A stretch of DNA of 64,000 nt from Candidatus Poriferihabitaceae bacterium. GTDB taxonomy: Bacteria; Pseudomonadota; Gammaproteobacteria; Arenicellales; Poriferihabitantaceae. This document shows, one piece after another, positions 1 to 64,000 of the stretch; within the stretch, counting starts at the first letter, position 1; every line of letters begins with the position of its first letter. Made by a program: the position numbers and the translations under genes. The notes beneath the pieces are model-generated. The model worked only from the letters and a program-made list of their open reading frames with translations. It was not told where the DNA came from and did no database searches. The stretch spans positions 1,554,773-1,618,772 of the forward strand of contig CBDBBV010000002.1 in assembly GCA_965203265.1 (NCBI GenBank), read 5' to 3'.

Positions 1-229
1 CACTGTGAGGCCGCTGATGTGCCGCCATTTGTTGAGCGTCGACTGGCAGGGCTACCTGTACGACTGCGATTTCAATCAGATGCTGAAACTGCCGATGGCG
101 GCCAGCGGACGAAAGCAACTGTGGCAGATCACGCGGGCGCAACTGGAGAACGCGCCCATCGCTCTGGGCAAACACTGCTTCGGCTGCACCGCCGGTGCCG
201 GCAGCAGCTGCGGCGGGGCGCTCACTTGA
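1..229 (+). CDS. C-terminal end of a radical SAM/Cys-rich domain protein (ArsS-like), 5' truncated by the window edge
   Basis: ORF 5..229 is open to the window start. The C-terminal motif DWQGYLYDCDFNQML...CFGCTAGAGSSCGG matches the Cys-rich C-terminal domain of ArsS-type radical SAM proteins. Confidence 0.55.
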   Translation, partial: TVRPLMCRHLLSVDWQGYLYDCDFNQMLKLPMAASGRKQLWQITRAQLENAPIALGKHCFGCTAGAGSSCGGALT

Positions 230-289
230 TTTTGTCGGCGCATCGGTGTATCAAGGGATGATTTCGCTTATCGGAACTCGGAGCTGCCA

Positions 290-1285
290 ATGAACCCACC
301 CCCACGCAAAACCCCTCCCATCGAACCCGTCAGCGGCACGGTGTTGCCGAGATTTGCCGGGCCCTCGACCTTCTGCCGTCTGCCCGAATTGCGGGATGTG
401 CCCTATTGCGATGTCGCCATTCTCGGCATCCCCTTCGATTCCGGCACCAGTTACCGCCCCGGCGCCCGCTTCGGCCCGCAGGCAATCCGTCAGGCTTCGC
501 GCCATCTGCGCACCAACTTTCACCCGGCCTACGACACCGAGCCCTACCGAGATTTGCAGGTCGCCGACGCCGGCGATGTCGGCTGCAACCCGTTCAGCAT
601 TCAGGAGGCCATCGAGCAGATCGAGCAGGCGGCCACAGAATTGTTCGAGAAGGCCAATTCCATCGTCAGCCTCGGCGGCGACCATACCATCGCGCTGCCG
701 CTGTTGCGGGCGGTGAACAAGCAGGTCGAGCCCGGTCCCGTGGCGCTGGTGCATTTCGACGCCCATCTGGACACCTGGGACACCTATTTCAGCGCGCCCT
801 ACACCCACGGCACCCCGTTTCGCCGGGCGGCCGAAGAAGGGCTGTTCCGAGACGACGCCTCCATGCACATAGGCATTCGCGGGCCGCTATACAGTCGTCA
901 GGATCTCGAACAAGATCGGGAGCTGGGCTTCAAGGTGATCCACTGCGATGAACTGCAAAGCGAGGGCGTCGAGCATGTCGCCGCGAGAATCCGCCGACGA
1001 GTCGGCGACCACCCGTTGTATCTTTCCATCGATATCGACGTACTCGACCCCAGCCACGCGCCGGGCACCGGCACCCCCGAAATCGCCGGCATGAGCAGCC
1101 GCGAATTGGTCAACATCATTCGCGGATTGCAGGGGTTGAATCTGGTCGCGGCGGATATCGTGGAAGTGGCGCCGGCATATGACCACGCCGAAATCACCTC
1201 ACTGGCAGCCGCCACCATCGCTTTTGAGATGGTTAATTTGATTGCTTGTAGGGGCAAGAAGTTACCCGACAGTGGCGGAAGTTGA
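290..1285 (+). CDS. speB: agmatinase / ureohydrolase (arginase superfamily)
   Basis: 331-aa ORF with arginase-fold Mn-binding motifs (GGDHTI, DAHLD, SIDIDVLDP) and an agmatinase-type N-terminus (GIPFDSGTSYRPGARFGP). Confidence 0.8.
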   Translation: MNPPPRKTPPIEPVSGTVLPRFAGPSTFCRLPELRDVPYCDVAILGIPFDSGTSYRPGARFGPQAIRQASRHLRTNFHPAYDTEPYRDLQVADAGDVGCNPFSIQEAIEQIEQAATELFEKANSIVSLGGDHTIALPLLRAVNKQVEPGPVALVHFDAHLDTWDTYFSAPYTHGTPFRRAAEEGLFRDDASMHIGIRGPLYSRQDLEQDRELGFKVIHCDELQSEGVEHVAARIRRRVGDHPLYLSIDIDVLDPSHAPGTGTPEIAGMSSRELVNIIRGLQGLNLVAADIVEVAPAYDHAEITSLAAATIAFEMVNLIACRGKKLPDSGGS

Positions 1286-1336
1286 GCGAAACATGAACGG
1301 AAATCACGCTATCCACAAGGAATCGGTATCTGGAAA

Positions 1337-2257
1337 ATGATCATGCAGACCAGTCTCGATACGGGCATCGCCGAAGAATCGAAGACAAAAGCGAAACCCC
1401 CTCGCTGGATTGTTGCCACGGACTGCCGTGAGGCAATGGCATCCATGGGGAGCAAGAGTGTCTCTCTTATCGTTACCGATCCGCCCTATTTCATAGACGG
1501 CATGGGGGATGATTGGAACAATGATGCGTTGGAACGCAGAGTAAGGCCGCAAGGTGTTGTCGGTTCTCTTCCCATTGGAATGAAGTTTGATGTAACTCAG
1601 GGAATACGGCTACGGAAATTTCTCCAACCCATCGCAATGGAATGGATGAGAATCATCAAGCCCGGTGGGTTTGTCCTGTGTTTTTCCCAGAACAGGCTTG
1701 TTCACCATACCGCCATGGCCATAGAGACTTCCGGTTTCGAGATAAGGGATATTCTCGCTTGGCGTTACGAAGGTCAGGCGAAGGCATTCACGCAAAATCA
1801 TTTCATCCGCAAGCGGGATATACCGGAAAAGGAGAAACAACGTCTCTTGCGCAAGTTGGGCGATCGGAAAACTCCGCAGTTGAAGCCTCAATGCGAATTG
1901 ATCGTGCTGGGTCAGGCGCCGCGTGAGGGCACCTTTGTGGACAACTGGGACAAATGGGAAACCGGCTTGATCGATCCGCACGATCCACTCATTCAACCTG
2001 ACCGGTTTCCGGGAACCGTGATACCCGCAGCCAAACCGCGCAAAAGACATGGTCATATGACAACCAAGCCGGTCGATCTCCTGCGTCACCTCATCCGCAT
2101 TTTCTCCTCCGAAGATGCCGTGGTATTCGATCCGTTTTCAGGTTCCGGTTCCACTGGCGTGGCGGCGCGGTTGGAAGGCAGAAGATTCACGGGAGTGGAA
2201 ATCGACCGGAACATGGCGTTGAATGCGGAAAAGCGCATCGAGGCAATGATTATATGA
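1337..2257 (+). CDS. site-specific DNA methyltransferase (beta-class N6A/N4C; DPPY before FxGxG)
   Basis: Motif IV is IVTDPPYF near the N-terminus. Motif I is VFDPFSGSGSTGVAA near the C-terminus. GC is lower than the flanks. Confidence 0.85.
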   Translation: MIMQTSLDTGIAEESKTKAKPPRWIVATDCREAMASMGSKSVSLIVTDPPYFIDGMGDDWNNDALERRVRPQGVVGSLPIGMKFDVTQGIRLRKFLQPIAMEWMRIIKPGGFVLCFSQNRLVHHTAMAIETSGFEIRDILAWRYEGQAKAFTQNHFIRKRDIPEKEKQRLLRKLGDRKTPQLKPQCELIVLGQAPREGTFVDNWDKWETGLIDPHDPLIQPDRFPGTVIPAAKPRKRHGHMTTKPVDLLRHLIRIFSSEDAVVFDPFSGSGSTGVAARLEGRRFTGVEIDRNMALNAEKRIEAMII

Positions 2258-2937
2258 CCCTTCCTCATCCTGACCGGCTGCAAGCGGCATGGCTGGAGTT
2301 GCAAGAAATTCATCGGGAATATCTTGCCGTTCATCAGGTAAAGATTCCCTCGGCAACCCATTATGCGGATACCAACAAGTCTCTCTGGCTGGCCGTCTTG
2401 TATCTCTATCAGGACAGAGAAGTACACAAAAACACAATGTCCGCCATTGCGAAACGAGATATACCGAACGCAGCCGCGGATCAACAAGTAAGACACCTCA
2501 AGCGGGATGGATGGAGCATTGGCGACAAGCCAGGGCTTCACAGGCTGAATCCATATAAACCATCACTCGCTTTTTTGAACGCCGAAGCACGCCGACGAAG
2601 CAGACTTACCGCCTCGGATTTCGAGGGGATAAAGGAGGCTTACGGAAAACGATGCGCGACATGCGGCGCCACAGAGGGAAGACCGGATCCGCGCTATGGC
2701 GATGAAATGGTCGCATTGCAACAAGGACACCAAAATCCACACAAGCGAGGGGACGATAGGGAAAACATCATTCCGCAGTGCCAGTTTTGTAACCGAGCCT
2801 ACAAGGATGATTATGTATTCGACAACAAGGGGCGCGTTCGTGCCGTGGCAAGCATTCGCCCGGTGGAAAGAGCCAATGAAAATGTGCAACAAAAAATTCT
2901 CGATTGGCTTGTCGAAAAATTCAAGGGAAAACCATAA
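2254..2937 (+). CDS. putative HNH / beta-beta-alpha-Me type II restriction endonuclease, cognate to the upstream methyltransferase
   Basis: The start overlaps the methylase stop by 4 nt (ATGA at 2254-2257). It has a Cys4 plus HNH-like signature (CATCG...GHQNPH...IIPQCQFCN). It shares the methylase's lower GC. Confidence 0.6.
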   Translation: MTLPHPDRLQAAWLELQEIHREYLAVHQVKIPSATHYADTNKSLWLAVLYLYQDREVHKNTMSAIAKRDIPNAAADQQVRHLKRDGWSIGDKPGLHRLNPYKPSLAFLNAEARRRSRLTASDFEGIKEAYGKRCATCGATEGRPDPRYGDEMVALQQGHQNPHKRGDDRENIIPQCQFCNRAYKDDYVFDNKGRVRAVASIRPVERANENVQQKILDWLVEKFKGKP

Positions 2938-3034
2938 ATCATAATCGGGAAGACGCGCCGTCTCCACCTCATTTCCATGGCCGGAATGAATCGTATTTTG
3001 CTATAATGCCCGGCCTCCATCCCCGAGCCCGCCC

Positions 3035-3778
3035 ATGCCCCGCCCAAGTGGTCGCGAAAACGACGAATTGCGACCGATCTCCATCATCCGCCACTACACG
3101 CGGCACGCCGAGGGCTCCGTGTTGATCAGCTTCGGCGATACTCGGGTGCTGTGCAACGCCAGCATCGAGGAGAAAGTGCCCGTGTTCTTGCGCAGCAAAA
3201 ACCTGCGCAAGCAAAAACACGGGTGGATTACCGCGGAGTACGGCATGTTGCCGCGCGCCACCAACGAGCGCAACGCACGCGAAGCCGCTCGGGGTCGGCA
3301 GAGTGGCCGCGTTCTGGAAATCCAGCGATTGATCGGGCGCGCCCTTCGCGCTGTGGTCGATCTGCGGCGGCTCGGCGAACGCACCATCGTGCTCGACTGC
3401 GATGTCATTCAAGCCGACGGGGGCACTCGCACCGCCGCGATTTCCGGCGCATTTGTGGCGCTGGTGGACGCGGTCAACTGGCTGCGCCATCAGGACTTGA
3501 TCGACGAAAATCCGGTGCATCGCGCGCTCGCCGCGATCTCGGTCGGCGTCTTTGCAGGCGAGGTTGTCACCGATCTCGACTACGCCGAGGACAACCGCGC
3601 GGACACCGACATGAACGTGGTCATGGACGATCACGGCGGCCTGATCGAAATTCAGGGCACTGCCGAGGCCGCACCGTTCGACAGAGACACCTTGAATCGC
3701 ATGCTCGACCATGCGCAAACCGGCATCGAGCAGATTCTGCGCGTGCAACGGCAGGCGTTGATGGAGGGCGCCGACTAG
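3035..3778 (+). CDS. rph: ribonuclease PH
   Basis: N-terminus [40 protein letters not shown] and full-length similarity to RNase PH. Confidence 0.95.
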
Positions 3779-3780
3779 CC

Positions 3781-4440
3781 ATGCGCATCGTCGCCGCCAC
3801 CGGCAACCACGGAAAATTGGCTGAAATCGGCACATTGCTCGCGCCGCACGGCTGGGAGGTCGTGGCGCAATCGGAATTCGCCTTCGCCCCCATTGAGGAA
3901 ACCGGCGCCACCTTCATCGAAAACGCCCTGCTCAAGGCGCGCCACGCCTGCGCCCACAGCGGCTTGGCCGCCATCGCCGACGACTCCGGGCTGGAAGTGG
4001 ATGCACTCGACGGCGCGCCCGGCATCCACTCCGCCAGATATGCGGGCGCGGGCGCATCGAATGCCGACAACATCCGCAAGCTGCTGGAAAATCTGCACGC
4101 CACCGCGACCGAACCCGCCCAGCGAACCGCGCGATTTCGCTGTGTGCTGGTGTACCTGCGCCACCGCGCCGACCCGTCGCCGCTCATCGGCAGCGGCGTC
4201 TGGGAGGGGCGCATCATCGACACCCCGGTCGGCGACAACGGATTCGGCTATGACCCGGTATTTTTTCTCGACGATCTTGGGAAAACCGCGGCGCAGCTGA
4301 CGCCATCGGCGAAGAATCGCCTGAGCCATCGCGCGCAGGCGCTTCGCCAACTGCGCGAGATGCTGGAATACGATAGTCGCAACAGTCGCAACCATCCCGT
4401 TGCACCCCGACTCAAGTCGGACGCGCGTCATGCATCTTGA
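3781..4440 (+). CDS. rdgB: dITP/XTP pyrophosphatase (RdgB/HAM1 family)
   Basis: Internal ATG at 3781, in frame within ORF 3151..4440. Sequence MRIVAATGNHGKLAEI...DDSGLEVDALDGAPGIHSARYAG...FGYDPVF is canonical RdgB. Confidence 0.9.
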   Translation: MRIVAATGNHGKLAEIGTLLAPHGWEVVAQSEFAFAPIEETGATFIENALLKARHACAHSGLAAIADDSGLEVDALDGAPGIHSARYAGAGASNADNIRKLLENLHATATEPAQRTARFRCVLVYLRHRADPSPLIGSGVWEGRIIDTPVGDNGFGYDPVFFLDDLGKTAAQLTPSAKNRLSHRAQALRQLREMLEYDSRNSRNHPVAPRLKSDARHAS

Positions 4441-6058
4441 AAAACTGAACACCTTTCAGGGCCGCCCCGGCCCACTGTTGCTGATCGTCATGGACGGCGT
4501 CGGCTTGGCGCCAAGCGGCGCGGCCAATGCGGTATCGCTGGCGAACACGCCGGTGCTGGACAAACTGCTGGCGTCCGAGCATCACACCCGATTGCACGCC
4601 CACGGCACGCATGTCGGCCTGTCCAGCGATCAGGAAATGGGCAACAGCGAAGTGGGGCACAACACGCTGGGGGGCGGTCGCATATTCGCTCAGGGCGCGA
4701 AGTTGGTCAAGCAAGCCGTGGAAGACGGCTCGATCTTTCGCAGCGAAATCTGGGGTGGAGTCGAGTCGCGCGGGCGGCGCGGCAACACCGTGCATTTCCT
4801 CGGCCTGCTGTCCGACGGCAATGTGCATTCCCACATCGACCACCTGTATGCGCTGCTCGAGCGCTGTCGCCAGTCGGCCGTCAAATCCGTGCGCATTCAC
4901 GCCCTGCTGGATGGCCGCGATGTCGCGCCCCGCTCGGCCACGAAATATCTGGCGCAACTCGAAACCCGACTGGCCACCATCAATCGCAGCCGTGGATTCG
5001 ACTACCGCATCGCTTCCGGCGGCGGGCGCATGGCCATCACCATGGATCGCTACCAAGCGGACTGGCAGATGGTCAAACGGGGATTCGACGCCCATGTCCA
5101 CGGAATCGGACGCGCGGTATCAAGCGCCGCGGCGGAAGTCCAGCGGCAACACGACGCCGACGCGGCGCTCTGCGATCAGTTTCTACAGCCCTTCGTCGTG
5201 GTTGACGACGACGGCCGAGCGGTCGGCGCGATGCAGTCCGGCGACGCGGTGGTGCTGTTCAATTTCCGTGGCGACCGGGCGATCGAAATCTCCCGGGCGA
5301 TGGAGGAAGAACAGTTCGATGAATTCGATCGCGGCCAAATGCCGGAGTTGTTTTTTTGCGGCATGTTGCAATACGACGGCGACCTGAATGTGCCGAGGCG
5401 CTATCTGGTCGACCCGCCGATGATCGATCGCACCATGGTCGAATTTCTCTGCGCCGAAAAAATGAAAACCTTTGCCGTCAGCGAGACGCAAAAATTCGGC
5501 CATGTTACCTATTTCTGGAACGGCAATCGCTCAGGCTACTTCGATGAAAACTTGGAAACCTGGGTGGAAATCCCGTCGGACAACATCGAATTCAGTCGTG
5601 CGCCGGCGATGAAGGCGGTGGAGATCACCGACGCCACCATCGAACTCATCCGCTCGGGGCAATACCGCTTCGGGCGAATCAACTTCGCCAATGGAGACAT
5701 GGTCGGCCACAGCGGCGACATCGACGCCACCGTGCAGGCCATGGAAGTGGTGGATCGGAGTATCGGCCGCCTGATCGAAGAGGTGTTGGCGTGCCGGGGC
5801 GCGGTCATCGTCACCGCGGATCACGGCAATGCGGATGAAATGTTCGTGGAAAGCAACGGCGAGCGCATCGTGCGCACCGCCCACAGTTTGAATCCGGTAC
5901 CCTTCGCCATCATCGACCCCCACGCGGATGATGCGTACACCATGGCGAATATCGAAAACCCCGGGCTGGCGAACGTCGCCGCAACGGTTTTCAACCTACT
6001 GGGGTATCGGGCGCCGCCGGACTACATGCCGTCCCTGATCGAATTTCCGGGGGAGTAG
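4430..6058 (+). CDS. gpmI: 2,3-bisphosphoglycerate-independent phosphoglycerate mutase
   Basis: LLIVMDGVGLAP...NSEVGHNTLGGGR...ADHGNADEM are iPGM motifs. The start is chosen at the second ATG (4430), which overlaps the rdgB stop. Confidence 0.9.
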   Translation: MHLEKLNTFQGRPGPLLLIVMDGVGLAPSGAANAVSLANTPVLDKLLASEHHTRLHAHGTHVGLSSDQEMGNSEVGHNTLGGGRIFAQGAKLVKQAVEDGSIFRSEIWGGVESRGRRGNTVHFLGLLSDGNVHSHIDHLYALLERCRQSAVKSVRIHALLDGRDVAPRSATKYLAQLETRLATINRSRGFDYRIASGGGRMAITMDRYQADWQMVKRGFDAHVHGIGRAVSSAAAEVQRQHDADAALCDQFLQPFVVVDDDGRAVGAMQSGDAVVLFNFRGDRAIEISRAMEEEQFDEFDRGQMPELFFCGMLQYDGDLNVPRRYLVDPPMIDRTMVEFLCAEKMKTFAVSETQKFGHVTYFWNGNRSGYFDENLETWVEIPSDNIEFSRAPAMKAVEITDATIELIRSGQYRFGRINFANGDMVGHSGDIDATVQAMEVVDRSIGRLIEEVLACRGAVIVTADHGNADEMFVESNGERIVRTAHSLNPVPFAIIDPHADDAYTMANIENPGLANVAATVFNLLGYRAPPDYMPSLIEFPGE

Positions 6059-6097
6059 CGCAGCCCGGCATTCCATTCGCCGGAGGAATCGCCAAGT

Positions 6098-6159
6098 CGG
6101 CCAGCGGTTCAGTAGAGTCGGCCAGCGCCTCAGTAAAACGGCCAGCGCCTCAGTACAAT
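6098..6159. repeat. three tandem copies (about 20-21 bp) of the rpsU 3' end, CGGCCAGCG(C/G)(C/T)TCAGTA
   Basis: Read directly. Copies lie at 6098-6118, 6119-6138 and 6139-6159. The last copy contains the rpsU Tyr-stop codons. Confidence 0.8.
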
Positions 6160-6365
6160 CGCCTGCGCCGCGCGCGTTGCCGGGACACGCGCTTCATTTC
6201 CCGGCGAACCGCGGCGTCGCTGTCGCGCTTTCGGATGGTGGTCGGTTTTTCGTAGCATTGGCGGCGGCGGGATTCGGTAAACACCCCGGCACGCTCGCAG
6301 GTTCGGCGAAATCGCCGCAAGATGACATCGAACGGCTCATTTTGCCGAACTTGTACGGATGGCAT
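6150..6365 (-). CDS. rpsU: 30S ribosomal protein S21
   Basis: [28 protein letters not shown]...RRRRLY, 71 aa. The start is the internal ATG at 6365 of ORF 6150..6443. Confidence 0.95.
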
Positions 6366-6513
6366 GCAATCAACTCCTAAGGGTCTGGCCCACAAATAAA
6401 AGGGGCGCGATTGTACAACGGGGCGGGGCGGCGTGTACACCACGCGGGTGCGACCGCCGTGGCGAAACTGCTAGAATTGCGCCCCCCAACCACGACCCAC
6501 GATCCATCACCCC

Positions 6514-7782
6514 ATGCCTGCCGCGCCGCCCCCTGATACGGATGCCGCTGCCCTGCGCGCCCGCCATCGACAATTCCGCGAGGACTACGCCCGACTGAAG
6601 GGGCTGTCCCTGTCTCTGGACATGACTCGCGGAAAACCCTCCGCGCAACAACTCGACCTGTCCAACCGGATTCTCGCCCTTCCGGGCACCGATTATGTGG
6701 ACGATGACGGCACCGACACGCGCAATTACGGCGGGCTGGACGGGCTGCCGGCAGCCAAGCGTTTGTTCGGCGACATCCTCGGCGTCGCGCCGCAGCACAT
6801 CATCGTCGGCGGCAATTCGAGCCTGAGCATGATGTACGATGCGCTGGCGCAAGCCTGCCAGTTCGGCGTGGTGGACGGAGATCGTCCGTGGAGCCGCATC
6901 GCCGGAAGAAAATTCATCTGCCCGACGCCCGGCTATGATCGGCACTTCCTCATAACCGAGCATCTTGGATTCGACTTGATCGCCGTGGAAATGGGTCGCG
7001 GCGGCCCCGACATGGATCGAGTGGAATCTCTGGTCGCCGGAGACGAGACCATCAAGGGAATCTGGTGCGTGCCCAAATACAGCAACCCCGACGGCGTGTG
7101 CTACAGCCGCGAGACGGTGAGGCGGCTGGCCGGCATGAAAACCGCGGCGGCGGATTTCCGCATCATCTGGGACAACGCCTACGCCGAGCACCACCTCGGC
7201 GACCACCGCCCCACGCTGGAAAACATCGCGCGCCACTGCGAATCGGCGGGCAATCCGAATCGGGTTCTCCAATTCGCCTCGACCTCGAAGATCTGCCATC
7301 CGGGCTCCGGCGTGGCCGCCCTGGCCGCCAGCCCCGCCAACATCGCCGAAGCCAAAACGCACATCGAGGTGAAGAGCATCGGGCCGGACAAGGTGAACCA
7401 ACTCAGGCTGCTGCGATTATGCGGCGATGTAGCCGCACTCCGAGCGCACATGAAAAAACATGCGGCACTCATCAAACCCAAATTCGACCTAGTGCTGGAA
7501 ATCCTACAGCGGGAACTCGGCGACCTGAACATCGCCCAATGGAGCAAACCCCAAGGCGGCTATTTCATCAACCTGAACACCGCCGACGGCCAAGCCAAGC
7601 GCGTAGTACAACTGGCCGAAGAAGCCGGAGTAAAACTGACCGCCGCCGGCGCAACCTACCCCTACGGCAAGGATCCACGCGACCGCAACATCCGCATCGC
7701 CCCGACCTTCCCACCGCTACCCGACCTCGAACAAGCGACCGAGGTACTGACGGCTTGCGTGAAACTTGCTGCGAGTGAATAA
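6514..7782 (+). CDS. PLP-dependent aminotransferase (class I/II fold)
   Basis: 422-aa ORF with aminotransferase-like architecture (YVDDDGTDTRNYGGLDGLP, NPDGVCYS, a FASTSK-type Lys region). Confidence 0.7.
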   Translation: MPAAPPPDTDAAALRARHRQFREDYARLKGLSLSLDMTRGKPSAQQLDLSNRILALPGTDYVDDDGTDTRNYGGLDGLPAAKRLFGDILGVAPQHIIVGGNSSLSMMYDALAQACQFGVVDGDRPWSRIAGRKFICPTPGYDRHFLITEHLGFDLIAVEMGRGGPDMDRVESLVAGDETIKGIWCVPKYSNPDGVCYSRETVRRLAGMKTAAADFRIIWDNAYAEHHLGDHRPTLENIARHCESAGNPNRVLQFASTSKICHPGSGVAALAASPANIAEAKTHIEVKSIGPDKVNQLRLLRLCGDVAALRAHMKKHAALIKPKFDLVLEILQRELGDLNIAQWSKPQGGYFINLNTADGQAKRVVQLAEEAGVKLTAAGATYPYGKDPRDRNIRIAPTFPPLPDLEQATEVLTACVKLAASE

Positions 7783-7858
7783 ACCTGCCATCGGATCAGA
7801 GAGTTTGCCGATCCGGAAGCGGGGGTTGCAGCCGAGCGATATGACGTCCGGCGACAGC

Positions 7859-9007
7859 ATGTTCGCGCGGCTTTGTCGGGCTGCTCTGGCCGGTATCCTG
7901 CTGCTCGGCATCTCCTCCTGTGCACACTTCGCGCCGCCACCAACCGGCATTGGCGAACCCCTTGGGTGGCGGCAAGTCGAGGGTTGGTTGCAGGATGATC
8001 ATGCCGAAGCTTGGCCGGCCCTGTTGGGCAGCTGTGAGGCGTTGGCCGACAAGCCGGAGTGGGGCGACCTGTGCGACGCGGCTCGCGGCATACGTGACCC
8101 CGACAACGAACTCGCTCGGTTATTCTTCGAGAGATGGTTCGTCCCCTATCGACTCTACGGGCGAGGCGGCGCTATCGAGGGCTTGATTACCGGCTACTAC
8201 GAACCGTTGTTGTTCGGTAGATTGACCCCCGACGAGCGCTATCGCTACCCGCTGTATGCGCCGCCGGAGACTTTGTTGTCCGTGGAGCTCGGTGAGCTGT
8301 ATCCCGAATTGGCCAAGCGGCGTGTTCGTGGTCGTCTGGTGGGGAACAAGGTGCTGCCATTTTATTCGCGCGCGCAAATCGATTCGGATCAATCGCTGCT
8401 GGCCGGCAACGAATTGATCTGGCTGGATGACCGCGATGCGGTGTTTTTCCTGCATATTCAGGGCTCCGGGCGCATCCGCCTGCCCGACGGCCGCATCATC
8501 GGCGCCGGTTATGCCGATCAGAACGGGCATCCGTATCTGGCCATCGGCAGGATTCTCCTCGAATGGAACGAACTCGAGCTGGAGGAAATATCGCTGTTCA
8601 CCATCCGCCAATGGCTGCGCGACAACCCCGAGCGCGCCGAGACACTACTCTTCCGCAATCCCAGCTATGTGTTCTTCACCCTGCGGGAGAACATCGCAAA
8701 CGGCCCCATCGGCACCCTCGGCATCCCCCTCACATCCGAGCGCAGCATCGCCGTCGACCGCGCGGTTGTGCCCCTCGGCGTACCCATCTGGCTGACCACC
8801 ACCTTCCCCGGCGACCCGAACCGTCCCTATCGGCGGCTCGTTCTCGCGCAGGACACCGGCGGCGCAATCAAGGGAAGCCATCGCGCCGACCTGTTCTGGG
8901 GGCATGGCGACCGCGCCGAACGAGCCGCCGGAGTCATGCGGGAACGCGGTTCGCTCATCGTGCTGTTGCCGAAGGCGAGCGGCGGCGAGGTTGCCGGATT
9001 GCCCTGA
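7859..9007 (+). CDS. mltA: membrane-bound lytic murein transglycosylase A (lipoprotein)
   Basis: MltA and 3D domain similarity (GYYEP...FFLHIQGSGR...AVDRAVVPLGVPIW...AQDTGGAIKG). The start at 7859 gives a lipobox, LLLGISSC. Confidence 0.85.
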   Translation: MFARLCRAALAGILLLGISSCAHFAPPPTGIGEPLGWRQVEGWLQDDHAEAWPALLGSCEALADKPEWGDLCDAARGIRDPDNELARLFFERWFVPYRLYGRGGAIEGLITGYYEPLLFGRLTPDERYRYPLYAPPETLLSVELGELYPELAKRRVRGRLVGNKVLPFYSRAQIDSDQSLLAGNELIWLDDRDAVFFLHIQGSGRIRLPDGRIIGAGYADQNGHPYLAIGRILLEWNELELEEISLFTIRQWLRDNPERAETLLFRNPSYVFFTLRENIANGPIGTLGIPLTSERSIAVDRAVVPLGVPIWLTTTFPGDPNRPYRRLVLAQDTGGAIKGSHRADLFWGHGDRAERAAGVMRERGSLIVLLPKASGGEVAGLP

Positions 9008-9025
9008 CCGATCCAACCGTCCGCC

Positions 9026-10132
9026 TCAGTCGTAACGGTAACGCTGCCGAATTTCATCTCCGGCCAGCTGCGCGCGCCACCCCGTGAACAGTGGCAAATC
9101 GGTCTTGCCGCGCACAAAACTTTCGATTTCCTGCCGATTGGCGAATAGCGACCGGCTGATCTCCGCCTGTTGCGCGCGGCATTCCAGCAGATTCATGATC
9201 TTCTTCACCCGGCCACGCTGTTCGGGCGTCAATATCAGCGGCGGGCAGAACCCTTCCGTTTCCGCCCCTGCGTCTTGGGAGTTCTTGTGCACCAGGGCGA
9301 TGATTTTCCCGCCGAGACGCTTGACCGTGCGCGGGCTGATTTCCGCGATTCCCGCCAGTTTCTCCAGCGTATCCGGGCGGCGGCGGCAGATTTCCAGCAA
9401 CACTGGCGTCGGCAGAATCCAGCCGCGCGGCAGATTGCGCGCCTGCGCTCTGCGCTCCCGCCACACGGCCAGCTCTCTGGCGCAGGCCCAGCCGGCGGCG
9501 TCCAGACGACCGACGCCCTTGAGACGCAACCACGCATCATTCGGGTCGAAGCGATAGTTCGCCGGGGCGACCGCGGCATCGCATTCGGCGCGGTGCCACT
9601 CGACTCGGCCTTTTTGCGCGAGCAGGCGGTCGAGGGCTTGGTGGAGGGGGTGCAGGTAGGCGACATCGTCCAGAGCGTATTGCAGCTGCGCGTGAGGCAA
9701 GGGGCGGCGACTCCAGTCGGCGCGGGTATGCGCTTTCGGCAAATGCACCGCGCACACCGAGGCGACCAGCGCCGCGTAGCTCACCTGATCGCCGTAGCCG
9801 CAAAACGCCGCCGCCAACTGGGTGTCGTACAGGTTGCCGGCGCGCACCGCCATGCGGGTGTCGAGGGCTTCCAAGTCCTGTCGGCAGGAATGGAAAATCT
9901 TGGTCACTTCGGAGTCGCCGAGCAACTCGCCCAGCGGCGACAGGTCGTCCACGGCCAACGGGTCGATGCACGCCGAAAACCCCGCATTGGCGACCTGAAT
10001 CAGGCACAGCATCGGCGCGTAGGTGCGCTCGCGCACGAATTCCGTGTCCATCGCCACCCACCCCGACCGGCGGATGGCGTCGATGCATTCACGCAGTTCG
10101 CCGTCGGTGCGGATCATGGTTATCGTGCCCAT
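9026..10132 (-). CDS. rnd: ribonuclease D
   Basis: DEDD exonuclease motifs (VAMDTEFVRERTY, HSCRQDLEAL, YALDDVAYL) plus an HRDC-like C-terminus. The upstream part of ORF 9026..10378 overlaps the divergent mpl, so an internal start (10132 or 10117) is preferred. Confidence 0.85.
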   Translation of the reverse strand: MGTITMIRTDGELRECIDAIRRSGWVAMDTEFVRERTYAPMLCLIQVANAGFSACIDPLAVDDLSPLGELLGDSEVTKIFHSCRQDLEALDTRMAVRAGNLYDTQLAAAFCGYGDQVSYAALVASVCAVHLPKAHTRADWSRRPLPHAQLQYALDDVAYLHPLHQALDRLLAQKGRVEWHRAECDAAVAPANYRFDPNDAWLRLKGVGRLDAAGWACARELAVWRERRAQARNLPRGWILPTPVLLEICRRRPDTLEKLAGIAEISPRTVKRLGGKIIALVHKNSQDAGAETEGFCPPLILTPEQRGRVKKIMNLLECRAQQAEISRSLFANRQEIESFVRGKTDLPLFTGWRAQLAGDEIRQRYRYD

Positions 10133-10280
10133 CGCGCCAATGGTATCATCCCGCGAGTTGCCGCCGATGAGAAACCATAATGATCCGCCCATCGCCCAAT
10201 TCCCCCCGATGCCAAGCCGAACGCCCGCAATGCCCGCACGATCCGCCGACCGGCGGATTTTCCACTGCGTCGGTGGCCGC

Positions 10281-11678
10281 ATGAAAATCTTCATCGCCGG
10301 CATCTGCGGCACCTTCATGGCCGGCCTCGCCCAGCTGGCTAAAGCCGGCGGCCACAGCGTGCGCGGCTGCGACGCCAAGACCTATCCGCCGATGAGCACC
10401 CTGCTGGAATCCCACGCCATCGAAGTCGCTCAGGGCTGGCTGCCGGAACATCTCGGCGACGACCCCGGCATGGTGGTCATCGGCAATATCCTGTCGCGCG
10501 GCAACCCGCTGGTCGAGCAGGTGCTGAATCGGGAACTCGCCTTCTGCTCCGGCCCGGCGTGGCTGCGCGAGCAGGTGCTGGCGCAGCGTCAGGTCATCGC
10601 CGTGGCCGGCACCCACGGCAAGACCACGACCTCGTCCATCCTCGCTTGGATACTGCAATGCGCCCGCCAACACCCGGGATACCTGATCGGCGGCAAGCCC
10701 GGCAATTTCGACCAATCCGCCGCTCTCGGCAACGGTGCATACTTCGTCATCGAGGCGGACGAATACGACACGGCGTTCTTCGACAAGCGCGCCAAATTCG
10801 TCCACTACCGCCCCCACATCGCCGTACTCAACAATCTGGAATTCGACCACGCCGACATCTACGACGACATCGGGCAGATCGCCGCGCAGTTCCACCACCT
10901 GGTCAGAACCGTGCCCGGCAACGGCTGCATCGTGGTGAACGCCGATGATGCGCGTTTGGCGGAGGTCATCGATATGGGCTGCTGGAGCCGGATTGTGCAC
11001 TTTTCCGTGGCGGACGCCGGCGCCGAGGCCGAGTGGCGTGCCGTGGCGGTGCGCGAGGATTGCTCGCGTTTCGATATCCTGCACCACGGGCGAACCGCCG
11101 CCCAAGTGGATTGGCCGTGCATCGGCAGGCACAACATGCAAAACGCCCTGGCGGCGCTGGCGGCGGCGCAGCTGGCGGGGGTGCCGCCCGAGGCCGCCGG
11201 CGAATATCTGCGCACCTACCGTGCCGTCGAGCGGCGCTTGCAGTTGTTGTTTCAGTCCGACGAGGCCAGTTTGTACGACGACTTCGCCCACCATCCATCG
11301 GCCATCCGCGAAACGCTGGCGGCGGTGCGGGCGCGGCATCCGCACAGCCGCATAATCGCGGTGGTGGCGCTGCGCTCCAACACGATGAAAATGGGCGGCC
11401 ACGGCGAGCAGCTGGCGGTAGCCCTGCAAGGCGCCGACTGCGCCATCGTGAGCGGCGCGGGCGCGGGCGCCAATGCCCGACTGCCCGGCACGCGACAAAG
11501 CCGCGGCGAAATTCTGCACATCGAGCCGATCGATGAAATTGTCTCGGCAATCCAACCGAGACGCAGCGGGAATGATATTATCGTCACCATGAGCAACGGC
11601 GATTTTGGCGGACTAACCCGGCGAATCGCCGAGTCCCTCGAGCCTGCTCAAGTCGCGCGCCCGTCCCGGCGGGCGTAA
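10281..11678 (+). CDS. mpl: UDP-N-acetylmuramate:L-alanyl-gamma-D-glutamyl-meso-diaminopimelate ligase
   Basis: MKIFIAGICGTFMAGLAQLA...AVAGTHGKTTTSS are Mur ligase motifs. The start is the internal ATG at 10281 of ORF 10023..11678. Confidence 0.9.
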   Translation: MKIFIAGICGTFMAGLAQLAKAGGHSVRGCDAKTYPPMSTLLESHAIEVAQGWLPEHLGDDPGMVVIGNILSRGNPLVEQVLNRELAFCSGPAWLREQVLAQRQVIAVAGTHGKTTTSSILAWILQCARQHPGYLIGGKPGNFDQSAALGNGAYFVIEADEYDTAFFDKRAKFVHYRPHIAVLNNLEFDHADIYDDIGQIAAQFHHLVRTVPGNGCIVVNADDARLAEVIDMGCWSRIVHFSVADAGAEAEWRAVAVREDCSRFDILHHGRTAAQVDWPCIGRHNMQNALAALAAAQLAGVPPEAAGEYLRTYRAVERRLQLLFQSDEASLYDDFAHHPSAIRETLAAVRARHPHSRIIAVVALRSNTMKMGGHGEQLAVALQGADCAIVSGAGAGANARLPGTRQSRGEILHIEPIDEIVSAIQPRRSGNDIIVTMSNGDFGGLTRRIAESLEPAQVARPSRRA

Positions 11679-11721
11679 TCACACCAATCACGCTAACCAC
11701 GCATACATCCGTGCCGAAACC

Positions 11722-12387
11722 ATGAAATATCGAACCACATCATCCATTCCGAGGGCGGCTGCCATGTTGCTGGCGGCAGGCTTATTGCTGTCCGCAACCG
11801 GCCTGTTTGCGCAGGACGACCAATTCCGCGAAGGCGGCCACTATGAATTGCTGAGCGAAACCCAGCCGGTGCAAAGCGGCGACAAGATCGAGGTGGTGGA
11901 GCTGTTCTGGTATGGCTGCCCCCACTGTTACCGGCTGGAGCCATTCATCGCCCAGTGGCTGCAGAGCAAGCCGGATCATGTGGAATTCGTCCCGCTGCCG
12001 GCAATCCTGAACGAGCATTGGGCGTTCCACGCGCGCCTGTACTACACACTCGAAGCGCTCGGCCTCGACGAGGCGCTGCACGCCGAAGTGTTCGACGCCA
12101 TCCACGAGGCGCGCAGGAAACTCAACACGCTGGAGCAATTCGCCGACTGGGGGGCGAAAAATGGCATCGATCGGGAGGAGTTGATCGCCGCATTCCATTC
12201 ATTCGCCGTGGACAGCAAAACCCGATTTGCCGCGGTCATGTCGAGAAAATACGGCATTACCGGAGTGCCCTCCATCATCGTCGACGGCAAATACCGCACC
12301 TCGGTATCGCAAGCGGGGAGCCGCGAAAAGCTGCTCGAGGTGATCGACCATCTGGTCGAGTTGGCGGCCGAAGGAAGGGACGGCTGA
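11722..12387 (+). CDS. dsbA: thiol:disulfide interchange protein DsbA
   Basis: Signal peptide and a thioredoxin-fold CPHC active site (FWYGCPHCY). Confidence 0.85.
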   Translation: MKYRTTSSIPRAAAMLLAAGLLLSATGLFAQDDQFREGGHYELLSETQPVQSGDKIEVVELFWYGCPHCYRLEPFIAQWLQSKPDHVEFVPLPAILNEHWAFHARLYYTLEALGLDEALHAEVFDAIHEARRKLNTLEQFADWGAKNGIDREELIAAFHSFAVDSKTRFAAVMSRKYGITGVPSIIVDGKYRTSVSQAGSREKLLEVIDHLVELAAEGRDG

Positions 12388-12444
12388 CGACCGTAGCGCC
12401 CTCCCCGATAACCGCAGCCGGCAGTTGCGGATGAGCGGGAGGCG

Positions 12445-13299
12445 ATGAAAACTCGAATCCACGGCCACCGGGGCGCCCGCGGGCGGCGTCCGGAAAACAC
12501 GTTGGCGGCGGTCGAATACGCATTGCGGCACGCTGTCGATGGCGTTGAAGTGGATGTATGCGTAACCTCGGACGATGCCATCGTGCTGCACCACGACCTG
12601 CGGCTCAATCCGGCGATCGCCAGAGACGCCAAAGGCAGATGGGTGAATGAGCGCACGCCCATCCGCGATCTGTCATTGTGGGAGATTCGTCGATACGATG
12701 TCGGGCGGCTACTGCCGGGCAGCCAATACGCCGCCGCATTCGCCGAGCAAACCCCGCTGGACGACGTGCGGATACCGACTCTGGACGAGTGCGTTGCATT
12801 GATGCGCCAGCACGTCGAAAGCGGCAACGGGCGCGAAAGCGGGCGCGGCGCCGTTCTCGATGTGGAACTGAAGAGCAACCCGAATCAGCCGAAACTGACT
12901 CCGAGCCCCGACCGCTATGTTTCCCTGCTGTTGGATCAGCTCGAACGACTGCAGTTTTTACAGCCGCAGCAAATTTTCCTGCAGAGTTTCGATTGGCGGC
13001 TGACTCGGCTGCTCAAACAACGACGCCGGGACTTGCAAGTCGGATTCACCAGCGCGCGGCCCTTGGCGCTGGCCGAGATGGAGTCTGTGAAATCTCAGGG
13101 CGCCGATGTGTTGTCCTGCAACCATCTGAGCCTGACCGAGCGGTTGATCCGCCAAGCCCACGAGATCGGCTTGGCGGTACATGCTTGGACAGTCAATCAA
13201 ACGCGCGATCTGGAGAAACTCGCGGAGTGGGGCGTGGATGTGATCGTTACCGACCACCCCGAGCGGTGTCGCGCGTTGCTGTATGGCGATTCGCCGTAG
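12445..13299 (+). CDS. glycerophosphodiester phosphodiesterase family protein
   Basis: N-terminal HGHRGARGRRPENT and a GDPD-type HD / E motif arrangement. Confidence 0.8.
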   Translation: MKTRIHGHRGARGRRPENTLAAVEYALRHAVDGVEVDVCVTSDDAIVLHHDLRLNPAIARDAKGRWVNERTPIRDLSLWEIRRYDVGRLLPGSQYAAAFAEQTPLDDVRIPTLDECVALMRQHVESGNGRESGRGAVLDVELKSNPNQPKLTPSPDRYVSLLLDQLERLQFLQPQQIFLQSFDWRLTRLLKQRRRDLQVGFTSARPLALAEMESVKSQGADVLSCNHLSLTERLIRQAHEIGLAVHAWTVNQTRDLEKLAEWGVDVIVTDHPERCRALLYGDSP

Positions 13300-13342
13300 A
13301 ATTGCACGCGGCGAAGCGGTGCGCGCTCAGTAGCTCAGCCGC

Positions 13343-14896
<1,554 letters not shown>

Positions 14897-14942
14897 GACT
14901 GTACCTCTTTGGATTTGGATAATAATGCGACGATGGCGCCGC

Positions 14943-15314
14943 TCAATTCAGCGCCCGAATAAATTGCTCGGCGTAGCGGGTTGCGTCGTTGCGGCACCAT
15001 TTTCTGAACCCGCCCAGCCCGCGATTGTCCCATTCCCGATGAGCCAATTTGCCCGCTTCCGATCGGGCGCTTTGAATCAGCGATTGTTCGAGCGGATATT
15101 CGTTGAGCATGGATTTTCGCAACAAATGAAAGCCGGCAATCACCTGATCGGTGGCCAGACCGCAATAGTTGGTAACTTCGGCTCGATAAATCAAGTAGAC
15201 CAACTTGTTCCAGCCGGGCACGCTGCCGTCGCCACCGGCCGGCCCCGCGAACAGCAGCCCCGATAACAGAAACGGACGCAGCAGACACGGAACGAGGCGG
15301 CGCATCCGGCGCAT
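14943..15314 (-). CDS. hypothetical secreted protein
   Basis: 123-aa ORF with an N-terminal signal-like segment. It lies 3 nt after the upstream gene in the same operon. No family was recognised. Confidence 0.45.
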   Translation of the reverse strand: MRRMRRLVPCLLRPFLLSGLLFAGPAGGDGSVPGWNKLVYLIYRAEVTNYCGLATDQVIAGFHLLRKSMLNEYPLEQSLIQSARSEAGKLAHREWDNRGLGGFRKWCRNDATRYAEQFIRALN

Positions 15315-15317
15315 CGG

Positions 15318-16370
15318 CTACAGGCTCTTCGCCGCCGCACACAAATTGTGCAGTTTCTGCCGAGCCAGATTCCGGCCCAGCAACCCCAGACCGCAGTCCG
15401 GCGCCGCCACCAGTCGCTCCTTGTCGATGTGATTCAGCGCCGCACTCAGGCGTTCGCGGATTTCCTCGACCGGCTCGACTCGGCTTTTGGCGATGGCGAC
15501 TGTGCCGAGAATGACGGTGGTGGTCTTGAATCTCTCCAGCAACTCCAGATCATTGTGGCGGTGGGCATCCTCGATGGAAAGCCACTGCACAGACGAATCC
15601 TCCATGGCGTCGGCGATTCGCCGATACGCCAGTGGATCCGCCTTCGGATAGTCGTCGCGATCCAGCCGATCCGGATAGCCGCAGCACATGTGCACCGTGC
15701 GCGTTACCTGCGCCGGGCAGCCGTGGAAAGCCCGTTCGAGGTTCTCCACCCCGTAAGCCAGAGCGTTCTCCGGCTGTCTAGCGAACACCGGTTCGTCGAT
15801 CTGGATGTGGCGACAGCCGGCTTTGGCCAGCGCCAGCACCTCCTCGTTGAGCGCATCGGCCAGCGCCGCGCCGAGTTTTTGCGCGTCGTGGTAGTAGTCG
15901 TCGAAATTGGTGTCGGCGATGGTCATCGGGCCCGGCATGGTGATCTTCACCGGTTTGTCGCAGAATTTCTGAGCGCGCCGCCAATCCGCCGGCAAAAACC
16001 GATCTCGCGCCGAAACCGAGCCGCGAATGGTGGGCAACCGAGCCGAATAGGTGCCGCCGCGCACCACCTTTTCCGAGAGGTTGTCGAAGTCGAAGCCGTC
16101 CAGATGGCGGCAGTGATAGTGGATGTAGTTTTCCCGAGGCACTTCGCCGTCGGTGGGGATGTCGATGCCGGCCTCGACTTGGTCGCCGACCACCTGCTGC
16201 ACACCACGGGCGATGATGGCCTCGGCGTCCGCTCCCATTTGCCGCATGGCGTCGGCCCAGCGCCTAGTCGGCTCGGCGGTATCCGGCCCGTCCGCATCGG
16301 TGAACCAATCCGACAATTTCACTTGGTCGGGCTTCGGGTAGGCGCCGATGCAGGTTGTGATGATGGGCAT
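15318..16370 (-). CDS. cobalamin-independent methionine synthase (MetE C-terminal domain)-like methyltransferase
   Basis: 350 aa. MPIITTCIGAYPKP..., HMCCGYP and a C-terminal PDCGLG are typical of MetE-C/URO-D-like family proteins. Confidence 0.7.
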   Translation of the reverse strand: MPIITTCIGAYPKPDQVKLSDWFTDADGPDTAEPTRRWADAMRQMGADAEAIIARGVQQVVGDQVEAGIDIPTDGEVPRENYIHYHCRHLDGFDFDNLSEKVVRGGTYSARLPTIRGSVSARDRFLPADWRRAQKFCDKPVKITMPGPMTIADTNFDDYYHDAQKLGAALADALNEEVLALAKAGCRHIQIDEPVFARQPENALAYGVENLERAFHGCPAQVTRTVHMCCGYPDRLDRDDYPKADPLAYRRIADAMEDSSVQWLSIEDAHRHNDLELLERFKTTTVILGTVAIAKSRVEPVEEIRERLSAALNHIDKERLVAAPDCGLGLLGRNLARQKLHNLCAAAKSL

Positions 16371-16415
16371 GGTTTGCTACGCCAATTCGAGTGAATGGGG
16401 GGCAATATGGCGGAA

Positions 16416-17711
16416 CTACTGATCCGGATTGACCTGCTCCTGCAAATTCTGCGGATCGAAGATACTCTGGAAATTTTCCGTGCCCACGGGATTTTCCGCC
16501 TCCGGCGCGGCAGTATCAACCTGATCGCCGCCAACCTGCCCCTGCAGATTGCCGGTGCTGAATACACCCTGAAACTGGGAAACGCCGGTGCGCTCGGATT
16601 TGTCGGTGGTCTCGAGCGACTGGCTGGCTGCCGAGGAAGCGGCGGGCGCGTTCTGGAACATCGCCTTGGCTTCCCGCTGCCGCACGCGCTCCTGAGCGCG
16701 CGCGATCTTCTCCGCCTTGACCTGCGCCTTGCATTCCGCCACGCCCATGGTGCCGGCGAAATAGGCGCTGCCGAGGCCGGCGGCGAACACCAGCAGGATC
16801 ATGGCGACCGCCGGATCCAGCATGAACGGTTTGGTTTTTTTGCGGCGCGCCTGCTCGCCCTTGACGATTCGGGCGGTTTCCTTTTCCGCGGCGGCCTCCC
16901 GGCGCTTGAGCACCTCGTGCAGGGCGGCGCCGAGCAGCGTGATCAACACGATGATGACCGCCAGCGCGCTGATGGACGGGTTGATGCCGTGGCGCACCTT
17001 GCTGGCGAGGAAAGTGGTCAGGGTACTCTCCGAGATGATGGTGAACACCGTGGTGTTGTAGTTTTCGAAGGAAGCGAGAAACGCCAGCACCGCAGCCGAG
17101 AGGATGGCCGGGCGCAAAAACGGCAGCAGAATCTTGCGAAACGCCTGCAGATGGGTGGCGCCCAGATCGAGCGCCGCTTCTTCCTGAAACAGATCGAATC
17201 TCTGCAGTCGGGAGATGAACACGAGCATGGTGTAGGCGGAGATGAAGGTCGCCTGCCCGATGATGGTGAGGAAGAAGCCGTCGTAGAACAGGGAATTGCG
17301 GGAAGCGCCCAGCATGGTGCCGATGCGATCCCAGAACAACAATGTGGAAATGCCGAGCACCACGCCGGGGACGAGGATCGGCGAGATGACGATGGTGTAG
17401 TACCACGGCCGGATGCGCTCCTTGACCTGAGTCAGCATGAGCGCCCCGGCCAATCCGAGCGGCACCGCCAGCAATACCACGCCGATGCCGATGAAGAAAC
17501 TGTTGCGCAATCCTTCGATCAACTTGTCGTCGTTGGCCAGCACCTGAAACCATTCCACGGTGAAGCATTCGAATGGCGTAACCCGCGGGAACGAGGCACT
17601 GTTGAATGCGGTTACGCTCATGATGATCAACGGCCCGAACAGATAGGCGAAAAAGCCGAGCACGAAGAACAGCACGAAGAATTTGCGGATGTGGTCGGAG
17701 GTCAAGGTCAT
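16416..17711 (-). CDS. ABC transporter permease (PotC-like) with a 161-aa C-terminal extension
   Basis: It has the EAA loop (EEAALDLGA) and six TM-like segments. The start ATG at 17711 overlaps the upstream permease stop (17708). Residues 271-431 are an extra TM segment plus a low-complexity tail. Confidence 0.8.
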   Translation of the reverse strand: MTLTSDHIRKFFVLFFVLGFFAYLFGPLIIMSVTAFNSASFPRVTPFECFTVEWFQVLANDDKLIEGLRNSFFIGIGVVLLAVPLGLAGALMLTQVKERIRPWYYTIVISPILVPGVVLGISTLLFWDRIGTMLGASRNSLFYDGFFLTIIGQATFISAYTMLVFISRLQRFDLFQEEAALDLGATHLQAFRKILLPFLRPAILSAAVLAFLASFENYNTTVFTIISESTLTTFLASKVRHGINPSISALAVIIVLITLLGAALHEVLKRREAAAEKETARIVKGEQARRKKTKPFMLDPAVAMILLVFAAGLGSAYFAGTMGVAECKAQVKAEKIARAQERVRQREAKAMFQNAPAASSAASQSLETTDKSERTGVSQFQGVFSTGNLQGQVGGDQVDTAAPEAENPVGTENFQSIFDPQNLQEQVNPDQ

Positions 17712-18664
17712 CGGGCAATTTCTCCGAGTTTGACCTTGAACACGCGCATGACGATCAACACGAAGAGGATGCAGGCCGAAAGCAGGATGATGGCGTAGGC
17801 CGAGCCGCGCGCCCAGTTGCCGGCCTGATTGAATGCCTGATAGATGATCTGGGTAAACCACAAACTGCTGGGGCCGCCGAGAATCTGCGGCACCGCGAGG
17901 GCGCCGGCGGTCAGCATGAATACCATGGTGCACCCCGAGGTGATGCCGGGCTTGGCATGGGGAATCACCACGCGCTTGTGAATCCGCCACCACGGCGAAC
18001 CCAGATCCCGCGCCGCCTCGATCTGATTCTTGTCGAGGCTTTCCACCGCATTGTAGATGGGGAAGATCATCAGCAGGATATAGGCGTAGCTGAGGCCGGA
18101 CCACAGCGCCACGCCGTTGCGAATGAAGTCGTAGGGCTGGTCGATGAGGCCGAGCCACAGCAGCGAGTTGTTGATGATGCCGTTGCTGCCGAACATGATC
18201 TTGAAGGCGAAGGCGCGCAGCAATTCATTGACCCAGAACGGCACCACCAACGCCATCACCATCAAGCGGCTCCAACCGCCGCGAGATACATGGGCGAGGT
18301 AATAGGCAACCGGATAGCACAGCGCCAGATCGATGAGGGTGACGAAAATGGCTGCCACAATGGTGCGCGCGAACACCGACAGATCGACGAAATTGTACGA
18401 GTCGGTACTCTGGGCGCTGCCGTACAGCATGTAGCGGTAATGCTCGGTGGTGTAGTGGTGGGCTTCGCTGCCCCACTGCGGCGGCGGCACATTCGCGCGG
18501 AAGGAAAAATCGAGCATGAACGCCTGTGGCAGGACGATCATCATGAAAATCCAGAAACCCACCGAGACGAGCAGGAACAGCGACAGCGCGATGCCGTGCT
18601 TGCGGAAGAATTCGTTCCAGTATTTGCGCATCGGCGGATTCAGTCGCGCTCGATTAAGCAGCAA
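17708..18664 (-). CDS. ABC transporter permease (PotB-like)
   Basis: MetI-like permease with the EAA motif IEAARDLGSPWW; 318 aa. Confidence 0.85.
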   Translation of the reverse strand: MLLNRARLNPPMRKYWNEFFRKHGIALSLFLLVSVGFWIFMMIVLPQAFMLDFSFRANVPPPQWGSEAHHYTTEHYRYMLYGSAQSTDSYNFVDLSVFARTIVAAIFVTLIDLALCYPVAYYLAHVSRGGWSRLMVMALVVPFWVNELLRAFAFKIMFGSNGIINNSLLWLGLIDQPYDFIRNGVALWSGLSYAYILLMIFPIYNAVESLDKNQIEAARDLGSPWWRIHKRVVIPHAKPGITSGCTMVFMLTAGALAVPQILGGPSSLWFTQIIYQAFNQAGNWARGSAYAIILLSACILFVLIVMRVFKVKLGEIAR

Positions 18665-18669
18665 TACCG

Positions 18670-19782
18670 CTACTCAGCGGCCAACTCCCCATGCGGCAGC
18701 GCTACCGCTAGGTCGGCATCGAAACCGAGGGTTACTTCCTCGCCGGAATCATGCCCGGTGGTGCGTCCATCGTTGATCATGGACAGTTTGATCTGCTTGC
18801 TGCTGCCGGCCACTGTGCAGAACACCTGCCAGAAATTGCCCTCGAATTCCTGCTGGTTTATGTGCGCGGAAATCCGGTTGTCGAAGGACTCGTCGTTGGC
18901 GAACTTGAGTGACTCCGGGCGCACGAACACGAAGGCGTCGTCGCCGACCGCAAGTTGCCCGGCGTCGGCGCGCTTGCCGTGGCGGGCGCGCAATGCGCCC
19001 GAAGGGGTTTTCACCACGACGAATTCTTCCCCGACCTCGGAAACCTCGCCGGCGAACAGGTTGTTCTCGCCGACGAAGGAGGCGACGAAGGCGCTTTCGG
19101 GCCGGTTGTAGATGGTGTTGCCGTCGGCCACCTGCTCGATTACGCCCTGACTCATCACCGCGACATGGTCGGACATGGTCAGGGCTTCCCCCTGATCGTG
19201 GGTGATGTAGATGAAGGTGATGCCCACCCGTTGCTGGATGGCGCGCAATTCGGTGCGCATGTGTTGGCGCAGTTTCAGGTCGAGGGCCGACAACGGCTCG
19301 TCCAGCAGCAACACATCGGGCTCTGCCGCCAGCGCTCGGGCGATGGCAACCCGCTGCTTCTGCCCGCCGGACAACTCGCCGACCATCTTGTCGCCCTGCC
19401 CGGCCAGAGCGATCAGCTCGAGCAATTCATCCGCGATCTTGCGGCGTTGCGCCTTGCCCACGCCCTTGACCTCCAGAGCGAAGGTGATGTTCTCCCACAC
19501 CGTCATCAACGGAAACAGCGCCAGATTCTGAAAGATCAGCGCGGTCGGGCGCTTGTTCGGGCCGATTCCGGCCATATCCTGACCGCCAATCAGCACCCGT
19601 CCCTGAGACGGCTCGAGAAATCCGGACACCGCGCGCAAAATGGTGGTCTTGCCGCATCCGGACGGGCCGAGAAAACTGAAGAATTCCCCCTCCTTGATGT
19701 GGATATCGACCTCCCGCGCCGCGACGAAGTCGCCGAAGCGAATCCATATGTCTTCGAGATGGACATCCGCGCTCATTTGCAC
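18670..19782 (-). CDS. ABC transporter ATP-binding protein (PotA-like, polyamine/opine type)
   Basis: Walker A GPSGCGKTT, signature LSGGQKQR, Walker B LLLDEP and a C-terminal TOBE-like domain. Confidence 0.9.
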   Translation of the reverse strand: MQMSADVHLEDIWIRFGDFVAAREVDIHIKEGEFFSFLGPSGCGKTTILRAVSGFLEPSQGRVLIGGQDMAGIGPNKRPTALIFQNLALFPLMTVWENITFALEVKGVGKAQRRKIADELLELIALAGQGDKMVGELSGGQKQRVAIARALAAEPDVLLLDEPLSALDLKLRQHMRTELRAIQQRVGITFIYITHDQGEALTMSDHVAVMSQGVIEQVADGNTIYNRPESAFVASFVGENNLFAGEVSEVGEEFVVVKTPSGALRARHGKRADAGQLAVGDDAFVFVRPESLKFANDESFDNRISAHINQQEFEGNFWQVFCTVAGSSKQIKLSMINDGRTTGHDSGEEVTLGFDADLAVALPHGELAAE

Positions 19783-19890
19783 ACTCCCCTGATATTCATT
19801 TCCGGCCCTTTGTGGTGTTTGTGGCGTTCGCGGACTTCGGGGTATCGCAGAAAGGCCCCCGACAACGAATGCCGGGGGCCGGTTGCGCTG

Positions 19891-21039
19891 CTATGCGTTG
19901 ACGAACTTGTTGCGGTATTCGGTGCGCACATCGGCATACCACTGCGCCTCCGCAGGCCACGGGTTGAGGTTTGCCAGCGCGTCGCCCGGATAGGCTTCCG
20001 CGAAGTTCTTCTTGTACGCCGGGCCGGTATGGGCGTCGGCGCCGAGAACCGCGGAATTGTAGCCGTGCACGTCGATGGACTTGCCCGCCACCTGCGGCTC
20101 GAAAACATACTTGATCAGCTCGTAGGCTTGATCGACATTTTCCGCCGCGGCGGACATCGCAAGGCTGTCAACCCACGCCATCGCGCCCTCTTTCGGCGCC
20201 TGATAGGTTACCGGCTCACCTTCGGATTTCATCGCCAGCACCGGGCCGTCCCAGGTCTGCCCGACCACCACGCCGTCGTTGAGGAAACCGTTTTTCTGGC
20301 TGTCGGTGTCGTTCCAGAACAGTTTGATCTGGGACTTGTGCGCGATGCAGAAATCGGTGATTTTTTGCCACACGGGGCGCATGGCCGACTCACTGCGGTA
20401 GGCTCGCCACACATCCCCCGGCTCCAATTCGCCGATGGTCTCCATGTACAGCCCGGCGCCCAACATGCCGCTGTGCGGGCGAATCATGGTCTTGCCCTCC
20501 ACATCGGGCTGCCAGATGTTGCCGTAGCTGGGCGTGCCGCCGGGCGGCGACCACAGATCGGTACGCCAACCGATGGCCTCGGTGCCCCAGATGAACGGCA
20601 GCCAGTGGGAGCCCTTGCCGCCGAAATTCCATTCCGTATCGCCCACCCGCAGCATTGCCGGATTGACATTGTCGAGATTGGAAATGCGGCTGTAATCGAT
20701 CGGCTGCAGCAGGTTCAGCTCAACCCACTGCCCGGAACGGTTGTTGGTGGGGCTGCACAGGTCGACGCCGGCGCCCTTGGTGGCCTTCATCTGGTTGATC
20801 AGTTCCTCGTTCGAACCCAGCTCCTTGTAATTCACCTTGATGCCGGTGGCCGCGGTGAAATCCTCGAGCACGTTCGCCGGAATGTAGTCGGTCCAGATGG
20901 TGCAGTTGACCTCGCCGGAAGACGAGAAGACCTTCGGACTGACCACCCAAGGCCCCACAGCCGCCACGCCGGCAGCCACTGCAGTGCCCTTGATCGCCGT
21001 TCTTCTGGTCTGGTTGACAGTATCGCTAGAGTTACTCAT
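19891..21039 (-). CDS. periplasmic substrate-binding protein (PotD/PotF family) with a twin-arginine signal
   Basis: N-terminal TRRTAIKG Tat motif and extracellular solute-binding family 1 similarity. Confidence 0.85.
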   Translation of the reverse strand: MSNSSDTVNQTRRTAIKGTAVAAGVAAVGPWVVSPKVFSSSGEVNCTIWTDYIPANVLEDFTAATGIKVNYKELGSNEELINQMKATKGAGVDLCSPTNNRSGQWVELNLLQPIDYSRISNLDNVNPAMLRVGDTEWNFGGKGSHWLPFIWGTEAIGWRTDLWSPPGGTPSYGNIWQPDVEGKTMIRPHSGMLGAGLYMETIGELEPGDVWRAYRSESAMRPVWQKITDFCIAHKSQIKLFWNDTDSQKNGFLNDGVVVGQTWDGPVLAMKSEGEPVTYQAPKEGAMAWVDSLAMSAAAENVDQAYELIKYVFEPQVAGKSIDVHGYNSAVLGADAHTGPAYKKNFAEAYPGDALANLNPWPAEAQWYADVRTEYRNKFVNA

Positions 21040-21079
21040 GGTGTTTCCTCCTCACAAATCGATGTGGTTACAGAAAAAA

Positions 21080-21107
21080 TTACGCGCTTTACGCACACTT
21101 TACGCAC
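21080..21107. promoter_or_regulatory. three direct TTACGC(G/A)C repeats upstream of the ABC operon
   Basis: TTACGCGC at 21080-21087, then TTACGCAC at 21089-21096 and 21100-21107, about 40-70 nt upstream of the substrate-binding protein start codon. Confidence 0.3.
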
Positions 21108-21229
21108 TCAGCGGACGCTCTTCGAAAAACCGCCACGAAAACCGCTACCCGCCGAATTCGCGCGGGCAGTATAAAGCAGATTCGCAAAACAATGCCAGTG
21201 GGAAATCGGATTCCCCCGAGCCACCGCGC

Positions 21230-23713
21230 CTACCCCCGCATGCGCTCGGCGCGCGGATCGTACATGGCCGTCAGGCTGGCGCGCGCCGGTATGCGCTCGC
21301 CGCCCACATCGATCTCGAAGGTGCCGCCATCGAGGAAATCCCGATCGACTCCGCCCGCGTGGCGAACATAGCCGAGGCCGACCGAGCCGCCCAGCGTGTG
21401 GCCGTAATTGCCGGAGGTCAGGTAGCCGACGATTTCCCCGTCTCGCAGAATCGGTTCGTGGTGATAGAGCATGACCTCGGGATCCTGCAACAGGAATTGC
21501 ACCAGCCGCTTGCGTTTCCACGCGCCGCTTTCCCGTTGTTCGAGGACGGCGTCGCGACCGATGAAGGGGATCGGTTTGTCCCAGTCGCACACGAAGGCGC
21601 AGCCGCTTTCGAGAGGCGTGTCCTCATCGGCGATGTCGTGGCCGAAATGGAGGAATTTCTTTTCGATGCGGCCGCTGTCGAGGGCGTGCAGGCCGGCCAT
21701 GCGCAACCCGTATTTCTCGCCGACCTGCCACAGGTGGTCGAAGCCGTGGCGCGCCATATCCACCGGAACATACAGTTCCCAACCGAGTTCGCCGACGAAC
21801 GACACCCGCGCGGCGCGCCCCACCGCGCAGCCGAGCTCGATAGCCTGAGTGGCGCCGAAGGGGAATCGGGCGGTGGACATATCGTGGTCGAGAGCCTCGC
21901 TCAACAACTCGCGGCTGTCGGGGCCCATCACGCCGAACACCGCCCAGGCATTGGTCACATCGGTAACCCAGCAATGAGCCTCATCGGGGATATTGCGCCG
22001 CAGCCAATCCATATCCTTGCCGCTGACCGCGGCGGCGCTGACCACCAAGAATCGATCTTCCGCCAGACGGGTAACGGTCAGGTCGGCCTCGATGCCGCCG
22101 CGCGAATTCAGCCAGTGGGTGTACACCATCCGCTCCGCCGGCAAATCCACATTGGCGCTGCAGATTCGCTGCAACGCGCGGCAGCTGTCTCGCCCCTGCA
22201 CCAGATACTTGGAAAAACTGCTCTGATCGAACACCACCACCTTCTCGCGAAAGGCGCGGTGCTCTGCGGCCGAATACTCGAACCAGTTCTGCTTGCCGAA
22301 ACTGTATTGATAACTCGGCTCGACTCCGGTTGGGGCGAACCAGTTGGGGCGCTCCCATCCGGCCACCTCGCCGAAACAGGCGTTGCGCGCCACCAGCCGC
22401 TCGTGAATCGGCGAATGGCGCACATCGCGCGCGCTCTCCATCTGCCGAAACGGGTAGTGGTTGTCGTACAGCAAACCGAGGGTTTCGCTGACGCGACTGC
22501 GCAGATACCGCCGGCTGCCCTGAAACGGGAACATGCGGCGAACATCGTTGCCCCACAAGTCCATGGGCGCGTGGCCGTGAGTCATCCACTCCGCCAGCGC
22601 CCGACCGAGCCCGCCGGAAGTCTGGATGCCGACCGAGTTGAGGCCGGCGGCGATGTAGAAATTGCGCAATTCCGGCGCCTCCCCCAGATGGAACTGGTCG
22701 TCCGGAGTAAAACTCTCCGGCCCGCAGAAAAACTTGCGCCAGCCCACGGTTTGCAGCACCGGCACCCGCTCCATGGCGTCCGCCAGCACCGGCATCAGTT
22801 GCTCCTCGATATGGCCCTCTATCTCGTCGAAGCAGAAATCCTGCGGAATGCCCTGCTGCCCCCAGGCAACCGCGTTGGGCTCGAACGCCCCCACCAACAA
22901 TCCGCCGGCCTCCGGCTTGAAGTAGGCGCAGCGATCGTAGTCGCGCAACACCGGCAGATCGGCGGGCAGATCGTCGAATTTTTCGGTTACCGCGTAATAG
23001 TGCTCGCAGGCGTGCAAGGGCACATTGACGCCCGCCATTTTGCCGATTTCCCGCGCCCACATGCCGCCGCAGTTGACCACATAATCGGTGCGGATTTCGC
23101 CGCAAACTTCATCCGCTCCGGCACCCTGCTCGAAGGTTACGCCGGTGACCTTGCCGCCGGACGAGACGATGCCGGTTACCTCCACGCCCTCCACGCAACG
23201 CGCCCCCCGGCCACGCGCGCCCTTGATGAACGAGGCGGTAACATCCACCGGGCTGGCGTAGCCGTCCTGCGCCACCCAGCTGGCGCCGAGCAGGTCGCCG
23301 CATTCCAGCAGTGGATAGCGCTCCGGTATTTCGGCGGCGGCGAGGATTTCCACCCGAGTCACGCCGAAAGCGTTGTTCATCGCCGCCACCCGCTTGAGTT
23401 CCTCGAATCGCGCCTCGCTGTGGGCGATGGACAACGAACCGATCTGCTTGAAACCGGTGGATTGGCCGGTTTCCGCCTCCAGTTCGCGCAATACCGACAT
23501 GGAGTATTCGCACAGGCGCGCCTGACTTTCATTGGCGCGCATGGTGCCGACCAGCCCGGCGGCGTGCCAAGTGGTGCCGCAGCTGAATTGCCGCCGTTCC
23601 AGCAGCAGCACATCGCTCCAGCCGAATTTGGCCATATGGTAGGCGACGCTGGCGCCGATGACGCCACCGCCGATGACGACCGCACTAGCGCGGGAGGGGA
23701 TTTCTTGAGCCAT
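21230..23713 (-). CDS. FAD-dependent oxidoreductase fused to a GcvT-type aminomethyltransferase domain (dimethylglycine/sarcosine dehydrogenase-like)
   Basis: N-terminal dinucleotide fold VVIGGGVIGASVAYH and a C-terminal GcvT folate-binding domain. The start is the internal ATG at 23713 of ORF 21230..23836. Confidence 0.85.
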   Translation of the reverse strand: MAQEIPSRASAVVIGGGVIGASVAYHMAKFGWSDVLLLERRQFSCGTTWHAAGLVGTMRANESQARLCEYSMSVLRELEAETGQSTGFKQIGSLSIAHSEARFEELKRVAAMNNAFGVTRVEILAAAEIPERYPLLECGDLLGASWVAQDGYASPVDVTASFIKGARGRGARCVEGVEVTGIVSSGGKVTGVTFEQGAGADEVCGEIRTDYVVNCGGMWAREIGKMAGVNVPLHACEHYYAVTEKFDDLPADLPVLRDYDRCAYFKPEAGGLLVGAFEPNAVAWGQQGIPQDFCFDEIEGHIEEQLMPVLADAMERVPVLQTVGWRKFFCGPESFTPDDQFHLGEAPELRNFYIAAGLNSVGIQTSGGLGRALAEWMTHGHAPMDLWGNDVRRMFPFQGSRRYLRSRVSETLGLLYDNHYPFRQMESARDVRHSPIHERLVARNACFGEVAGWERPNWFAPTGVEPSYQYSFGKQNWFEYSAAEHRAFREKVVVFDQSSFSKYLVQGRDSCRALQRICSANVDLPAERMVYTHWLNSRGGIEADLTVTRLAEDRFLVVSAAAVSGKDMDWLRRNIPDEAHCWVTDVTNAWAVFGVMGPDSRELLSEALDHDMSTARFPFGATQAIELGCAVGRAARVSFVGELGWELYVPVDMARHGFDHLWQVGEKYGLRMAGLHALDSGRIEKKFLHFGHDIADEDTPLESGCAFVCDWDKPIPFIGRDAVLEQRESGAWKRKRLVQFLLQDPEVMLYHHEPILRDGEIVGYLTSGNYGHTLGGSVGLGYVRHAGGVDRDFLDGGTFEIDVGGERIPARASLTAMYDPRAERMRG

Positions 23714-23826
23714 GTTGTTCGACGCCGATGCCAATGAGTTCGGGAGTTTGGAAATTTGTTGCGGATGGACGGCGGCGCCGACCGTCAGCCGCCAGCCGTC
23801 AGCTGCCAGCCGTGTTTGTATCAGCA

Positions 23827-24669
23827 TTACCCCCATCCAAGCAAGGCGATGCTGACAAATATCACCACCGAGGCGGCGATCCTGCGCCTACCGGCGGGTT
23901 CCTTGAAGTAGTACGCGCCGATCAGGGCGGCGATGATCACCGAGGTCTCGCGCAGCGCCGACACCAGCGCGATGGGCGCCTGCGACATCGCCCACACCAC
24001 CATCCAGTACGCCGCCAAGGACAGCACCCCAGCGAGCAAATGGATGCGCCAACCGGCGGCCAACGCCGCCACTTCACGCCACGACCGCCGATGAACCGCG
24101 TACAGAGTCAGCGGCACGCCGTTGAGAAATGACAGCCACACTATGTAGGCCGACACATTCAGCGACAATCTCCCGCCGACGCCGTCGGAAATGGTATAGG
24201 CGCCGATAAAGCAGGAAGTGGCGAGGGCGTGCAGCAAACCGCTGCGATGGTGCAACACCGCGCCCAACCGCCGACTGGCGAAAATCATGATGCCGCCGAG
24301 CACTCCGGCGAGCGACAACCATTCGATGCCGCCGAGGGATTCCCGCAGCACCAGCACCCCATACAAAGCGACCCAAATGGGCGCGGTGCCGCGCGCCACC
24401 GGATAGGACTGGGCAAAATCTCCGTACCTATAGGCGTTCGCCAAGCTGAGGTAATAGCCGAAATGAAAGCCCATCGAAGCCAGCAAATACGGCCAACTGC
24501 TCGCATTAGGCAACCCCACCCACGGCACCAGTAGCAGTGCCACGGCGGAAATGGCGATCTGCATACCGGCCAGAGACAACATCTTGTCGCCGCCGCTCTT
24601 CACAGACGCATTCCACACCGCATGAAAAAACGCGGCCGCCAGCACGATGAGGATGATATGCGTATCCAT
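23827..24669 (-). CDS. EamA/DMT family transporter
   Basis: 280 aa with about 10 hydrophobic segments and a duplicated EamA-like architecture. Confidence 0.8.
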   Translation of the reverse strand: MDTHIILIVLAAAFFHAVWNASVKSGGDKMLSLAGMQIAISAVALLLVPWVGLPNASSWPYLLASMGFHFGYYLSLANAYRYGDFAQSYPVARGTAPIWVALYGVLVLRESLGGIEWLSLAGVLGGIMIFASRRLGAVLHHRSGLLHALATSCFIGAYTISDGVGGRLSLNVSAYIVWLSFLNGVPLTLYAVHRRSWREVAALAAGWRIHLLAGVLSLAAYWMVVWAMSQAPIALVSALRETSVIIAALIGAYYFKEPAGRRRIAASVVIFVSIALLGWG

Positions 24670-24953
24670 CGGCGTTCAACCCCGAGAACGGGGCGCGAAT
24701 CCGCGCGCGGCGGCAATTCGGCGATGGGGCGAAATGTGCATCGGCGGCGGTATGGTAGGGGGCGGAGGCGGATGGCGGTTTATACGCCAATCGAATCGCA
24801 CTTGACAACCACCACGAGCGGCGGCGATACGGCAACGACTGTTGTAACCTCCCACGGCAAGGAGACATGTGCGCGGGCTTTTATGATACTTTCGCAACTT
24901 GAACGCAATAAAAATCCGCATTTCCCCCGACCAACCATAGCGCATAGCGCGCG

Positions 24954-26372
24954 ATGATTTTGCACCCAACACGACACTCCGATAGAGACGACCGAGGCAC
25001 TGTGAAACCGTATCCGAACTACAAATCCTCTGGAGTGGAGTGGTTGGGGGATGTGCCGGAGCATTGGGATGTGCGGCGAATCCGGTCTATAGCGGAAATG
25101 CGTGTTAGCAACGTAGATAAACACACCAAGGAAGATGAATTTCCGATCCGCCTTTGCAATTACGTTGATGTGTACAAGAATGACCATATCACCAAAGACA
25201 TGCCTTTGATGAGTGCAACAGCTTCACGAAGCGAAATCGAAAAATTTCGGCTAGTGCAAGGTGATGTTCTCATAACCAAGGACTCTGAGTCATGGGACGA
25301 TATCGGGGTTCCGGCACTGGTAGTGAGTTCAGCAGATGACCTTGTTTGCGGTTACCATCTGGCATTGCTACGCCCTTCCGAAGAATTACTAGGGGCATAT
25401 CTGGCCTGGGCTTTGCAGAGCAAAGCGGTTGCCTATCAGTTCCATGTACGGGCGAACGGCGTAACGCGCTACGGCCTTGCCCACTTTGGCATCGAATCGG
25501 TTCGTATACCGCTCCCGCGCATTCCAGAACAAAACACCATCGTCCGCTACTTGGACTACATAGATCAACGCATCCAGCGGTATATCGCCGCCAAGCGGAA
25601 ACTCATCGGGTTGTTGGAGGAAGAGCGGCAGGCCATCGTCAACCGAGCCGTTACTCGGGGACTCAACCCCGATGTCCGCCTCAAACCTTCCGGTGTCGAG
25701 TGGTTGGGGGATGTGCCGGAGCATTGGGAAGTGTGGCGCCTCAAACATTGGGTTGGGATAAATGAAGCCGTATTGTCGGAAACAACCGATCCTGCTTTTC
25801 AATTCCAGTATCTGGAAATTGGAGCGGTGGGTACGGGGATACTCGTGCATGAACCGACCACGACCACTTTTGGCAACGCACCATCGCGAGCGAGGCGCAT
25901 CGTAAGGATGGGCGACACCATCATTTCAACGGTACGGACATACCTGAAAGCGGTGTGGTTCGCCGAGAATGTGCAAGGAAACCTGATTTGTTCAACCGGA
26001 TTTGCCGTATTAACACCCCGAAACTCGACTTCCCCTAAATTTGTGAGCTACCTTACGCAAAGCAATGCGTTTACTGATCGAGTAACGGCAGAATCGGTCG
26101 GCATTGCGTATCCTGCCATTGCAGAAAATCGGTTTGGTACGTTTCATATACCTGTTCCCCCGAAATCAGAACAAACAGCCATCGTAAATTACCTAGACAA
26201 AACCACCACCAACATCAACGCCACAATCACCCACACCCGCCGCCAACTAGATCTCATGCAAGAATACCGCACCCGCCTCATCGCCGATGTAGTCACCGGA
26301 AAACTGGATGTACGCGAGGCGGCGGCGCAGGCGTCCGGGCGGCACGGCGAGCAGGACGGCGGCACCGGATAA
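24954..26372 (+). CDS. hsdS: type I restriction-modification specificity subunit HsdS (no adjacent hsdM or hsdR)
   Basis: Two target-recognition domains are each preceded by GVEWLGDVPEHW(D/E)V. The central and C-terminal conserved helices are present (RLIADVVTGKLDVREAA). GC is lower than the flanks. Confidence 0.85.
   Translation: MILHPTRHSDRDDRGTVKPYPNYKSSGVEWLGDVPEHWDVRRIRSIAEMRVSNVDKHTKEDEFPIRLCNYVDVYKNDHITKDMPLMSATASRSEIEKFRLVQGDVLITKDSESWDDIGVPALVVSSADDLVCGYHLALLRPSEELLGAYLAWALQSKAVAYQFHVRANGVTRYGLAHFGIESVRIPLPRIPEQNTIVRYLDYIDQRIQRYIAAKRKLIGLLEEERQAIVNRAVTRGLNPDVRLKPSGVEWLGDVPEHWEVWRLKHWVGINEAVLSETTDPAFQFQYLEIGAVGTGILVHEPTTTTFGNAPSRARRIVRMGDTIISTVRTYLKAVWFAENVQGNLICSTGFAVLTPRNSTSPKFVSYLTQSNAFTDRVTAESVGIAYPAIAENRFGTFHIPVPPKSEQTAIVNYLDKTTTNINATITHTRRQLDLMQEYRTRLIADVVTGKLDVREAAAQASGRHGEQDGGTG
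25038..25069 (+). repeat. 32-bp perfect direct repeat, copy 1, inside hsdS
   Basis: GAGTGGTTGGGGGATGTGCCGGAGCATTGGGA is identical to 25698-25729. Confidence 0.9.
25698..25729 (+). repeat. 32-bp perfect direct repeat, copy 2, inside hsdS
   Basis: Identical to 25038-25069. It marks the start of the second TRD. Confidence 0.9.
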
Positions 26373-26567
26373 ACCCACGAGCGGCGGGCGGCGCCCGAAC
26401 TGCCCGCGATTTTCGATGCCGCGAGAAAGTCGCAAAACCGGCGCGAATGGCGAATTCCACTAGGTTTTGCATTTTCCCGAACAATCCGGTATCGTTGCGC
26501 TTTCCAATTCACCACAGATTCTCCGACTCCGGCATATTCCGCCGCGCAGTGGGAGAGAAACGGGGAT

Positions 26568-27008
26568 ATGTCAATGGCAAAAACCATGCTGGTGGGAATC
26601 GATGGAAGCGAGCCGGGCGTGCGCGCCGCCGAGTTCGCTGCATCGGTGGCGCGGGCGCACGAGGCAAGATTGCTGGTCGTTTATGTGATTCAGTGGTCTC
26701 CGTTCACCTTCAACACGCCCGAGGAGAATGAATCGCGCCAGCGGCGTCGCGAGGCGGAAATCGAAGGTGCACAATCCAAGGTTCTGGCGCCGTTGCTCGC
26801 CAAACTAGCCGAATCGGGCTGCCCCATCGAAGGCATCGTCCGCCACGGGCGTCCCGCCGAAATACTCAATCAACTGGCGCGCGAAGAAAACGCCGCGCAG
26901 ATTTTCATTGGCCGCACCGGAGCTTCCGGGCTGCAGAATCTGTTGTTCGGCAGCGTGGCCAGCCATCTGGTGCAAACCGCATCGATTCCCGTGACCATCC
27001 TGCCCTAG
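26568..27008 (+). CDS. universal stress protein (UspA family)
   Basis: MLVGIDGSEPG...RHGRPAEILNQLAREENAAQIFIGRTGASG...GSVASHLVQTASIPVTILP. Confidence 0.85.
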   Translation: MSMAKTMLVGIDGSEPGVRAAEFAASVARAHEARLLVVYVIQWSPFTFNTPEENESRQRRREAEIEGAQSKVLAPLLAKLAESGCPIEGIVRHGRPAEILNQLAREENAAQIFIGRTGASGLQNLLFGSVASHLVQTASIPVTILP

Positions 27009-27064
27009 GGGATACAGCCGCCCGGGAAGAACGCCACAACGGAAAACAGAAAGAGAGGTCGAGC

Positions 27065-28708
27065 ATGAACAAAATTGCGATGAAATGTTTGTTGGGGCTG
27101 TTGAGTCTCCTCGTGGTCGTCGGCGCACAAGCGCAGACGCAGAGCACGCAACGGGATCTTTCCACCGCGCAGGCGTGGGTGGAAGGCATAGAGGATCCGA
27201 CTCTGGGCTATCGTTCATGGATCCACGGCATCGTTCCGGTCGCCCCGGCGACGCCCGAGGCGGATACGGGCATCGATGCCGCCATCAATGCGGCGACGGC
27301 GCCCATCGCCTCGTGGATCGGCAAGGTCGTGTTCTTCAAGATTCCGGTTTTCGGCGCGCAACTGCCGCTGGTGGTGCTGTGGCTGGTCATCGGCGCGGTG
27401 TTTTTCACCTTCTACATGGGCTTCATCAACCTGCGCGGCTTCAAGCACGCCATCGAACTGGTGCGCGGCGATTACGCCGATCCCAAGAGCAACGGCGAGG
27501 TGTCCCACTTTCAGGCGCTCGCCACGGCGGTTTCCGGCACCGTCGGCATCGGCAATATCGGCGGAGTCGCGGTGGCGGTTACGGTGGGCGGAGCCGGCGC
27601 GACTTTCTGGCTCATCGTCGCCGGTTTCCTCGGCATGTCCACCAAATTCGTCGAATGCACCTTGGGGGTCAAATACCGCCGGGAATTCGCCGATGGCCAT
27701 GTTTCCGGCGGCCCGATGTACTACCTCAGACAGGGTTTCGCGGATCGCGGCATGGCGGGATTCGGCAGATTCATGGGCGCGTTCTACGCCATCGGCATCG
27801 GCATCGGCGCGCTCGGCATCGGCAACATGTTCCAGTCCAATCAAGCATTTGTGCAGTTGAATCAGGTCGCCGGCGGGGCGCTGGACGGGCTCGGTTGGTT
27901 GGTCGGCCTGATCATGGCGGGCGTGGTGTTCTTGGTGATCATCGGCGGCATCAAGTCGATCGCGCGAGTTACCGAGAAAATCGTTCCCTTCATGGCCCTC
28001 TTCTATTGCCTCTTCGCGCTCATCGTGATCTTCATGAACGGCGCCGCAATTCCGCAGGCGATTGCCAACATCTTCGCCGGCGCCTTCACCGGCGCGGGGG
28101 TTGCCGGCGGTGCCATCGGCGCGCTGATCATCGGCTTCCAGCGCGCGGTGTTTTCCAACGAAGCGGGCATCGGCTCGGCCTCGATCGCCCATTCCGCGGT
28201 GAAAACCAAAGAGCCGGTAACCGAGGGCATCGTTTCCCTGCTCGAACCGTTCATCGACACCATCGTCATCTGCACCATCACCGCATTGGTGATCGGAACC
28301 GCTCAGGTCGCCGATCCGAATTTCGCCGGTGGCGCTCAGGGGGTGGCCATGACTTCGGCGGCCTTCGAGCGGGAATTCGCGTGGTTCCCGATTCCGCTGG
28401 CGTTTGCCGCCGTGTTGTTCGCCTTCTCCACCATGATCTCGTGGTCCTACTATGGCCTGAAGGGGTGGGCCTACCTGTTCGGCGAAAGCGCCCGCAGTCA
28501 GACCAACTACAAGATGATCTTCTGCGCGTTCGTGGCGCTCGGCTGCATCGTGCAACTCGGCCCCATTCTCGACATTTCAGACGCGCTGGTATTCCTCATC
28601 TGCGTGCCGAACATCCTCGGCCTGTACTTCCTCGCCCCCATCGTGAAACAGGAATTGAACGCCTATTTCGCGCGCATTGAAAGCGGCGAAATACGCAAAT
28701 ACAAGTGA
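27065..28708 (+). CDS. sodium:alanine symporter family (AGCS) amino-acid carrier
   Basis: FQALATAVSGTVGIGNIGGVAVAV and SNEAGIGSASIAHSA are hallmark AgcS motifs. It has an N-terminal extension of about 70 aa with a signal-like segment. Confidence 0.9.
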   Translation: MNKIAMKCLLGLLSLLVVVGAQAQTQSTQRDLSTAQAWVEGIEDPTLGYRSWIHGIVPVAPATPEADTGIDAAINAATAPIASWIGKVVFFKIPVFGAQLPLVVLWLVIGAVFFTFYMGFINLRGFKHAIELVRGDYADPKSNGEVSHFQALATAVSGTVGIGNIGGVAVAVTVGGAGATFWLIVAGFLGMSTKFVECTLGVKYRREFADGHVSGGPMYYLRQGFADRGMAGFGRFMGAFYAIGIGIGALGIGNMFQSNQAFVQLNQVAGGALDGLGWLVGLIMAGVVFLVIIGGIKSIARVTEKIVPFMALFYCLFALIVIFMNGAAIPQAIANIFAGAFTGAGVAGGAIGALIIGFQRAVFSNEAGIGSASIAHSAVKTKEPVTEGIVSLLEPFIDTIVICTITALVIGTAQVADPNFAGGAQGVAMTSAAFEREFAWFPIPLAFAAVLFAFSTMISWSYYGLKGWAYLFGESARSQTNYKMIFCAFVALGCIVQLGPILDISDALVFLICVPNILGLYFLAPIVKQELNAYFARIESGEIRKYK

Positions 28709-28780
28709 GGGAAATCGTGCTGCCCCGGCCTGCGCGCCGCCGGGGGGTTAGCGGTCGCCAACAACCCATTTGATCGGATC

Positions 28781-29329
28781 ATGCTCCCATCGGATCCGCT
28801 CAGATATTGCAACCATTGTGGCGAACCCGTCTTGCTGTCGATTCCGGTGGGCGACACCAGAGATCGCCACATTTGCACCGCCTGCGGGCATATCCAGTAC
28901 CAGAACCCCAAGATCGTATGCGGTTGCATTCCGGTGTGGCAGGATCGCGTGTTGCTGTGTCGGCGGGCGATCGAGCCGCGCAAGGGCTTGTGGACGCTGC
29001 CCGCCGGCTTCATGGAAAACGGCGAAACCATCCAGCACGGCGCCGCCCGGGAAACCGGAGAGGAAGCCTGCGCCGAAATCACCGAGCAAACCCTCTACGG
29101 CATTTACAATCTGCCGCGAGTCAATCAGGTGTACATCATGTTTCGGGCGAAACTCGTCGCCGAGGATGGTTTCGATACGGGGGCGGAAAGCCTCGAAGTG
29201 CGGTTGTTCGAGGAGGGGCAAATCCCGTGGACGGAAATCGCCTTTCGGGTGATTCACCTGACGCTGACGAGATATTTTTCCGAGCGGAAATCGGGCAAAT
29301 TCTCGGTGGTGGTGGAGGATATTCTCTGA
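28781..29329 (+). CDS. NUDIX hydrolase with an N-terminal zinc ribbon
   Basis: CNHCGEP...CTACGH zinc ribbon and the Nudix box GFMENGETIQHGAARETGEEA. Confidence 0.8.
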   Translation: MLPSDPLRYCNHCGEPVLLSIPVGDTRDRHICTACGHIQYQNPKIVCGCIPVWQDRVLLCRRAIEPRKGLWTLPAGFMENGETIQHGAARETGEEACAEITEQTLYGIYNLPRVNQVYIMFRAKLVAEDGFDTGAESLEVRLFEEGQIPWTEIAFRVIHLTLTRYFSERKSGKFSVVVEDIL

Positions 29330-29536
29330 CTCGGCGACGGCTCGAATCGGCTGGAAGTGGCGCCGTTTTTTCGCCGGCAGGTGGTGAAAAAACGGCCAAC
29401 TGCTTGATTCCCCGACCAATCGACAAGCCGGTATCGGCGAAATCGCGCCGCTTCGACCGAGGAGTTATGCACAGCCGCCCACCGCATCGGCATTTTTCGA
29501 CCACTTTAGCGCTCATGTCTGTTTTCGTGTCTCAAT

Positions 29537-29667
29537 TTATCCGTGTAACTATTTGTTTTTTATGGATTTATCCATATCGTGATGAAATTTTCGGCAAGCG
29601 GCACTTGTGCCGCCGAAACAATCCCGACACAACAAACCCGGCGGATTTATGCACAGAGTTATCCACA
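29537..29667 (+). promoter_or_regulatory. cluster of four same-orientation DnaA-box-like 9-mers upstream of priA
   Basis: TTATCCGTG 29537-29545, TTATCCATA 29568-29576, TTATGCACA 29647-29655 and TTATCCACA 29659-29667 (a perfect consensus), with an AT-rich stretch at 29525-29600. Confidence 0.4.
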
Positions 29668-29713
29668 GATTCTGTGTGTAACCCACGAGCCGCCAGCCCC
29701 TTCCGCCGAGCAA

Positions 29714-31924
29714 ATGCCCGCTGAGCGCGATCGCGTCGTTCAGGTCGCCGTGCCGGTTCCGCTACGGCGTCTGTTCGACTACCGCTGGGAGGCGGAACCG
29801 CTCCCTGCGGGCAGCCGGGTACGGGTGCCGTTCGGCGCCGGTGCGCGCGCTCGCACGACGGTCGGCATGGTGGTTTCCAACCATCCGGCGCAAGGCGGCC
29901 ACCGGCTGAAACACATCGCCGAGGCGCTGGACGCGGACAACCTGTTCGGCCAACGCCTGTTCGACTTGCTGATCTGGGCTGCGCGCTATTACCACCACCC
30001 CCCCGGCGAAGTCCTGCAAACCGCCCTGCCAGTCGCATTGCGCGGCGGCAAGGCGCTGGCCGACCCGACTCTGGGCAGATTCCTGCGTGCCGTCGATGCG
30101 GATCACGGCGCGGATTCGTTCAGCTGGGCGCCTGTGCAGCGCGAGATTTACCACTATCTCCTCGGCGCCGGCTGGGTTCATTGGGACACCGTGCGAAAAC
30201 AGTTTCCCAACGGCGCGATCCCGCTAAAACGGCTACAGGAAAAGGGCCTGATCGAAATCGCCCTGCGCTCCGCGCCCGAGGCCACATCCGCCCCCGCCTC
30301 CGCCGACATCGAACTGAGCGCCGAGCAGCAACGCGCGGTGGACGCGATTACCGGATGCACCGGCCGTTTCGCCTCATTCCTGCTGCACGGCGTAACCGGC
30401 AGCGGCAAAACCGAGGTGTATCTCGAGGCGGCGCAACACTGCATCGCCGCCGGTGCCCAAGTACTCATACTGGTGCCGGAAATCGCGCTCACGCCGCAGC
30501 TGGTGTTGCGAGTGCGGGAGCGGCTGGGCGACGGGGTATGCGTGCTGCACTCGGCGCTGTCCGATGAAAAACGCTACCGAGCTTGGTGGCTGGCGCGGGA
30601 AGGGCGCGTCGCCGCCGTGCTCGGCACCAGATCGGCGGTGTTCACGCCGCTCAAATCTCCGGGCCTGATTCTGGTGGACGAGGAGCACGATATTTCCTAC
30701 AAGCAGCAGGATGGTTTCCGCTACCACGCGCGCGATTTGGCGATCAAGCGCGCCAGTTTGGAGAACATTCCGGTGGTGCTGGGCTCGGCGACGCCCTCCA
30801 TGGAAACCCGCCACAACGCCAGCCGAGGCCGCCATCGGCTACTGGTTCTCGGTAAGCGCATCGGCACCGCCACGTTGCCGCGCATCGACTTCATCGACCT
30901 CAAAAAGCACCGCCCATTCGACGGCCTGTCCACGCCCCTGCTGCAAGCCATCAAACAGCGGCTGGCCAAGCGCGAGCAGTCCATCGTCTTCCTCAACCGG
31001 CGCGGATTCGCCCCCATCGCCCAGTGCCATCAGTGCGGCTGGCAGGCGACCTGCGAGCGCTGCGACGCGCGCCTGACCTACCACCGCGACGGCGAGAGAT
31101 TCCGCTGCCACCATTGCGGCCACACGCGCGCGGCGGAAATGAAATGCGGTGCCTGCGGTGAGCGGCTGTTCCTCGCCGGCGCGGGCACCCAGCGGCTGGA
31201 ACGGCGCCTGCGCCAAGCGTTTCCCGAGGCGCGCATCAGCCGGCTCGACCGCGACAAGGTTGCCACCCAAGCGAAACTGGAACTCGAACTCGAAGCCATT
31301 CGCCGCGGCAACACGGACATCATCGTCGGCACCCAGCTGATCGCCAAGGGACACGATTTTTCCCGAGTAACGCTGGTGGGCGTGGTCAATTCGGATCAGG
31401 GGCTGTACAGCGTCGATTTCCGCGCCCCGGAATATCTCTTCCAGCAACTGACTCAGGTGTCGGGTCGCGCCGGGCGGGCGGACGCGCCGGGGGAGGTGCT
31501 GATTCAGACCGCGCATCCGCACAACCCCACCCTGCAGCACATCTGCCGACACGACTTCGAGAGATTCGCCCGCCGCTGTCTTGCGGAGCGGCGCGCGGCC
31601 GATTATCCGCCGTTCAGCCACATCGCCCTGTGGCGGGCGGAATCCACCAAAGAAGCCGCCGCTCTGGAATTTCTCCGCTACGCCGCCGCCGTGGGGAAGC
31701 GCCTGCTGGCGCGGGGGGCGTTTCACCGGGTGCAGATTCTGGATGCGGTGATCTCGCCCATGGAAAGACTGGCGGGCCGATACCGCGCCCAACTGATGGT
31801 GCGCAGCAGCCATCGCGGGCAACTGCATCAACTACTGGCCGAATGGATCGAATCCATGGAAACCGACGCGAAATCCCGGCGGGCGCGGTGGTCGGTGGAC
31901 ATCGATCCCATGGAGATGTTTTGA
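29714..31924 (+). CDS. priA: primosomal replication restart helicase PriA
   Basis: Walker A GVTGSGKTEVY, DEEH box, Cys-rich zinc region (CHQCGW...CERCDARL...CHHCGH...CGACG) and a C-terminal RWSVDIDP. The start is chosen at the internal ATG 29714. Confidence 0.9.
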   Translation: MPAERDRVVQVAVPVPLRRLFDYRWEAEPLPAGSRVRVPFGAGARARTTVGMVVSNHPAQGGHRLKHIAEALDADNLFGQRLFDLLIWAARYYHHPPGEVLQTALPVALRGGKALADPTLGRFLRAVDADHGADSFSWAPVQREIYHYLLGAGWVHWDTVRKQFPNGAIPLKRLQEKGLIEIALRSAPEATSAPASADIELSAEQQRAVDAITGCTGRFASFLLHGVTGSGKTEVYLEAAQHCIAAGAQVLILVPEIALTPQLVLRVRERLGDGVCVLHSALSDEKRYRAWWLAREGRVAAVLGTRSAVFTPLKSPGLILVDEEHDISYKQQDGFRYHARDLAIKRASLENIPVVLGSATPSMETRHNASRGRHRLLVLGKRIGTATLPRIDFIDLKKHRPFDGLSTPLLQAIKQRLAKREQSIVFLNRRGFAPIAQCHQCGWQATCERCDARLTYHRDGERFRCHHCGHTRAAEMKCGACGERLFLAGAGTQRLERRLRQAFPEARISRLDRDKVATQAKLELELEAIRRGNTDIIVGTQLIAKGHDFSRVTLVGVVNSDQGLYSVDFRAPEYLFQQLTQVSGRAGRADAPGEVLIQTAHPHNPTLQHICRHDFERFARRCLAERRAADYPPFSHIALWRAESTKEAAALEFLRYAAAVGKRLLARGAFHRVQILDAVISPMERLAGRYRAQLMVRSSHRGQLHQLLAEWIESMETDAKSRRARWSVDIDPMEMF

Positions 31925-33140
31925 CTAGGGAATTATATACTTGATTCCACAAGCATTTGCGGGCAAACCGGAGCAACCCCCAGCTTAGCGCCCAAAGGAG
32001 CATTCCCGCCCCTTTTCTTGATATTCACAGCGGCGTTCCGGTCTCTGTCCATCACCAACCCGCATTGCGGGCAGGAATGGATGCGAACCGCCAGCGACTT
32101 TTTCACGATCGCGCGGCAGTTGGAACACATCTGCGAAGTCTGTTTCGGGTCAACCTTTATCACTGCCAAGCCAGCACTTTCAGCCTTGCAAGTCAGCCGT
32201 TCGACAAAAGCCGCCCACCCTACATCCGAAACCTGCCGCGACAACATCCCACGCGCCAAGCCCTTCACATTCAAATCCTCGACAATCAGCGTCTTGCCCT
32301 GCTCCACCAGTTTTTTCGCCGCCTGCCAGTGGAAATTTGCTCGCTGATTCCGCGCCCGCAAGTGCAGTCGTTCTACCACTTTCCGTTGCCGCTCCCTGTT
32401 CCCGCTCCTTCGCTGCTTTCTCGAAAGCGACTTTTGCGCTACGCGAAGCCGTTTCAATTCCCGCTGCAAGAAGCGTGGGTTCGGTATCTGCCAGCCAGTG
32501 TCCGTTGTCAGGAAGTGCGTCAACCCCACATCGATTCCCATCGTGTCGGAAACCGGAATGCGAGCAACATCCGGCAATTCGAGCGTCAGCTGCAGTTTCC
32601 AACCTTTCGCGTCCCGCACCAATCGAGCGTATTTCTGCCTTGCTTCGGCCGGTAGTGGGCGGTGGAAGTAGACGCGCAGGCGGCCATTCATCCCCTTGAA
32701 TGAGAGAAATCGCCAATTTCCGTTGCCGATTTCTATCCGATAGACTTTCTCCAGATCAATGCTCCGCCAGCGATTTCTCCCCTTGAATCTTGGGAAACCA
32801 CAACCTTCCTTGAATCCCTTGAAAAACGCCTTGAACGCCCTGTCCAGCCGCGTCAGCGCGCCCCGTCCTATCTGTGCGGACTGCTCACGCCACCCTTCGT
32901 CAAATGAGCGTATCTCGGTCAAACTTTTGCATTGGTCGTAGTACGAAACCCCCCGCCCAGTCCGCTTGTAGCAATCGATTCGTTCCTGCAACGCCGCGTT
33001 GTACAACCCGCGCGTCATGCCGAGCAGGACAAGCAGGCGCTTTTCCTGACCCTTTTGCGGCAGCACTCGGTATTCGTAGGTTCTGATCATCGTTTTATTT
33101 TACCCTGTTTATCTTGGGTGGAATTAAGCATGTAATTCCC
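31925..33140 (-). mobile_element. IS200/IS605-family element carrying tnpB only (no tnpA)
   Basis: tnpB is bounded by two near-identical same-sense imperfect palindromes: GGAATTA-N6-TAATTCC at 33120-33139 and GGAATTA-N6-TGATTCC at 31929-31948. The element sits in the priA-pyrC intergenic space. Exact ends were not determined. Confidence 0.65.
31933..33090 (-). CDS. tnpB: RNA-guided endonuclease TnpB (IS605 OrfB family)
   Basis: RuvC-like D/E/D residues (GIDVGL, VEDLNVKG, DRDRNAAVNI) and a zinc finger (CSNCRA...CPQCG); 385 aa. Confidence 0.9.
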   Translation of the reverse strand: MIRTYEYRVLPQKGQEKRLLVLLGMTRGLYNAALQERIDCYKRTGRGVSYYDQCKSLTEIRSFDEGWREQSAQIGRGALTRLDRAFKAFFKGFKEGCGFPRFKGRNRWRSIDLEKVYRIEIGNGNWRFLSFKGMNGRLRVYFHRPLPAEARQKYARLVRDAKGWKLQLTLELPDVARIPVSDTMGIDVGLTHFLTTDTGWQIPNPRFLQRELKRLRVAQKSLSRKQRRSGNRERQRKVVERLHLRARNQRANFHWQAAKKLVEQGKTLIVEDLNVKGLARGMLSRQVSDVGWAAFVERLTCKAESAGLAVIKVDPKQTSQMCSNCRAIVKKSLAVRIHSCPQCGLVMDRDRNAAVNIKKRGGNAPLGAKLGVAPVCPQMLVESSI

Positions 33141-33164
33141 TTTGGCTAAACTATAATACGCATA

Positions 33165-34217
33165 ATGAAAGAAACACTGACCATCACTCGCCCCGACGAT
33201 TGGCATGTACATCTGCGTCAGGACGAACTGTTAGCCCACGTGGTCGCGCACACCGCCGAGAGATTTGCCCGCGCCATGGTCATGCCGAACCTGTCGCCGC
33301 CCGTGGTCAGCACCGCTCGGGCGCTCGACTATCGCGCCGAGATTATGGCAGCCGCGCCGGTGGAAGCCGGATTCAACCCGCTGTTGTCTCTCTACTTGAC
33401 CGACAACACTCCCCCCCGCGAGGTGCGCGAGGCGGCGGCGCAGCCGGCCATCGTCGGCTTCAAACTCTATCCGGCCGGCGCCACCACCAACTCGGATTCC
33501 GGAGTGACCAGAATCAGCCGCATCATGCCGGTGCTGGAGGCCATGGCGGAATGGGGCTTGGTGCTGCAGGTGCATGGGGAAGTAACCGATCCGCAGGTGG
33601 ATGTGTTCGACCGCGAGGCGGTGTTCATCGAGCAGGTGCTCATCCCCCTGCAGCGGGAGCTGCCGAACCTGAAAATCATCCTTGAGCATGTAACCACCGA
33701 ACAGGGCGTGCAGTTCGTCAAGCAGGCCGGGGGCAATGTGGCGGCGACCATAACGCCGCACCACCTACTGTTCAATCGCAACGAGATTTTTCGCGGCGGG
33801 ATTCGCCCGCACGCCCATTGTCTGCCGGTGCTCAAGCGCGAACGGCATCGGCTGGCGCTGCTCGAGGCCGCCACTTGCGGCGATCCATCGTTCTTCCTCG
33901 GCACCGACAGCGCCCCCCATACCCGAAACGCCAAGGAAAGCGCGTGCGGCTGCGCCGGCATCTATTCCGCCCACGGCGCCATGGAACTGTATGCCGAGGT
34001 GTTCGAGGGGATGGGCGCGCTCGACAAACTCGAAGGGTTTGCCAGCCATTACGGCGCCGATTTCTACGGCCTTGCGCGCAATTCGGGGAAATTGACTCTG
34101 GAGAAAAATGCTTGGCGGGTGGCGCCCGCCTATCCGGCCGGGGGCGGCGATGAAATCGTTCCCCTGCGCGCCGGAGAGACGATCCCCTGGTCGATAGCGG
34201 CAGTCGATTACCGATAG
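33165..34217 (+). CDS. pyrC: dihydroorotase (class II, homodimeric type)
   Basis: [29 protein letters not shown] and GTDSAPH motifs. Confidence 0.9.
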
Positions 34218-36196
34218 CCCGACTGATAGGCGGCGTTCGGGTTCTCGAGGGTCTGCCGATCGATGGCCACATCCGCGTTTTGCCGTATGGTCTGGCGCAA
34301 CTGCCGGTACAAACCGTCGCCGTCGCGCGCCAGCAGCTGTTGCCGCAAGGCGGAACGTTCGGCCTCGTCAACGCTTTCCACATCCCCCGGTATCACAGAT
34401 TCGAGGGCGTACACCGCGTAGTCGCCATTGCTCAGAGAAACGCCGCCGTACACGGTCGCGCCGTCCGCCGGAGCGGCTTGAGCGAAAACCGCTTCACCCA
34501 GTTCCGCCAGTTCCGCCGGCACTTCATCGCGCGTTTCGGCGAGGGGTTGGGACTCGAGTTGCCGAGCGGCCAGCAGCCCGGCCCAATCGCCCTGCTCTCC
34601 CTGCTCTCCCTGCTCTCCCTGCTCTCCCTGCTCGGCATTCAAGTCGGCCACCAGCTGCTCGCCCAACTGCCGCGCCCGCTGGCTTGACTGTTGCAGTTTC
34701 AGGTTTTGCTCGATGGCGTCGCGGACGCTCTCGAACGGTTGCGGACGGGCTTCCTCATAGTCGGCCTTGTGGACCGCCACCAGATGGTCGAAGCCGAGTT
34801 CGATGGCGGCGCTGTTCAAGTCCTCCTCGAGCACATCCTCGCTGAACGCCGCGCGCCGCACCGCGGCTTCGTCGGCCACCCCCTCGCCGGCGTCTGCGGT
34901 AAACCAGTCGGTCTGCTTGATTTCCAGCCCGAGATCATCGGCGGCGACGGCGAGGCTGTCGGGGTTCTCGAATACCCGATTCTCGAATGTCTCGCCCAGT
35001 TCGGAGAACAGATTTTCGGCGTGGGCGCGCCGCACCGCCTCGGCGACTTCCTCGCGTACCTCATCCAGCGGCTGTTGCTGCTCCTCGCGCAATTCCGTCA
35101 ACTTGATGATGTGGTAGCCGAAACGGGTTTCGATGGGGCCGCGAATTTCGTCCTCGACCATGTCGAATACCGCTTCCTCGAAGGGCGCGACCATCTGCCC
35201 GCGAGTGACCACGCCGAGGTCTCCGCCGTTCTCCTTGGAGCCCGGATCGTCGGAATGGCGCTGCGCCAGATCGGCGAAATCCGCGTCCTCGACGCGAGAT
35301 TCGGCCAGCACCGTTTCCGCCTCGGCCCGCACTTCATCACGCTCGGCTTGTTCGGCGTCGGCGTCGACGGCGAACAGGATATGGCTTGCCCGGCGGGTTT
35401 CCGCCTGTTTGTAGCGCTCGCGGTTTTGCCTATAGGAATCCTGAATTTCAGATTCCGACGGCTCGACGCCGCGCGCCAGATCGTCCACGGCGAGCTCGAT
35501 GTAGTCCACCTTGATGCGAGCCGGCGACTGATAGCGAGACAGGTTGTCCTGATAATACTGCTCCACGGCGGCGTCATCGATGTCGATTTCCGCATCGAAA
35601 CGACTGGTCGGCACGATCACATAGTCGGTCGTGCGCGTTTGCGCTTGCAGTTGCAACAGCCGCTCCACCTCCCATTCGCTCACGAATGCCGAGTCGGTTA
35701 CCGCCGAGGACAGCAGTTCGATGACGGCGATTTGCCGCTCGGCGGTCTCATATGCCTGCGGCGTGAAACCGTTGCGCCGCAACAGATCCCGGTACAGCTC
35801 GGCATCGAATTGCCCGTCGCGGAAAAATATCTCGGTGGATTGGATGCGCTGGCGTAGCCGTTCATCGGACAGATGGTAATCGCGCTCGCGCACATACTGG
35901 CCCATGAGGCGGCTCGCGATCATCGATTCGACCACCCGATTGCGCATTTCGGCGCTCTCCAGTAGCGACGAATCGATGGCGCCGTCCGATTGCTGCAGTA
36001 GCGCCTGACGCTGCCGAGACAGCTCGTTCTGATAGGCGTACAGCGGGATTTTTTCGCCGTTGACCGTAGCCACGGGGATGTCGGCGGGATTGCCGAAATA
36101 GGACTGGATTCCCCACAGCGCGAACGGGATGGAGATGAGGATGACGACCACCCAGGCCAGTCCGCCGGTTGCCTGTTCGCGGATTTTGGTCAGCAT
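34208..36196 (-). CDS. ppiD: periplasmic chaperone / peptidyl-prolyl isomerase PpiD (SurA N-terminal domain plus parvulin domain)
   Basis: N-terminal TM anchor [25 protein letters not shown] and a parvulin core ([30 protein letters not shown]...GYHIIKL). The conserved position is downstream of hupB and the tRNAs. Confidence 0.85.
34591..34633. repeat. in-frame 9-bp tandem repeat (CCTGCTCTC, 4.8 copies) inside ppiD, encoding (EQG)n
   Basis: Read directly. The protein shows [16 protein letters not shown]. Confidence 0.9.
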
Positions 36197-36273
36197 ATAA
36201 TTTTCACGGGGATGAATTTGAATTGCGAGGCGCTAGATTGTACCGCTCACGGGCACGGCTTGCTCGGAACAAC

Positions 36274-36301
36274 AAAAAAATGCGAGACGGGGGCGTCTCG
36301 C
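36274..36301 (-). terminator. rho-independent terminator after the tRNA-Val/tRNA-Asp unit
   Basis: The minus strand reads GCGAGACG-CCCC-CGTCTCGC followed by ATTTTTTTG. Confidence 0.6.
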
Positions 36302-36316
36302 AATGGTAATCGTCTG

Positions 36317-36393
36317 TGGCGGAGCGGACGGGGCTCGAACCCGCGACCCCCGGCGTGACAGGCCGGTATTCTAACCAACTGAACTACCGCTCC
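36317..36393 (-). tRNA. tRNA-Asp (GTC)
   Basis: The reverse complement GGAGCGGTAGTTCAGTTGGTTAGAATACCGGCCTGTCACGCCGGGGGTCGCGGGTTCGAGCCCCGTCCGCTCCGCCA is nearly identical to E. coli tRNA-Asp. Confidence 0.95.
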
Positions 36394-36401
36394 TGAGATG
36401 A

Positions 36402-36477
36402 TGGTGGGCGCTGCAGGGCTCGAACCTGCGACTTTCGCCTTGTAAGGGCGACGCTCTCCCAGCTGAGCTAAGCGCCC
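36402..36477 (-). tRNA. tRNA-Val (TAC)
   Basis: The reverse complement GGGCGCTTAGCTCAGCTGGGAGAGCGTCGCCCTTACAAGGCGAAAGTCGCAGGTTCGAGCCCTGCAGCGCCCACCA has the anticodon loop CTTACAA. Confidence 0.95.
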
Positions 36478-36514
36478 GGGAAAGACTCGCTTACCCGCTA
36501 CCCCATAAACCGGA

Positions 36515-36787
36515 TCAGTTTACGGCGTCCTTCAAGCCTTTGCCGGCCTTGAATTTGGGCACGCAGGTGGCCTTGATGTGAATGGTTTCGCCGGTGCGCG
36601 GATTGCGCCCAGCGCGCGCTGGACGGTCGCTGGTGGAAAATGTTCCGAATCCGATGAGTGAAACCGTGCTGCGATTGGATAGCGCCTCGGTAATGGATTC
36701 GAACACGGCATCTACAGCGCCGGCCGCATCGGTTTTGGTCAAATCTGTTCGGGATACCACCGCATCGATCAGTTCAGCTTTGTTCAT
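36515..36787 (-). CDS. hupB: DNA-binding protein HU
   Basis: MNKAELIDAVVSRTDLTKTDAAGAVDAVFESITEAL...GFGTFSTSDRPARAGRNPRTGETI, 90 aa. It uses an internal start in ORF 36515..36925. Confidence 0.9.
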   Translation of the reverse strand: MNKAELIDAVVSRTDLTKTDAAGAVDAVFESITEALSNRSTVSLIGFGTFSTSDRPARAGRNPRTGETIHIKATCVPKFKAGKGLKDAVN

Positions 36788-37123
36788 GATACTGTTTCCT
36801 CTCTGTTGGGTTGAAATAAACGAAATCGATTCATGCTCACCGAGCGGGCTGTCACCCTGACAGTACCTGAAACGCTCGACGGTTCTGTATCGCCTTCGCC
36901 AATTACGCCGCTTTGCTACGGCCACCGAGACGGCACTTGTTCAGCGAGATACCCCCGCCTGCGCCGCTACGCCGAGCAATCATAATAAAACCCGCACGGC
37001 AAAAGCAATAACCGATTGCCGCGATTTTCGCCAATTACCCAGAAATTTTGCCGACGGCGGCGGATGAAATCCGCGCGGACAATGGGTTCGGGAGAAATTT
37101 CGCGCAACTGCCCGCGCGAAACC

Positions 37124-37141
37124 GCGCACGAAAACGTGCGC
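37124..37141 (-). terminator. possible lon terminator hairpin
   Basis: GCGCACG-TTTT-CGTGCGC on the minus strand lies about 30 nt after the lon stop. The trailing T-run is weak. Confidence 0.3.
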
Positions 37142-37169
37142 AAAATAGTAGCCGACGGCGGTGCCTACC

Positions 37170-39590
37170 CTAGTGGGCGATTACATTGGCGCCGCTTTCT
37201 GCCTTCTTCCTGCGCCGGGGTTTTGCCGCCGCCTTGCTGGATTTGGCGTTGGCGCTAGGTGTTTTCTCCAGAGCCAATTCGAGCACCTCGTCGATCCACT
37301 TCACCGGCTTTATCTGCAATTCGCGGCGAATTTTTTCCGGAATCTCCCGCAATTCGCGGGAATTTTCAAATGGGATCAGCGCCGTTTTCAGGCCGGCGCG
37401 ATGCGCCGCGAGCAATTTTTCCTTGAGGCCGCCGATGGGCAGCACCTCGCCGCGCAGGGTGATTTCTCCGGTCATGGCAACATTCGACCACGCCGGAATG
37501 CCGGTCAGGGCGGAGATGATGGCGACGCACATGCCGATGCCGGCGCTGGGGCCGTCCTTGGGCGTCGCCCCTTCGGGAACATGGATGTGGATATCCCGAT
37601 TCTGGTGGAACTGGGCGTCGATGCCCCACTGCACGCTGCGGCTGCGCACCACGCTGATGGCCGCGGTGATGGATTCCTGCATGACATTGCCGAGTTTGCC
37701 GGTGTACAGGTGCTTGCCCTTGCCCGGCATGACCACGGCCTCTATGGTCAGCAACTCGCCGCCCACCTCGGTCCACGCCAGCCCGGTTACCTGACCGACC
37801 TTGTTCTCCTGCTCGATGCCGTTGCGGCGGTATCGCTTGACGCCGAGGTATCTTTCCAGACTGGCCTGCGTGATGTTGGCTCGCTTCTTGCGCTTGTTGA
37901 GGAGGAATTCCTTCACCACCTTGCGGAAGATTTTCGCGATCTCCCGCTCCAGACTGCGCACTCCGGCCTCGCGCGTCCAAGACGCGATGATCTCGCGGAT
38001 GGCTTGGCTGCTGATGCGAACCTCGGTTTTCTTCAGGCCGTTGTTGGCGCGCTGTTTCGGCAGCAGATAGCGGTTGGCGATCTCGCATTTTTCCTCCTCG
38101 GTATAGCCGGAAATGCGGATGACCTCCATGCGGTCGAGCAGTGGACTAGGTATGTTGAGGGTGTTGGCCGTGGCGATGAACATGACATCGGACAGGTCAT
38201 AATCGACCTCCAGATAGTGATCGCCGAATGTATGGTTCTGCTCCGGATCGAGCACCTCCAGCAGCGCCGAGGACGGGTCGCCGCGAAAATCCATGGACAT
38301 CTTGTCCACTTCGTCGAGCATGAAGAGCGGGTTGCGCGTCTTGCCCTTGGCCAGATTCTGGATGATCTTGCCCGGCATCGAGCCGATATAGGTGCGCCGA
38401 TGCCCGCGAATTTCCGCCTCGTCGCGCACGCCGCCGAGCGGCATTCGCAGGAATTTGCGGTTGGTGGCGCGCGCGATGGACTGCCCCAGAGAGGTCTTGC
38501 CCACGCCGGGCGGGCCCACCAGACAGAGGATCGCCGCCTTCGACTTCCGCACCCGCTGCTGCACCGCCAGATATTCGAGAATCCGCTCCTTGACCTTTTC
38601 CAGCCCGTAGTGATCCTCATCCAGTATCTTCTGCGCCTTCACCAAGTTCTTGGAGATGCGACTGCGCTGTTTCCACGGCGCCGCCAGCAGCCAGTCGATG
38701 TAATTGCGCACCACGGTCGCTTCCGCCGACATGGGCGACATCATCTTCAATTTTTTCAGCTCGCCCTCGGCTTTCCCCCGCGCCTCGTCCGACATGCCGG
38801 AATCGGCAATTCTGGCGGTAAGTTCGTCGATCTCGTTGGGAATATCGTCCATCTCTCCCAATTCCTTCTGGATCGCCTTCATCTGCTCGTTCAGGTAGTA
38901 CTCCCGCTGGCTCTTTTCCATCTGCTTCTTGACGCGGCTGCGAATGCGCTTTTCCACCTGCAGCAGGTCGATCTCCGATTCCATGACGCCGAGAATGTGC
39001 TCCAAGCGCGCCGTGGCGTCGATCAGTTCGAGAATTTTCTGCTTGGCATCGTTCTTCAGGTTGAGGTGGGCGGCGATGGCGTCGCCGATGCGGCCGGGCT
39101 TGTCGATGCCGGCGAGGGAGGTGAGAATCTCCGGCGGTATCTTGGGATTCAGTTTGACATATTTCTCGAATTCGGCGGCCACGGCGCGCATCAGCACGTC
39201 CGATTCCCGCGTGGAAATATGCACATCGTCGACCACTTCCGCCTCGCAGGTGAAGCCCTCCTCCTCGTCCTGCGGGCTGTGAGTGAATCGGGCGATGAGC
39301 GCCCGCCGCTTGCCCTCCACCAGCACCTTGACGGTGCCGTCCGGCATCTTCAGCAGCTGCAGGATGGAGGCGACGGTGCCCACCCGGTAGATATCGTCCG
39401 GCGTGGGCGAATCCTGCAGCGCGTCCTTCTGCGCCACCAGCAGGATGTTGCGTCCGCTCGTCATGGCCATATCCAGCGCCTTGATCGAGCGCGTCCGCCC
39501 GACGAACAGCGGGATCACCATATGGGGGAAAACCACCACATCGCGCAACGGCAATACCGGCAGGTCGGTTTCGATCAGGGGGTCGGACAT
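37170..39590 (-). CDS. lon: ATP-dependent protease Lon
   Basis: 806 aa with Walker [10 protein letters not shown], the proteolytic site PKDGPSAG and a LON N-domain. Confidence 0.97.
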
Positions 39591-39644
39591 GGGCGGAAGT
39601 TCAGAGGATGAGACTGGGCAGTCGGCCGCTCGGCCGGATGAGCG

Positions 39645-40934
39645 TCAGGAGGAAGCTCCGGCGGTCAATTTCGCCTTGGCTTCCTGATAGACATACAAGG
39701 GTCGCGAGCCCTCGACGATGACCGACTCGTCGACGATCACCTTCTTGATTCCCGCGATGGACGGCAGTTCGTACATGGTTTCCAGCAGGGCATTTTCGAG
39801 AATCGAGCGCAGGCCGCGCGCGCCGGCCTTTCGTTCCATCGCCTTTTTGGCGATCTGGCGCAGCGCTTCGGGGCGGAATTCCAGTTCGACCCCCTCCAGT
39901 TTGAACAATTTGGCGTATTGCTTGGTGAGGGCGTTGCGCGGCTCGGTGAGAATGCGAATGAGCGCCAACTCGTCCAACTCCTCCAGAGTCGCGACCACCG
40001 GCAGGCGGCCGATGAATTCGGGGATCAAGCCGTATTTGATCAGATCTTCGGGTTCCAGTTCCTGCAGCAGTTCGTTGGCGCGCTCACCGGCGGTTTTTTC
40101 CCGAATATCGGCGCCGAAGCCGATGCCGGATTTTTCCGTGCGCCCCTGAATGACCTTTTCCAGCCCGGCGAAGGCGCCGCCGCAGATGAACAGGATATTG
40201 CGCGTGTCCACCTGCAGAAATTCCTGCTGGGGATGCTTGCGCCCTCCCTGAGGCGGGATGGAGGCGACGGTGCCCTCGACCAGCTTCAACAGCGCCTGCT
40301 GCACCCCCTCGCCGGAAACGTCCCGAGTAATGGAGGGGTTGTCGGATTTCCGCGAAATCTTGTCGATCTCATCCACATAGACGATGCCCTGCTGGGCTTT
40401 TTCGATGTTGTAGTCGCAGGTTTGCAGCAGTTTCTGGATGATGTTCTCGACATCCTCGCCCACATAACCGGCCTCGGTCAGGGTGGTGGCGTCGGCGATG
40501 GTGAAGGGAACATCGAGCTGCTTCGCCAACGTTTCCGCCAACAGGGTCTTGCCCGAGCCGGTGGGGCCGATGAGCAGGATATTGCTCTTGGAAATATCCA
40601 CCTCGCCGACCGCCTGTTCGTTTTCGATGCGCTTGTAGTGGTTGTAAACCGCCACCGAGAGGGTCTTCTTGGCGACCTGTTGGCCGATGACATAATCCTC
40701 CAGGAAATTGTGAATTTCCGGCGGAGTGGGGAATCTCTTGGCGTCCCCCTGAGCATTCGCGCCGGCGCCGTTGCCGCCTTCATTGCGGATGATTTCGTTG
40801 CACAGCTCGACGCATTCGTCGCAGATGTACACGGACGGGCCGGCGATCAGCTTGCCCACATCGTGCTGACTCTTGCCGCAGAACGAGCAATACAGCAGTT
40901 TGTCTCCCAACTTTACGGGTGGATTTTCAGGCAT
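39645..40934 (-). CDS. clpX: ATP-dependent Clp protease ATP-binding subunit ClpX
   Basis: Zinc-binding CSFCGK...CDEC and Walker [12 protein letters not shown]. Confidence 0.97.
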
Positions 40935-41016
40935 CAGGGAAGTACATGATTGCGTAACATAACGCGAGATTGCAGGGTTTTCCGGCTTTTTTCAACCCCT
41001 TTTCATTACACGGATG

Positions 41017-41643
41017 TCATAACCGAGTGCTCAGCACCGAGTCGATGATGCCGTATTCGGCGGCCTCGGCGGCGCTCAGAAAATAGTCGCGATCGGTGTC
41101 CTGACGGATTCGCTTGAGGGTTTGGCCGGTGTGCTCGACGAATATCCGATTGAGGCGCTCGCGCGCTTGGAGAATTTCGCGGGTATGGATTTCGATGTCG
41201 GAAGCCTGCCCCTGAGAGCCGCCCAGAGGCTGGTGAATCATCACTCTGGAATGCGGCAGGGCATGACGTTTTTTCGGCGTCCCGCCAGCCAGAATGACCG
41301 CGCCCATGCTGGCGGCCTGACCGATGCACACGGTGCTCACATCGGGGCGGATGAACTGCATGGTGTCGTAGATGGCGAGCCCCGCCGAGACCACTCCGCC
41401 GGGGCTGTTGATGTACAGGGAGATGTCCTTCTCCGGATTTTCCGATTCGAGAAAGAGCAACTGGGCGACGATGAGATTGGCCATCTGATCCTCGCACTGC
41501 CCCACCAGAAACACCACCCGCTCCTTGAGCAGCCGGGAATAGATGTCAAATGCGCGCTCGCCGCGGCCGGTGGTCTCGATCACCATGGGGACCAAATTCA
41601 GGTTTTTCGGGCGGGTGGCGCCGGAATGTTCGTTGTTTTGCAT
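41017..41643 (-). CDS. clpP: ATP-dependent Clp protease proteolytic subunit ClpP
   Basis: Start at the internal ATG 41643 (MQNNEHSG...). Motifs [23 protein letters not shown] and GQAASMGA (catalytic Ser). Confidence 0.95.
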
Positions 41644-41729
41644 GTCGTTCAACCGATGATCACGCTCGCCGGGACGGGCATGGATGGAAAGGAAAATAGC
41701 GAAAAGGAAAAAGCGGCGGCTCGGCCGTA

Positions 41730-43031
41730 TCACTCGCCCGCGGGATTCATGAATTCCTGAAATGATACCTTCTTTTCGGTAACGGCGGCGGTTTCGAGCA
41801 TGCGATCGACCACCTGTTCCTCCAGCATCATCGCTTCGATTCGGCGCAATCTGGCGGGTTCGGAATAATGCCAGTTGATCCAGGCCGCGCTGTCATCGTA
41901 GTCGGCGGCCATTTCCTCGATCCTGCGACGCAGATCGGCGCTATCCACCTTCAGGTCGAATTTTTCCATGATCTCGCGGGCGACCAAGCCGATCAGCACC
42001 TGTCGCTTGGCGTCGGCGGCGAAATGCTCGCGCTTGATCTGCTGTTTCGCCATCCCCTGCGCCGCCATTTGCTGCTCGACTGCCTTCATGCGCCGCTCGA
42101 TTTCCGCTTCGATGAGCGCCGTGGGCACCTCGATTTCATTGGCCTTCACCAGCTCGTCCATGACCCGATCGCGCAGCACGGCGCGCATTCGCGTGTCCAA
42201 TTCGCGCTGCAGGTTGACCTCGATCTCCGCGCGCATCTTCTCCATGCCGCCCTCGGCAACCCCCAGTTTGCGTGCGAACGCCTCGTCGCACTCCGGCAAC
42301 ACCCGCCGCTCCACCGCCTTCACCACCACCTCGAACGACGCCGCCTTGCCGGCCACCTCGCTACCGGAATATCTATCTGGAAAGGTGAAGGCGACCTGCT
42401 TGGCGGCACCGGCCTCGAGGCCGAGCAACTCGTTCTCGAAGGGATCAAGCATATCCCCTTCCCCCAGCACCAACCGATGGTTTTCGGCGGATCCGCCGGC
42501 GAAGGGACGGCCGTCGATTGTGCCGTCGAAGTCGATGGTAATCCGATCTCCCTTTTCCGATTTTCCCTCCTTGGCGACAAAATCCGCGTGTTGCTTGCGG
42601 ATGTTCAGCAAGGTTCGCTCCACATCCTCGGCGGTTACGGCGCAGCGCGGCTTTTCGATGGTTCTGCCGGCCAGCGTGGGGGAGGGGATGGGTGGATACA
42701 GTTCGACCGTGGCGATGTAGCGAAGATCGTCCCCCGGCGCAAACGGCTTGGGTTCGATGGACAGCAAACCGGCCGGTTCGATGGCCTCCTTGCCGAGCGC
42801 TTCCCGATAGCTGGTGTTGATGGTGTCGCTGACCACCTCGTCGGTTACCTGCGCGCCGTATCTCTTATCGACGATGCCGCGAGGAGCCTTGCCCGGGCGG
42901 AAACCGGGGATGCGCGCCCGTCTGGCCAGAGCGCGCAGGCGCTTTTCGATTTCCCGCTCGACCTCGGCGTGCGGCACGGAAACCGTGATCCTGCGCTCGA
43001 TGGCGCCGGATTCTTCAACCGTTACTTGCAT
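41730..43031 (-). CDS. tig: trigger factor
   Basis: [20 protein letters not shown]...PGFRPGKAP is the ribosome-binding signature. The tig-clpP-clpX-lon order is conserved. Confidence 0.95.
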
Positions 43032-43083
43032 GGTTACGATCGTCCGAAAAAAGAATGGTTCGAAGTTTGAATAACGATGAGAC

Positions 43084-43170
<87 letters not shown>

Positions 43171-43200
43171 TACCTCGTCTTGCCGTCCACCGCGAATTGC

Positions 43201-43276
<76 letters not shown>

Positions 43277-43309
43277 TGACCGCGCCTCGCGCGCAAAATT
43301 GGGGTGAAC

Positions 43310-43386
43310 GATGGGACTCGAACCCACGACGGCCGGAATCACAATCCGGGGCTCTACCAACTGAGCTACGTTCACCATAATTTCAT
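43310..43386 (-). tRNA. tRNA-His (GTG)
   Basis: The reverse complement GGTGAACGTAGCTCAGTTGGTAGAGCCCCGGATTGTGATTCCGG...TCACCCCA has the extra 5' G typical of tRNA-His. Confidence 0.9.
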
Positions 43387-43430
43387 TCATCCGGCCTGCG
43401 CCCGCACATATAAGCTTTCATGGCGCGCCC

Positions 43431-43507
43431 GACAGGATTCGAACCTGTAACCTACGGCTTAGAAGGCCGTTGCTCTATCCGATTGGGCTACGGGCGCAAA
43501 GATTGAA
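43431..43507 (-). tRNA. tRNA-Arg (TCT)
   Basis: The reverse complement GCGCCCGTAGCCCAATCGGATAGAGCAACGGCCTTCTAAGCCGTAGGTTACAGGTTCGAATCCTGTCGGGCGCGCCA. Confidence 0.9.
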
Positions 43508-43530
43508 AATTTTACAAAACTGGTCGGGGT

Positions 43531-43607
43531 AGAGAGATTTGAACTCCCGACATCCTGCTCCCAAAGCAGGCGCGCTACCAGACTGCGCTATACCCCGCTT
43601 TTCGCCG
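43531..43607 (-). tRNA. tRNA-Pro (TGG)
   Basis: The reverse complement CGGGGTATAGCGCAGTCTGGTAGCGCGCCTGCTTTGGGAGCAGGATGTCGGGAGTTCAAATCTCTCTACCCCGACCA. Confidence 0.9.
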
Positions 43608-43687
43608 ACGGCGCATTGCGGCCACGGCGTCGAACTATACGGATATCGCCCCCTCCGGTCAATGGATGCGGGCTAGCCGGCGGCAGG

Positions 43688-43714
43688 TTGAAAAACACCG
43701 CGATACCCCCACTT
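43688..43714 (+). promoter_or_regulatory. candidate sigma-32 heat-shock promoter of htpG
   Basis: TTGAAA (43688-43693), 13 nt, then CCCCACTT (43707-43714). The consensus is CTTGAAA-N13-17-CCCCATNT. It lies about 30 nt upstream of the htpG ATG. Confidence 0.4.
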
Positions 43715-43741
43715 CCCCGGCATTTCTCACGCAACCCGACC

Positions 43742-45643
43742 ATGACCGCGAAATCCACCGTGGAAACCCATGCGTTTCAAACCGAGGTGCAACAGCTGCT
43801 GCATCTCATCATCCACTCCCTCTACAGCAACAAGGAGATATTCCTGCGGGAACTGATTTCCAACGCCTCGGATGCCTGCGACCGGCTGCGTTTTCTCGCG
43901 CTGACCGACAAAAATCTGTACGAGGAGGATGACGCCCTCGGCATTCGGGTCGATGTGGACGGCAGGAAGAAAACCCTCACCGTGAGCGACAACGGCATCG
44001 GCATGAGCCACGCCGAGGTGATCGAAAATATCGGCACCATCGCCCGCTCCGGCACGCGCAAATTTCTCGAGCAGATGGCTGAGAAAGACGCCCGCGACAG
44101 CGCCTTCATCGGGCAATTCGGCGTCGGCTTCTATTCGAGTTTTCTCGTTGCCAAGCGAGTTACCCTGCTCACCCGGCGCGCCGGTACGCCGTCCTCGGAG
44201 GGGGTCAAATGGGTTTCCGACGGCAGCGGCGAATACACCATCGAGCGCATCGACCGCCCCGAGCGCGGCACGGAAATCATCCTCGACCTGCAGCGCGAGC
44301 AGACGGAATATCTGGATCATCACCGCCTGCGCACCATCATCGCCACCTATTCCGACCACATCTCCCTGCCGATCCGCATGCCCAAAGCGCCCGATGGGGA
44401 CAGTGAAAATCAGGCGCCCCAGTGGGAAACCGTCAACACCGGCCGCGCCCTGTGGACGCGGGCGAAGGCCGAGGTCTCCACCGAGGAACACAATGCCTTC
44501 TACACCGCGCTCAGCTACGATCCGCAGCCGCCGGCACTCGTCCTGCACAATCGGGTCGAGGGGAAGCTGGAATACATCTCGTTGTTCTATGTGCCGGCGA
44601 AGGCGCCGTTCGACCTGTGGGATCGCGAGCAGCGTCGCGGCATCAAGCTGTATGTGCGGCGCATATTCATCACCGAGGACGCCAAGCAGTTGATGCCGAA
44701 TTACCTGCGCTTCGTGCGCGGCCTCGTGGATTGCGCCGATCTGCCGCTGAATGTGTCGCGGGAATTCCTTCAGGAGAATCAGGCGATCGACAAGATTCGC
44801 GCCGCCTCGGTGAAAAAAGTGCTGGCCGAGTTGAAGCGAGTCGCCGACAAGGATGCGGACCAATACGCGGCGCTGTGGAAGGAATATGGCCGCGTGCTCA
44901 AGGAGGGGGTGATCGAGGATTCCGAAAACCGCGACCACATAGTCGAGTTGTTGCGCTTCGCCTCGACTCACGGCGAGGGGGCCGAGGGAGGCGATGGGGA
45001 GGCGAGCCGTCCCCTGATCTCGCTGGAAGACTACTGCGCGCGCATGGCCGAGACTCAAAGGGCGATTTACTATGTGACCGCGGACAGCCCGGCGGCGGCG
45101 AGATCGTCGCCTCATCTCGAGATTTTCCGCAAGAACGATATCGAGGTGCTACTCCTTTCGGATCCGGTGGACGAATGGGTGGTCGGCCATCTCGGCAGTT
45201 ATCGGGAAAAGCCGTTGCAGTCCATCGCCAAGGGCGATCTCGATCTGGGCGAACTCGAAGGCGGCGAGGAGAAGGAGCAGGAGCAGGCGGATCGATTGCA
45301 ACCGTTGGTGGACAAAATCAAGTCGGTGCTGGCAGATCGGGTCAAGGATGTGCGGCTTTCCAATCGCTTGGTGGATTCGCCCGCCTGCTTGGTGGCGGAT
45401 CAACACGATATAGGCGCCAACATGGAGCGGATTCTGCAGGCCATCGTCCAGGACGCGCCGAGCGCGAAACCGATTCTGGAAATCAACCCGCAGCACGCCA
45501 TCGTCCAGCGCATCGACTCCGAAGGCGAACTGGCGGAGGACTGGGCGCGGGTGCTGTTCGATCAGGCGGCGCTGGCGGAGGGCGCGTCTCTGCAGGATCC
45601 CAGCGGGTATGTGAGGCGCATCAACAAGTTGCTGGCGCAGTAA
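43742..45643 (+). CDS. htpG: molecular chaperone HtpG (Hsp90)
   Basis: HAFQTEVQQLLHLIIHSLYSNKEIFLRELISNASDA and GQFGVGFYS. The start is the internal ATG at 43742. Confidence 0.95.
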   Translation: MTAKSTVETHAFQTEVQQLLHLIIHSLYSNKEIFLRELISNASDACDRLRFLALTDKNLYEEDDALGIRVDVDGRKKTLTVSDNGIGMSHAEVIENIGTIARSGTRKFLEQMAEKDARDSAFIGQFGVGFYSSFLVAKRVTLLTRRAGTPSSEGVKWVSDGSGEYTIERIDRPERGTEIILDLQREQTEYLDHHRLRTIIATYSDHISLPIRMPKAPDGDSENQAPQWETVNTGRALWTRAKAEVSTEEHNAFYTALSYDPQPPALVLHNRVEGKLEYISLFYVPAKAPFDLWDREQRRGIKLYVRRIFITEDAKQLMPNYLRFVRGLVDCADLPLNVSREFLQENQAIDKIRAASVKKVLAELKRVADKDADQYAALWKEYGRVLKEGVIEDSENRDHIVELLRFASTHGEGAEGGDGEASRPLISLEDYCARMAETQRAIYYVTADSPAAARSSPHLEIFRKNDIEVLLLSDPVDEWVVGHLGSYREKPLQSIAKGDLDLGELEGGEEKEQEQADRLQPLVDKIKSVLADRVKDVRLSNRLVDSPACLVADQHDIGANMERILQAIVQDAPSAKPILEINPQHAIVQRIDSEGELAEDWARVLFDQAALAEGASLQDPSGYVRRINKLLAQ

Positions 45644-45678
45644 CCAAAACGGCAAGCGGCAGGCGACTAGCGGCGCGT

Positions 45679-46635
45679 CTAGCCGTGGGCGCCGATGTCT
45701 GGAGCGCTGCGGCGCGGCGTTACCAGCACCATGCCCAGCAACATCAACGCCAGCGCCCCCCACACCCACAGGGAATGGCGCTCGGAAAAGAACACCATCC
45801 CCCAAAACACGCCGGCCAGAGTGATCACATAGCCGGCCAAACTGGCAAACACCGCGCCGGCCATTTTGATCACCAAGAGGAACATTATGTACGCCACGCT
45901 GCTCACCAGCATCATCGCCAGCATGGCCGTCTCGGCCGCGTCCAACGGCAGGTTGATGGGGTAGAACGCCTCCTCGGCGTACATCACCGGCAGCAGCATC
46001 AGCGCCGCGACGAACAACCCGCCGGTCAGCAGCCCGACCATATCGGCGTCTTGCGGGATGGATCGATCCACATAGACGTTTTCCAGCGTGTAGCAAACCG
46101 AGGCGATCAGAGGCAATATCAGCCAACGCGCCATGGACGGATCGGGCAAGCTGGCGTCGGGCGCGACCAACAACAGCATGGCGAGGAATCCCATGAGGAC
46201 GCCGAGGAAACGCCACAGCCCGAAGCGATCGATAGCCAACATCCACGACAACGCATATGTCAGCATCGGCACCAGCGCCACGGTAATCGCCAGCACGCCG
46301 GCGGGCACCTCGGGCGCCGCATAGAAATAGAGCGTGGCGGGCACGGCGGTGCCGAAAATGGCGATGAAGCAGGCGTGCCTGCAGTTTGCGCCGCCGAAAT
46401 GGAAATGGAAACGGAAGCGCCCCCCTCGCCGCCGTAGCAGAACGAAAACCAGCAACGCGAGGCCGCCGCCGAACGCCTGCCAGAAGGCCAGTCCGACCGG
46501 ATGAGCCTGCCCCGAGGCGGCGATGCGGGCGAGGGAGAAGGTCATGCCCCAGATCACCCCGCAGGACAGCATGAGAATATAGGGAACGGCGGACGCCATC
46601 GCCCGCCGCGCCGGTTTCAGGGCATCCGTGTCCAT
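45679..46635 (-). CDS. EamA/DMT family transporter
   Basis: About 10 hydrophobic segments. The longest ORF (to 46701) would overlap the tag 3' end, so an internal start (46635 or 46599) is more likely. Confidence 0.7.
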   Translation of the reverse strand: MDTDALKPARRAMASAVPYILMLSCGVIWGMTFSLARIAASGQAHPVGLAFWQAFGGGLALLVFVLLRRRGGRFRFHFHFGGANCRHACFIAIFGTAVPATLYFYAAPEVPAGVLAITVALVPMLTYALSWMLAIDRFGLWRFLGVLMGFLAMLLLVAPDASLPDPSMARWLILPLIASVCYTLENVYVDRSIPQDADMVGLLTGGLFVAALMLLPVMYAEEAFYPINLPLDAAETAMLAMMLVSSVAYIMFLLVIKMAGAVFASLAGYVITLAGVFWGMVFFSERHSLWVWGALALMLLGMVLVTPRRSAPDIGAHG

Positions 46636-46651
46636 GCGCAATCGCAAGGTA

Positions 46652-47233
46652 TCAGCGCCCCGGCTCGCCGAGCACGCGGTATCGGTGGCAATCGACGACA
46701 TGGTCGTTGACCAAACCGGCGGCCTGCATGAAGGCGTAGCAAATGGTGTCGCCGACGAAGACGAAGCCGACTTTCTTCAAGTCCGCAGCCAACCGCGCCG
46801 ACAACGGCGTGGATGCCGGAACCTGCTCGGCGGAGCGCCACGCATTTTGCAACGGCTCGCCGTCCACATATTTCCACAACCAGCGATCCAAGGTCTCCCC
46901 CGACTCCCGCAGAGCCAGATAGGCGCGGGCGTTGGTCACAAAGGCGTTCACCTTGAGGCGATTGCGCACCAAGCGCGCGTCGCCGAGCAACTCGGCAATT
47001 TTGGCGGTATCGTAAGCGGCGATTCGGGCGGCGTCGAAACCATCGAAGGCGGCGCGGTAGGCATCCCGTTTTCGCAGAATGGTAATCCAGCTCAGGCCGG
47101 CCTGAGCGCCCTCCAAACACAACAGCTCGAACAACCGCCGGTCGTCGTGCAGCGGCACCCCCCATTCCCTGTCGTGGTATTGCCGATACAGCGGATCGTC
47201 CCCGCACCACCAGCATCGTTTCTTCTCGGCCAT
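46652..47233 (-). CDS. tag: DNA-3-methyladenine glycosylase I
   Basis: KKRCWWCGDDPLYRQYHDREWGVPLHDDRRLFELLCLEGAQAGLSWITIL is the canonical Tag signature. It uses the internal start at 47233. Confidence 0.9.
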   Translation of the reverse strand: MAEKKRCWWCGDDPLYRQYHDREWGVPLHDDRRLFELLCLEGAQAGLSWITILRKRDAYRAAFDGFDAARIAAYDTAKIAELLGDARLVRNRLKVNAFVTNARAYLALRESGETLDRWLWKYVDGEPLQNAWRSAEQVPASTPLSARLAADLKKVGFVFVGDTICYAFMQAAGLVNDHVVDCHRYRVLGEPGR

Positions 47234-47379
47234 GACTGCAATCCACTCACACTCCACGCGGCTGAAATTCCCGGCGATTGTACGAGATTGCGGGCGGCAA
47301 CACAGCATTATGATGATCCGTCACCGCCGCCGTGCCGTGCTACACTTTCGTCTCCTCGACCCGTTCACCAGAGATCGCC

Positions 47380-48171
47380 ATGAAGAATCCCCGATTGCTC
47401 CTCTTGCTCGCCCTGTGCGCCGTGCCGCTAGTCGCCCAAGCGCAGCCGGAACTCAAGGGCACCCCCGAAGAATTGCGCGAATTCCTCCACCCCGAAGGCC
47501 GCCATGTACGCATCGAAGGCGAGGCCGATCTCAAGGCGTATTCGGATCGAGCCATCGTCAGCTTGCTCATCACCACCGAGCACAAACTGCTGTCCGAAGC
47601 CATCAACGCCAACGCCGGATTACGCGAAACCATCGTCCAACAACTCACCACCTCGGGCATCGCCGCGGACAATATAAAGAGCTCGCGATTTTCCACTTCC
47701 CCCCAATACGGCTGGTTCGGCGACAAGCCGAAAACCTTTGAAGTGGTCAACCGCATGGCGGTGCGCATCGCCACGGAAGCGCACCTCGCCGCCATCGCCA
47801 CGGTGGCCGACGCCAATCCGGAAATCGACCTGTCCGACCTGTCCTTCGAGCACACCAAGCGAGACGAATTCAACGAACAGGTCAAGATGGACGCCCTCGC
47901 CGATGTGATGCGGCAGAAGGCGCACTACGAGGACGCCCTCGGACTGACCCTCATTGCGGTGAGTTTCGGCGATGCGCAGACCCACCGCTTTGCCACCGGC
48001 GGCGCGCGGGCGCTGGAGCAATCCGTGTCGTACTACAGGACCGAGTCATCGCTTGCCCGTTCGGTGGATGCGTATCCGCCGCAAGCGGTTACCGCCGCGC
48101 CGCGCGAGACTTCCTTCGACGAGGTGAGTTACGAGGCCAGTTTGTCCGTGTATTTCCGCATCGAGGAGTAG
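47380..48171 (+). CDS. SIMPL (DUF541) domain periplasmic protein
   Basis: Signal peptide MKNPRLLLLLALCAVPLVAQA. The length and pattern resemble SIMPL-family proteins. Confidence 0.65.
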   Translation: MKNPRLLLLLALCAVPLVAQAQPELKGTPEELREFLHPEGRHVRIEGEADLKAYSDRAIVSLLITTEHKLLSEAINANAGLRETIVQQLTTSGIAADNIKSSRFSTSPQYGWFGDKPKTFEVVNRMAVRIATEAHLAAIATVADANPEIDLSDLSFEHTKRDEFNEQVKMDALADVMRQKAHYEDALGLTLIAVSFGDAQTHRFATGGARALEQSVSYYRTESSLARSVDAYPPQAVTAAPRETSFDEVSYEASLSVYFRIEE

Positions 48172-48200
48172 CAAATAGCCATTCAACCGGTGAATCCGCC

Positions 48201-49001
48201 ATGCCCGACCATCTGAAAAATCTGAAAAGCGAGTACGAAAAACAGGGGTTCCTCTCCCCCATCGACATTATCAGCGCGCCACAAGCCCTGCGCCACCGCC
48301 GCATCATGGAGCAGGCGGAAAATCGTCTGGGCGCGGTGCACTATCTGGCGAAAATGCACACCATCCTACGCTCCCCCTACGAACTGGCGACTCACCCCGC
48401 CATTCTCGATGTGGTCGAGCAACTCATCGGTGCCGACATCCTGCTGTACAACACCACCTACATCATCAAGGAGGCTCATACCCCCACCCACGTGAGCTGG
48501 CATCAAGACCTCACCTACTGGGGGCTGGACGGCGACGACCAAGTATCGGTATGGCTGGCGTTGTCCGCCGCCGACCGAGAGAGCGGCTGCATGAGAATGA
48601 TCCCCGGCAGCCACGCCGCCGGACGGCTGGAACACGACACCTCGGCCGCGGACGAAACCAATGTACTGTTCCAGAGCCAGACGGTGCACGGGGTAGACGA
48701 GCAAAGCGCCGTGTATTGCACCCTCGCCCCGGGCCAAGCCTCATTCCACCACGGCTGGACCCTGCACGCCTCCCTGCCCAACCGCAGCGCCGACCGGCGC
48801 ATCGGCCTCAACATCCAGTACATCGCGCCGCACATTTGCCAGACCAAACTGCCGGGCTACAGCGCCCTACTGGTACGCGGCGAAGACCGCTTCCACCACT
48901 ACGCCACGGAAACCCCGCCAACTCGCGATTTCGACCCCGAAGCGCTGGCGTGGCGCGAACAACAGGATCGCCTGCACGAAAGCATCGCCGGCACCGCCTG
49001 A
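48201..49001 (+). CDS. phytanoyl-CoA dioxygenase (PhyH) family Fe(II)/2-oxoglutarate oxygenase
   Basis: H-x-D (WHQD), PGSH and a distal H (HASLPNRS) arrangement; 266 aa. Confidence 0.75.
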   Translation: MPDHLKNLKSEYEKQGFLSPIDIISAPQALRHRRIMEQAENRLGAVHYLAKMHTILRSPYELATHPAILDVVEQLIGADILLYNTTYIIKEAHTPTHVSWHQDLTYWGLDGDDQVSVWLALSAADRESGCMRMIPGSHAAGRLEHDTSAADETNVLFQSQTVHGVDEQSAVYCTLAPGQASFHHGWTLHASLPNRSADRRIGLNIQYIAPHICQTKLPGYSALLVRGEDRFHHYATETPPTRDFDPEALAWREQQDRLHESIAGTA

Positions 49002-49045
49002 CGGATCAAGTCGCCCTAGACGAGGGGCGAGGGGCGCGGGAGCAA

Positions 49046-49090
49046 AAAAGAAAAAAGGGGCGGTGGCGCCTTGAGGAAATCGCCACCGCC
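49046..49090 (-). terminator. rho-independent terminator of the autotransporter gene
   Basis: A 10-bp stem GGCGGTGGCG / CGCCACCGCC (49059-49068 / 49081-49090) is followed on the minus strand by CCCCTTTTTTCTTTTTTG. Confidence 0.6.
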
Positions 49091-49162
49091 CTGAGCAAAG
49101 GTGCGGAATGGGATGGCGGGCGTCGCCAAATCAAGTCGCCCGCCGTCCGTAGCCTGTAACGG

Positions 49163-52100
49163 TCAGAAACGCGCCTCTCCCTTCAATAAAATCGCATGGT
49201 CGGCATCCGCGCGCTCGTTCCCATGCTCGCGGCGTTCTCCGTGCAGGCGCAGGGTGAATTGCCCGCCGGAAGACCAATCCAACCCTATGCGGTACAGTTT
49301 GCCGTTGTCTTGCAGGGTCAAACCGCTCCACGGGGTCAGCAAGCCGTCTCGCTCGCCGGGGGTGGACAGGCCGTAGCCCAGATTCATTTCCAGTCGTCCG
49401 CTGGGGTCGTGAGTGGTCGGGGTGGTTTCGCGTAGGCCGTTCGACCAGATTTGGCCGGTGTTGCCGTCCCCGCCGTGATTGCCGTAGCCGGGGCTCATTT
49501 CGAAGGACAGGCCGTGACCGCCTGCGCTGGGGGATAGGCGTAGGGAGGCTTGTATTCCCCATTCCTCGTAGTCGCTGCGGCCTAACAGGGTGTGTGCCGA
49601 GGTTTCGGCGTTCCAGCCGGTTTTCGGGTTGGCGTAGCGCACGCTGCCGTGGAATTCCGCGCCGGTGCTGGTGTTGCCGTCTACGCCGTCTCCGCCGTCG
49701 TGGCGTAGGCCGAGGGAGATGGAGGGCGATAGGTGGCCGCCGCCGCTCAAGTGGCGGCTACTGCTCGCTTCGGCGGCGAATCGAATCAGGGTGGTTTCCA
49801 CTGTCATGGCGGCAACTTGGGCGGTTTTTTCCACCTCCAAGTCGGTGCGCGCGATTTCCCCCTTGAGGCGCACACTGGCGTCATCGCGCGACCACAACAG
49901 GCCGCTGCCGCCCAGACTCACGGATTGCAGGGTTACATCGTTGGATGACGATTCGCCGTCTTGCGGTGTGATTTCCACTTCGCCGGTGCCGTAGCCGGCG
50001 GTGGCCCACCAGTGGCGTTGACCCGAACGCCAGCCGAAGTAGGGGTGGATGGCAAGTAAGTCGATTTCGTAGTCGCCCTTGCTGACTCCGCTTGCGCCGC
50101 CGCTTTCGCTAGTGTCCTCGTATTCCAGTTCGCCCTCACTCCACGACAAGGCCACGCCCGCCAGCAGGTTTTCGCGCACCTTGTGATCCACGCCGATTTG
50201 CGCGCCGTACAAACTGCCGTCGAAGTCCACGCCGTCATTCTCGCCGGACAGATTGCGGTATTCGCCGCTGCCCCACAGGGAGGTTTTACGCAGGCCGCCG
50301 CCCTCTTCTCTGGTGTGGAACGGCAGAACGAAATCGGAGCCGTCCAGCAAGTCGCGCAGGGGGATGTTGTCGTTGACCAAACCCGGCGCATGGGTTTGCA
50401 AGACGCCCGCGAGGGAACTCTGCCCGCCGAGACTGGCCGAGACACCACCGCTCCCGCTCCCATTCAATGCCCGCCCCACTCGCGTGGAAATGGCGCCGGT
50501 TACCCGACTGGCCACGGCGCGCGCCACTTCGGGCAGGGCGGTTTCATGCAATCTCTCCGACTGTATCTGCGACACGATTGTCAGCACGAGGGCGCGCTCG
50601 GTGCGCAAAGACGGGTTGGTGCTTGTGGCGGAGATGGTGATGGTTTCGCCGTCGTCGTCCACCTCATCGGCGATGGTGGTTAGCGTAACCGTCTCGCTAT
50701 GGCGGCCTGCGGCAATGGTGAAGGTCTTGGTGGTGAGGGAATAATCGACGCCCTCGGTGGCCGCCGTGTTGCCGCTTGCGTCGATGGTCAGCGTTACCAC
50801 ACTGCCGCCGGACGGTGCTGGGCGGTTCAGCGTTGCCGTAACCACGGATTCGCGGCCTTCGGGGATGTCCGTGGGGCTGGCGGCGAGGGTCAGGGTGGTC
50901 GGTATGGCCGCTCTGGTTATGCTTACTCGGTAGTTCGTGGTACTGCCGTCCTCGGCGGTTACCTCGACCACAATGGCGTTGCCCCCCTCGGCGAGGGAAA
51001 TGGCGCTGCTGTCCGAGCCGCTGTTCACCGCCGTCAGGCTGCCGCTCTTGCCGACCTTGATGGAAGCGGCATTGTGCGCCGTGGTAGGCGTCAATATCGC
51101 ATGGGTAACCTCGTTGCCCACCGGAGCCCGATAGGCCGTGGTGGAGGCCGAGAAAGAGGGCGTCAGGGCGAGGGTGGTGAAAGTGCTGCCGTCTGTGCTG
51201 CTTTTGGCGGTTAGGGCGCTCAGATCAGCGTTGTCGGATTGGCCGCTTCCCGATGGCGCCGCTCTGGTTATGCTCACCGTGTAGGTGTTCTTGGCGCCGC
51301 CCGATGCGGTTACCTCGACCAAGATGGGGTTGGCGCCCACAGAGAGGGGGATGGCGCTGCTGTCAACGCCGCTCGCCACTGAGTTGAGGTTGCCGCTCTT
51401 GCCGACTCGTATGGTGGCGCCGCTTTGTGCCGCGGTGGGGGTCAGTATCAAGTGGGTAACGGCGTTGGTCACCGAGGCCGAGTAGGCGGTGGTGGTGTGG
51501 GAGAAGGTTGCCGGGTTGAGGGCGAGGGCGGTGAAGGGGCCTGCCGAACTGGTGGCGCGCTGGGCAGTCAAGGCGGTCAAATCGGTCGGTGCCGGTTTGT
51601 CGTCATCGGTGATGGTGATGGCAACCGAGTTGTCGGTGCCGGCGGTTACCGAGGAAGGCAGGGTGCCGAGGGCGACTGTGAGGGTTTCGTCCTGTTCGTC
51701 GGTGTCTTGGTTGGTGGAAAGCGAGCCGGTGGCGGAGGTTTGGCCGCTTGAGATGGTGATGGCGGCTAGGCTGCCGATGTCGGCGGCTTCGGCGCTGCCT
51801 CGGGTGATGGTCAGCGGGATGCGCACATTGGAAGTCAGCGCCGCCGAGAGGGTTGCGGTGATGGTTACGGAGGAACCTTCGGGAACCGGATTGGGGGCGG
51901 CGGAGAGGTTGACAGTGGGGGTGGTTGCTGTTGGGCAGGATGAGCCGATGCTCAGGGAGATGGTGTTGCCGGTGGCCCAGGGTAGGTTGGCGTTGGGCCA
52001 AGCAATAAAGATTCCCGCGGCACCCGATAAGGAAAACTCGGTCGAGCCCACACAGAATTTCAATGCTTTGAGGGCAGTATTCGGTAAAGCATTGATAAGA

Positions 52101-52582
52101 ATATTCAATTGACCGCTTCTAGTCCCAGAATTGTTGTCGTATATGCCCGTAAAATGATAATTCGTGCCGCCAACCGTGAAACTGTTGTTCGTCAACTTGG
52201 AGTCGCAGTCCGATTTAAGGTTGCAACCCAAAAGCTCTGTGTTCACCGTTCCCACCGTAAACGTCGCCGACCACACGGTGGTGGTCTGAGCGGAAGCGGG
52301 AACAGCCAGCAGGGAGAACACGCCCGCCAACAAGACGATGACAAGGCGGCGGATGGATGATTTCCGCCCAACTTTCGAGGAATGAACTTGGCGGAAAAAC
52401 GGCAGGCGTACAGAGCGGCTCGCCGAGTCGAATGTTAGCTTAGAAGGGGGGGGGGGGGGGGGGGGGGGGGGGATTATGTTCAGATCGGCATTCACATTCG
52501 CACCAGCGGCGAGAACGGCCGAGGCGGTGCGGGCGTGGGTGGCGGCAGTGGTGGATCGGATGATTCGGGTATGGATGTTCAT
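49163..52582 (-). CDS. autotransporter outer-membrane protein with Calx-beta and cadherin-like passenger repeats
   Basis: Strong SD (GGAGGAA, 7 nt, ATG at 52582). The hydrophobic signal segment is LVIVLLAGVFSLLAVPASA. The passenger has two Calx-beta-like and two cadherin-like beta-sandwich repeats. The C-terminal beta-barrel of about 300 aa has alternating aromatic residues and ends in ...LLKGEARF. Confidence 0.8.
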   Translation of the reverse strand: MNIHTRIIRSTTAATHARTASAVLAAGANVNADLNIIPPPPPPPPPSKLTFDSASRSVRLPFFRQVHSSKVGRKSSIRRLVIVLLAGVFSLLAVPASAQTTTVWSATFTVGTVNTELLGCNLKSDCDSKLTNNSFTVGGTNYHFTGIYDNNSGTRSGQLNILINALPNTALKALKFCVGSTEFSLSGAAGIFIAWPNANLPWATGNTISLSIGSSCPTATTPTVNLSAAPNPVPEGSSVTITATLSAALTSNVRIPLTITRGSAEAADIGSLAAITISSGQTSATGSLSTNQDTDEQDETLTVALGTLPSSVTAGTDNSVAITITDDDKPAPTDLTALTAQRATSSAGPFTALALNPATFSHTTTAYSASVTNAVTHLILTPTAAQSGATIRVGKSGNLNSVASGVDSSAIPLSVGANPILVEVTASGGAKNTYTVSITRAAPSGSGQSDNADLSALTAKSSTDGSTFTTLALTPSFSASTTAYRAPVGNEVTHAILTPTTAHNAASIKVGKSGSLTAVNSGSDSSAISLAEGGNAIVVEVTAEDGSTTNYRVSITRAAIPTTLTLAASPTDIPEGRESVVTATLNRPAPSGGSVVTLTIDASGNTAATEGVDYSLTTKTFTIAAGRHSETVTLTTIADEVDDDGETITISATSTNPSLRTERALVLTIVSQIQSERLHETALPEVARAVASRVTGAISTRVGRALNGSGSGGVSASLGGQSSLAGVLQTHAPGLVNDNIPLRDLLDGSDFVLPFHTREEGGGLRKTSLWGSGEYRNLSGENDGVDFDGSLYGAQIGVDHKVRENLLAGVALSWSEGELEYEDTSESGGASGVSKGDYEIDLLAIHPYFGWRSGQRHWWATAGYGTGEVEITPQDGESSSNDVTLQSVSLGGSGLLWSRDDASVRLKGEIARTDLEVEKTAQVAAMTVETTLIRFAAEASSSRHLSGGGHLSPSISLGLRHDGGDGVDGNTSTGAEFHGSVRYANPKTGWNAETSAHTLLGRSDYEEWGIQASLRLSPSAGGHGLSFEMSPGYGNHGGDGNTGQIWSNGLRETTPTTHDPSGRLEMNLGYGLSTPGERDGLLTPWSGLTLQDNGKLYRIGLDWSSGGQFTLRLHGERREHGNERADADHAILLKGEARF
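52446..52472. repeat. 27-nt homopolymer (G27 on plus, C27 in the coding sense) inside the autotransporter 5' coding region
   Basis: Counted directly. The run of G spans 52446-52472 and encodes nine consecutive prolines at codons 37-45. Confidence 0.95.
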
Positions 52583-52773
52583 GGTTTCATTCCTCCAAGT
52601 GGATTGCGGCGGCCGGATGACTCGGCGGTCAATTTCACGGTGAAGGGGCAGATTATAACCATTTTGCGCAGATTGGCAACCCCTTGTACGATGCCAATAC
52701 ATTCCGCCTCCGGATGGTTTTCCGCGATGAGCCGCGCCGCCTCGGTTGATCGCAGGCGCCGTCGGTAGCCAAA

Positions 52774-53916
52774 TCAGCGGTAGCCGGTCATTTCGAGATA
52801 CCCCCGGCCGATCACCCGCCCCGCCTCGCGCACCACCACCATGCCCTCCCAATAGCGCACGGCGAGGGCCATTTCCTGAGCGTCGAGTACCGCCTCCACC
52901 CGCCAGCGGCGCTTCAGGGGTGCGATTTCCAGCTCCCACGCCACCGGGTAGTCGACGCCGCCGGAGTTGCGCCACCAGCGTAGCGGGGTGAGGGCGACAT
53001 CGCCCGCGCGCAGGGTTTCGGGCGGCAAATCGGCGAAGCGGATGCTGCCGGCGCTGTGGGGGTCGGTGTGGCCGGCGTGGTCGCGCAGTCGGTAGAACAT
53101 GAGGTCGACGCCGTCTTGCAGTTGCAGGGCGAACCAGTCCCATCCGGCCTGCTGCGGCGCCAATGCGCTGCTGCTCCATTCGCGGTCGAACCACGATAAA
53201 CCGGATACCGCTTGCGCCTGCCCACCGCCGAGGCGCAGGGTGCCGTGGGTGGCGAGGCGGCTGATGGAGTAGTAGTAGGAGGCGTTGCCGGATTCGGCGC
53301 TCTTGCGGCTGAGGCCGTCTTCGCCCTGCAGAGTCGGCGGCACTTGCGGCCTCAGAGTCAGGTCCAGGTCGAAATCATCGGTGCGCGCGCGCAGGCGCCA
53401 CGGGCAACCGGCGCAGGGCGCGGCTACTTGCCAATCGCCCAGCCACAGTTTGAACGGCGATGGAGGCGAGGCGGCGCCGGCCAGCCCCATCGCTTCGCGG
53501 GCGAAACGTTCGTGGGCGAAGTGTTGCCGCCGGTGGGGGTCGGTCAGGGCGACATGCGCCATCCACACCTGATGCGCCGCCCAGCGGGAAGGACGCCCGC
53601 GAATCGCCGTGGCCGGAGGCGTCAGGGCAATGCGGAAGAAGGTCGCCTGAAAGCCGTAACGCTGCCCTTCCTCGGTGGCCACATTGCCGTTGAAATGCCA
53701 CCATTCGTTGCGGAAGCCGTCATGGGGGGCGTGATCTCGCGGGAAGGCGAAGTCCCGCGGCTTTTCGGCACGGAGAAAGGCCGGATGCACGCTGCCGCCG
53801 AGAGCCTGCTGCAACGGCACCGACGGCGGCTGATCGTCCGGCGAACAGGCCGCCAGTAGGCATATCAGCGCCACGCAGGCGGCGGAGGCGGAGGCGGGCA
53901 GGCGCATGGCGGTCAT
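52774..53916 (-). CDS. lipocalin-like / carotenoid 1,2-hydratase (CrtC, AttH-like) lipoprotein
   Basis: Lipobox LICLLAAC. Motifs HDGFRNEWWHFNGNV...GFQATFFR. The start ATG at 53916 overlaps the upstream permease stop (ATGA). Confidence 0.75.
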   Translation of the reverse strand: MTAMRLPASASAACVALICLLAACSPDDQPPSVPLQQALGGSVHPAFLRAEKPRDFAFPRDHAPHDGFRNEWWHFNGNVATEEGQRYGFQATFFRIALTPPATAIRGRPSRWAAHQVWMAHVALTDPHRRQHFAHERFAREAMGLAGAASPPSPFKLWLGDWQVAAPCAGCPWRLRARTDDFDLDLTLRPQVPPTLQGEDGLSRKSAESGNASYYYSISRLATHGTLRLGGGQAQAVSGLSWFDREWSSSALAPQQAGWDWFALQLQDGVDLMFYRLRDHAGHTDPHSAGSIRFADLPPETLRAGDVALTPLRWWRNSGGVDYPVAWELEIAPLKRRWRVEAVLDAQEMALAVRYWEGMVVVREAGRVIGRGYLEMTGYR

Positions 53917-56498
53917 TCCTCGCGCAGCGCGGCGGCCGGATTGGCGCGCGCCATGCGCCAGCCCGGATAGATGCCGGCCAGCAGGGCGGCGCCCACGGCC
54001 AGCCCCAGCGCCTCGAAATACACTTGCAGCGCCGGCTGGGCATCGAGGGTCCAGCCGAAGGAGCGCGGGTTGACCAGATGCAGCAGTATTTGCCCGATCA
54101 GATAGCCCAGAGGGAGCGCCAGCAGGCCGGCGAACAGGCCCATCAGGCCGGTTTGCAGGGTGGTCATCGCGAACAGGCCGAGACGGGTGAGGCCAGTGGC
54201 GCGCAGCACCGCGTTTTCTCTGGCGCGCTCGAGTTGCAGCGCCAGTAGCGCCGAGAGGATGCCGACGAAGGCGACGAGGACGACCAGCAGGCGCAGCACT
54301 TGGGTGATGGTGAAGGTGCGGTCGAATACGGCGAGGGAATATCGTTGAATTTCCCGATTGGCGCGGACGCGAATGCGCGCGTCCTGTTGCGCCGCCAACG
54401 ACTCGATGCGGCGCGTCAACTGTTGTGGGCGCGCCGATTCGCGGAAATACACGCCGATGGTGGAGATGTCGGCGTCTCGCCACAGGCGCGCGTATACCTG
54501 CCGATCCATCACCACCAGCCCGCGTTGGGAGCCGTAGTCGCGGAACACGCCGCCGACGGTGAAACTGCGCGCGCCGTCGGCGCTCCACAATTCCAGCGAA
54601 TCCCCCACCGACAATTTGCGGCGGAAACCCAGCGGTTCGGAGATCAACACCGCCTCGCCCCGATGAAATTCGCGCCACCTATCCGCTGCCGCCGCCGCCG
54701 CAGATTCGCCCTGAAAGCGGAAGCTGCGGTAGCTCGCCGGTGCCATGTCCAAAGCGAGCAAATCCACCGGGCCGGCGGCGGATTCGACCTCCACCCGGCG
54801 GCCAGTGCTGAGGGCGGCGATGCCGTCCATCCCGCGCAATTCTTCCAGCAGGGCGGCGGGCAGGGGCGTGGCCGCCCGCCGGGAGGTGCCGGCGGGGATG
54901 GAGATGTATAGGTCGCCCGGCAGCGATCGTGCCAGCCAGCCGGCCACCGTGCCGCGAAAGCCGTCCACCATGACGCCCATGCCGATGGTCGCCGCTACCG
55001 CCACAGCGAGGGCGGAAATGGCCAAGCCGGTGCGACTCAAACCGGCGGCGATGCCGCGCGCGGCGAGGGCTCCGGTGGGGCCAATGGCGAAGGCGCGGGC
55101 GAGGGGCGGTGTGCACAGCCGCGACAACCCCAAAACCGGCAACGGCACCACGAGACAGTAGCCGATGATGAGACAGAACAATCCGGCGAATGCGAGCCAC
55201 AGGGCGTTCCCCGGCAACTGGGGCAACTGGAGCAACTGGGGCAACTGAGCCAACTGGACAAATGCCGCCGCGAGCAACATGGCGGCGCCACCGGCCAGAG
55301 CCAAGCGAGGCAGCATGGCGTGGGTGCGCCGTTCGCGCGCGGAGCGCCTGACGGCGGCCTGCGGCGAGGCGCGCGCCGCTTCGATGGCCGGCACGAGGGC
55401 GGCGATCAGGGTGACGAGCAACCCCAGAGCGAGGCCCTTGAGGAGCAAATGCGGCTGGATGAGTAGGGTGCTGACTTGGGTGGCGAAATACAGGTCGTTG
55501 ACGGTGCGCGCCACCAGTTTGATCAGGCCCTGGCCGAGCCACATTCCCGCCAGCAGTCCCAGAGCAGTGCCGCATGCGCCGAGGGCGAGGGCCTCCGAGA
55601 TGATGCGGGCGAACAACTGCAAGCGGGTGGCGCCGATCATGCGTAGGAGGCCGAGTAGACGGCGGCGTTGCAGCACCGAGAAGCCAATAGCGTTGGCGAT
55701 GAGAAAGCCGCCCACCAGTAGCGCCAACAGGCTCATGGCGGAAACATTGGCGTGGAACGAACTGCTCAACTCGGCCACGGCGCGATTGCGGGTTTGCGGG
55801 ACGACCAAACGCAGGTTCGCAGGCAACAGCGCGGCGACTTGTTGGTGGGTGCGTTCGTCTAGGATCAGGTCGATGCGGTCGAGATGGCCGATTCGCCCGA
55901 GTAATTCCTGAGCGGAGGCGATGTCGGCGAGTAGCAGGCCGTTCAGCGCTTGGGCGTTGTTGCCGTTGCCGCTGTCGAGCAGGCCGACTAGGTGGATGGT
56001 GTTCTCCACACCGGCGGCGCGCGCGACCACCGAATCGCCCACGGACAATCCCATCCGGCGGGCATCGGCGGCGGCCATCAATACCGAGTTCGGGCGGGTC
56101 AGCAGTTCGCCCGCCATCGGCGTGCCCAGCAACGGCGTCCACGGGCGAAAGGGCGCTTCCGCCAGCGGGTCGATTCCGAGCAGGCGGTAGGCCCCCCCAT
56201 GCAGCCGCAACACGCCCTCCACCACCGGCGCCGCCTGCGATACGCCGTGTTCGCGGCGCAGGGCGGCGTAGAATCTTTCGTCCACGCCGTGAGGCCGAGC
56301 GCCGCCGATGATGCGGTGGGTGGCGTGGCCGGTGATTTGCGCCAGGGACAGGTCGAATGCGCGGCGCACGCTCTGGTTGGCCAAATCCACGGCGGTTACC
56401 ACGGCGACGCCGAGGGCGATGCCGACAATCGCCAGCGAGGTCTGCCAGCGCTGCCGCGCCAAACGGCGCATCAGGGCGCGGCTGAGCGGATCTACCAT
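53913..56498 (-). CDS. ABC transporter permease with two FtsX-type domains (MacB-like)
   Basis: 861 aa with a duplicated 4-TM FtsX architecture and large periplasmic loops. It overlaps the ATPase gene by 7 nt. Confidence 0.85.
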   Translation of the reverse strand: MVDPLSRALMRRLARQRWQTSLAIVGIALGVAVVTAVDLANQSVRRAFDLSLAQITGHATHRIIGGARPHGVDERFYAALRREHGVSQAAPVVEGVLRLHGGAYRLLGIDPLAEAPFRPWTPLLGTPMAGELLTRPNSVLMAAADARRMGLSVGDSVVARAAGVENTIHLVGLLDSGNGNNAQALNGLLLADIASAQELLGRIGHLDRIDLILDERTHQQVAALLPANLRLVVPQTRNRAVAELSSSFHANVSAMSLLALLVGGFLIANAIGFSVLQRRRLLGLLRMIGATRLQLFARIISEALALGACGTALGLLAGMWLGQGLIKLVARTVNDLYFATQVSTLLIQPHLLLKGLALGLLVTLIAALVPAIEAARASPQAAVRRSARERRTHAMLPRLALAGGAAMLLAAAFVQLAQLPQLLQLPQLPGNALWLAFAGLFCLIIGYCLVVPLPVLGLSRLCTPPLARAFAIGPTGALAARGIAAGLSRTGLAISALAVAVAATIGMGVMVDGFRGTVAGWLARSLPGDLYISIPAGTSRRAATPLPAALLEELRGMDGIAALSTGRRVEVESAAGPVDLLALDMAPASYRSFRFQGESAAAAAADRWREFHRGEAVLISEPLGFRRKLSVGDSLELWSADGARSFTVGGVFRDYGSQRGLVVMDRQVYARLWRDADISTIGVYFRESARPQQLTRRIESLAAQQDARIRVRANREIQRYSLAVFDRTFTITQVLRLLVVLVAFVGILSALLALQLERARENAVLRATGLTRLGLFAMTTLQTGLMGLFAGLLALPLGYLIGQILLHLVNPRSFGWTLDAQPALQVYFEALGLAVGAALLAGIYPGWRMARANPAAALREE
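55213..55257. repeat. in-frame 9-bp tandem repeat (GGCAACTGG-like, 5 copies) inside the FtsX permease gene
   Basis: Read directly. It encodes QLAQLPQLLQLPQLPG. Confidence 0.8.
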
Positions 56499-57208
56499 TT
56501 GAAGTCGCCGGCGGCGGCGCGCACCTGCCCGCCTTCCAGCACGACCACGCGGTCGGCGGCGCGCGCCACTTCGAGGCTGTGGGTTACGATGAGGAGGGTC
56601 TGGCGGGTGTCGCCGCTCAGCCCGCCCGGCTCGCTCAGCCCGGTCAACAGGTCGAGGACGCGGCGCCCGGACTCGGCGTCCAGATTGCCGGTCGGCTCAT
56701 CGGCCAGCACCAGCGCCGGACGGTGCGCCAGCGCGCGGGCGACGGCGACCCGCTGTTGTTCGCCGCCGGACAGTTGGTCGGGATAGTCGCCGCCGCGCTC
56801 CGCCAACCCCACCGCCGCCAGCATGGCGCGGGTGCGCTCGGCGACGGTGGCGCGCGGCGTGCCCACGAGTTGTAGCGGCAAGGCGATGTTTTCGGCGACG
56901 CTGAGAGTGTCGATGAGGTTGAAAAATTGGTAGACGAAACCGATGTGGCGGCGGCGGAAGAGGGTGCGTTCGGGTTCGCGGAGGTGGGTGAGATTCGCAC
57001 CGTCCATTTCGATTTCGCCGCCGTCCGCTTGGTCGATGCCGGCGATGAGGTTCAGCAGGGTGGACTTGCCGCTGCCGCTTCGCCCGAGAAGCGCCAACCG
57101 CTCGCCGCGCCGGAGTTCGAGGTGGGCGCCGCTGAGCACATTCCGGCGGAGATCGCCTTCGTGGAAGGAGCGGGTCAGGGCGCGGGCGGTGAGCAGTATT
57201 TCGGTCAT
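56492..57208 (-). CDS. ABC transporter ATP-binding protein (LolD/MacB-type)
   Basis: Walker A GRSGSGKST, signature LSGGEQQR and Walker B LVLADEPT. It uses the internal start at 57208. Confidence 0.9.
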   Translation of the reverse strand: MTEILLTARALTRSFHEGDLRRNVLSGAHLELRRGERLALLGRSGSGKSTLLNLIAGIDQADGGEIEMDGANLTHLREPERTLFRRRHIGFVYQFFNLIDTLSVAENIALPLQLVGTPRATVAERTRAMLAAVGLAERGGDYPDQLSGGEQQRVAVARALAHRPALVLADEPTGNLDAESGRRVLDLLTGLSEPGGLSGDTRQTLLIVTHSLEVARAADRVVVLEGGQVRAAAGDFKW

Positions 57209-57311
57209 GGCGTGATTGGTGGCCTTCGGGGGGCTATTTGAACACAAACCGCCGGAGCCGGGCGGGTGGCGCGGTGCTATACTGCCGAGTCGTTATCAAC
57301 CGGTGATCATC

Positions 57312-57614
57312 ATGCCGCCCGGAACAGTGCACTGCGTCATATTGCGGCGGGAAGCCGAAGCCCTTGATTCGCCCCCTTATCCGGGGGAATTGGGGCAGCG
57401 CATCTTCGAGAATGTGTCGAAACAGGGCTGGACCCTGTGGCTACAGCGGCTGACCGCCATCATCAACGAAAACGGCCTGAACACCTCCGACCCGCGCACG
57501 CTGGAATTGGTGGAGAAACATATGAACGGGTTCTTTTTCGGCGAGGGGGAACACGGCTACGGCCAACTGCCGGCGGGTTTTCACGCCGCCCACGCCGCCG
57601 GCGAGGAGCGATAG
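57312..57614 (+). CDS. yggX: oxidative damage protection / Fe(2+)-trafficking protein (YggX family)
   Basis: [52 protein letters not shown] matches the YggX pattern. It uses the internal start at 57312. Confidence 0.8.
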
Positions 57615-57617
57615 CGG

Positions 57618-57923
57618 ATGGGCGGGGATACGGAATTCGAGAACGAACCCGCGCGCGGGCGAGGCGGCGGGTGGTCCAGGGCGCGGGTTTTCGCGCTGGG
57701 ATTTCTGATCGGCTTCGTGCCCCTGCCGTTGGGTATGCTCATCGCCGGTTTCCTGCCGGGAATACGCGCGGCAACCGACATTCTCGTAGTGCCCGGCGTG
57801 ATCCTCTCCCTGCCCTTCCTCAACCTCGTTGCCAGCCCGGTGTGGGCCATCGGGTGCATCGCCGTATTCAACGGCGTCGCCTACGGGCTTGTTGCCTTGT
57901 TGATTCGCAGATGGCGGAGGTAG
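57618..57923 (+). CDS. hypothetical small membrane protein
   Basis: 101 aa with three hydrophobic segments. It starts 4 nt after the yggX stop. No family was recognised. Confidence 0.4.
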
Positions 57924-57928
57924 GCAGT

Positions 57929-58609
57929 ATGAGTGTGGCGGCAACGGCCAGAAAATCGCCAGACGGGGTCGCTACTAGCGATTTGATATGTAGCGCGATC
58001 ACCGGCCAAAACGAAACTCTGTTTCCGCAAGTACTTGCACTCCATGTTCAGGACGGTGCCCTCGTTGCGGATGTAACCTACGGGAAGGGCGTTTTCTGGA
58101 AGAAGGTTCCCGAGGACAAATATCAAGTGCTGCCCACCGATATAAGCATGGGCGTCGACTGCCGTGATTTGCCATATTCAGATGAATCGATTGATTGCGT
58201 GGTGCTGGATCCACCCTACATGGAAGGGTTGTTTCGGCCGAAAAAAGACAGCATGGCGGGTAACGGCAACTATGCCGCATTTCGCAAAAACTACTCGAAC
58301 GGCGACACTTACCACGGCGAGCCGAAATATCATGATGCCGTTTTAGACTTGTATTTTTCCGCTGGCCGGGAAGCGTTGCGCGTTCTCAAGCCGAAAGGTG
58401 TGTTTATCGTCAAATGCCAAGATCAGGTGAGCGCGAATATACAGAACCTTACACACGTCTCACTGATCAACGAATACGCCCGATATGGTTTTTACGCCAA
58501 AGATCTTTTTGTGCTGGTACGAGCCAACAGACCATCGGTGAGTCGCATTCTCAAGCAAGTACACGCACGCAAGAATCATTCCTACTTTCTCGTTTTCATC
58601 AAGAAATAG
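57929..58609 (+). CDS. DNA methyltransferase (DPPY-type, N6A/N4C) with no intact partner nuclease
   Basis: An AdoMet-like motif [12 protein letters not shown] is followed by the catalytic VVLDPPY. GC is lower than the flanks. The start is 57929 or 57911, both in frame. Confidence 0.75.
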
Positions 58610-58611
58610 CA

Positions 58612-58734
58612 GTGGGCATTCTCGACGATTGGGGAATCACCATAGACGATTTAAACATCGTTTTGAGTGAGCGCCCGGCTATTCGCGGCATCCTCGTCGG
58701 CTTTCTAGCCGAGTACAAGCCCCCAACGAAATGA
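58612..58734 (+). pseudogene. 40-codon remnant ORF after the methylase, possibly the N-terminus of a lost restriction endonuclease
   Basis: GTG at 58612 lies 3 nt after the methylase stop and encodes VGILDDWGITIDDLNIVLSERPAIRGILVGFLAEYKPPTK. It ends where high-GC DNA and the GATase gene begin (ATGA overlap at 58731-58734). The functional assignment is an inference. Confidence 0.3.
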
Positions 58735-59432
58735 AAAACCGCATCGTCCTCGTCGATCACCACGAAAATCCGCCGGATGATCGGGTGTCCACCCATCTGG
58801 CGGCGCTCGGCTACGACCTCGACTGGCGCCGTCCGGTGAACGGCGACCAACTCGGCGAACCCGCCGGCGATGTGGCCGGATCGGTGTTGTTCGGCGGCTT
58901 GCACAATGTGGATGAAATGGATGAACACCCGTTCCTGCACGATGAAATTGCTTGGATTCACGCCTGCCTCGCCCGCGATGTGCCGCTGCTCGGCATCTGC
59001 CTCGGCGCCCAGTTGATCGCCCACGCCCTCGGCGCGAAGGTCGCACAAATGGCCGGTGGGCAATGCGAATTCGGCTATTATCCCATCACCCCGACCGCCG
59101 AGGGGCGCCGATGGATGCCGCAGCCGCTACATGTTACCCAAGCCCACTTCCAACAATTCGACCTACCGAGCGGGGCAACCCTGCTGGCAACCGGCGAAAA
59201 CTGCGTCAATCAGGCGTTCCGCTACGGCGAGAATATCTATGCGTTGCAATTTCATCCCGAGGTTACGCTGGGAATTCTGCGGCGCTGGCAGGATGAGATC
59301 GGAGATGATTTCAACGCGCCCGGAGCGCAGACGCGGGAGGAGCAAAACGCGCTGGCGGCTCGCCATGATGCGCGTCAGCATGACTGGTTTGTGGGGTTTT
59401 TGGGGCGGTTGTTCGGGCGAGATAGCGGCTGA
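58731..59432 (+). CDS. class I glutamine amidotransferase (GuaA-N-like)
   Basis: A nucleophile elbow (PLLGICLGAQL) and a HPE triad region (ALQFHPEV). Confidence 0.8.
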   Translation: MKNRIVLVDHHENPPDDRVSTHLAALGYDLDWRRPVNGDQLGEPAGDVAGSVLFGGLHNVDEMDEHPFLHDEIAWIHACLARDVPLLGICLGAQLIAHALGAKVAQMAGGQCEFGYYPITPTAEGRRWMPQPLHVTQAHFQQFDLPSGATLLATGENCVNQAFRYGENIYALQFHPEVTLGILRRWQDEIGDDFNAPGAQTREEQNALAARHDARQHDWFVGFLGRLFGRDSG

Positions 59433-59721
59433 AAACGCTTGTGGGTGGGATTGGGTTACGCCGACACCGCCTGAAGCGGGAAACTTGATTGGAGGGAGCA
59501 AGCGTTCCGGCAACGCGGAAACCGGATTCTGGTTGCCGCTCCCGATGTTGCAGATGGTAGAGCCGGTAATGACGGCGCCCGCCGGCCACTTGGACCCAAG
59601 GCGGGCGCCGCCTGCACCGCACGCTCCGCGCGAGGCGCGGTGCGCTCGACATGGCCGACCCTGGACAGCCCTTGCACACTCCCCGCGCCCGTAGGCGCGA
59701 GAACTCCGGCGGCGGGCCGTG

Positions 59722-59832
59722 CTGGCAACGCGGAAACCCACATTATTGTTCCGGTTTCCGGTGGTGTTCCTGTTGCGGTTGGCGGAGCGGAGATTCCGCG
59801 GATTGTTGTTCCACGAACCGCCCCGCAACACC
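59722..59832 (-). repeat. DGR template repeat (TR), 111 nt
   Basis: It matches the VR (61475-61585) at 98 of 111 positions. 12 of the 13 mismatches are at TR adenines on the minus strand. Asn codons AAC/AAT are abundant. It begins 6 nt after the RT stop. Confidence 0.9.
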
Positions 59833-59838
59833 CGGCGT

Positions 59839-60966
59839 TCAGGGGCCGACCAGACTTCCGGGCCAACCCGGCGGTGCCGCCGGATGGCGCGAAAGACGTT
59901 TTGCGGCGGAGCCGAACGGCTCGCCGCGAAGAAGTGCCCGGCGCAAGCGCCGAGTATTTGCGTGCCGCGCGTGCGCCACCCAGCTCGCGATGTGCGGACG
60001 CGCCTCCTCCGGAGTCATGGTGCCGGCCCGCACCCGATCGCGCATACTGCGCAGCCGACCACGGAAGCGGCGTACATTCTCCTCGGGCAACTGCCGCCGA
60101 CCATCCGGCAGCAGAACATAGCCGAGAAAGGTGGTGGGCTCGGTCGTTTCCGCGATGTAGGTCTTGCGCGGATGCAGGGAGAGTCGACGCCGGGCGAGAT
60201 ACGCCGCGATGCGTTGACGCCACTCCGCCAGCACTTCGGGGCTGTCGTGAAACAGGGCGAAGTCGTCCACATAGCGCAGATACCCCGGCGCGATCAGTAC
60301 TTCCTTGACGAAGTGATCCAGACCATCGAGATGCACATTGGCGAACAGCTGGCTGGTCAGATTGCCGATGGGCAGGCCGCGGCGGCGCTCGAAGGGCGTG
60401 AGCAGGTCGTCTCCCGGATAGTGGATATGCACCGGCTCCTGCGGATTCGAGCCGTCGATGATGGCGTCGATAAGCCACAACGTGCGCTTACATGCAATGC
60501 GGCGGCGCAAGTCCGCCTTCAGTATTTCATGGTCGATGGCCGGGAAGTAGCGATAGAGATCGCAACGCAACACATGCGCGAATTTGTCGCGGAAGCGTTC
60601 GTAGCGGGTAACCGCTCGGTGCGTGCCCTTGCCTCGGCGGTTGGCGTAGCTGTCGAAGATGAAGCCGCGCTCGAACAGCGGCTCGATTACCGCGAACAGC
60701 GCATGGTGCACCACCCGATCGCGAAACGGGGCGGCGGACACGGTACGCGGCTTGGGGTCGCGGATGGCTATCTCTACATAGCGCCCCGGTCGCCACTTTC
60801 CGGCAAGCAACTCGCGTTCCAGACGCAACACCTCGCGCTCCAGATTAGCGAGGAATGCGGCCACCCCGGGCTTCCTGCGCTTGCCGAGCGCGGCGCGCTG
60901 TGCCGCCGCTTCCAGCACGGAAAACGAGGCGATGCGCGGAAACAGGCCGTCAGTTCGTTGCGGCAT
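59839..60966 (-). CDS. DGR reverse transcriptase
   Basis: RT motifs include the catalytic YVDD box (GYLRYVDDFALF) and the DGR-diagnostic motif LPIGNLTSQLFANVHL. The start at 60966 (MPQRTDGLF...) overlaps the avd end by 17 nt. Confidence 0.9.
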   Translation of the reverse strand: MPQRTDGLFPRIASFSVLEAAAQRAALGKRRKPGVAAFLANLEREVLRLERELLAGKWRPGRYVEIAIRDPKPRTVSAAPFRDRVVHHALFAVIEPLFERGFIFDSYANRRGKGTHRAVTRYERFRDKFAHVLRCDLYRYFPAIDHEILKADLRRRIACKRTLWLIDAIIDGSNPQEPVHIHYPGDDLLTPFERRRGLPIGNLTSQLFANVHLDGLDHFVKEVLIAPGYLRYVDDFALFHDSPEVLAEWRQRIAAYLARRRLSLHPRKTYIAETTEPTTFLGYVLLPDGRRQLPEENVRRFRGRLRSMRDRVRAGTMTPEEARPHIASWVAHARHANTRRLRRALLRGEPFGSAAKRLSRHPAAPPGWPGSLVGP

Positions 60967-61321
60967 GATGGGTTCTCTGCCAGCCGCCCACCAGCCGCCC
61001 GACCTCATCCACGCGCCGCGCCGCGTATTCGTAGCGGCGTCGGTCGAGGTAGCTCAAGTCCTTGGCGAGACGCAGTAGTAGGCGCAGTTTGTCGAGGTCG
61101 ATGTTGACTCGCTTGAGGATGCGGGTGCGGTCGCGGGTGAAGGTTGCCTCGGTGAGAGCTTCCAAGCAGATGACGGCGGTGGTTTGGATGCGGTCGCCGA
61201 GGAGGAACTTTTGGCTACGGGGGAATCGATCCAGAGTGGGGATCAGCCATTGCGCGAGCTGATACATCGCCTCCAGCGCCGGGCCGCTTTGGCGGGAGGG
61301 GGTTGTGGCGTTGCGGGTCAT
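60950..61321 (-). CDS. avd: DGR accessory variability determinant (Avd, four-helix-bundle protein)
   Basis: It is about 120 aa and basic and helical. ...LAQWLIPTLDRFPRSQKFLLGDRIQTTAVICLEAL...RLAKDLSYL is typical of the Avd / 23S rRNA-IVS four-helix-bundle family. The start is uncertain (61375, 61321 or 61267). Confidence 0.75.
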   Translation of the reverse strand: MTRNATTPSRQSGPALEAMYQLAQWLIPTLDRFPRSQKFLLGDRIQTTAVICLEALTEATFTRDRTRILKRVNIDLDKLRLLLRLAKDLSYLDRRRYEYAARRVDEVGRLVGGWQRTHHAATN

Positions 61322-61410
61322 GTTATTGGGGGCTTTGGTGGTGGGGGTTGTGGTGGGAGGGGTTATTCCACCCATACATCATGACGACACCGCCCAGCGA
61401 AAAAATCCGA

Positions 61411-61428
61411 CCGGGGGCAAGCCCCCGG
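61411..61428 (-). other. GC-rich hairpin (7-bp stem, 4-nt loop) downstream of the VR
   Basis: CCGGGGG-CAAG-CCCCCGG lies 47 nt 3' of the VR homology end, between the target gene stop and avd. Confidence 0.5.
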
Positions 61429-61458
61429 TACCCCCGCAAGAGGCAAAGAGACAAAGAT

Positions 61459-62274
61459 TCATGGGGCGATTGTCCTGGCAACGCGGATACCCACAGAAGT
61501 GCTCCGGTCCCCGGTGGTGCTCCTGAAGCGGTTGGCGGAGCGGAGATTCCGCGGATGGCTGTACCACGAACCGCCCCGCAACACCGCATGTTCACAATCT
61601 CCCGCCTCCCACACACTCCCATCCGTCGGCGCTCCTTCGTAACTTTCATTCCAACAATCTCCAACCCACTCCCATACATTTCCGTGTACATTGTACAAAC
61701 CGAACGCATTCGGCGGATACTTACCCACCGTCACCGTCTTGCCGACTTTTTTGCCATAGTTCGCTTTTGACGTTGAAATCCTGTTTCCCCAGTGATAGCG
61801 CCCCGTGGTTCCCGCCCGCGCCGCGTATTCCCATTCCGATTCACTCAAGAAGCGATATGTCTCCCCGGTCTCGCCACTTAGCCAGTCCAAATATCCCTGT
61901 GCATCATCCCAGCCCACATTGATGACCGGACGCCTCCCCCAGCCCCAACCTGCATCACCTGGTTCATACCCGCCACAGCCACCGGCGGAAACGCACGCAT
62001 CCCATTCATCGAAGGTTACCTCGTACACCCCAACCGCAAACGGCTTCGCGATGGTTACTTCATGCACCGGCCCTTCATCGTTGTCCCGCTCCCCCTCCGA
62101 ATCCGGCGAACCCATCATGAACGAACCGGCCGGTACAACCACCATCTTGGGGCAGTCCGCGCAATCGCGGAAGGTATCGCCGGGTTCCAGTTGGTTTTGC
62201 GCCGGGGCGGATATCGGCAACAGGCCGAGCATTACAGCCGGCAATAGTGATTTGATTGTCAATGATATGTTCAT
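61459..62274 (-). CDS. DGR target: secreted formylglycine-generating-enzyme (SUMF1)/C-type-lectin-fold protein with a C-terminal variable region
   Basis: Signal peptide MNISLTIKSLLPAVMLGLLPISAPA and FGE-sulfatase domain motifs (PVINVGWDDA, YRFLSESEWEYAARAG, NAFGLYNVHGNVWEWV, RGGSW). The VR occupies roughly the last 42 codons, ending 4-5 codons before the stop. Confidence 0.85.
   Translation of the reverse strand: MNISLTIKSLLPAVMLGLLPISAPAQNQLEPGDTFRDCADCPKMVVVPAGSFMMGSPDSEGERDNDEGPVHEVTIAKPFAVGVYEVTFDEWDACVSAGGCGGYEPGDAGWGWGRRPVINVGWDDAQGYLDWLSGETGETYRFLSESEWEYAARAGTTGRYHWGNRISTSKANYGKKVGKTVTVGKYPPNAFGLYNVHGNVWEWVGDCWNESYEGAPTDGSVWEAGDCEHAVLRGGSWYSHPRNLRSANRFRSTTGDRSTSVGIRVARTIAP
61475..61585 (-). 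repeat. DGR variable repeat (VR), 111 nt
   Basis: It aligns base for base with the TR. The substitutions are confined to TR-adenine positions, apart from one T-to-A near the 3' end in the putative IMH. Confidence 0.9.
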
Positions 62275-62325
62275 TTTCGGTTCTCCTTTATCGCTAGTTA
62301 CATGATTTGGGTGATTTCTGCATTA

Positions 62326-62772
62326 CTAGGCCATGGCTGGGACTTTGGGCTTTCTTTCCATGCCATATATCATTTCCGGCAAATCCGCACATAACCAGGG
62401 TAGCGCACGGCAAATGAAGCAATCGATGGGGATTCTGACTGCGTCGGAATGAGAGATTTTCACTACAACGAAATTTTCGTATTCATCCTTCGATATCCTA
62501 TAAAAATAGAAATCCCGATTAACCCAAATCGAGTTATCAAGCGCGACTCTGACTACGGAATCTGTAATACCGTGAACCAGTTCGCGCACATCAAAAATCT
62601 CCCCAGCACTATACAGGCTAAATATGGGCGCATTCGAATGACCTATATCGCTCGATCTGATTCTTAAATCGATGAGATCGGCAGGTTGGGGATCGTGCAT
62701 ATTCAACAATTCATCCAGAGAATTCACTCTTTGCATTTGTCGAGAGCCACGTTCTTCAATTGAATCTGTCAT
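62326..62772 (-). CDS. hypothetical protein (AT-rich gene upstream of the DGR target)
   Basis: 148-aa ORF whose start overlaps the upstream ORF stop (ATGA at 62769-62772). It is markedly AT-rich. No recognisable family. Confidence 0.5.
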   Translation of the reverse strand: MTDSIEERGSRQMQRVNSLDELLNMHDPQPADLIDLRIRSSDIGHSNAPIFSLYSAGEIFDVRELVHGITDSVVRVALDNSIWVNRDFYFYRISKDEYENFVVVKISHSDAVRIPIDCFICRALPWLCADLPEMIYGMERKPKVPAMA

Positions 62773-63296
62773 GATGATTTACCTCTTTCAGGTGTATTGG
62801 ATTTTGTGTTTCGTCTATTTCTGTATTGCAAGAATGTCAAGACAAACCACGCCAGCATTGCTGAACAAGCAAGGAGAAAACTCGTAAAAGAAACCTTTGC
62901 CAAGTTAGTCAAATTATAAAATTCTCCCTTGGTAACACACTCAGTGAAATACTGTGAAGGTAATTGCAAAGAAGTTTTGCAACTTCCAATGGAATTCTGT
63001 TGATAAATTTCCTTGAAGAAACTTGAAATTATTGATTGAATTAAAAAGTTGAATACATATGTTATGGCGCAAAATACCACACACACGAGAAGTATATTGG
63101 GATAGGGAATCCTTCCGACACTACCACCTCTATCGCTTCCAAGCGCCTCATTGATAAGGGTTTCCTTGACCAGAAAAACGATCACACCTATCATAAAATA
63201 GCAAGTTATGTTGGTGGAATAAGTAAGCACATCATATGAATCGATGTATCGCATGAGAAAATAGTTCATTTCGGTTGGCGCTTCGATCATCATCAT
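62769..63296 (-). CDS. hypothetical membrane protein (AT-rich)
   Basis: 175-aa ORF with 3-4 hydrophobic segments. This is the lowest-GC stretch of the window. No recognisable family. Confidence 0.5.
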   Translation of the reverse strand: MMMIEAPTEMNYFLMRYIDSYDVLTYSTNITCYFMIGVIVFLVKETLINEALGSDRGGSVGRIPYPNILLVCVVFCAITYVFNFLIQSIISSFFKEIYQQNSIGSCKTSLQLPSQYFTECVTKGEFYNLTNLAKVSFTSFLLACSAMLAWFVLTFLQYRNRRNTKSNTPERGKSS

Positions 63297-63301
63297 CCCC
63301 C

Positions 63302-64000
63302 CTACTCCACTTCCACAATAATGTGCGCGCTCGACCCCGCTCCCCCGCGATGGCGCCAGGATTGGGTTTGGGTGTTTTTGCCCTCCACGCGGATTTCTCC
63401 GGTGTTCTCGTCAGCATATGAGCAGTTGCCCTTGTTCCCGCTGCCGTTTATGGCAAACAATTTCACGCGGTTGCGACCCTGTTGCACCCGCACATCGTCG
63501 CAGTCCCAATCATTGTCGATTTCGCCGTAGAACACGCTCCCGCCATTCACCGATACCCGCACCCGATCGCCGTCCTCGCATTCGTGGTCGCGCACGCAGA
63601 CTCGTATTTCTCGCTGACCCTCGGATATGGTGATGTTGAAATCGCGCAGGGGTTGCGCCGAAAAGGTGTCCGGTGCCCAGTTGGTGCGGACGATTTTGTA
63701 AGTGTCCTCGTCGTCACGAACATGCCGCTCGAATTCACGCTCGGCGGAGGAGGAGGATTTTTCGAAGTAGCAATAACTTTCGGAACGGGCTGGCTCGAAT
63801 CCCTCGTCCTCCAGATATTCGTGGAAGGCGTTTTCCACCCCCATTGTGTAGGAATAGTCGCCGAGGAATATCGCGCTGTAATATCGCGTGCGCGGATCGT
63901 CCGAAAAGGATCCCATGATACAGAATATGTAGTCATCGTCATCAGCGTTTGCAGGGGCCGGGACGAAACTGGCGAAAATCAGGAGCAGTGCTGTGTAGCC
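63302..64000 (-). CDS. hypothetical secreted protein, 5' end beyond the window
   Basis: The frame of ORF 63302..63916 stays open to position 64000. The extra residues (...ALLLIFASFVPAPANA/DDDDY) look like a signal peptide, so the real start lies beyond the window. The C-terminus is Cys/Asp-rich and probably beta-rich. Confidence 0.5.
   Translation of the reverse strand, partial: GYTALLLIFASFVPAPANADDDDYIFCIMGSFSDDPRTRYYSAIFLGDYSYTMGVENAFHEYLEDEGFEPARSESYCYFEKSSSSAEREFERHVRDDEDTYKIVRTNWAPDTFSAQPLRDFNITISEGQREIRVCVRDHECEDGDRVRVSVNGGSVFYGEIDNDWDCDDVRVQQGRNRVKLFAINGSGNKGNCSYADENTGEIRVEGKNTQTQSWRHRGGAGSSAHIIVEVE

Follow-up and report, generated by a model that had tools for sequence, protein, structure and literature searches.

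The window analyzed here is a stretch of 64 kb in which a short mobile element is inserted between priA, which ends at position 31924, and pyrC, which begins at position 33165. The main features of this locus are the following.

31928-33140, minus strand: whole mobile element, 1213 bp (GGGAATTA...TAATTCCC), delimited by sister-copy homology, repeats and duplication
31933-33090, minus strand: tnpB, encoding 385 aa, intact, with D187/E271/D350 and C321xxC324...C340xxC343
31928-31950, minus strand: right-end terminal inverted repeat, reading GGGAATTATATACTTGATTCCAC on the plus strand and containing the palindrome at 31929-31948
33118-33140, minus strand: left-end terminal inverted repeat, reading GGGAATTACATGCTTAATTCCAC in the tnpB sense and containing the palindrome at 33120-33139
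31920-31927, no strand: target-site duplication on the priA side, TTTGACTA, including the priA stop codon TGA (31922-31924)
33141-33148, no strand: target-site duplication on the pyrC side, TTTGGCTA; it also flanks the orthologous insertion L150

The limits of the element were set by homology with the sister copy L151 (positions 2448-3663), and the copies L001 and L152 share the same last base. This end is separated from the priA stop codon by 3 nt, within the 5 nt that the initial annotation had allowed. The G+C content of the element is 55%, compared with 61% for the window. Between the repeats, tnpB is the sole ORF with a family match, and no transposase gene is present within the element, between priA and pyrC, or elsewhere in the 64-kb window; the earlier remark that no tnpA adjoins tnpB is thus correct. 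A scan of positions 31700-33400 for promoter and terminator consensus sequences gave no match.

The two palindromes from which the element had originally been recognized, GGAATTATATACTTGATTCC at 31929-31948 and GGAATTAAGCATGTAATTCC at 33120-33139, are indeed present, and the right one does overlap the tnpB stop codon (TAA, 31935-31933). When both strands of the 64 kb were scanned allowing up to two mismatches, five matches were obtained, four of them from these two sites and the fifth from a two-mismatch site within tnpB (32332-32351); the chance expectation is 0.36 matches, and none of 100 shuffles reached five. In the window, each palindrome is embedded in a longer terminal inverted repeat of 23 nt, and the two repeats are identical at 20 of 23 positions (23/26 in L152). 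The repeats at the tips align better inverted than direct, and from one subfamily to another the two ends vary in concert. In sister copies whose TnpB proteins are 92-94% identical, the right-end palindrome is weakened (L151) or absent (L001 and L152). The 8-bp sequences that flank the repeats, 31920-31927 and 33141-33148, match at seven positions, in the same register as in L001, L152, L036 and L008. The duplication is perfect in L001 (AATGTAAC), L152 (AATTTTTT) and L036 (AAAGTAGT), the chance of an 8/8 match at a fixed register being 1.5e-5; it is 7/8 in L008, as it is in the window and in L150, and no matching duplication was found at the flanks of three copies, L151, L153 and L147. The empty priA-pyrC site can be reconstructed as ...GTATTATAGTT|TAGTCAAAACATCTCC.

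The element is mobile. The L151 copy is inserted between the genes for tRNA-Arg and tRNA-His, a site that is empty in the window (43376-43420); the filled and empty sites overlap by only 2 nt, and no single deletion restores an intact 8-bp duplication. Conversely, in the related sequence L274 priA adjoins pyrC without tnpB, which provides the empty junction that had been proposed as a check, and L150 carries the same priA-pyrC insertion as the window. Furthermore, L152 and L153, which occupy different loci, do not differ in their coding sequences, and one contig of 2.26 Mb carries at least five paralogues. The sequence is not an ancestral immobile gene, the finding that would have spoken against the initial annotation. 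Eleven copies from two phyla contain tnpB alone between the repeats, and the cousins L005, L008, L009 and L036, from another phylum and with 38-40% identity, are likewise tnpB-only and have the same kind of ends. As for near-identical copies, the closest match had 63% identity in the genome-contig scan and 41% in the metagenome-contig scan. An IS630 transposase gene located between the left repeat and tnpB of L008 was considered as the element's own enzyme and rejected: comparison with L036 reveals an independent IS630 element nested in this copy, bounded by repeats of its own (GTAYAGCGT) and by a TA duplication within a CTAG.

The assignment of the protein does not depend on the ends. The ORF has the 385 codons, RuvC D-E-D triad and zinc finger first described for it, and HTH_OrfB_IS605 (PF12323), OrfB_IS605 (PF01385) and Cas12f1-like_TNB (PF07282) all score above their Pfam cut-offs, in the HTH, OrfB_IS605, zinc-ribbon order of TnpB proteins. 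The NCBIfam model NF040570 (guided_TnpB) gives 257.9 bits against a cut-off of 100. ISDra2 TnpB matches at 1e-39, and alignment to 8bf8/8exa places its D191, E278 and D361 on D187, E271 and D350 of the window protein, so that the triad is free of the substitutions that would have counted against it; likeness to LaTranC (56 bits) is confined to the RuvC half. The protein is an intact and probably active RNA-guided nuclease, as the intact ORF had suggested. The gene is under purifying selection, with dN/dS values of 0.11-0.22 and all six of six copies intact. Between the window and L150, there are no synonymous changes in the last 40 codons of tnpB, as against 52.7 elsewhere in the gene.

The initial annotation had taken the ends for those of an IS200/IS605 element served by a Y1 transposase in trans; the 23-nt inverted repeats, the 8-bp duplication and the resemblance of the ends to those of IS1595 elements speak against this. 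IS1595 elements encode a DDE transposase with an N-terminal zinc ribbon, and are the prokaryotic relatives of eukaryotic Merlin. Their ends start with GG and their insertion generates an 8-bp target duplication (PMC8101967). A scan with GGGAATTATATACNTRAC returned more than 120 loci, whose IS1595-type ends, with terminal repeats that we term GGGAATTATATACTTGA-type, come from viral contigs and not from the host of the window. From 150 ends on these viral contigs we derived the 22-nt consensus GGGAATTATATACTTGACTCCC, which agrees with the right repeat of the window at 20 of 22 positions and with the left repeat at 17 of 22. Perfect 8-bp duplications flank 21 of the 30 testable inverted pairs of consensus-type ends. 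The ends are linked to IS1595 transposases, since 63 of 120 loci with such ends encode a protein of about 305 aa that scores 201-209 bits with the IS1595 transposase model NF033547 (cut-off 75). Over their first 13 bases, the ends of the tnpB elements are nearly identical to those of elements encoding an IS1595 transposase, and both have an 8-bp AT-rich duplication. The same scan also contained miniature elements (MITEs) of 300-480 bp with IS1595-type ends.

Like IS1595 elements, the window element has matching repeats that start with GG, an 8-bp duplication and AT-rich targets, and the family includes passenger-carrying as well as miniature non-autonomous forms. It differs in lacking a DDE_Tnp_IS1595 transposase of its own, and in that its passenger is an RNA-guided nuclease whose predicted scaffold ends in the repeat. 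Because there is no transposase ORF between the repeats, we file it as a non-autonomous derivative and not as an autonomous member of the family. The best fit is presumably the ISNwi1-like subgroup, for which ISfinder gives ends of the type 'ggnnatTAT', 8-bp repeats and occasional passenger genes. tblastn revealed no IS1595 transposase in the 64 kb of the window, nor at any of the TnpB loci examined, and none of the loci examined contained a transposase gene and tnpB between one repeat pair; we therefore assume a trans-acting IS1595 partner in the host. A transposase of this family, encoded elsewhere in the genome, would bind both 23-nt repeats and move the element, cutting AT-rich targets with an 8-bp stagger. 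At this locus the target would have been the tight priA-pyrC junction, which would explain why the duplicated sequence contains the priA stop codon. Taken together, 31928-33140 is very likely a non-autonomous insertion sequence with IS1595-family ends whose sole cargo is tnpB with an embedded guide RNA. No paper describing an IS1595 element with a TnpB cargo was found in the searchable literature.

The guide RNA is predicted to be encoded by the 3' end of tnpB and the right end of the element, as follows.

31994-32015, minus strand: predicted omega-RNA hairpin A, AAAGGGGCG-GGAA-TGCTCCTTT, from covariation in alignment A1
31961-31993, minus strand: predicted omega-RNA stem B, a two-part helix within the tnpB coding region
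31937-31956, minus strand: predicted omega-RNA stem C, ATGCTTG-TGGAAT-CAAGTAT, with its 3' arm in the right inverted repeat
31928-31933, minus strand: predicted pseudoknot strand, ATTCCC, the last bases of scaffold and element, directly 5' of the guide
31908-31927, minus strand: predicted guide, TAGTCAAAACATCTCCATGG, placed by its position directly 3' of the scaffold

Once transcribed, the last ~90 nt of the tnpB coding region would fold as hairpin A, stem B and stem C. In a small covariation sample (10 sequences from 5 lineages), helices A and B were together 94% paired with seven compensatory pairs, and none of 500 shuffles reached this covariation; within stem B, the outer helix was 100% paired, with three of its five pairs changed on both sides, and the inner helix was 91% paired. 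Stem C is based on minimum-energy folds of all copies, and its arms change together: TGCTTG/CAAGTA in the window corresponds to TACATG/CATGTA in L001 and L152, and L147 and L149 have a longer helix. The GGGAAT at the apex of hairpin A (32002-32007) is the complement of the six bases with which the element ends, and five sequence types preserve this relation. When the putative pseudoknot is scored in a single fixed register, 91% of its cells are paired and three of five pairs are compensatory, a value reached by one of 500 shuffles. These covarying helices and the pseudoknot sustain the proposal, already made in the initial annotation, that the scaffold lies largely within the 3' coding region of tnpB. 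A search of positions 31000-34000 against Rfam matched no family at E <= 1.

The right inverted repeat is thus the predicted 3' end of the guide-RNA scaffold. Since pairing of its final six bases with the hairpin A apex would create a pseudoknot adjoining the guide, the repeat bound by the transposase would double as the 3' end of the omega-RNA, and the element may be a compact case in which one sequence of 22-23 nt serves as DDE-transposase site and as the guide-adjacent omega-RNA end. The flanking DNA, consisting of the duplication and the priA 3' end read antisense, would become the guide. The predicted guide runs antisense to the end of priA, covering its final codons and stop, in the orientation anticipated earlier, and it begins with the 8 nt of the target duplication, as would be the case for each guide. 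The flanks gave no consistent target-adjacent motif: the pentanucleotides that precede the duplication or insertion point (TAGTT, TGATG, CGGTC, AACTG, AATTG and GAATG) have only a T at -2 in common, at six of six sites. TnpB together with its RNA would cut element-free sites, and recombination with an occupied copy would then restore the element. A role in retention or homing has been shown for IS605-type TnpB, and TnpB may play the same role here. The predicted architecture resembles that of the ISDra2 omega-RNA, which has a pseudoknot (PMC10097598). In both cases the 3' part of the gene is shared with the omega-RNA and the pseudoknot adjoins the guide, but the window element has a shorter scaffold, which terminates just 5 nt past the stop codon. 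On the practical side, the system combines a nuclease of 385 aa with a scaffold of roughly 90 nt.

The reading of the element as a solo tnpB of the IS1341 type, moved as single-stranded DNA by a Y1 TnpA acting in trans on subterminal hairpins, does have points in its favor. The protein is closest to the IS200/IS605-type TnpB models (NF038281, 211 bits, below the cut-off of 425), palindromes lie near both ends, and the distant relatives L027, L019, L103 and L111 adjoin real Y1 tnpA genes. With the IS1341 group of IS200/IS605, for example ISDra2, the window TnpB shares the protein family, the domain order, the RuvC triad and the zinc finger. However, elements of the IS200/IS605 family have neither terminal inverted repeats nor a target duplication (PMC13565253, PMC3119063), and the window element has inverted repeats at its very tips, 8-bp duplications exist, and its ends match those of IS1595. 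Nor were the other characteristics of that family found, namely a fixed 4-5-nt target motif and hairpins conserved at both ends: the nucleotides 5' of the left end vary among copies (CCAAA, TGAAT, GTAAC, CAAAG), so that there is no IS605-style target motif, and the right palindrome is lost or weakened in the sister copies named above. Finally, the element contains no Y1 TnpA, tblastn with four real Y1 sequences gave only E > 1 across the 64-kb window, and true Y1 tnpA genes adjoin only the more distant TnpB relatives. We therefore regard this reading as extremely unlikely. The case also illustrates, for genome annotation, that terminal palindromes around a solo tnpB are not sufficient grounds for assigning it to IS200/IS605.

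If the ends are of the IS1595 type, it could still be asked whether an IS1595 transposase is the enzyme that moves them. Because every copy seen carries tnpB alone, we considered a TnpB-dependent route, or another enzyme that shares the end features. The tnpB-only form is indeed found in all eleven copies and persists down to 38% protein identity, without any linked transposase, the IS630 gene of L008 being a nested insertion. On the other hand, the first 13 bases are nearly the same as in the IS1595-encoding elements, the 8-bp AT-rich duplication is the same, non-autonomous derivatives that use the ends of their family are ordinary, as the MITEs in our scan exemplify, and we know of no mechanism by which TnpB alone would make insertions bounded by inverted repeats at unrelated sites; a different mover thus seems unlikely. 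It is also conceivable that the priA-pyrC copy has been domesticated by its host, perhaps to serve in RNA-guided regulation or protection of the priA-pyrC junction. This would fit the antisense orientation of the guide to the priA 3' end and the presence of the same insertion in L150, a lineage about 6% diverged in which the ORF is intact and dN/dS relative to the window is 0.22. Yet the catalytic residues are intact, unlike those of nuclease-dead domesticated TnpB relatives, and the repeats and the duplication are still there. Moreover, sister copies at unrelated loci are equally conserved and are polymorphic between strains, which indicates that conservation of tnpB is a property of the family and not of the priA-pyrC locus. 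Domestication therefore appears very improbable, and we retain the view that the locus holds a non-autonomous IS1595-type element.

Prokaryotic TnpB has been seen mainly with transposases of the Y1 and serine types, whose excision is scarless, associations with DDE transposons being described as rare (PMC13565253). TnpB has been placed in DDE transposons with symmetrical ends, namely IS630, ISL2 and IS1031, in the summary that this source gives of earlier work (Altae-Tran et al. 2023, PMC10691335, summarised in PMC13565253). As in these cases, the window TnpB lies inside inverted-repeat ends and its solo copies presumably moved in trans; in both, the flanking DNA would supply the guide because the 3' end of TnpB is near the transposon end. 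The window element differs in its family, IS1595, in its duplication of 8 bp, not TA, and in that all copies seen are solo. Eukaryotic Fanzor1 is found in transposons that have inverted repeats at their ends and are flanked by target duplications. The window family makes it possible to test how the guide RNA comes to fit a different transposon end, what use TnpB has to a transposon if, as assumed, excision leaves a break behind, and where the target-adjacent motif lies relative to the duplication.

There is no CRISPR array at the locus or in the 64-kb window. In the relatives L002, L144-L146 and L148 (58-63% identity), the repeat ends are replaced by mini CRISPR arrays, with repeats of 37 nt and spacers of 28-31 nt, that start about 30 nt past the stop codon. 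The 3' end of the array repeat keeps complementarity to the apex of hairpin A; for these relatives we relied on whole-sequence folds, as RNAduplex of anti-repeat against repeat gave no clean answer. These relatives are like TranC and small type V-U systems, in which nucleases of TnpB size lie by short CRISPR arrays without cas1 or cas2, whereas the window copy lacks an array and has one fixed guide position at the transposon end. TranC lineages are described as descending from IS605 or IS607 TnpBs (PMC13565253) and not from a clade that sits on DDE-transposon ends. A scenario that we offer tentatively, and consider somewhat less probable than not, is that TnpB and its omega-RNA left an ancestral IS605-type (Y1) transposon to be the only cargo of IS1595-type ends, that the repeat became the pseudoknot strand, and that multiplication of this repeat-derived RNA end afterwards gave rise, possibly twice, to the CRISPR-like arrays of the L002 and L148 types. 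If true, this would be an undescribed route from the end of a DDE transposon to a CRISPR repeat. Since close relatives have swapped the transposon end for arrays, the clade spans both sides of the transition from transposon to CRISPR, and it samples this transition at 58-72% protein identity.

The element at 31928..33140 (minus strand, 1213 bp) lies between priA and pyrC. Its parts and neighbours are as follows.

29579..31924, priA, one neighbour of tnpB, with its TGA stop codon at 31922-31924
31933..33090, minus strand, tnpB open reading frame, 385 aa
33165, start of pyrC, the other neighbour of tnpB
33140..33118, left tip of the element, in tnpB sense: GGGAATTACATGCTTAATTCCAC
31928-31950, right tip, as reverse complement: GGGAATTATATACTTGATTCCAC
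31920-31927, outer flank on the priA side: TTTGACTA
33141-33148, outer flank on the pyrC side: TTTGGCTA

The initial annotation described the product as a TnpB with an intact RuvC triad and zinc finger, and this was borne out. Pfam finds three TnpB domains in it, the NCBIfam model guided_TnpB scores 257.9 bits (cut-off 100), and alignment with ISDra2 TnpB (PDB 8bf8/8exa, E = 2e-39) places D187, E271 and D350 on the catalytic residues D191, E278 and D361, with both CxxC pairs of the zinc finger intact. The palindromes reported at 33120-33139 and 31929-31948 are exactly at these positions, the right-hand one overlaps the tnpB stop codon, and the right end is indeed close to priA, because the element terminates 3 nt past the priA stop. 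Four of the five palindrome matches in the window (at most 2 mismatches; 0.36 expected by chance) fall at the two sites, the fifth being a 2-mismatch site within tnpB (32332-32351). The tips themselves, identical at 20 of 23 positions, are terminal inverted repeats, and each palindrome is an internal property of one repeat. Immediately outside the repeats, TTTGACTA and TTTGGCTA are identical at 7 of 8 positions.

Further copies, for which a search had been proposed, were obtained via protein clusters. The L001 copy (TnpB 94% identical), inserted between genes for a methyltransferase and an outer-membrane factor, has AATGTAAC on either side, and the L152 copy, whose repeats are identical at 23 of 26 positions, has AATTTTTT on either side. 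L150 is the same priA-pyrC insertion with the same flanks in a strain that is about 6% diverged; no matching duplication was found at the copies L153, L151 and L147. The right-end palindrome is absent in L001 and L152 and weakened in L151. Between subfamilies the left and right ends have changed together, as expected if one protein binds both. IS200/IS605 elements, to which the initial annotation assigned the locus, lack inverted repeats as well as duplications (PMC13565253, PMC3119063). Because both are present here, and because the bases 5' of the left end differ among copies without conservation, that assignment fails on the defining features of the family and we reject it.

In L001 (4150-4180), an in-frame ATG comes from the element's own right end (ATG TAT ATA ATT CCC) and is joined to the duplicated start region of the outer-membrane-factor gene that lies downstream. 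Originally, the start of this gene overlapped the stop codon of the gene before it.

To which family, then, do the ends belong? The cousins L005, L008, L009 and L036, from Thermodesulfobacteriota genomes (TnpB 38-40% identity), share the layout of the window element and have repeats GGGACTTATATACATAACTAGAC; the duplication is AAAGTAGT in L036 (8/8) and CAGACGAT/CGGACGAT in L008 (7/8). Since the 8-bp duplication and the GG... ends resembled IS1595, a viral contig collection was scanned with GGGAATTATATACNTRAC, which returned more than 120 matching loci. The consensus of 150 ends from these loci is GGGAATTATATACTTGACTCCC, perfect 8-bp duplications flank 21 of the 30 testable inverted pairs (31 pairs in all, spaced 0.3-3.5 kb), and 63 of 120 loci encode a protein of about 305 aa whose match to the NCBIfam model for IS1595 transposases reaches 201-209 bits (cut-off 75). 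Ends of this type are thus linked to IS1595 transposases. The window element matches the consensus at 20 of 22 positions on the right and 17 of 22 on the left, which again contradicts the family named in the initial annotation; all TnpB-element ends examined match at 14-20 of 22, the first 13 bases being nearly invariant. Duplications in the reference set favour A or T at positions 2, 3, 6 and 7, a preference that AATGTAAC, AATTTTTT and AAAGTAGT fit fully and TAGTCAAA at three of the four positions. Within the 64-kb window, neither an IS1595 transposase nor a Y1 transposase was found. Taken together with the IS1595-type ends, this makes it highly probable that the element is a non-autonomous IS1595 derivative with tnpB as its sole cargo.

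The viral elements (IMG/VR, L154-L273) form a large family with the common end GGGAATTATATACTTGACTCCC and perfect 8-bp AT-rich duplications. Longer members often carry putative DNA methyltransferase-like passengers, judged from sequences read by eye, and the shortest are miniature forms of 300-480 bp. Examples are:

L196 7892-9985
L215 2713-4507
L203 5962-9470
L173 7127-7602

The cousin L008 has an IS630-family transposase gene between its left repeat and tnpB, an arrangement that at first sight looks like an "autonomous" unit of transposase and tnpB. When L036 is set beside it, this proves to be a separate, canonical IS630 element (L008 2725-3972; 378-aa transposase, NF033545, 227 bits) nested in the left end, with repeats of its own (GTAYAGCGT) and a TA duplication within CTAG, and its enzyme was therefore rejected as the element's own transposase.

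The elements are mobile. The L151 copy is inserted into the 45-nt spacer that separates tRNA-Arg(TCT) from tRNA-His(GTG), inside a Pro-Arg-His-Lys-Leu tRNA gene cluster, and the same cluster in the window is empty at 43376-43420 (between tRNA-His, 43300-43375, and tRNA-Arg, 43421-43497). Filled and empty sites overlap by only 2 nt (AA), as against an 8-bp duplication, and no single later deletion was found that would explain this. L152 and L153 lie at unrelated loci and do not differ in coding sequence, and one 2.26-Mb contig carries at least five paralogues. The comparison with an empty priA-pyrC junction that the initial annotation proposed was made with L274: this relative (PyrC 79% identical) keeps the order nudix-priA-pyrC-ppiD-hupB-lon without tnpB, and its junction ...GGAAATGTTTTAA CTATAATACGGCC ATG resembles the window with the element and one duplication copy removed. 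The G+C content is 55% in the element and 61% in the window. The gene is also under selection, every ORF being intact in six copies, with dN/dS of 0.11-0.22. Between the window and L150 there are 0 synonymous changes in the last 40 codons and 52.7 in the other 345, a pattern expected if an RNA overlaps the gene end.

For the same pair, dS is 0.22 for tnpB (31933-33090) and 0.12 for the adjacent pyrC (33165-34217), which may be a sign that element copies undergo gene conversion with one another or that the mutation regime differs. Native DNA just beyond the element contains a perfect TATAAT (33152-33157), 7 nt upstream of the pyrC ATG (33165), for which no -35 match was found; the uninterrupted L274 junction has the same TATAAT. 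Severed from priA by the insertion, pyrC might have a leaderless or near-leaderless transcript. In the 109-nt priA-pyrC spacer of L274 (3392-3500), the last ~60 nt of priA recur in degenerate form (...ATGGAAATGTTTTAA twice).

An omega-RNA of the window element is well supported as a prediction from aligned 3' ends of ten relatives, a small sample of five lineages. Its local helices are:

31994-32015, hairpin A
31961-31993, stem B
31937-31956, stem C

The proportion of paired cells in hairpin A and stem B is 94% and falls to 37-56% with partners slid; seven pairs have changed on both sides, and the observed covariation was reached in 0 of 500 shuffles. The arms of stem C covary between subfamilies (TGCTTG/CAAGTA, TACATG/CATGTA, and a longer helix in the related copies L147 and L149). 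In every lineage the bases that immediately precede the guide are complementary to the apex of hairpin A, in sequences that differ by lineage (GGGAAT:ATTCCC; GGAATCG:TGATTCC; GGGATCG:TGATTCC; GGTGG:CCACC; GGGTG:CACCT). In one fixed register, this pseudoknot has 91% of cells paired and three of five pairs compensatory, equalled in 1 of 500 shuffles. It resembles the long-range pseudoknot adjoining the guide in the structure of ISDra2, a feature conserved in Cas12 guide RNAs (PMC10097598). Judging from the covarying helices, all but the last 5 nt of the scaffold would lie within tnpB, in agreement with the proposed location in its 3' coding region, and the final 22 nt of the predicted scaffold are the IS1595-type repeat. 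The predicted guide, TAGTCAAAACATCTCC..., would consist of the duplication and then the last priA codons in antisense, the reading into priA being as had been anticipated. As regards a target-adjacent motif, the only regularity seen in the upstream flanks is a T two bases before the duplication or insertion point (6/6 sites; frequency 0.27 in the reference ends).

An IS1595 transposase encoded elsewhere in the genome would move the element, and TnpB would load an RNA processed from its own transcript and cut site copies lacking the element, after which recombination would put it back. Such a site-restoring role has been shown for IS605-type TnpB. TnpB within DDE transposons with symmetrical ends is known and rare in prokaryotes, with cases in IS630, ISL2 and IS1031, and solo copies there are presumed to be mobilised in trans (PMC10691335, PMC13565253). 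Among the papers searched, none was found that links TnpB with IS1595. In a simple neighbour-joining tree, built without support values, TnpBs adjoining Y1 tnpA genes (e.g., L027) fall outside the clade with inverted-repeat ends, which suggests that the ends shifted from IS605-type to IS1595-type.

Two lineages inside that clade, as placed by the same simple tree, have no repeat ends and carry short CRISPR arrays instead. The arrays begin about 30 nt past the stop codon of tnpB genes whose products share 58-63% identity with the window protein, and contain at least 5-6 repeats of 37 nt with spacers of 28-31 nt:

L002 5180-5482
L144 1405-1772
L145 1387-1754
L146 1358-1723
L148 4179-4479

The first four share the repeat GGTGGGAAAGCATTTGGTTTTGAGTGCATGTCCACCC, with three different spacer sets at one locus. 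The L148 repeat is GTTGGCGGTTTAGGCGTTTTGCGGGGGTAATTCACCT; its 3' end (TAATTCACCT) is still similar to the transposon tip (TAATTCCC), and L148 TnpB is 72% identical to that of L147, whose ends are inverted repeats. The repeat ends retain the pseudoknot complementarity, and no cas1 or cas2 was found among the called neighbours. As in TranC and type V-U systems, this looks like a transposon-to-CRISPR transition, made once or twice and in this case from a clade carried on DDE-transposon ends.

Two further tracts in the window may be mentioned. An unbroken run of 27 G (52446-52472) may stem from an assembly error or be prone to slippage. Within the ppiD-like gene (minus strand), a perfect 9-bp tandem repeat (34590-34633; 4.9 copies of CCCTGCTCT) encodes a run of GEQ repeats, whose copy number may vary between strains, because the L150 orthologue is 12 aa shorter.

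Follow-up and report, generated by a model that had tools for sequence, protein, structure and literature searches.

Simple repeats placed inside the coding regions of surface-protein genes are known to switch expression in a few human pathogens, and homopolymer switches of this type have recently been shown in a gut commensal. In the meningococcal autotransporter genes nalP and ausI, a homopolymeric C tract lies within the open reading frame (ORF), and slipped-strand mispairing shifts the frame to give ON/OFF expression, whereas autA and autB carry AAGC repeats just after the start codon (PMC5472700). In the sortase-dependent pilus genes of Bifidobacterium breve (bbr_0113a/b and bbr_1889a/b), a surface-protein precursor is split into two ORFs joined by a G-tract of G10-G12. 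The second of these ORFs has no active start of its own, and the reference genome is out of frame, with only part of the population in frame (PMC9187656). In full-text searches we found no description of such switches in sponge symbionts or in Chloroflexota. Here we analysed a 64-kb stretch of DNA (the window), in which a gene encoding an autotransporter contains a run of 27 C on its coding strand, and compared this locus with its relatives.

To establish whether the run is exceptional, we scanned the window for homopolymers and tandem repeats. The run is perfect and is the only homopolymer of 8 or more, the next longest runs being 7. TRF also reported it and found nothing comparable, and with G at about 0.31 we estimate a chance expectation for a G or C run of 27 or more in 64 kb of about 2e-9. 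The first C is 110 nt from the A of a start codon with a strong Shine-Dalgarno (SD) sequence, so that the 108 nt given in an earlier note is right to within 2 nt. Reading from this ATG, 36 leader codons are followed by ATC, 8 x CCC and CCT, i.e., Ile plus nine Pro, and 37 further codons precede the hydrophobic core of a signal peptide that was inferred from sequence features and alignment (positively charged region RKSSIRR, core LVIVLLAGVFSLLAV, cleavage site PASA before QTTTVWSATFTV). This signal peptide begins about 72 residues from the start codon. No in-frame ATG, GTG or TTG lies between the tract and the core, the first being TTG TTG inside it, and both other frames meet a TAA within 11 nt of the tract. 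The earlier note had stated that the tract is in frame at 27, that translation must read through it, that no alternative start exists, that a change of one or two bases truncates the product and that the gene encodes an autotransporter, and all of these statements hold. A Pfam scan confirmed the autotransporter beta-domain (PF03797, 37.1 bits against a cut-off of 26) together with two Cadherin-like stretches and a sub-threshold Calx-beta hit. The protein ends in ...GEARF. No extended signal peptide region (ESPR, PF13018) was detected at E <= 0.01, and the leader sequence is unrelated to it and is not conserved even within the family. The gene upstream encodes an AttH/CrtC-type lipocalin protein. 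Scans with Rfam and for tRNAs found no RNA family at the tract, only seven tRNAs elsewhere, and folding of the leader RNA of the window gave no structure better than shuffles (z = 0.06).

Table. Positions of the features of the poly-C locus in the 64-kb window.
Feature	Position	Strand	Details
End of upstream gene	52774		AttH/CrtC-type lipocalin protein
Promoter match	52652..52679	-	sigma-70-like, TTGCCA-16 nt-TATAAT, 11 of 12 matches, about 70 nt upstream of the leader ATG; consensus match only (1 found against 0.2 expected in shuffles)
Shine-Dalgarno	52590..52596	-	GGAGGAA, 7 nt before the ATG
Start codon	52582-52580	-	ATG, in frame with the long ORF
Leader part of the ORF	52473..52582	-	ATG plus 35 codons (MNIHTRIIRSTTAATHARTASAVLAAGANVNADLNI), then the first two bases of the ATC codon that uses the first C of the tract
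Homopolymer	52446..52472	-	C27 (G27 on the + strand); last base of Ile37 and Pro38-Pro46
Stop codons in the two other frames	52435..52442	-	TAA at 52442-52440 and 52437-52435, ending 6 and 11 nt after the tract
Linker	52367..52445	-	26 codons (SKLTFDSASRSVRLPFFRQVHSSKVG) with no in-frame ATG/GTG/TTG, plus the last base of the CCT proline codon
Predicted signal-peptide coding region	52289..52366	-	RKSSIRRLVIVLLAGVFSLLAVPASA; cleavage predicted after ASA, by alignment with homologues ending PAQAQ before TT
N-terminal passenger domain	51935..52288	-	QTTTVWSATFTV...LSIGSSC; family hallmark, no Pfam model
Autotransporter beta-domain	roughly 49598-50278	-	PF03797, aa 769-995
Whole CDS	49163..52582	-	1139 aa; leader, Pro9, signal peptide, N-terminal domain, Cadherin-like x2 (best stretch aa 351-440), sub-threshold Calx-beta (aa 566-656), autotransporter beta-domain
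Long ORF	49163..53194	-	contains the CDS

We then proceeded to search for relatives of the gene. A protein search with the first 361 residues gave only 12 hits, whose alignment showed that the signal peptide and the mature N-terminus TT(V/L)WSATLTV are conserved (mature N-terminal peptides, QTTTVWSATFTVGTVNTELLGCNLK), and that several called proteins start oddly, inside the hydrophobic core. The DNA of these loci, which we numbered with the prefix L, explained why. In L001-L005, an SD and ATG open a 17-codon ORF that runs into C10 and stops at a TGA 9-11 nt after the tract, while the signal peptide continues in another frame with no start codon of its own. In L009, a 29-aa leader ORF contains C10 and ends just before the main gene, which there has its own SD and ATG. 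A pattern-based scan of one genome per species returned 63 loci encoding the domain, and those labelled to a lineage are nearly all metagenome-assembled genomes of sponge symbionts, including Dehalococcoidia, Dadabacteria, Thermodesulfobacteriota, Spirochaetia, Alpha- and Gammaproteobacteria, Ca. Poriferisodalis, Latescibacterota, Nitrospirales, Gemmatimonadota, Acidobacteria and Binatia. Nineteen of the 63 carry a sense-strand poly-C tract of C8 to C32, 76-136 nt upstream of the match, as do ten of 17 further metagenome loci, with C8, C9, C11 and C27 and with compound tracts up to C60. Across 360 kb of loci there are 42 sense-strand C runs of 8 or more against 3 G runs, and almost every C run sits just upstream of a signal peptide of this family, of a diverged member or, in one case, of an unrelated FN3-like secreted protein. 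The beta-barrel domain implies a bacterium with an outer membrane, and the company this gene keeps suggests, by inference, that it is sponge-associated.

Nearly all tracts in the relatives are preceded by an SD+ATG leader ORF of about 10-25 codons, shorter than that of the window, and two layouts are found downstream. In L009, L018, L023, L033, L037, L076-L078 and L090, the main ORF has its own SD and ATG. In L012, L013, L015, L017, L022, L024, L025, L026, L067 and L004, as in the window, the main ORF has no usable start, the only downstream ATG of L004 lying inside the hydrophobic core. In both layouts the main frame is open from the tract onward while the other two frames close quickly, the later of the two stops lying a median of 39 nt after the tract against 184 nt at random positions in the same genes, and only 7% of background positions do as well. 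Fused, in-frame forms also exist as called proteins (P0075, MFDFGSDSNRVRRLLKAATPVTPPPPNLRS...signal peptide, and P0122). A profile of the N-terminal domain found 2,231 representative clusters at E <= 1e-3, many of them giant multi-domain proteins, and several of the full sequences that we read end like autotransporters, for example in ...RSLIRW. An AlphaFold model of the domain is confident (pLDDT 87) and all-beta, but a structure search gave no PDB match at E <= 0.001. In the window, the DNA encoding this domain has 42-58% GC against 62-68% around it. A tblastn search found no paralogue in the window, and blastn of its leader region against all loci found nothing beyond the tract and the TTVWSAT region.

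To assess whether the tracts are hypermutable, we compared copies with almost identical flanks. L009 has C10 and L037 has C16, with flanks 97% and 95% identical, and L067 has C13 and L073 has C14, with flanks 98% and 99% identical. More tellingly, 17 family members that lack poly-C carry a different simple repeat at the same place: heptanucleotides at 5-30 copies in twelve loci, the pentanucleotide GAGCC at 25 and 31 copies in two paralogues, GA x15, and the octanucleotide CCCAGCGG at 8 copies in L085 and 4 copies in L086, which are the same locus in two assemblies. No unit length is a multiple of three, and in total 46 of 80 loci carry such a repeat, 29 of them poly-C. That different repeat chemistries occupy one position in one gene family across phyla is the comparative signature of contingency loci. 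In contrast, the out-of-frame C10 of L001-L005 is identical in five assemblies, and short tracts are thus not visibly unstable at the consensus level. Neither a search of plasmids for the locus, nor an exact search of metagenome contigs for the flanks of the window tract with a variable gap, nor an exact look-up of the ClpX of the window gave a hit, and heterogeneity at this very tract is therefore unshown.

Altogether, these data most likely reflect a slipped-strand translational phase-variation switch, to which we assign a probability of roughly 0.7; the support is comparative and does not come from reads of this locus. In this reading, translation starts at the leader ATG, downstream of a good promoter match, and must pass through the tract to reach the only signal peptide. 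With 3n C's, the leader is fused in frame to the signal peptide, the precursor is exported, and the leader, the poly-Pro stretch and the signal peptide are removed by signal peptidase, so that in-frame length changes cost nothing in the mature protein. With 3n+1 or 3n-1 C's, the ribosome meets a TAA and only a peptide of about 50 aa is made. Changes of tract length at high frequency during replication would then give heritable, reversible switching of this surface protein, although switching at this locus is inferred, as is the selective agent, which may be the host (a sponge, judging by the relatives) or phages. A signal peptide behind an extension of about 80 residues that includes Pro9 is unusual, and that it functions is likewise an inference. 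The central interpretation of the earlier note, a slipped-strand ON/OFF switch, is thus supported, but the note did not foresee that the feature is family-wide across phyla, that most assembled relatives are out of frame, or that exactly 27 recurs suspiciously in two other assemblies. Its suggestion that nine consecutive prolines make synthesis dependent on EF-P is plausible, as CCC is read in every frame and out-of-frame alleles would also encode poly-Pro, but remains an inference.

The frame statistics do not fit neatly. Only 3 of 28 distinct tracts (the window, L076 and one tract of L033) are in frame with their leader ATG, against one third expected (binomial P = 0.006, ignoring relatedness), with about 16 at offset 1 and about 9 at offset 2. 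L006, L008 and L010, which come from 2-4x long-read contigs with frameshifts, were excluded from this count. Populations that are mostly OFF, as is probably the case for multi-copy opa genes, would explain this, but so would expression set mainly at the RNA or ribosome level, either by slippage of RNA polymerase on the long run or by ribosomes that pause on consecutive CCC codons and shift frame (tRNA-Pro may re-pair in any frame). The tract would then act as a constitutive attenuator or a sensor of EF-P and proline-tRNA status rather than as a genetic switch. The bias to offset 1 is what a +1 ribosomal shift would correct, CCC-C is likely to be a +1 slippery site, and the stability of C10 in L001-L005 points in the same direction. 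In addition, in relatives whose main ORF has its own start, that SD and ATG are buried in a hairpin (GGAGGCCC..ATGATG..GGGCCTCC), in which the SD pairs with codons 3-5 of the main ORF and not, as we had considered, with the poly-C. In the alignment, 81% of cells pair, against 32-55% with slid partners, and three pairs show compensatory change, suggesting that these genes depend on ribosomes arriving from the leader ORF. However, the window itself is in frame and needs no slippage, the 5-, 7- and 8-nt repeats of other lineages are not ribosomal slippery sites but are classic substrates for DNA slippage, and length does differ between near-identical copies. We consider this alternative unlikely as the main mechanism, but it is still live and the two are not exclusive.

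It is less likely still that the tract is an artefact, at least in its length, or an accidental expansion in a decaying pseudogene. Homopolymers of this length are error-prone on all platforms, C27 appears three times among about 30 tracts (the window, L076, and L045, which starts with C27 at a contig end), which may point to an assembler-imposed length, and some relatives show messy compound tracts in a hybrid assembly (L078, L083, L084). Annotated G-tract lengths can also differ from the real population (PMC9187656), and the exact value of 27 deserves caution. Nevertheless, tracts occur at the homologous position in dozens of independent assemblies from different laboratories and platforms, which shows that the feature is real, the ORF of the window is intact for 1139 codons with all its domains, and the flanking design of SD, leader and immediate stops in the other frames is conserved. 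Least likely is a tract in an untranslated leader or promoter, with the protein starting downstream at a non-canonical codon such as ATC at Ile77 (52354-52352), just before RRLVIV, or TTG in the hydrophobic core, and with tract length tuning transcription or mRNA structure, as may be the case for the poly-C stretches of Bordetella fim promoters. CATAAT does lie directly upstream of the tract, a TATAAT-like hexamer directly precedes the 7-mer repeats in L027, L041, L051 and L059, a weak GGGCGGA lies 8 nt before the ATC, and in the 7-mer and 8-mer lineages the repeat abuts an ATG and may be 5'-UTR. However, the CATAAT has no acceptable -35 and was not called in our promoter scan, and the tract lies about 180 nt downstream of the only promoter match, inside the leader ORF, which argues against a promoter-spacer switch. 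ATC is a very poor initiator, and start-less relatives have no ATN or NTG codon at all at the equivalent place. In addition, a strong SD+ATG leader ORF is conserved, with synonymous changes such as TTG/CTG/CTC Leu in RRLLRAAM.

One may speculate, tentatively, that the arrangement of leader ORF, repeat and signal peptide is a portable cassette that has spread, or arisen repeatedly, among unrelated sponge-symbiont phyla (Chloroflexota, Dadabacteria, Thermodesulfobacteriota, Proteobacteria and others) and controls a very large family of surface proteins. DNA slippage would set the frame, while ribosomes pausing on the poly-proline run of the leader ORF, and possibly shifting +1 there, would unmask or feed the main ORF, so that most copies look off in assemblies yet are expressed at a tunable low level. 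This would be the first phase-variation or antigenic-variation system described for sponge microbiomes and for Chloroflexota. If the switch is real, symbionts from many phyla vary a shared family of surface proteins stochastically, which bears on how sponge cells tell symbionts from food and on how symbionts escape the heavy phage load of a filter feeder. In practice, gene callers mis-start or split these genes and assemblers break or fix the tracts, and the family is thus systematically mis-annotated.

Among known systems, the nine consecutive prolines exceed the PPP motif that is expected to need EF-P, as in CadC, and in relatives whose main ORF has its own start the leader ORF with its Pro run lies just upstream of a hairpin-masked ribosome-binding site, reminiscent of the stalling leader peptides of ermC and SecM. 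The window has no separate downstream ribosome-binding site, and this resemblance is by inference only, without evidence of regulated stalling. Several relatives, but not the window, carry 5-30 copies of a heptanucleotide directly upstream of the gene, next to promoter-like hexamers (L027, L041, L051, L057-L065), which recalls the 7-bp repeats that probably lie upstream of Haemophilus influenzae hmw1A/hmw2A, although the unit sequence is unrelated. As is probably the case for Neisseria opa (CTCTT repeats) and pilC (poly-G), and as in autA/autB (PMC5472700), the repeat appears to sit in the part of the precursor that is removed on export, but those repeats lie within or directly after the signal peptide or start codon, whereas here a separate leader of about 36 codons precedes the tract and 37 codons follow it before the hydrophobic core. 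With nalP and ausI the locus shares a homopolymeric C tract inside the ORF of an autotransporter, but there is no sequence relationship, the meningococcal tracts are probably around ten bases against 27 here and up to 60 in relatives, and here the tract lies upstream of the signal peptide, in an N-terminal extension that begins at a dedicated leader start. The closest layout is that of the B. breve pilus genes, in a beneficial host-associated bacterium (PMC9187656). There, the signal peptide is in the first ORF, upstream of the tract, whereas here it is downstream, so that an OFF allele makes only a short cytoplasmic peptide, and the arrangement is conserved across phyla rather than within one genus.

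Among the relatives of the window gene (loci numbered L), family members without poly-C carry other repeats at the same position upstream of the signal peptide, namely 7-mers (5-30 copies), 5-mers (25 and 31 copies), an 8-mer (8 against 4 copies in the same locus from two assemblies) or GA x15. Many of these repeats are directly preceded by a TATAAT-like hexamer and followed by a conserved MTCARREAG/MRCARREAG start. In the window, the C27 tract is directly preceded by ATAATC (the Ile-Ile codons ATA ATC, rare in a 61% GC genome), and the nearly identical GTATAATC or TATAATT precedes the 7-mer repeats in the distant relatives L027, L041, L051 and L059, which may represent a shared -10-like element or a remnant of a common leader.

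In relatives whose main ORF has its own start, the SD and ATG lie in a hairpin in which GGAGG(CCC) pairs with codons 3-5 (GGGCCUCC). In the alignment of these loci 81% of cells pair, against 32-55% for slid partners, and a few changes are compensatory, suggesting a masked RBS that needs leader-ORF translation. The leader and poly-C module is not confined to one protein family, as in L042 a second C13 tract with its own short leader ORF (MRHLPRITLN) precedes the signal peptide of a different, FN3-like secreted protein. Extreme or compound tracts were observed in L078, L083 and L084 (C17-ACCCCCG-C17-TCTGGGGG-C31; C60-A-C7-G-C7; and C11 A9 followed by C8, C12 and C11); all come from one hybrid sponge metagenome assembly (MKWU01), and they may be real expansions or assembly noise.

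The N-terminal passenger domain encoded in the window (about 115 aa, two conserved Cys, predicted to be all-beta, AF2 pLDDT 87) has no Pfam model and no PDB structural match, and its family has 2,231 representative clusters. Its DNA in the window has 42-58% GC against 62-68% around it, which hints at acquisition from a lower-GC donor. Close to the leader ATG at 52582, a 3-codon mini-ORF (ATG AAA CCA TGA) overlaps this start in an ATGA arrangement, although its own ATG directly abuts the SD and it is therefore probably not used. A further in-frame ATG (GGAGG-CGGA-ATG) lies 40 codons before ATG 52582, upstream of the predicted promoter, and could extend the leader if another promoter exists. Elsewhere in the window, a perfect 9-nt repeat (CCCTGCTCT x 4.9) constitutes an in-frame, three-residue repeat, and the ORFs between two tRNA clusters have sizes and an order that suggest tig-clpP-clpX-lon, an assignment based on size and order only.

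Coordinates of additional features in the window and in related loci
Locus	Position	Feature
Window	34590-34633	9-nt repeat inside the minus-strand ORF 34208..36196
Window	36317-36477 and 43084-43597	two tRNA clusters (Asp, Val; Leu, Lys, His, Arg, Pro)
Window	37170-43031	ORFs between the tRNA clusters
Window	51935-52288	N-terminal passenger domain
Window	52474-52479	ATAATC
Window	52579-52590	mini-ORF
Window	52700-52702	upstream in-frame ATG
L009	1489-1516	hairpin with SD and ATG
L037, L018, L077, L076, L078, L083		hairpin with SD and ATG
L042	4298-4310	second C13 tract
L078	988-1067	extreme or compound tract
L083	539-614	extreme or compound tract
L084	965-1072	extreme or compound tract
L027, L041, L047, L049-L051, L057, L059, L060, L062, L063, L065, L069, L085, L086, L089, L035	about 100-300 nt upstream of the match	7-mer, 5-mer, 8-mer or GA repeats
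L012, L015, L017, L018, L025, L045, L067, L075-L078, L083, L090	directly after the tract	conserved palindromic-core motif

The sequence that follows the tract is also conserved in a subset of the relatives, where we identified the motif GAACCTACGTTCTAG. This motif supplies the TAG stop of one other frame, and its core GAAC-N4-GTTC is palindromic and resembles the Gram-positive LexA (Cheo) box.

Follow-up and report, generated by a model that had tools for sequence, protein, structure and literature searches.

A well-preserved avd-RT-TR locus, in all likelihood a complete chromosomal diversity-generating retroelement, from an uncultured gammaproteobacterium

Within a 64,000-nucleotide stretch of DNA (the window) from an uncultured gammaproteobacterium, a gene for a putatively secreted protein, an avd gene, a reverse transcriptase (RT) gene and a short repeat lie together on the minus strand. 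Do these parts constitute a complete diversity-generating retroelement (DGR) with a template repeat (TR) and a variable repeat (VR), is their order unusual, and how might the element work? We are highly confident that the locus is a complete chromosomal DGR of the avd-RT-TR layout, termed Architecture B2. The initial annotation had read it as a complete DGR of four co-oriented minus-strand parts, and the target gene, avd, the RT gene and the TR were all recovered in place. The genes and repeats are as follows.

61459–62274, minus strand: target (variable protein) gene; 271 aa, predicted secreted FGE-sulfatase/C-type-lectin fold; Pfam PF03781
61475–61585, minus strand: VR; 111 nt, target codons 230–267, in register with the TR
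60950–61375, minus strand: avd; 141 aa, or 123 aa from the alternative start at 61321; matched by NF033474, Pfam bAvd and PHROG
59839–60966, minus strand: DGR RT; 375 aa, with IGNLTSQ (motif 4) and YVDD (motif 5); Pfam RVT_1
59722–59832, minus strand: TR; 111 nt, 27 adenines, 11 AAY codons
59493–59550, minus strand: decayed partial copy of the TR/VR 3' end (..GFRVAGTLAP), with an exact GGTTTCCGCGTTGCC at 59509–59523

The TR begins 6 nt past the RT stop codon and differs from the VR at 13 positions, 12 of which lie on TR adenines (hypergeometric P = 4.9e-8, given 27 A in 111 nt). Nine of the 11 AAY codons in the TR are altered in the VR. A pattern of the TR with N at each adenine matched the TR and VR sites only in the 64-kb window, with 0 matches expected, which counters strand composition as the cause of the adenine bias. 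The remaining mismatch is a T>A change (TR 59735 / VR 61488). Both the TR and the decayed copy keep T at this position, so the simplest account is a point mutation that arose later in the VR. Given that the VR covers codons 230–267 of 271, four codons remain after it. These positions agree with the earlier placement of the VR at the target C terminus and of a 111-nt TR directly past the RT stop. A search for VR variants with an 84-nt VR/TR pattern (N at TR adenines) returned 0 matches in metagenome_contigs and genome_contigs, and the window's own genome is seemingly absent from both.

The target gene has a Shine-Dalgarno sequence (AAAGGAG) 7 nt upstream of its ATG, and residues 41–267 of its product match Pfam FGE-sulfatase (PF03781) with E = 1e-52. 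The N terminus reads as a Sec signal (K8, hydrophobic LLPAVMLGLLPISAPA, then APA/Q); together with the Pfam match it bears out the description of a signal-peptide-bearing protein of the FGE/C-type-lectin fold. Comparison with the PDB identified PvdO (5hha, E = 4e-66), human FGE (1e-20) and Treponema TvpA (2y3c, 4e-13). PvdO is the closest solved relative of the scaffold (227 bits over residues 28–268); the score against the PvdO NCBIfam equivalog NF051459 (dihydropyoverdine dehydrogenase) was 250.4 bits, below its cut-off of 500, and no pyoverdine genes were present among the window proteins scanned. In the alignment with human FGE, C336 corresponds to a VR-variable Ser, and C341 falls within a 3-residue deletion of the target. 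We take these two cysteines to be the catalytic pair of FGE/SUMF1. The target appears to be devoid of this pair and is probably a non-catalytic protein of the FGE fold. Two paralogous FGE proteins, P0123 and P0124, are 73% and 69% identical to the target, respectively, and probably share its contig. Possibly they are remote targets served by this TR, or else they belong to other DGRs; when they were sought in the genome contig collection, the best match was 59%. A protein-level test of whether their VRs originated from this TR had no discriminating power (family median, 34/37 positions consistent with the TR), because nearly the same TR frame is found throughout the family.

The avd product scored 100.2 bits against the NCBIfam equivalog NF033474 (DivGenRetAVD), above the cut-off of 80, and matched Pfam bAvd (7e-20) and the PHROG family 'Avd protein of DGR' (8.5e-24); no PDB entry matched it at the sequence level. 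Its identity as Avd is thereby upheld, and the ORF, previously delimited as 60950–61321, extends to 61375, the internal ATG at 61321 being an equally possible start. The RT and avd ORFs overlap by 17 nt, and the RT starts with MPQRTDGL, as is common to relatives. Among more than 8000 RT homologues, the top ones are 375 aa long and share the same start Met. The best PDB match of the RT is 8ub7, a 328-aa 'Reverse transcriptase' that we take to be the Bordetella phage bRT (3e-41), compared with 1e-19 for the best group II intron RT and about 1e-7 for retron-type enzymes. The top NCBIfam match was the group II model TIGR04416, at 121.8 bits against a cut-off of 300, and the only retron NCBIfam model matched gave 39 bits against a cut-off of 235. 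Furthermore, Rfam at gathering thresholds detected no RNA of the group II intron or retron type, and PADLOC on the locus returned generic RT matches only. Both YVDD and the DGR-type IGNLTSQ can be read in the translation, as first noted; the motif (I/V/L)GxxxSQ is specific to DGR RTs (PMC3521204). Judged by profile and PDB scores, the RT is DGR-like, as the initial annotation had predicted, and not of the retron or group II intron type. No record of the window RT itself came up in an exact-protein search; another RT (P0001) is 98% identical to it, and the 1517-nt contig of that RT ends at the RT stop, without TR or VR.

The order of the parts had been regarded as unusual, with the TR following the RT. 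This view does not stand. In the classification of Wu et al. (2018, NAR 46:11; PMC5758913), Architecture B2 is avd-RT-TR, and category 'b' targets are FGE-sulfatase proteins with a C-terminal CLec-type VR and without extra domains; similarly, the 'group 2' DGRs of Schillinger et al. (2012; PMC3521204) have the TR downstream of the RT. At the present locus, avd, RT and TR lie on a single strand, avd is the only accessory gene, and the target is located upstream. Of 80 related genomic loci from many phyla, 68 have their TR start at the RT stop or shortly beyond it, and in 64 of those 68 the VR is located about 420–750 nt upstream of the RT start. These 68 loci each possess their own adenine-biased TR/VR pair, for example with 19/20, 15/16 and 21/22 mismatches at A. 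As the gene order is a catalogued layout common to nearly all relatives, the DGR is well preserved yet ordinary, and its target class is likewise already catalogued. DGRs of exactly this architecture and target class have been catalogued by hundreds to thousands, and the locus carries little weight as a discovery; it is useful as a clean reference example of an avd-RT-TR DGR. In the relatives we also noticed a recurrent annotation artefact, in which the RT ORF extends into the TR and receives an FGE-sulfatase domain label.

The sequence flanking the TR contains a set of helices conserved among the related loci, listed below together with the spacer that follows the TR.

59843–59852, minus strand: 5' strand of the bracketing duplex (UGGUCGGCCC), in the last RT codons; pairs with 59652–59661
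59714–59720, minus strand: TR 3'-flank strand of the TR:spacer duplex (ACGGCCC); pairs with 59665–59671
59680–59703, minus strand: UACG-tetraloop stem-loop, shortly past the TR; putative Avd-binding type
59645–59671, minus strand: spacer core GGGCUGU-CCA-GGGUCGGCCA-UGUCGAG; columns G, U, C, A and CAUG invariant across 58–67 loci from many phyla
59571–59643, minus strand: two GC-rich hairpins at the spacer 3' end (59614–59643 and 59571–59612), from the centroid fold

The spacer core comprises the 3' strand of the TR:spacer duplex (59665–59671), a CCA linker (59662–59664) whose second C and A are invariant, and the 3' strand of the bracketing duplex (59652–59661). The 10-bp bracketing duplex, which became clear only once anchored on a conserved CUG...CC motif, is paired in 98.1% of cells (58 loci), compared with 25–49% when the partner strand is slid, and compensatory changes occur in 8 of its 10 pairs. 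The TR:spacer duplex, whose TR-side strand begins exactly at the end of TR/VR homology, was predicted unprompted by RNAalifold; it is 93% paired across 67 loci, with compensatory changes in 4 of 6 pairs. The UACG stem-loop is present also in the single-sequence centroid fold. Ten of its 11 predicted pairs show compensatory changes, and it is 94% paired against 34–46% in slid controls. For helices with 93.9% and 98.1% of cells paired (25–49% slid), the covariation scores were 0.55 and 0.50, respectively, versus 0.04–0.16. By visual inspection, most relatives have hairpins comparable to the GC-rich pair at the spacer end. When RNA-RNA duplexes were predicted freely between the sequences on either side of the TR, the energies were messy and at the level of shuffled sequences, and Rfam contained no relevant family for the TR-flanking RNA, either at gathering thresholds or at E <= 1.

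Putative functions in priming, Avd binding and bracketing could be assigned to these helices from their counterparts in BPP-1 and other DGRs. The BPP-1 RNA has a 7-bp TR:Sp duplex, and priming takes place at Sp A56 (PMC6182149). In addition, stem-loops that bind Avd (loop UNCG in Pseudomonadota) and 'cPRT Stop' duplexes that bracket the TR have been described for 207/278 DGRs (bioRxiv 10.1101/2023.10.23.563531). By analogy, the priming nucleotide here would lie within the spacer core, and the region 59662–59671 constitutes a testable prediction. We tentatively propose that the module may represent a structured-RNA family of its own that is not yet catalogued and seems confined to a very large clade of cellular DGRs, one that counts more than 8000 RT homologues, with loci in Pseudomonadota, Acidobacteriota, Binatia, Spirochaetia, Chloroflexota and others. 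It would consist of the bracketing duplex, the TR:spacer duplex, the tetraloop stem-loop and a near-invariant core, GU-(C/U)CA-GGG...CAUGAUGAG. If so, a covariance model could locate TRs and predict priming sites straight from sequence, and the RT C terminus would be under a joint constraint of protein and RNA structure.

A further element lies between the target gene and avd.

61400–61429, minus strand: GC-rich hairpin (61410–61429; ACCGGGGG-CTTG-CCCCCGGT, 8-bp stem, 4-nt loop) with a T-run

In a terminator-like scan, this hairpin was found 45 nt past the VR, followed by the T-run. A similar hairpin, CC(A/G)GGGGGC..GCCCCC(T/C)GG, follows the VR in most of 64 relatives examined, mostly at 32–45 nt. 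Retrohoming of BPP-1 needs a hairpin with a GC-rich stem of 7–10 bp and a 4-nt loop; the loop consensus in phage DGRs is GRNA, and the reported distance from the VR is 4–34 bp (PMC3240598). The hairpin described here has the loop CTTG instead of GRNA, and its 45 nt exceed the reported range. It is a candidate target-site hairpin/cruciform; given the T-run, it may equally well be nothing more than an intrinsic terminator in the gap that separates the target gene from avd. In the latter case, transcription of the target would be separated from that of avd-RT-TR.

These features enable us to propose a putative working model, largely by analogy with BPP-1. The avd gene, the RT gene and the TR would be transcribed as one RNA, in which the TR and a structured spacer of about 150–260 nt form the 3' untranslated end. 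The 10-bp duplex, formed by the last RT codons and a strand of the spacer, would clamp the TR, and pairing of the TR 3' flank with the spacer over 7 bp would position one spacer nucleotide beside the template base that is copied first. Candidates for the priming nucleotide are the U at 59665, which is invariant, or the bases around it in GU-CCA. Avd would be bound by the tetraloop stem-loop. Afterwards, the RT-Avd complex would cis-prime cDNA synthesis through the TR, with misincorporation opposite adenines. The cDNA would then replace the VR at the target 3' end, a step in which the homology shared at the 3' side and the GC-rich hairpin 45 nt past the VR would presumably assist. As an outcome, about 11–12 Asn-coded positions might be varied on the ligand-binding face of the secreted, non-catalytic protein of the FGE/C-type-lectin fold.

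Whether such a cycle still runs bears on the best-surviving alternative, namely that the DGR is intact in structure but silent or decaying, its VR having been diversified in the past and now being fixed. We consider this unlikely. It would fit the non-adenine mismatch within the VR, and it would also fit the spacer core, which has T here at a position that is A in at least 90% of relatives (AUGUCGAG versus AUGA[U/C]GAG). A scan for sigma-70-like promoters found no sites. Moreover, the decayed fragment of VR/TR sequence adjoining the element indicates that the locus has already lost sequence. This fragment aligns as a VR end with a 13-nt deletion, and it is probably the remnant of a second target gene that has been lost; in some relatives the TR and spacer are immediately followed by a second target that is intact (e.g. 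L029, 6486–7487, VR 7356–7483). The repeat at 59509–59523 was also considered as a functional element, either a second TR or a decoy, and was rejected because the copy is absent from all 68 TR-after-RT relatives and aligns as a decayed VR end. Against a silent element, all ORFs are full length with their catalytic motifs kept, and all three TR-flanking helices are intact in the window, two of them via G-U wobbles. One to three non-adenine TR/VR mismatches are frequent among the related loci, and one relative (L006) has the same T in its spacer core.

It is far less probable that this DGR is part of a prophage or of some other mobile element, its role being, as in BPP-1, to vary the receptor-binding protein of a phage. 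PHROG matches were obtained for all three proteins (RT, Avd and target), and the element is flanked by a phage-type orphan DNA methyltransferase (57935–58609) on one side and an AT-rich two-gene insert (62326–63296) on the other. However, the window proteins scanned included no capsid, tail, terminase or integrase products, and the genes scanned over about 29.6–59.4 kb of the window are ordinary cellular ones. The neighbourhood is one of chromosomal housekeeping genes, including tig, clpX, lon, htpG, priA, ppiD, a MacB-type ABC transporter and an Fe(2+)-trafficking gene. In addition, the best phage RT is only 39% identical to the window RT, compared with 62–86% for RTs in chromosomes of MAGs from many phyla, and the target has an apparent Sec signal and no tail-fibre domain. 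The earlier reading of a cellular rather than phage-borne DGR is therefore retained. The last alternative, that the TR is a leftover 3' fragment of a duplicated FGE-family gene beside an unrelated group II intron or retron-type RT, might be suggested by the resemblance of the TR translation to the FGE C terminus (Pfam 3e-4), by the second, clearly decayed fragment nearby and by the top NCBIfam match of the RT, but it is to all intents refuted, since ordinary divergence would not place 12 of 13 differences on the adenines of one copy (P = 5e-8), the RT falls far under the group II and retron cut-offs with no such RNA by Rfam, and the DGR SQ motif stands alongside a bona fide Avd and an RT-TR pairing that recurs in 68 loci.

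The complete chromosomal DGR thus favoured can be compared with four known systems. BPP-1 (mtd-avd-TR-brt) also combines Avd with an SQ-motif RT and adenine-specific transfer from TR to VR; likewise, its VR is located at the C terminus of a C-type-lectin-fold protein. It is followed by a GC-rich hairpin, to which the one found here may correspond. It differs in being phage-borne with the tail-fibre protein Mtd as target, whereas the present DGR is chromosomal with an apparently secreted FGE-domain protein; its RT has 328 aa instead of 375, and its hairpin loop is GRNA instead of CTTG. The layout described here is at variance with the BPP-1 archetype only. The RNA topology is nevertheless the same, with a 5' arm, the TR and a structured spacer that contribute a TR:spacer duplex, a stem-loop and a bracketing duplex, so that only the module of 5' arm, TR and spacer is permuted relative to the genes. 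As the TR and spacer follow the RT here, the 5' bracketing arm is in the last RT codons and not at the 3' end of avd as in BPP-1. The Treponema denticola TvpA DGR also has a non-catalytic variable protein of the FGE fold (2y3c), and it belongs to Architecture C, the HRDC-containing class (Wu et al. 2018; PMC5758913); TvpA is far less close to the window target (4e-13) than PvdO is (4e-66). PvdO, a periplasmic protein of pyoverdine maturation in Pseudomonas, shares with the target a periplasmic FGE fold, but has fixed sequence where the target has its VR. Finally, the Architecture B2 or 'group 2' DGRs with category 'b' targets show the same order and strand of avd, RT and TR and the same target type; nothing here is different in kind, the present copy being one from an uncultured gammaproteobacterium.

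The minus strand of the window carries a complete DGR, arranged as a compact cassette that runs from 62274 to about 59570. The initial annotation had proposed a target gene, avd, RT and TR on this strand, and every coordinate was confirmed. The parts of the cassette and the hairpin following the VR are as follows.

61459-62274, minus strand: target gene, encoding a 271-aa FGE-fold protein
61475-61585, minus strand: VR, 111 nt, in register with the TR
61410-61429, minus strand: hairpin 45 nt past the VR, with an 8-bp GC-rich stem and a CTTG loop, followed by a T-run
60950-61375, minus strand: avd
59839-60966, minus strand: RT
59722-59832, minus strand: TR, 111 nt, in register with the VR

The TR and VR differ at 13 positions, 12 of which fall on the 27 adenines of the TR (hypergeometric P = 4.9e-8). 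At the codon level, 9 of the 11 AAY codons in the TR are altered in the VR. Once all TR adenines were masked, the resulting pattern matched only the TR and VR sites in 64 kb, where no match was expected. The sole non-adenine difference, T59735 in the TR against A61488 in the VR (Phe to Ile), is most simply explained by a point mutation that arose in the VR afterwards, since T is retained in the TR and also in a decayed copy close by.

The RT contains the IGNLTSQ motif and the YVDD box, and its gene shares its first 17 nt with the end of avd; its N-terminus, MPQRTDGL, is identical in relatives. Against the PDB, it matches 8ub7, which we take to be the Bordetella phage bRT, at 3e-41, versus 1e-19 for group II intron RTs and about 1e-7 for retron-type RTs. 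Its scores against the group II intron and retron RT models of NCBIfam also fall far under the respective cut-offs, so that its earlier assignment as a DGR-type enzyme holds. The avd product passes the NCBIfam Avd equivalog (100 bits against a cut-off of 80). More than 8000 RT homologues were found at E <= 1e-20; the best phage RT is 39% identical to that of the window, and on plasmids the closest matches are DGR RTs from cyanobacteria, at about 49% identity.

The target gene is preceded by a strong ribosome-binding site (AAAGGAG), and the N-terminus of its product looks like a Sec signal peptide. Residues 41-267 match the Pfam FGE-sulfatase family (E = 1e-52). Among solved structures, PvdO is the nearest (4e-66), followed by human and bacterial FGEs (about 1e-20) and by TvpA, the DGR target of Treponema (4e-13). 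In the alignment to human FGE, the position of the first catalytic cysteine is occupied by a variable VR residue and that of the second lies within a deletion; the aligned human residues, C336 and C341, are the catalytic pair. The target is thus neither a catalytic FGE nor, given a PvdO equivalog score of 250 bits against a cut-off of 500, a true PvdO.

Similar hairpins of the form CC(A/G)GGGGGC..GCCCCC(T/C)GG follow the VR in most of 64 relatives, mostly at a distance of 32-45 nt. Retrohoming in BPP-1 is efficient only with a GC-rich hairpin/cruciform 3' of the VR that has a 4-nt loop (PMC3240598). However, the loop consensus of phage DGRs is GRNA, whereas the loop here is CTTG, and the hairpin also resembles an intrinsic terminator. 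Given these two features, the hairpin is a plausible candidate for a target-site element.

The initial annotation had considered the RT-then-TR layout unusual, a view that did not stand. DGRs with the TR 3' of the RT were already classed as group 2 (Schillinger et al. 2012, PMC3521204), and the order avd-RT-TR was defined as Architecture B2 by Wu et al. 2018, who also found FGE-sulfatase proteins to be the largest target category (PMC5758913). Among 80 related genomic loci with RTs of 62-86% identity, the TR begins at or just past the RT stop in 68, spread over Gamma-, Alpha- and Betaproteobacteria, Acidobacteriota, Binatia, Spirochaetia, Dehalococcoidia, Latescibacterota and others. An adenine-biased VR is located about 420-750 nt upstream of the RT start in 64 of these 68, giving the order target-avd-RT-TR. 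The layout therefore departs only from the BPP-1 archetype and is the rule within the clade.

Database entries for RTs of this clade frequently exceed the true length by 45-65 aa (P0081, P0109 and many matches of 420-440 aa), and many of the 420-440-aa entries carry an FGE-sulfatase Pfam match, which is spurious because the ORF has been read through into the TR. This annotation artefact could be used to spot the RT-TR layout quickly. Separately, the closest named relative genome, the MAG OZ241870.1, contains two copies of the RT, separated by about 7.4 kb (L018 and L064, at about 438-447 kb); one of them, matching only query residues 1-283, may be truncated.

In BPP-1, the TR RNA requires flanking RNA, and a 140-nt spacer 3' of the TR provides the adenosine used for priming (Sp A56), which lies beside the first template base, where a 7-bp TR:Sp duplex ends (PMC6182149). 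Cryo-EM revealed an Avd-binding stem-loop and a duplex between TR-upstream and TR-downstream sequences; comparable elements are predicted for 207 of the 278 DGRs that contain Avd, and in Pseudomonadota UNCG tetraloops are common among them (bioRxiv 10.1101/2023.10.23.563531). We folded a 67-locus alignment of the TR 3' end plus 90 nt downstream with RNAalifold, which returned two helices unprompted; a third was obtained by pairing across 58 loci.

59714-59720 (ACGGCCC) with 59665-59671 (GGGCUGU), minus strand: TR:spacer duplex
59680-59703, minus strand: tetraloop stem-loop with a UACG loop
59843-59852 (UGGUCGGCCC, in the last RT codons) with 59652-59661 (GGGUCGGCCA), minus strand: 10-bp bracketing duplex

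Taken jointly, the TR:spacer duplex and the stem-loop are paired in 93.9% of cells, against 34-46% with the partners slid, and compensatory changes occur in 14 of their 17 pairs. The bracketing duplex connects the spacer core with the sequence just 5' of the TR; here 98.1% of cells pair, compared with 25-49% once the partner is slid, and 8 of 10 pairs have compensatory changes. Between the two 3' strands lies a 3-nt linker of consensus CCA, whose second C and A are invariant, inside the near-invariant core GU-CCA-GGG..CAUG. Furthermore, the TR:spacer duplex starts exactly where the TR/VR homology ends, as expected if cDNA synthesis begins at the adjacent base. In the putative mechanism, avd, RT, TR and spacer would be co-transcribed, the stem-loop would be bound by Avd, and the priming nucleotide is predicted to lie within the spacer, at 59662-59671, with the first template base predicted at 59721-59722. 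The spacer core deviates from the relatives at 59648 on the minus strand, where the window carries U and at least 90% of the 67 relatives carry A (AUGUCGAG versus AUGA[U/C]GAG); among them, only locus L006 shares the U.

Beyond the spacer hairpins, at 59493-59550 on the minus strand, there is a decayed, incomplete copy of a TR/VR, corresponding to its last ~58 nt. It retains an exact 15-mer (GGTTTCCGCGTTGCC, 59509-59523), bears a 13-nt deletion relative to the TR and reads ..GFRVAGTLAP. The copy is absent from all 68 relatives with the TR after the RT. In several relatives the TR and spacer are immediately followed by a second, intact target gene (L029, at 6486-7487 with its VR at 7356-7483; L038, L052, L061 and L073), so the copy is probably what is left of such a gene after deletion. 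More than one adenine-biased VR per TR (two or three, up- and downstream of the cassette) occurs in L029, L038, L050, L052 (a Dehalococcoidia MAG), L061, L065 and L073; multi-target versions of this architecture are thus common. Two target paralogues outside the window, P0123 (280 aa, 73%) and P0124 (300 aa, 69% identical), have their own signal peptides and VR-like C-termini. They are probably encoded on the contig of the window, since the longest contig on record for each has the same length as that for the window's target (2,261,425 nt). Either they are remote targets of the window TR, or they may be members of further DGRs; their protein-level consistency with the TR does not discriminate, because the family has nearly one TR frame.

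The surroundings are ordinary chromosome, encoding trigger factor, ClpX, Lon, HtpG, PriA, a PpiD-like chaperone, an autotransporter, a MacB-type ABC transporter, an Fe(2+)-trafficking protein and seven tRNAs. In agreement with the initial annotation, no phage structural genes were seen among the window proteins scanned. The Lon protein shares 76% identity with that of a 'Candidatus Poriferihabitaceae' MAG and about 70% with those of other uncultured Gammaproteobacteria, which places the host among the uncultured members of this class. Further features are listed below.

62326-63296, minus strand: two overlapping small AT-rich ORFs (148 and 175 aa, the second hydrophobic), directly upstream of the target gene
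63302-63916, minus strand: 204-aa ORF with several Cys, acidic runs and normal GC, without family matches
57935-58609, plus strand: orphan N6/N4 DNA methyltransferase with a DPPY motif
49163-53194, minus strand: 1343-aa ORF with cadherin-like beta-sandwich repeats and an autotransporter beta-domain
43084-43597, minus strand: cluster of five tRNA genes (Leu, Lys, His, Arg, Pro), adjoining tig
36317-36477, minus strand: tRNA-Asp/tRNA-Val pair between the ppiD-like gene and lon

The stretch at 62326-63296 looks like a small foreign insert: GC is 0.48 over 62001-64000 against 0.56-0.67 in the rest of the window, and its ORFs have no Pfam, PHROG or PADLOC matches. The 204-aa ORF adjoins them in the same orientation. 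The methyltransferase strongly matches a phage methyltransferase family (PHROG 24333, E = 1e-68); no partner restriction gene was recognised, an ORF overlapping its end (58414-58734) has no matches, and GC over 58001-60000 is 0.59. The 1343-aa ORF has an unusually high second-codon-position GC of 0.58.

In summary, the DGR is complete and was correctly recognised, its architecture and target class are catalogued, and its clade is very large and environmental. Mild novelty is confined to the RNA module, which is sharply conserved and supported by covariation; no Rfam family covers the TR-region RNA. Judged from the TR:spacer duplex, the stem-loop and the bracketing duplex, the predicted topology of this RNA is that of BPP-1. 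In BPP-1 the 5' arm, TR and spacer lie between avd and the RT, whereas here the whole module follows the RT.

Follow-up and report, generated by a model that had tools for sequence, protein, structure and literature searches.

A chromosomal avd-RT-TR element, almost certainly a complete DGR, and the diversified C-terminus of its predicted secreted FGE/PvdO-like target

Diversity-generating retroelements (DGRs) are bacterial cassettes in which an error-prone reverse transcriptase (RT) copies a template repeat (TR), and the copy is used to alter adenine-coded positions in the variable repeat (VR) at the tip of a binding protein. Their prototype is the element of Bordetella phage BPP-1, whose components are arranged in the order mtd-avd-TR-brt. 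RNA elements described by Handa et al. (10.1101/2023.10.23.563531) include an Avd-binding stem-loop, with UNCG tetraloops in Pseudomonadota, and a duplex formed by upstream and downstream sequences. On the recipient side, hairpins located downstream of the VR, at a distance of 4-34 bp, were reported to have GC-rich stems of 7-10 bp and 4-nt GRNA loops (Guo 2011, PMC3240598). According to Wu et al. 2018 (NAR 46:11), target category 'b' is the largest class, comprising 19% of curated DGRs, and the Treponema DGR is placed in class C, with an accessory gene and an architecture that differ from those described below. Here, a 64-kb stretch of DNA (referred to as the window) was analysed. Its minus strand carries, at positions 59571-62274, what is almost certainly a complete chromosomal DGR with the order target, avd, RT, TR.

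The TR (59722..59832, minus strand) is a non-coding segment of 111 nt that begins 7 nt past the RT stop codon, and the VR (61475..61585, minus strand) has the same length and forms the 3'-terminal, in-frame part of the target gene. When aligned on the minus strand (TR 59832..59722 against VR 61585..61475), the two repeats match without gaps over all 111 nt, with sharp ends to the homology on both sides and 13 mismatches. Twelve of these mismatches are located at TR adenines, of which there are exactly 27 (P = 4.9e-8 for at least 12 of 13 at A; hypergeometric, 27 A in 111 nt), and the substitutions from TR to VR comprise five A>G, four A>T, three A>C and a single T>A. A sequence-only reading of the locus had proposed a DGR-type TR/VR pair whose mutagenesis is specific to adenines, mostly those of AAY codons, with 12 of about 27 TR adenines changed. 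This proposal was upheld on realignment: the A-bias persisted, the mismatches were not spread across the four TR bases, and the ten codon changes listed by the reading were all correct. Nine of them are nonsynonymous, and one (GGA>GGG) is silent. Read in the frame of the VR, the TR contains 11 AAY codons, AGG, two ACC codons and GGA, with 15, 11 and 1 adenines at codon positions 1, 2 and 3, respectively. This matches the AAY design noted in the earlier reading, and no stop codon is reachable through A-to-N changes. All VR codons can be derived from the TR by such changes, except for ATC (Ile263). A search of the 64-kb window with the TR pattern, in which A was allowed to become N, returned the TR and the VR only (0 matches expected by chance).

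Two 111-nt copies on the same strand, 1.75 kb apart, might also result from an ordinary segmental duplication that copied the 3' end of the gene, followed by divergence through normal mutation or gene conversion, without reverse transcription. This origin is given next to no credence, given that the mismatches are confined to one base of one copy, at the probability stated above, and that the A-rich copy is non-coding and lies directly past a bRT-like RT, within a conserved DGR RNA; dozens of relatives, moreover, show this arrangement too. Plain segmental duplication is effectively refuted by mismatches that do not fall over all four TR bases.

The DGR reading is further supported by the genes adjoining the TR, which encode an Avd protein and a bRT-like RT. 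The avd gene (60950..61375, minus strand) is an ORF of 141 aa; its conserved start probably corresponds to the ATG at 61321, which would yield a product of 123 aa. Its product matched Pfam bAvd PF22296 (6.6e-20, 72 bits, exceeding the cutoff of 40), PHROG 3206 'Avd protein of DGR' (8.5e-24) and NCBIfam NF033474 DivGenRetAVD (100.2 bits, cutoff 80). The DGR RT gene (59839..60966, minus strand) encodes 375 aa when read from the conserved start MPQRTDG; its ORF could reach upstream to 61008, and the RT gene shares 17 nt with the end of avd. The RT matched RVT_1 (1.2e-16) and PHROG 1423 (1.6e-110) and carries the motifs IGNLTSQ and YVDD. Its best match in the PDB was the Bordetella phage bRT (8ub7 series, 2.6e-41); a group II intron RT was matched at 9e-20. 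The ORFs of avd, RT and target are each intact. An identical RT or target protein was not found in any other recorded assembly.

[quoted passage not shown] In PDB sequence searches, the best match was PvdO 5hha (3.8e-66, 43-45% identity), and TvpA 2y3c was matched at 4e-13 with 24% identity. An AF2 model of the target (pLDDT 87.4) was compared with known structures using Foldseek, which gave TM scores of 0.77-0.79 for PvdO, about 0.65-0.70 for FGEs and 0.70 for TvpA. The NCBIfam PvdO equivalog NF051459 scored 250.4 bits, below its cutoff of 500, and the protein is predicted to be PvdO-like in fold and is not classed as PvdO. Among the models relevant to a catalytic FGE, only the general Pfam domain PF03781 (1.1e-52) matched the target, and the enzyme-specific NCBIfam models for EgtB, SenA, OvoA and GldK all scored far below their cutoffs. 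A scan of neighbouring genes revealed none for pyoverdine. In an alignment of 60 homologues, the mean entropy was 2.86 bits at positions encoded by TR codons that contain an A, compared with 0.58 bits at other VR positions (P = 2.5e-6). The hypervariable, TR-templated C-terminus of the target indicates a putative role in binding rather than in enzymatic activity. Further FGE paralogues are encoded elsewhere in the genome.

The following course of events would account for the diversification of this protein. The avd-RT-TR transcript, or a sub-transcript, would fold into a structure in which the TR is bracketed by a long-range duplex and followed immediately, on its 3' side, by an Sp-like RNA. 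A complex of RT and Avd would bind the folded RNA and reverse-transcribe the TR from its 3' end near 59722, with the RT copying C, G and U faithfully and inserting random bases opposite A. The resulting cDNA would then replace its 111-nt homologue, the VR, in the 3'-terminal part of the target gene. [quoted passage not shown] From the Bordetella BPP-1 model, we infer the order of events, the site at which cDNA synthesis starts and its priming in cis by the Sp-like RNA. If so, the locus would mark one secreted FGE/PvdO-like protein as a candidate programmable binding protein, with about 4e14 possible amino-acid combinations at its C-terminus.

A conserved structured RNA (59639..59721, minus strand) is located directly 3' of the TR. 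It was delimited with a covariance model, R1, which was built from 20 relatives with the window excluded. R1 found a single match in the window (59639-59721, 61.5 bits, E = 6.5e-14) and one match per locus in 79 relatives, whose scores ranged from 58 to 97 bits, so that the score of the window is near the low end; no match to this RNA was obtained in Rfam. Within this RNA are a 10-bp stem capped by a UACG tetraloop (59703-59680), the 3' strands of two other helices, and the conserved motifs CCA and CATGTCGAG. Both other helices were identified by covariation on the minus strand. The first is a long-range duplex of 10 bp (59843..59852, TGGTCGGCCC, with 59661-59652, GGGTCGGCCA), which brackets the TR and has its 5' strand within the last RT codons; 97.3% of its cells are paired across 71 sequences, with compensatory changes in 8 of 10 pairs. 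The second is a 7-bp helix (59714..59720, ACGGCCC, with 59671-59665, GGGCTGT) that begins immediately past the terminal C/G position considered below, with 87.6% of cells paired and compensatory changes in 6 of 7 pairs. Taken over all three helices and the 71 sequences, 93.4% of cells are paired (slid controls, 35-45%), with compensatory changes in 24 of 27 pairs. All three helices are kept in the window, in two cases by way of G-U wobbles. The distal part of the RNA (59571..59647, minus strand) is predicted to form two GC-rich hairpins (MFE fold z = -2.67); similar distal hairpins 3' of the TR are seen in relatives. The conserved RNA at 59639..59721 appears analogous to the spacer (Sp) RNA of Bordetella.

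The core order target-avd-RT-TR recurs in more than 20 relatives. A-biased TR/VR pairs and a TR located directly 3' of the RT gene are likewise seen in relatives. The nearest relative is a sister element on an ENA metagenome contig (L163), with which the RT and Avd are each 97% identical and whose TR differs at 2 of 111 nt. It has at least five VRs, several of them diversified at A, compared with a single VR in the window. The orthologous VRs of the two elements differ at 12 of 27 A sites and at 5 of 84 non-A sites (P = 1.3e-5), and at both of the sites that separate the two TRs, each VR has the base of its own TR. Other VRs of L163 keep the bases of the window at these sites; the concerted TR/VR changes therefore probably arose in the L163 lineage and prove transfer within the clade, not in the genome of the window. 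The closest cassettes found in named genomes belong to other phyla, with RTs that are 67-68% identical. The cassette adjoins low-GC ORFs without assigned function. Together, these neighbours and the phyla of the closest named cassettes suggest that the cassette was acquired horizontally.

The single mismatch outside the TR adenines is a T>A change (TR 59735/VR 61488) that converts TTC to ATC and thereby Phe263 to Ile. The earlier reading had correctly located it at the 14th base when counting back from where the homology ends and had suggested that it might mark an IMH/IMH* distinction. As a functional difference that identifies the VR as the recipient, the change would be suitably placed: it is located beyond the last mutated adenine on the 3' side, within the 21-nt adenine-free stretch at the 3' terminus of the repeat, in which an IMH is expected, and it would never be overwritten if integration of the cDNA started upstream of it. 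This part of the earlier reading was nevertheless not borne out by the relatives, and the proposed function is very unlikely. TR and VR alike have T here in all of about 22 related pairs, as do 5/5 VRs of L163, and the change hits a conserved residue, position 263 being F in 55/60 homologues and I in 4/60. It is best read as a private, derived substitution, either an ordinary point change or a rare non-A error, that has not been overwritten since then.

The difference that recurs in the clade is found instead one base 3' of the 111-nt repeat, where the TR has C (59721) and the VR has G (61474), both on the minus strand and followed by AC in both copies, a mismatch that the earlier reading did not mention. 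Comparison of related pairs showed C or T in the TR and G or A in the VR at this position in 19/20 pairs and in all VRs of L163, and the corresponding TR column is a pyrimidine in 66/71 TRs. The recurrent TR/VR discriminator in this clade is a pyrimidine versus a purine at the very end of the repeat. Past the VR, just beyond the stop codon of the target gene, lies a pyrimidine-rich tandem motif (61437..61456, minus strand) that reads TCTTTGTC TCTTTGCC TCTTG. Its clade consensus consists of YCTTTACC repeats, which are kept 3' of the VR in related loci at a mean of 1.5 copies per 80 nt, compared with 0.07 in the background; at least two copies were present in 12/24 loci, compared with 0.8% of background windows. 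The motif is followed by a GC-rich hairpin (61400..61429, minus strand) between the target gene and avd, which has an 8-bp stem and a CTTG loop and precedes a T-run. Most relatives have a counterpart of this hairpin 3' of the tandem motif. In the window, it is located about 45 nt from the VR, and no equivalent is found at the matching distance past the TR. Because of this distance, the CTTG loop and the T-run, the hairpin looks like an intrinsic terminator; it could also be the DGR target-site hairpin or cruciform. We tentatively propose, as a possibility that we hold short of an even chance, that two undescribed features set the distinction between donor and recipient and the start of the cDNA in this clade. 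One is the terminal pyrimidine/purine position, which lies immediately 5' of the covarying helix in which the post-TR sequence pairs with the Sp-like RNA directly ahead of the invariant CCA. The other is the module specific to the VR, in which the tandem YCTTTAC repeats and the sequence-conserved GC hairpin may replace the canonical IMH and GRNA hairpin in target recognition.

The persistence of the non-A substitution at a conserved Phe of the VR would also be expected if the cassette were a relic that once diversified the VR but is now inactive, leaving the A-specific pattern as a fossil of past homing. The score of the Sp-like RNA close to the bottom of the family range and the single target in the window, compared with at least five VRs in the sister element, point in the same direction. 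Against a relic stand the intact avd, RT and target ORFs with the YVDD and IGNLTSQ motifs, as well as the maintenance of all three RNA helices in the window. The unusual CATGTCGAG motif is common to the window and L163, and since L163 has several A-diversified VRs, it is a variant of the lineage rather than a sign of decay. In addition, at least one non-A difference is present in 23% of the DGRs regarded as functional (Wu 2018). The signs of mutagenic retrohoming are indirect, namely the A-site-specific divergence from the sister VR and the concerted TR/VR bases. Loss of activity is accordingly considered rather improbable, at roughly one part in four of our belief, and we infer that the element is currently active. 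The approximately 80 relatives, with their rigidly spaced, covarying RNA flanking the TR, their one-base discriminator and the module downstream of the VR, form a tidy natural data set, and such a comparative set could guide work on cDNA priming and target recognition in avd-RT-TR elements.

[quoted passage not shown] The UACG stem-loop and the bracketing duplex of the window fit the RNA elements of Handa et al. (10.1101/2023.10.23.563531), and the 7-bp helix resembles the TR:Sp template-primer duplex of BPP-1 (10.1101/2023.10.23.563531), a likeness that is topological only. Each helix of the window may be equated with BPP-1 elements by topology only. In contrast to BPP-1, the order in the window is avd-RT-TR, so that the RNA preceding the TR comes from the end of the RT gene and not from that of avd. 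The window element is also chromosomal rather than phage-borne: the housekeeping genes tig, clpX and lon are located in the window, and when a phage collection was searched at the DNA level with the cassette, the only match was 71 nt long and lay inside an RT gene. Its target is an FGE/PvdO-like secreted protein and not a tail-fibre protein, and its TR/VR pair differs at the 3' end by one pyrimidine/purine position instead of several IMH/IMH* differences. Compared with the Bordetella paradigm, the hairpin downstream of the VR is farther away (about 45 nt), differs in its loop, which is not GRNA, and precedes a T-run.

The DGR of Treponema denticola resembles the window element in being chromosomal, with paralogous FGE genes elsewhere in the genome, and in its target TvpA (2Y3C), which, as in target category 'b' of Wu et al. 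[quoted passage not shown] However, the target in the window is far closer to PvdO (3.8e-66, TM 0.77-0.79) than to TvpA (24% identity). PvdO itself (the dihydropyoverdine dehydrogenase of Pseudomonas, 5HHA) is, like the window target, a periplasmic or secreted protein with an FGE-like fold, but only the window target has a hypervariable, TR-templated C-terminus. The element in the window has the very core order of avd-RT-TR that defines architecture B2 (Wu et al. 2018, NAR 46:11), with the target located upstream, and there is no difference in kind. In sum, the element is an ordinary, textbook DGR, and the locus adds nothing new in kind to those already described.

The minus-strand sequences 59832..59722 (the non-coding template repeat, TR) and 61585..61475 (the variable repeat, VR, at the 3' end of the target gene) were realigned without gaps over 111 nt, which gave 13 mismatches. 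Twelve of these fell on adenines of the TR, which holds exactly 27 (P=4.9e-8 for at least 12 of 13 by chance), whereas one lay at a TR thymine (T at 59735 in the TR, A at 61488 in the VR). The realignment thus bore out the adenine-specific mutagenesis proposed in the sequence-only reading, and all ten codon changes noted there were correct. The substitutions from TR to VR comprised five A>G, four A>T and three A>C changes. When every adenine of the TR was replaced by N, the resulting pattern matched the window at the TR and VR sites only, with 0 matches expected by chance. The homology broke off abruptly at both ends, with a further C (59721, TR) versus G (61474, VR) difference one base past the 3' end of the 111-nt pair, followed by a common AC. 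Read in the frame of the VR, the TR encodes V L R G G S W N N N P R N L R S A N R N R N T T G N R N N N V G F R V A. Among its codons are 11 AAY, AGG, two ACC and GGA, and its adenines are distributed over codon positions 1, 2 and 3 as 15, 11 and 1. No stop codon can be reached by adenine changes, and the encoded diversity amounts to ~4e14 possible amino-acid combinations. We hold it very highly probable, with all the security that sequence analysis can give, that the locus is a diversity-generating retroelement (DGR) and that adenine-mutagenic retrohoming wrote its VR. Following the model for the Bordetella phage BPP-1, cDNA synthesis would start near 59722 and would be primed in cis from the conserved structured RNA directly 3' of the TR, which is likened to the BPP-1 spacer (Sp) RNA; the retrohoming steps would follow the order of the same model.

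All parts of the cassette are located on the minus strand, in the order target, avd, RT and TR. The target gene (62274..61459) encodes a protein of 271 aa that combines a signal peptide with an FGE-sulfatase domain (PF03781, 1.1e-52); the VR covers residues 231-267 of this protein and is shortly followed by the stop codon. The gene for the accessory variability determinant, avd (61375/61321..60950), was identified by NCBIfam DivGenRetAVD (100 bits, cutoff 80) and Pfam bAvd (6.6e-20). The RT gene (60966..59839) carries the motifs IGNLTSQ and YVDD, and its product was matched best among solved structures by the Bordetella phage bRT (2.6e-41; a group II intron RT matched at 9e-20). The TR begins 7 nt 3' of the RT stop codon. 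An annotator might also call an ORF of 222 aa at 59163..59831 (-), whose GTG start codon begins at TR base 2 and which reads through the Sp-like RNA. It was judged almost certainly spurious, a product of high GC content, because conservation here is that of an RNA, with helices and spacers of variable length, and because the ORF overlaps the convergent glutamine amidotransferase gene.

An AlphaFold2 model of the target, generated with 60 homologues, was confident (pLDDT 87.4, pTM 0.85). Its fold matches were PvdO (5hha, TM 0.77-0.79), formylglycine-generating enzymes and the Treponema DGR variable protein TvpA (2y3c, TM 0.70); by sequence, the target was far nearer to PvdO (3.8e-66) than to TvpA (4e-13). 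Since its score of 250 bits falls short of the curated PvdO equivalog cutoff of 500, the protein is termed PvdO-like in fold, not PvdO. Per-position entropy over the 60 homologues was used as a stand-in for mapping the variable residues on the three-dimensional model. Mean entropy was 2.86 bits at positions derived from adenine-bearing TR codons, 0.58 bits at the other VR positions (P=2.5e-6) and 1.06 bits in the remainder of the protein; therefore, the same positions are hypervariable throughout the family. The candidate binding face of the target comprises residues 238-240, 243, 248, 250-254, 256 and 258-260; in TvpA and Mtd, the variable residues make up a single patch exposed to solvent.

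Relatives share an element of ~84 nt downstream of the TR. A covariance model built from 20 of them, with the window left out, gave exactly one strong match in the 64-kb window, located directly after the TR (59721..59639; 61.5 bits, E=6.5e-14), and one match per locus in 79 relatives (58-97 bits). The spacing is rigid: in most relatives, the stretch that begins 75 nt upstream of the TGGAAY motif and runs to the end of the element is exactly 252 nt long. Helices were judged on an alignment of 71 sequences by explicit covariation counting, which replaced an unconstrained prediction of duplexes between the TR flanks that was uninformative in GC-rich sequence. Three helices were obtained on the minus strand: H1, a long-range duplex of 10 bp that joins 59852-59843, located in the final RT codons, to 59661-59652; H2, a 7-bp helix between 59720-59714 and 59671-59665; and H3 (59703-59680), whose 10-bp stem ends in a UACG tetraloop. 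In the alignment, 93.4% of the H1-H3 cells were paired, compared to 35-45% with slid partners. Compensatory changes were present in 24 of 27 pairs, and the covariation score reached 0.568, while sliding the partners never gave more than 0.136. The RNA that brackets the TR (59639-59852) also contains invariant CCA (59664-59662) and CATGATGAG-like motifs, and a search of 59000-62400 against Rfam yielded no family match. For DGRs with Avd, Handa et al. report that a stem-loop of ~9 bp closely follows the TR, with UNCG tetraloops in the case of Pseudomonadota, and that the flanks on either side of the TR pair in a duplex; in BPP-1, TR and Sp form a template-primer duplex. H1, H2 and H3 fit these elements, and by their topology we infer them to be the counterparts of the DGR flank duplex, TR:Sp duplex and stem-loop.

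The near-invariant CATGATGAG of the relatives appears as CATGTCGAG in the window and was missed by a strict regular expression. Decay of the RNA was considered as the cause and rejected, as the CATGTCGAG variant also occurs in the sister element on the metagenome contig L163, which has several diversified VRs; because it is common to both, CATGTCGAG is a lineage variant. With ORFs, motifs and RNA helices intact, current activity of the element is plausible, and we regard a quiescent or relic element as rather unlikely.

The single non-adenine mismatch (TTC>ATC) had been proposed to mark the difference between IMH and IMH*, the imperfect repeats at the 3' ends of VR and TR. This assignment did not hold, since related pairs have a T at the same site in both TR and VR, as do the five L163 VRs without exception. 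The affected residue is Phe in 55 and Ile in 4 of the 60 homologues. Because the T is kept in related pairs and Phe is common among the homologues, the change at VR position 61488 is derived and private to the VR of the window; the simplest account is a point substitution there that has since not been overwritten. Non-adenine differences between TR and VR are present in 23% of curated DGRs (Wu et al. 2018). The last position of the repeat (59721/61474) was examined for such a difference in the related loci L004, L017, L083-L158 and L163. Of 20 related pairs, 19 combine a TR pyrimidine with a VR purine at this position, likewise with all five L163 VRs, and the TR column held a pyrimidine in 66 of 71 TRs. 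Some loci have CGG as the VR codon and CGC as the TR codon, so that coding offers no explanation for the difference there, both codons specifying Arg. This position, right after which H2 begins, is a candidate for a single-base discriminator of donor and recipient, or for a marker of the start of cDNA synthesis.

Downstream of the VR, the target stop codon is followed by TCTTTGTC TCTTTGCC TCTTG (61456-61437, -) and by an 8-bp GC hairpin whose loop is CTTG, with a T-run after it (61429-61400, -). About 20 related loci show, at the same position, tandem pyrimidine-rich YCTTTAC repeats, to which TCTTTGTC and TCTTTGCC correspond in the window, and then a GC-rich hairpin, usually with a T-run; the sequence of the stem is conserved as well. 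After the VR, YCTTTAC occurs at a mean of 1.5 copies per 80 nt versus 0.07 in the background, and at least two copies were detected at 12 of 24 loci compared to 0.8% of background windows. The module at 61400-61456 may be a regulatory site, and could serve as a terminator between the target and avd-RT-TR, as a DGR target-site hairpin, or as both. It differs from the Bordetella paradigm, in which the hairpins have GRNA loops and lie 4-34 bp from the VR (PMC3240598).

Species-representative genomes were scanned with the target as query, which retrieved many FGE paralogues, and 80 loci were kept (best match 63% identical). Only six showed a match to the RT close to the target; an adenine-biased TR/VR pair was present in four of these six, and in three of the four the cassette was intact, each time in the order target-avd-RT-TR. 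The nearest named genomes with a related cassette belong to Acidobacteriota (Ca. Multivorans) and Myxococcota, with RTs 67-68% identical. A metagenome scan with the RT as query yielded 80 loci of 62-75% identity; in the related contigs that carry both repeats, the TR lies after the RT stop codon or overlaps it, and the mismatches lie mainly at TR adenines. Among homologues, P0002 is the closest to the target (76% identical) and is located on L163 (ENA ERZ25068511, contig of 18.2 kb), with the sister DGR at 3700-15200. Its RT and Avd are each 97% identical to those of the window, and the TRs differ at 2 of 111 nt. The L163 cassette is flanked by eight FGE-sulfatase genes, at least five of them with VRs biased to TR adenines, and thus represents a multi-target counterpart of the single-target cassette in the window. 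The orthologous VRs of the two elements differ at 12 of 27 adenine sites, compared to only 5 of the 84 remaining ones (Fisher P=1.3e-5). At both sites where the TRs differ, each VR holds the base of its own TR; this is direct evidence for transfer of information from TR to VR within the lineage. The concerted changes probably arose on the L163 side, since the other L163 VRs retain the bases of the window. Two paralogues of the target, P0003 and P0004 (73% and 69% identical), may be remote targets of the window TR elsewhere in the genome. In an A-to-N test at the protein level, P0004 had one unreachable residue; homologues from unrelated genomes also score 0-1, so that the test has no discriminating power. 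Other assemblies with an identical RT, target, P0003 or P0004, sought for a comparison of VR alleles, were not on record.

Judging from its genes, the window is chromosomal and bacterial, because it contains tig, clpX, lon, priA and seven tRNA genes. A housekeeping cluster at 34208-43600 comprises tig, clpX, lon and a ppiD-like gene, together with tRNA-Asp/Val and tRNA-Leu/Lys/His/Arg/Pro arrays. A phage or plasmid origin was considered and rejected in view of these genes; a DNA search of a phage collection gave only a match of 71 nt, inside an RT gene, and a scan of viral contigs with the RT returned one 68% relative and one distant relative. Occurrence of the nearest genome relatives in Acidobacteriota and Myxococcota implies that the cassette would have been transferred horizontally. 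Directly upstream of the target lie two ORFs of 148 and 175 aa (62326-63296, -), with a GC content of 44% and 37%, respectively, versus ~62% in the window. They had no match in Pfam, PHROGs or NCBIfam and were not found beside related DGRs. Their low GC content and lack of a family suggest horizontal acquisition, and they are likely part of an acquired island. Farther upstream, an ORF of 204 aa (63302-63916, -) has a 60% identical homologue in a Latescibacterota genome (locus L006, 8045-8386), ~1.3 kb downstream of an FGE-sulfatase paralogue. On the opposite side, at a distance of ~1 kb from where the DGR RNA ends and past the convergent glutamine amidotransferase gene, a DNA methyltransferase gene is located on the plus strand (57437-58609; N6_N4_Mtase, PHROG 24333, 1.4e-68; GC somewhat lower, at 56%), which may belong to the same acquired region as the DGR.

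The element is of moderate interest to the specialist for its one-base discriminator adjoining a covarying helix, its rigidly spaced TR-flanking RNA and its conserved module after the VR, all of which are directly testable. As a whole, the cassette is of a well-described kind and holds no surprise for a specialist: it shares the avd-RT-TR order of architecture B2, and its FGE-type C-type-lectin target falls into the largest target class, FGE-sulfatase C-type lectins, which accounts for 19% of curated DGRs (Wu et al. 2018).
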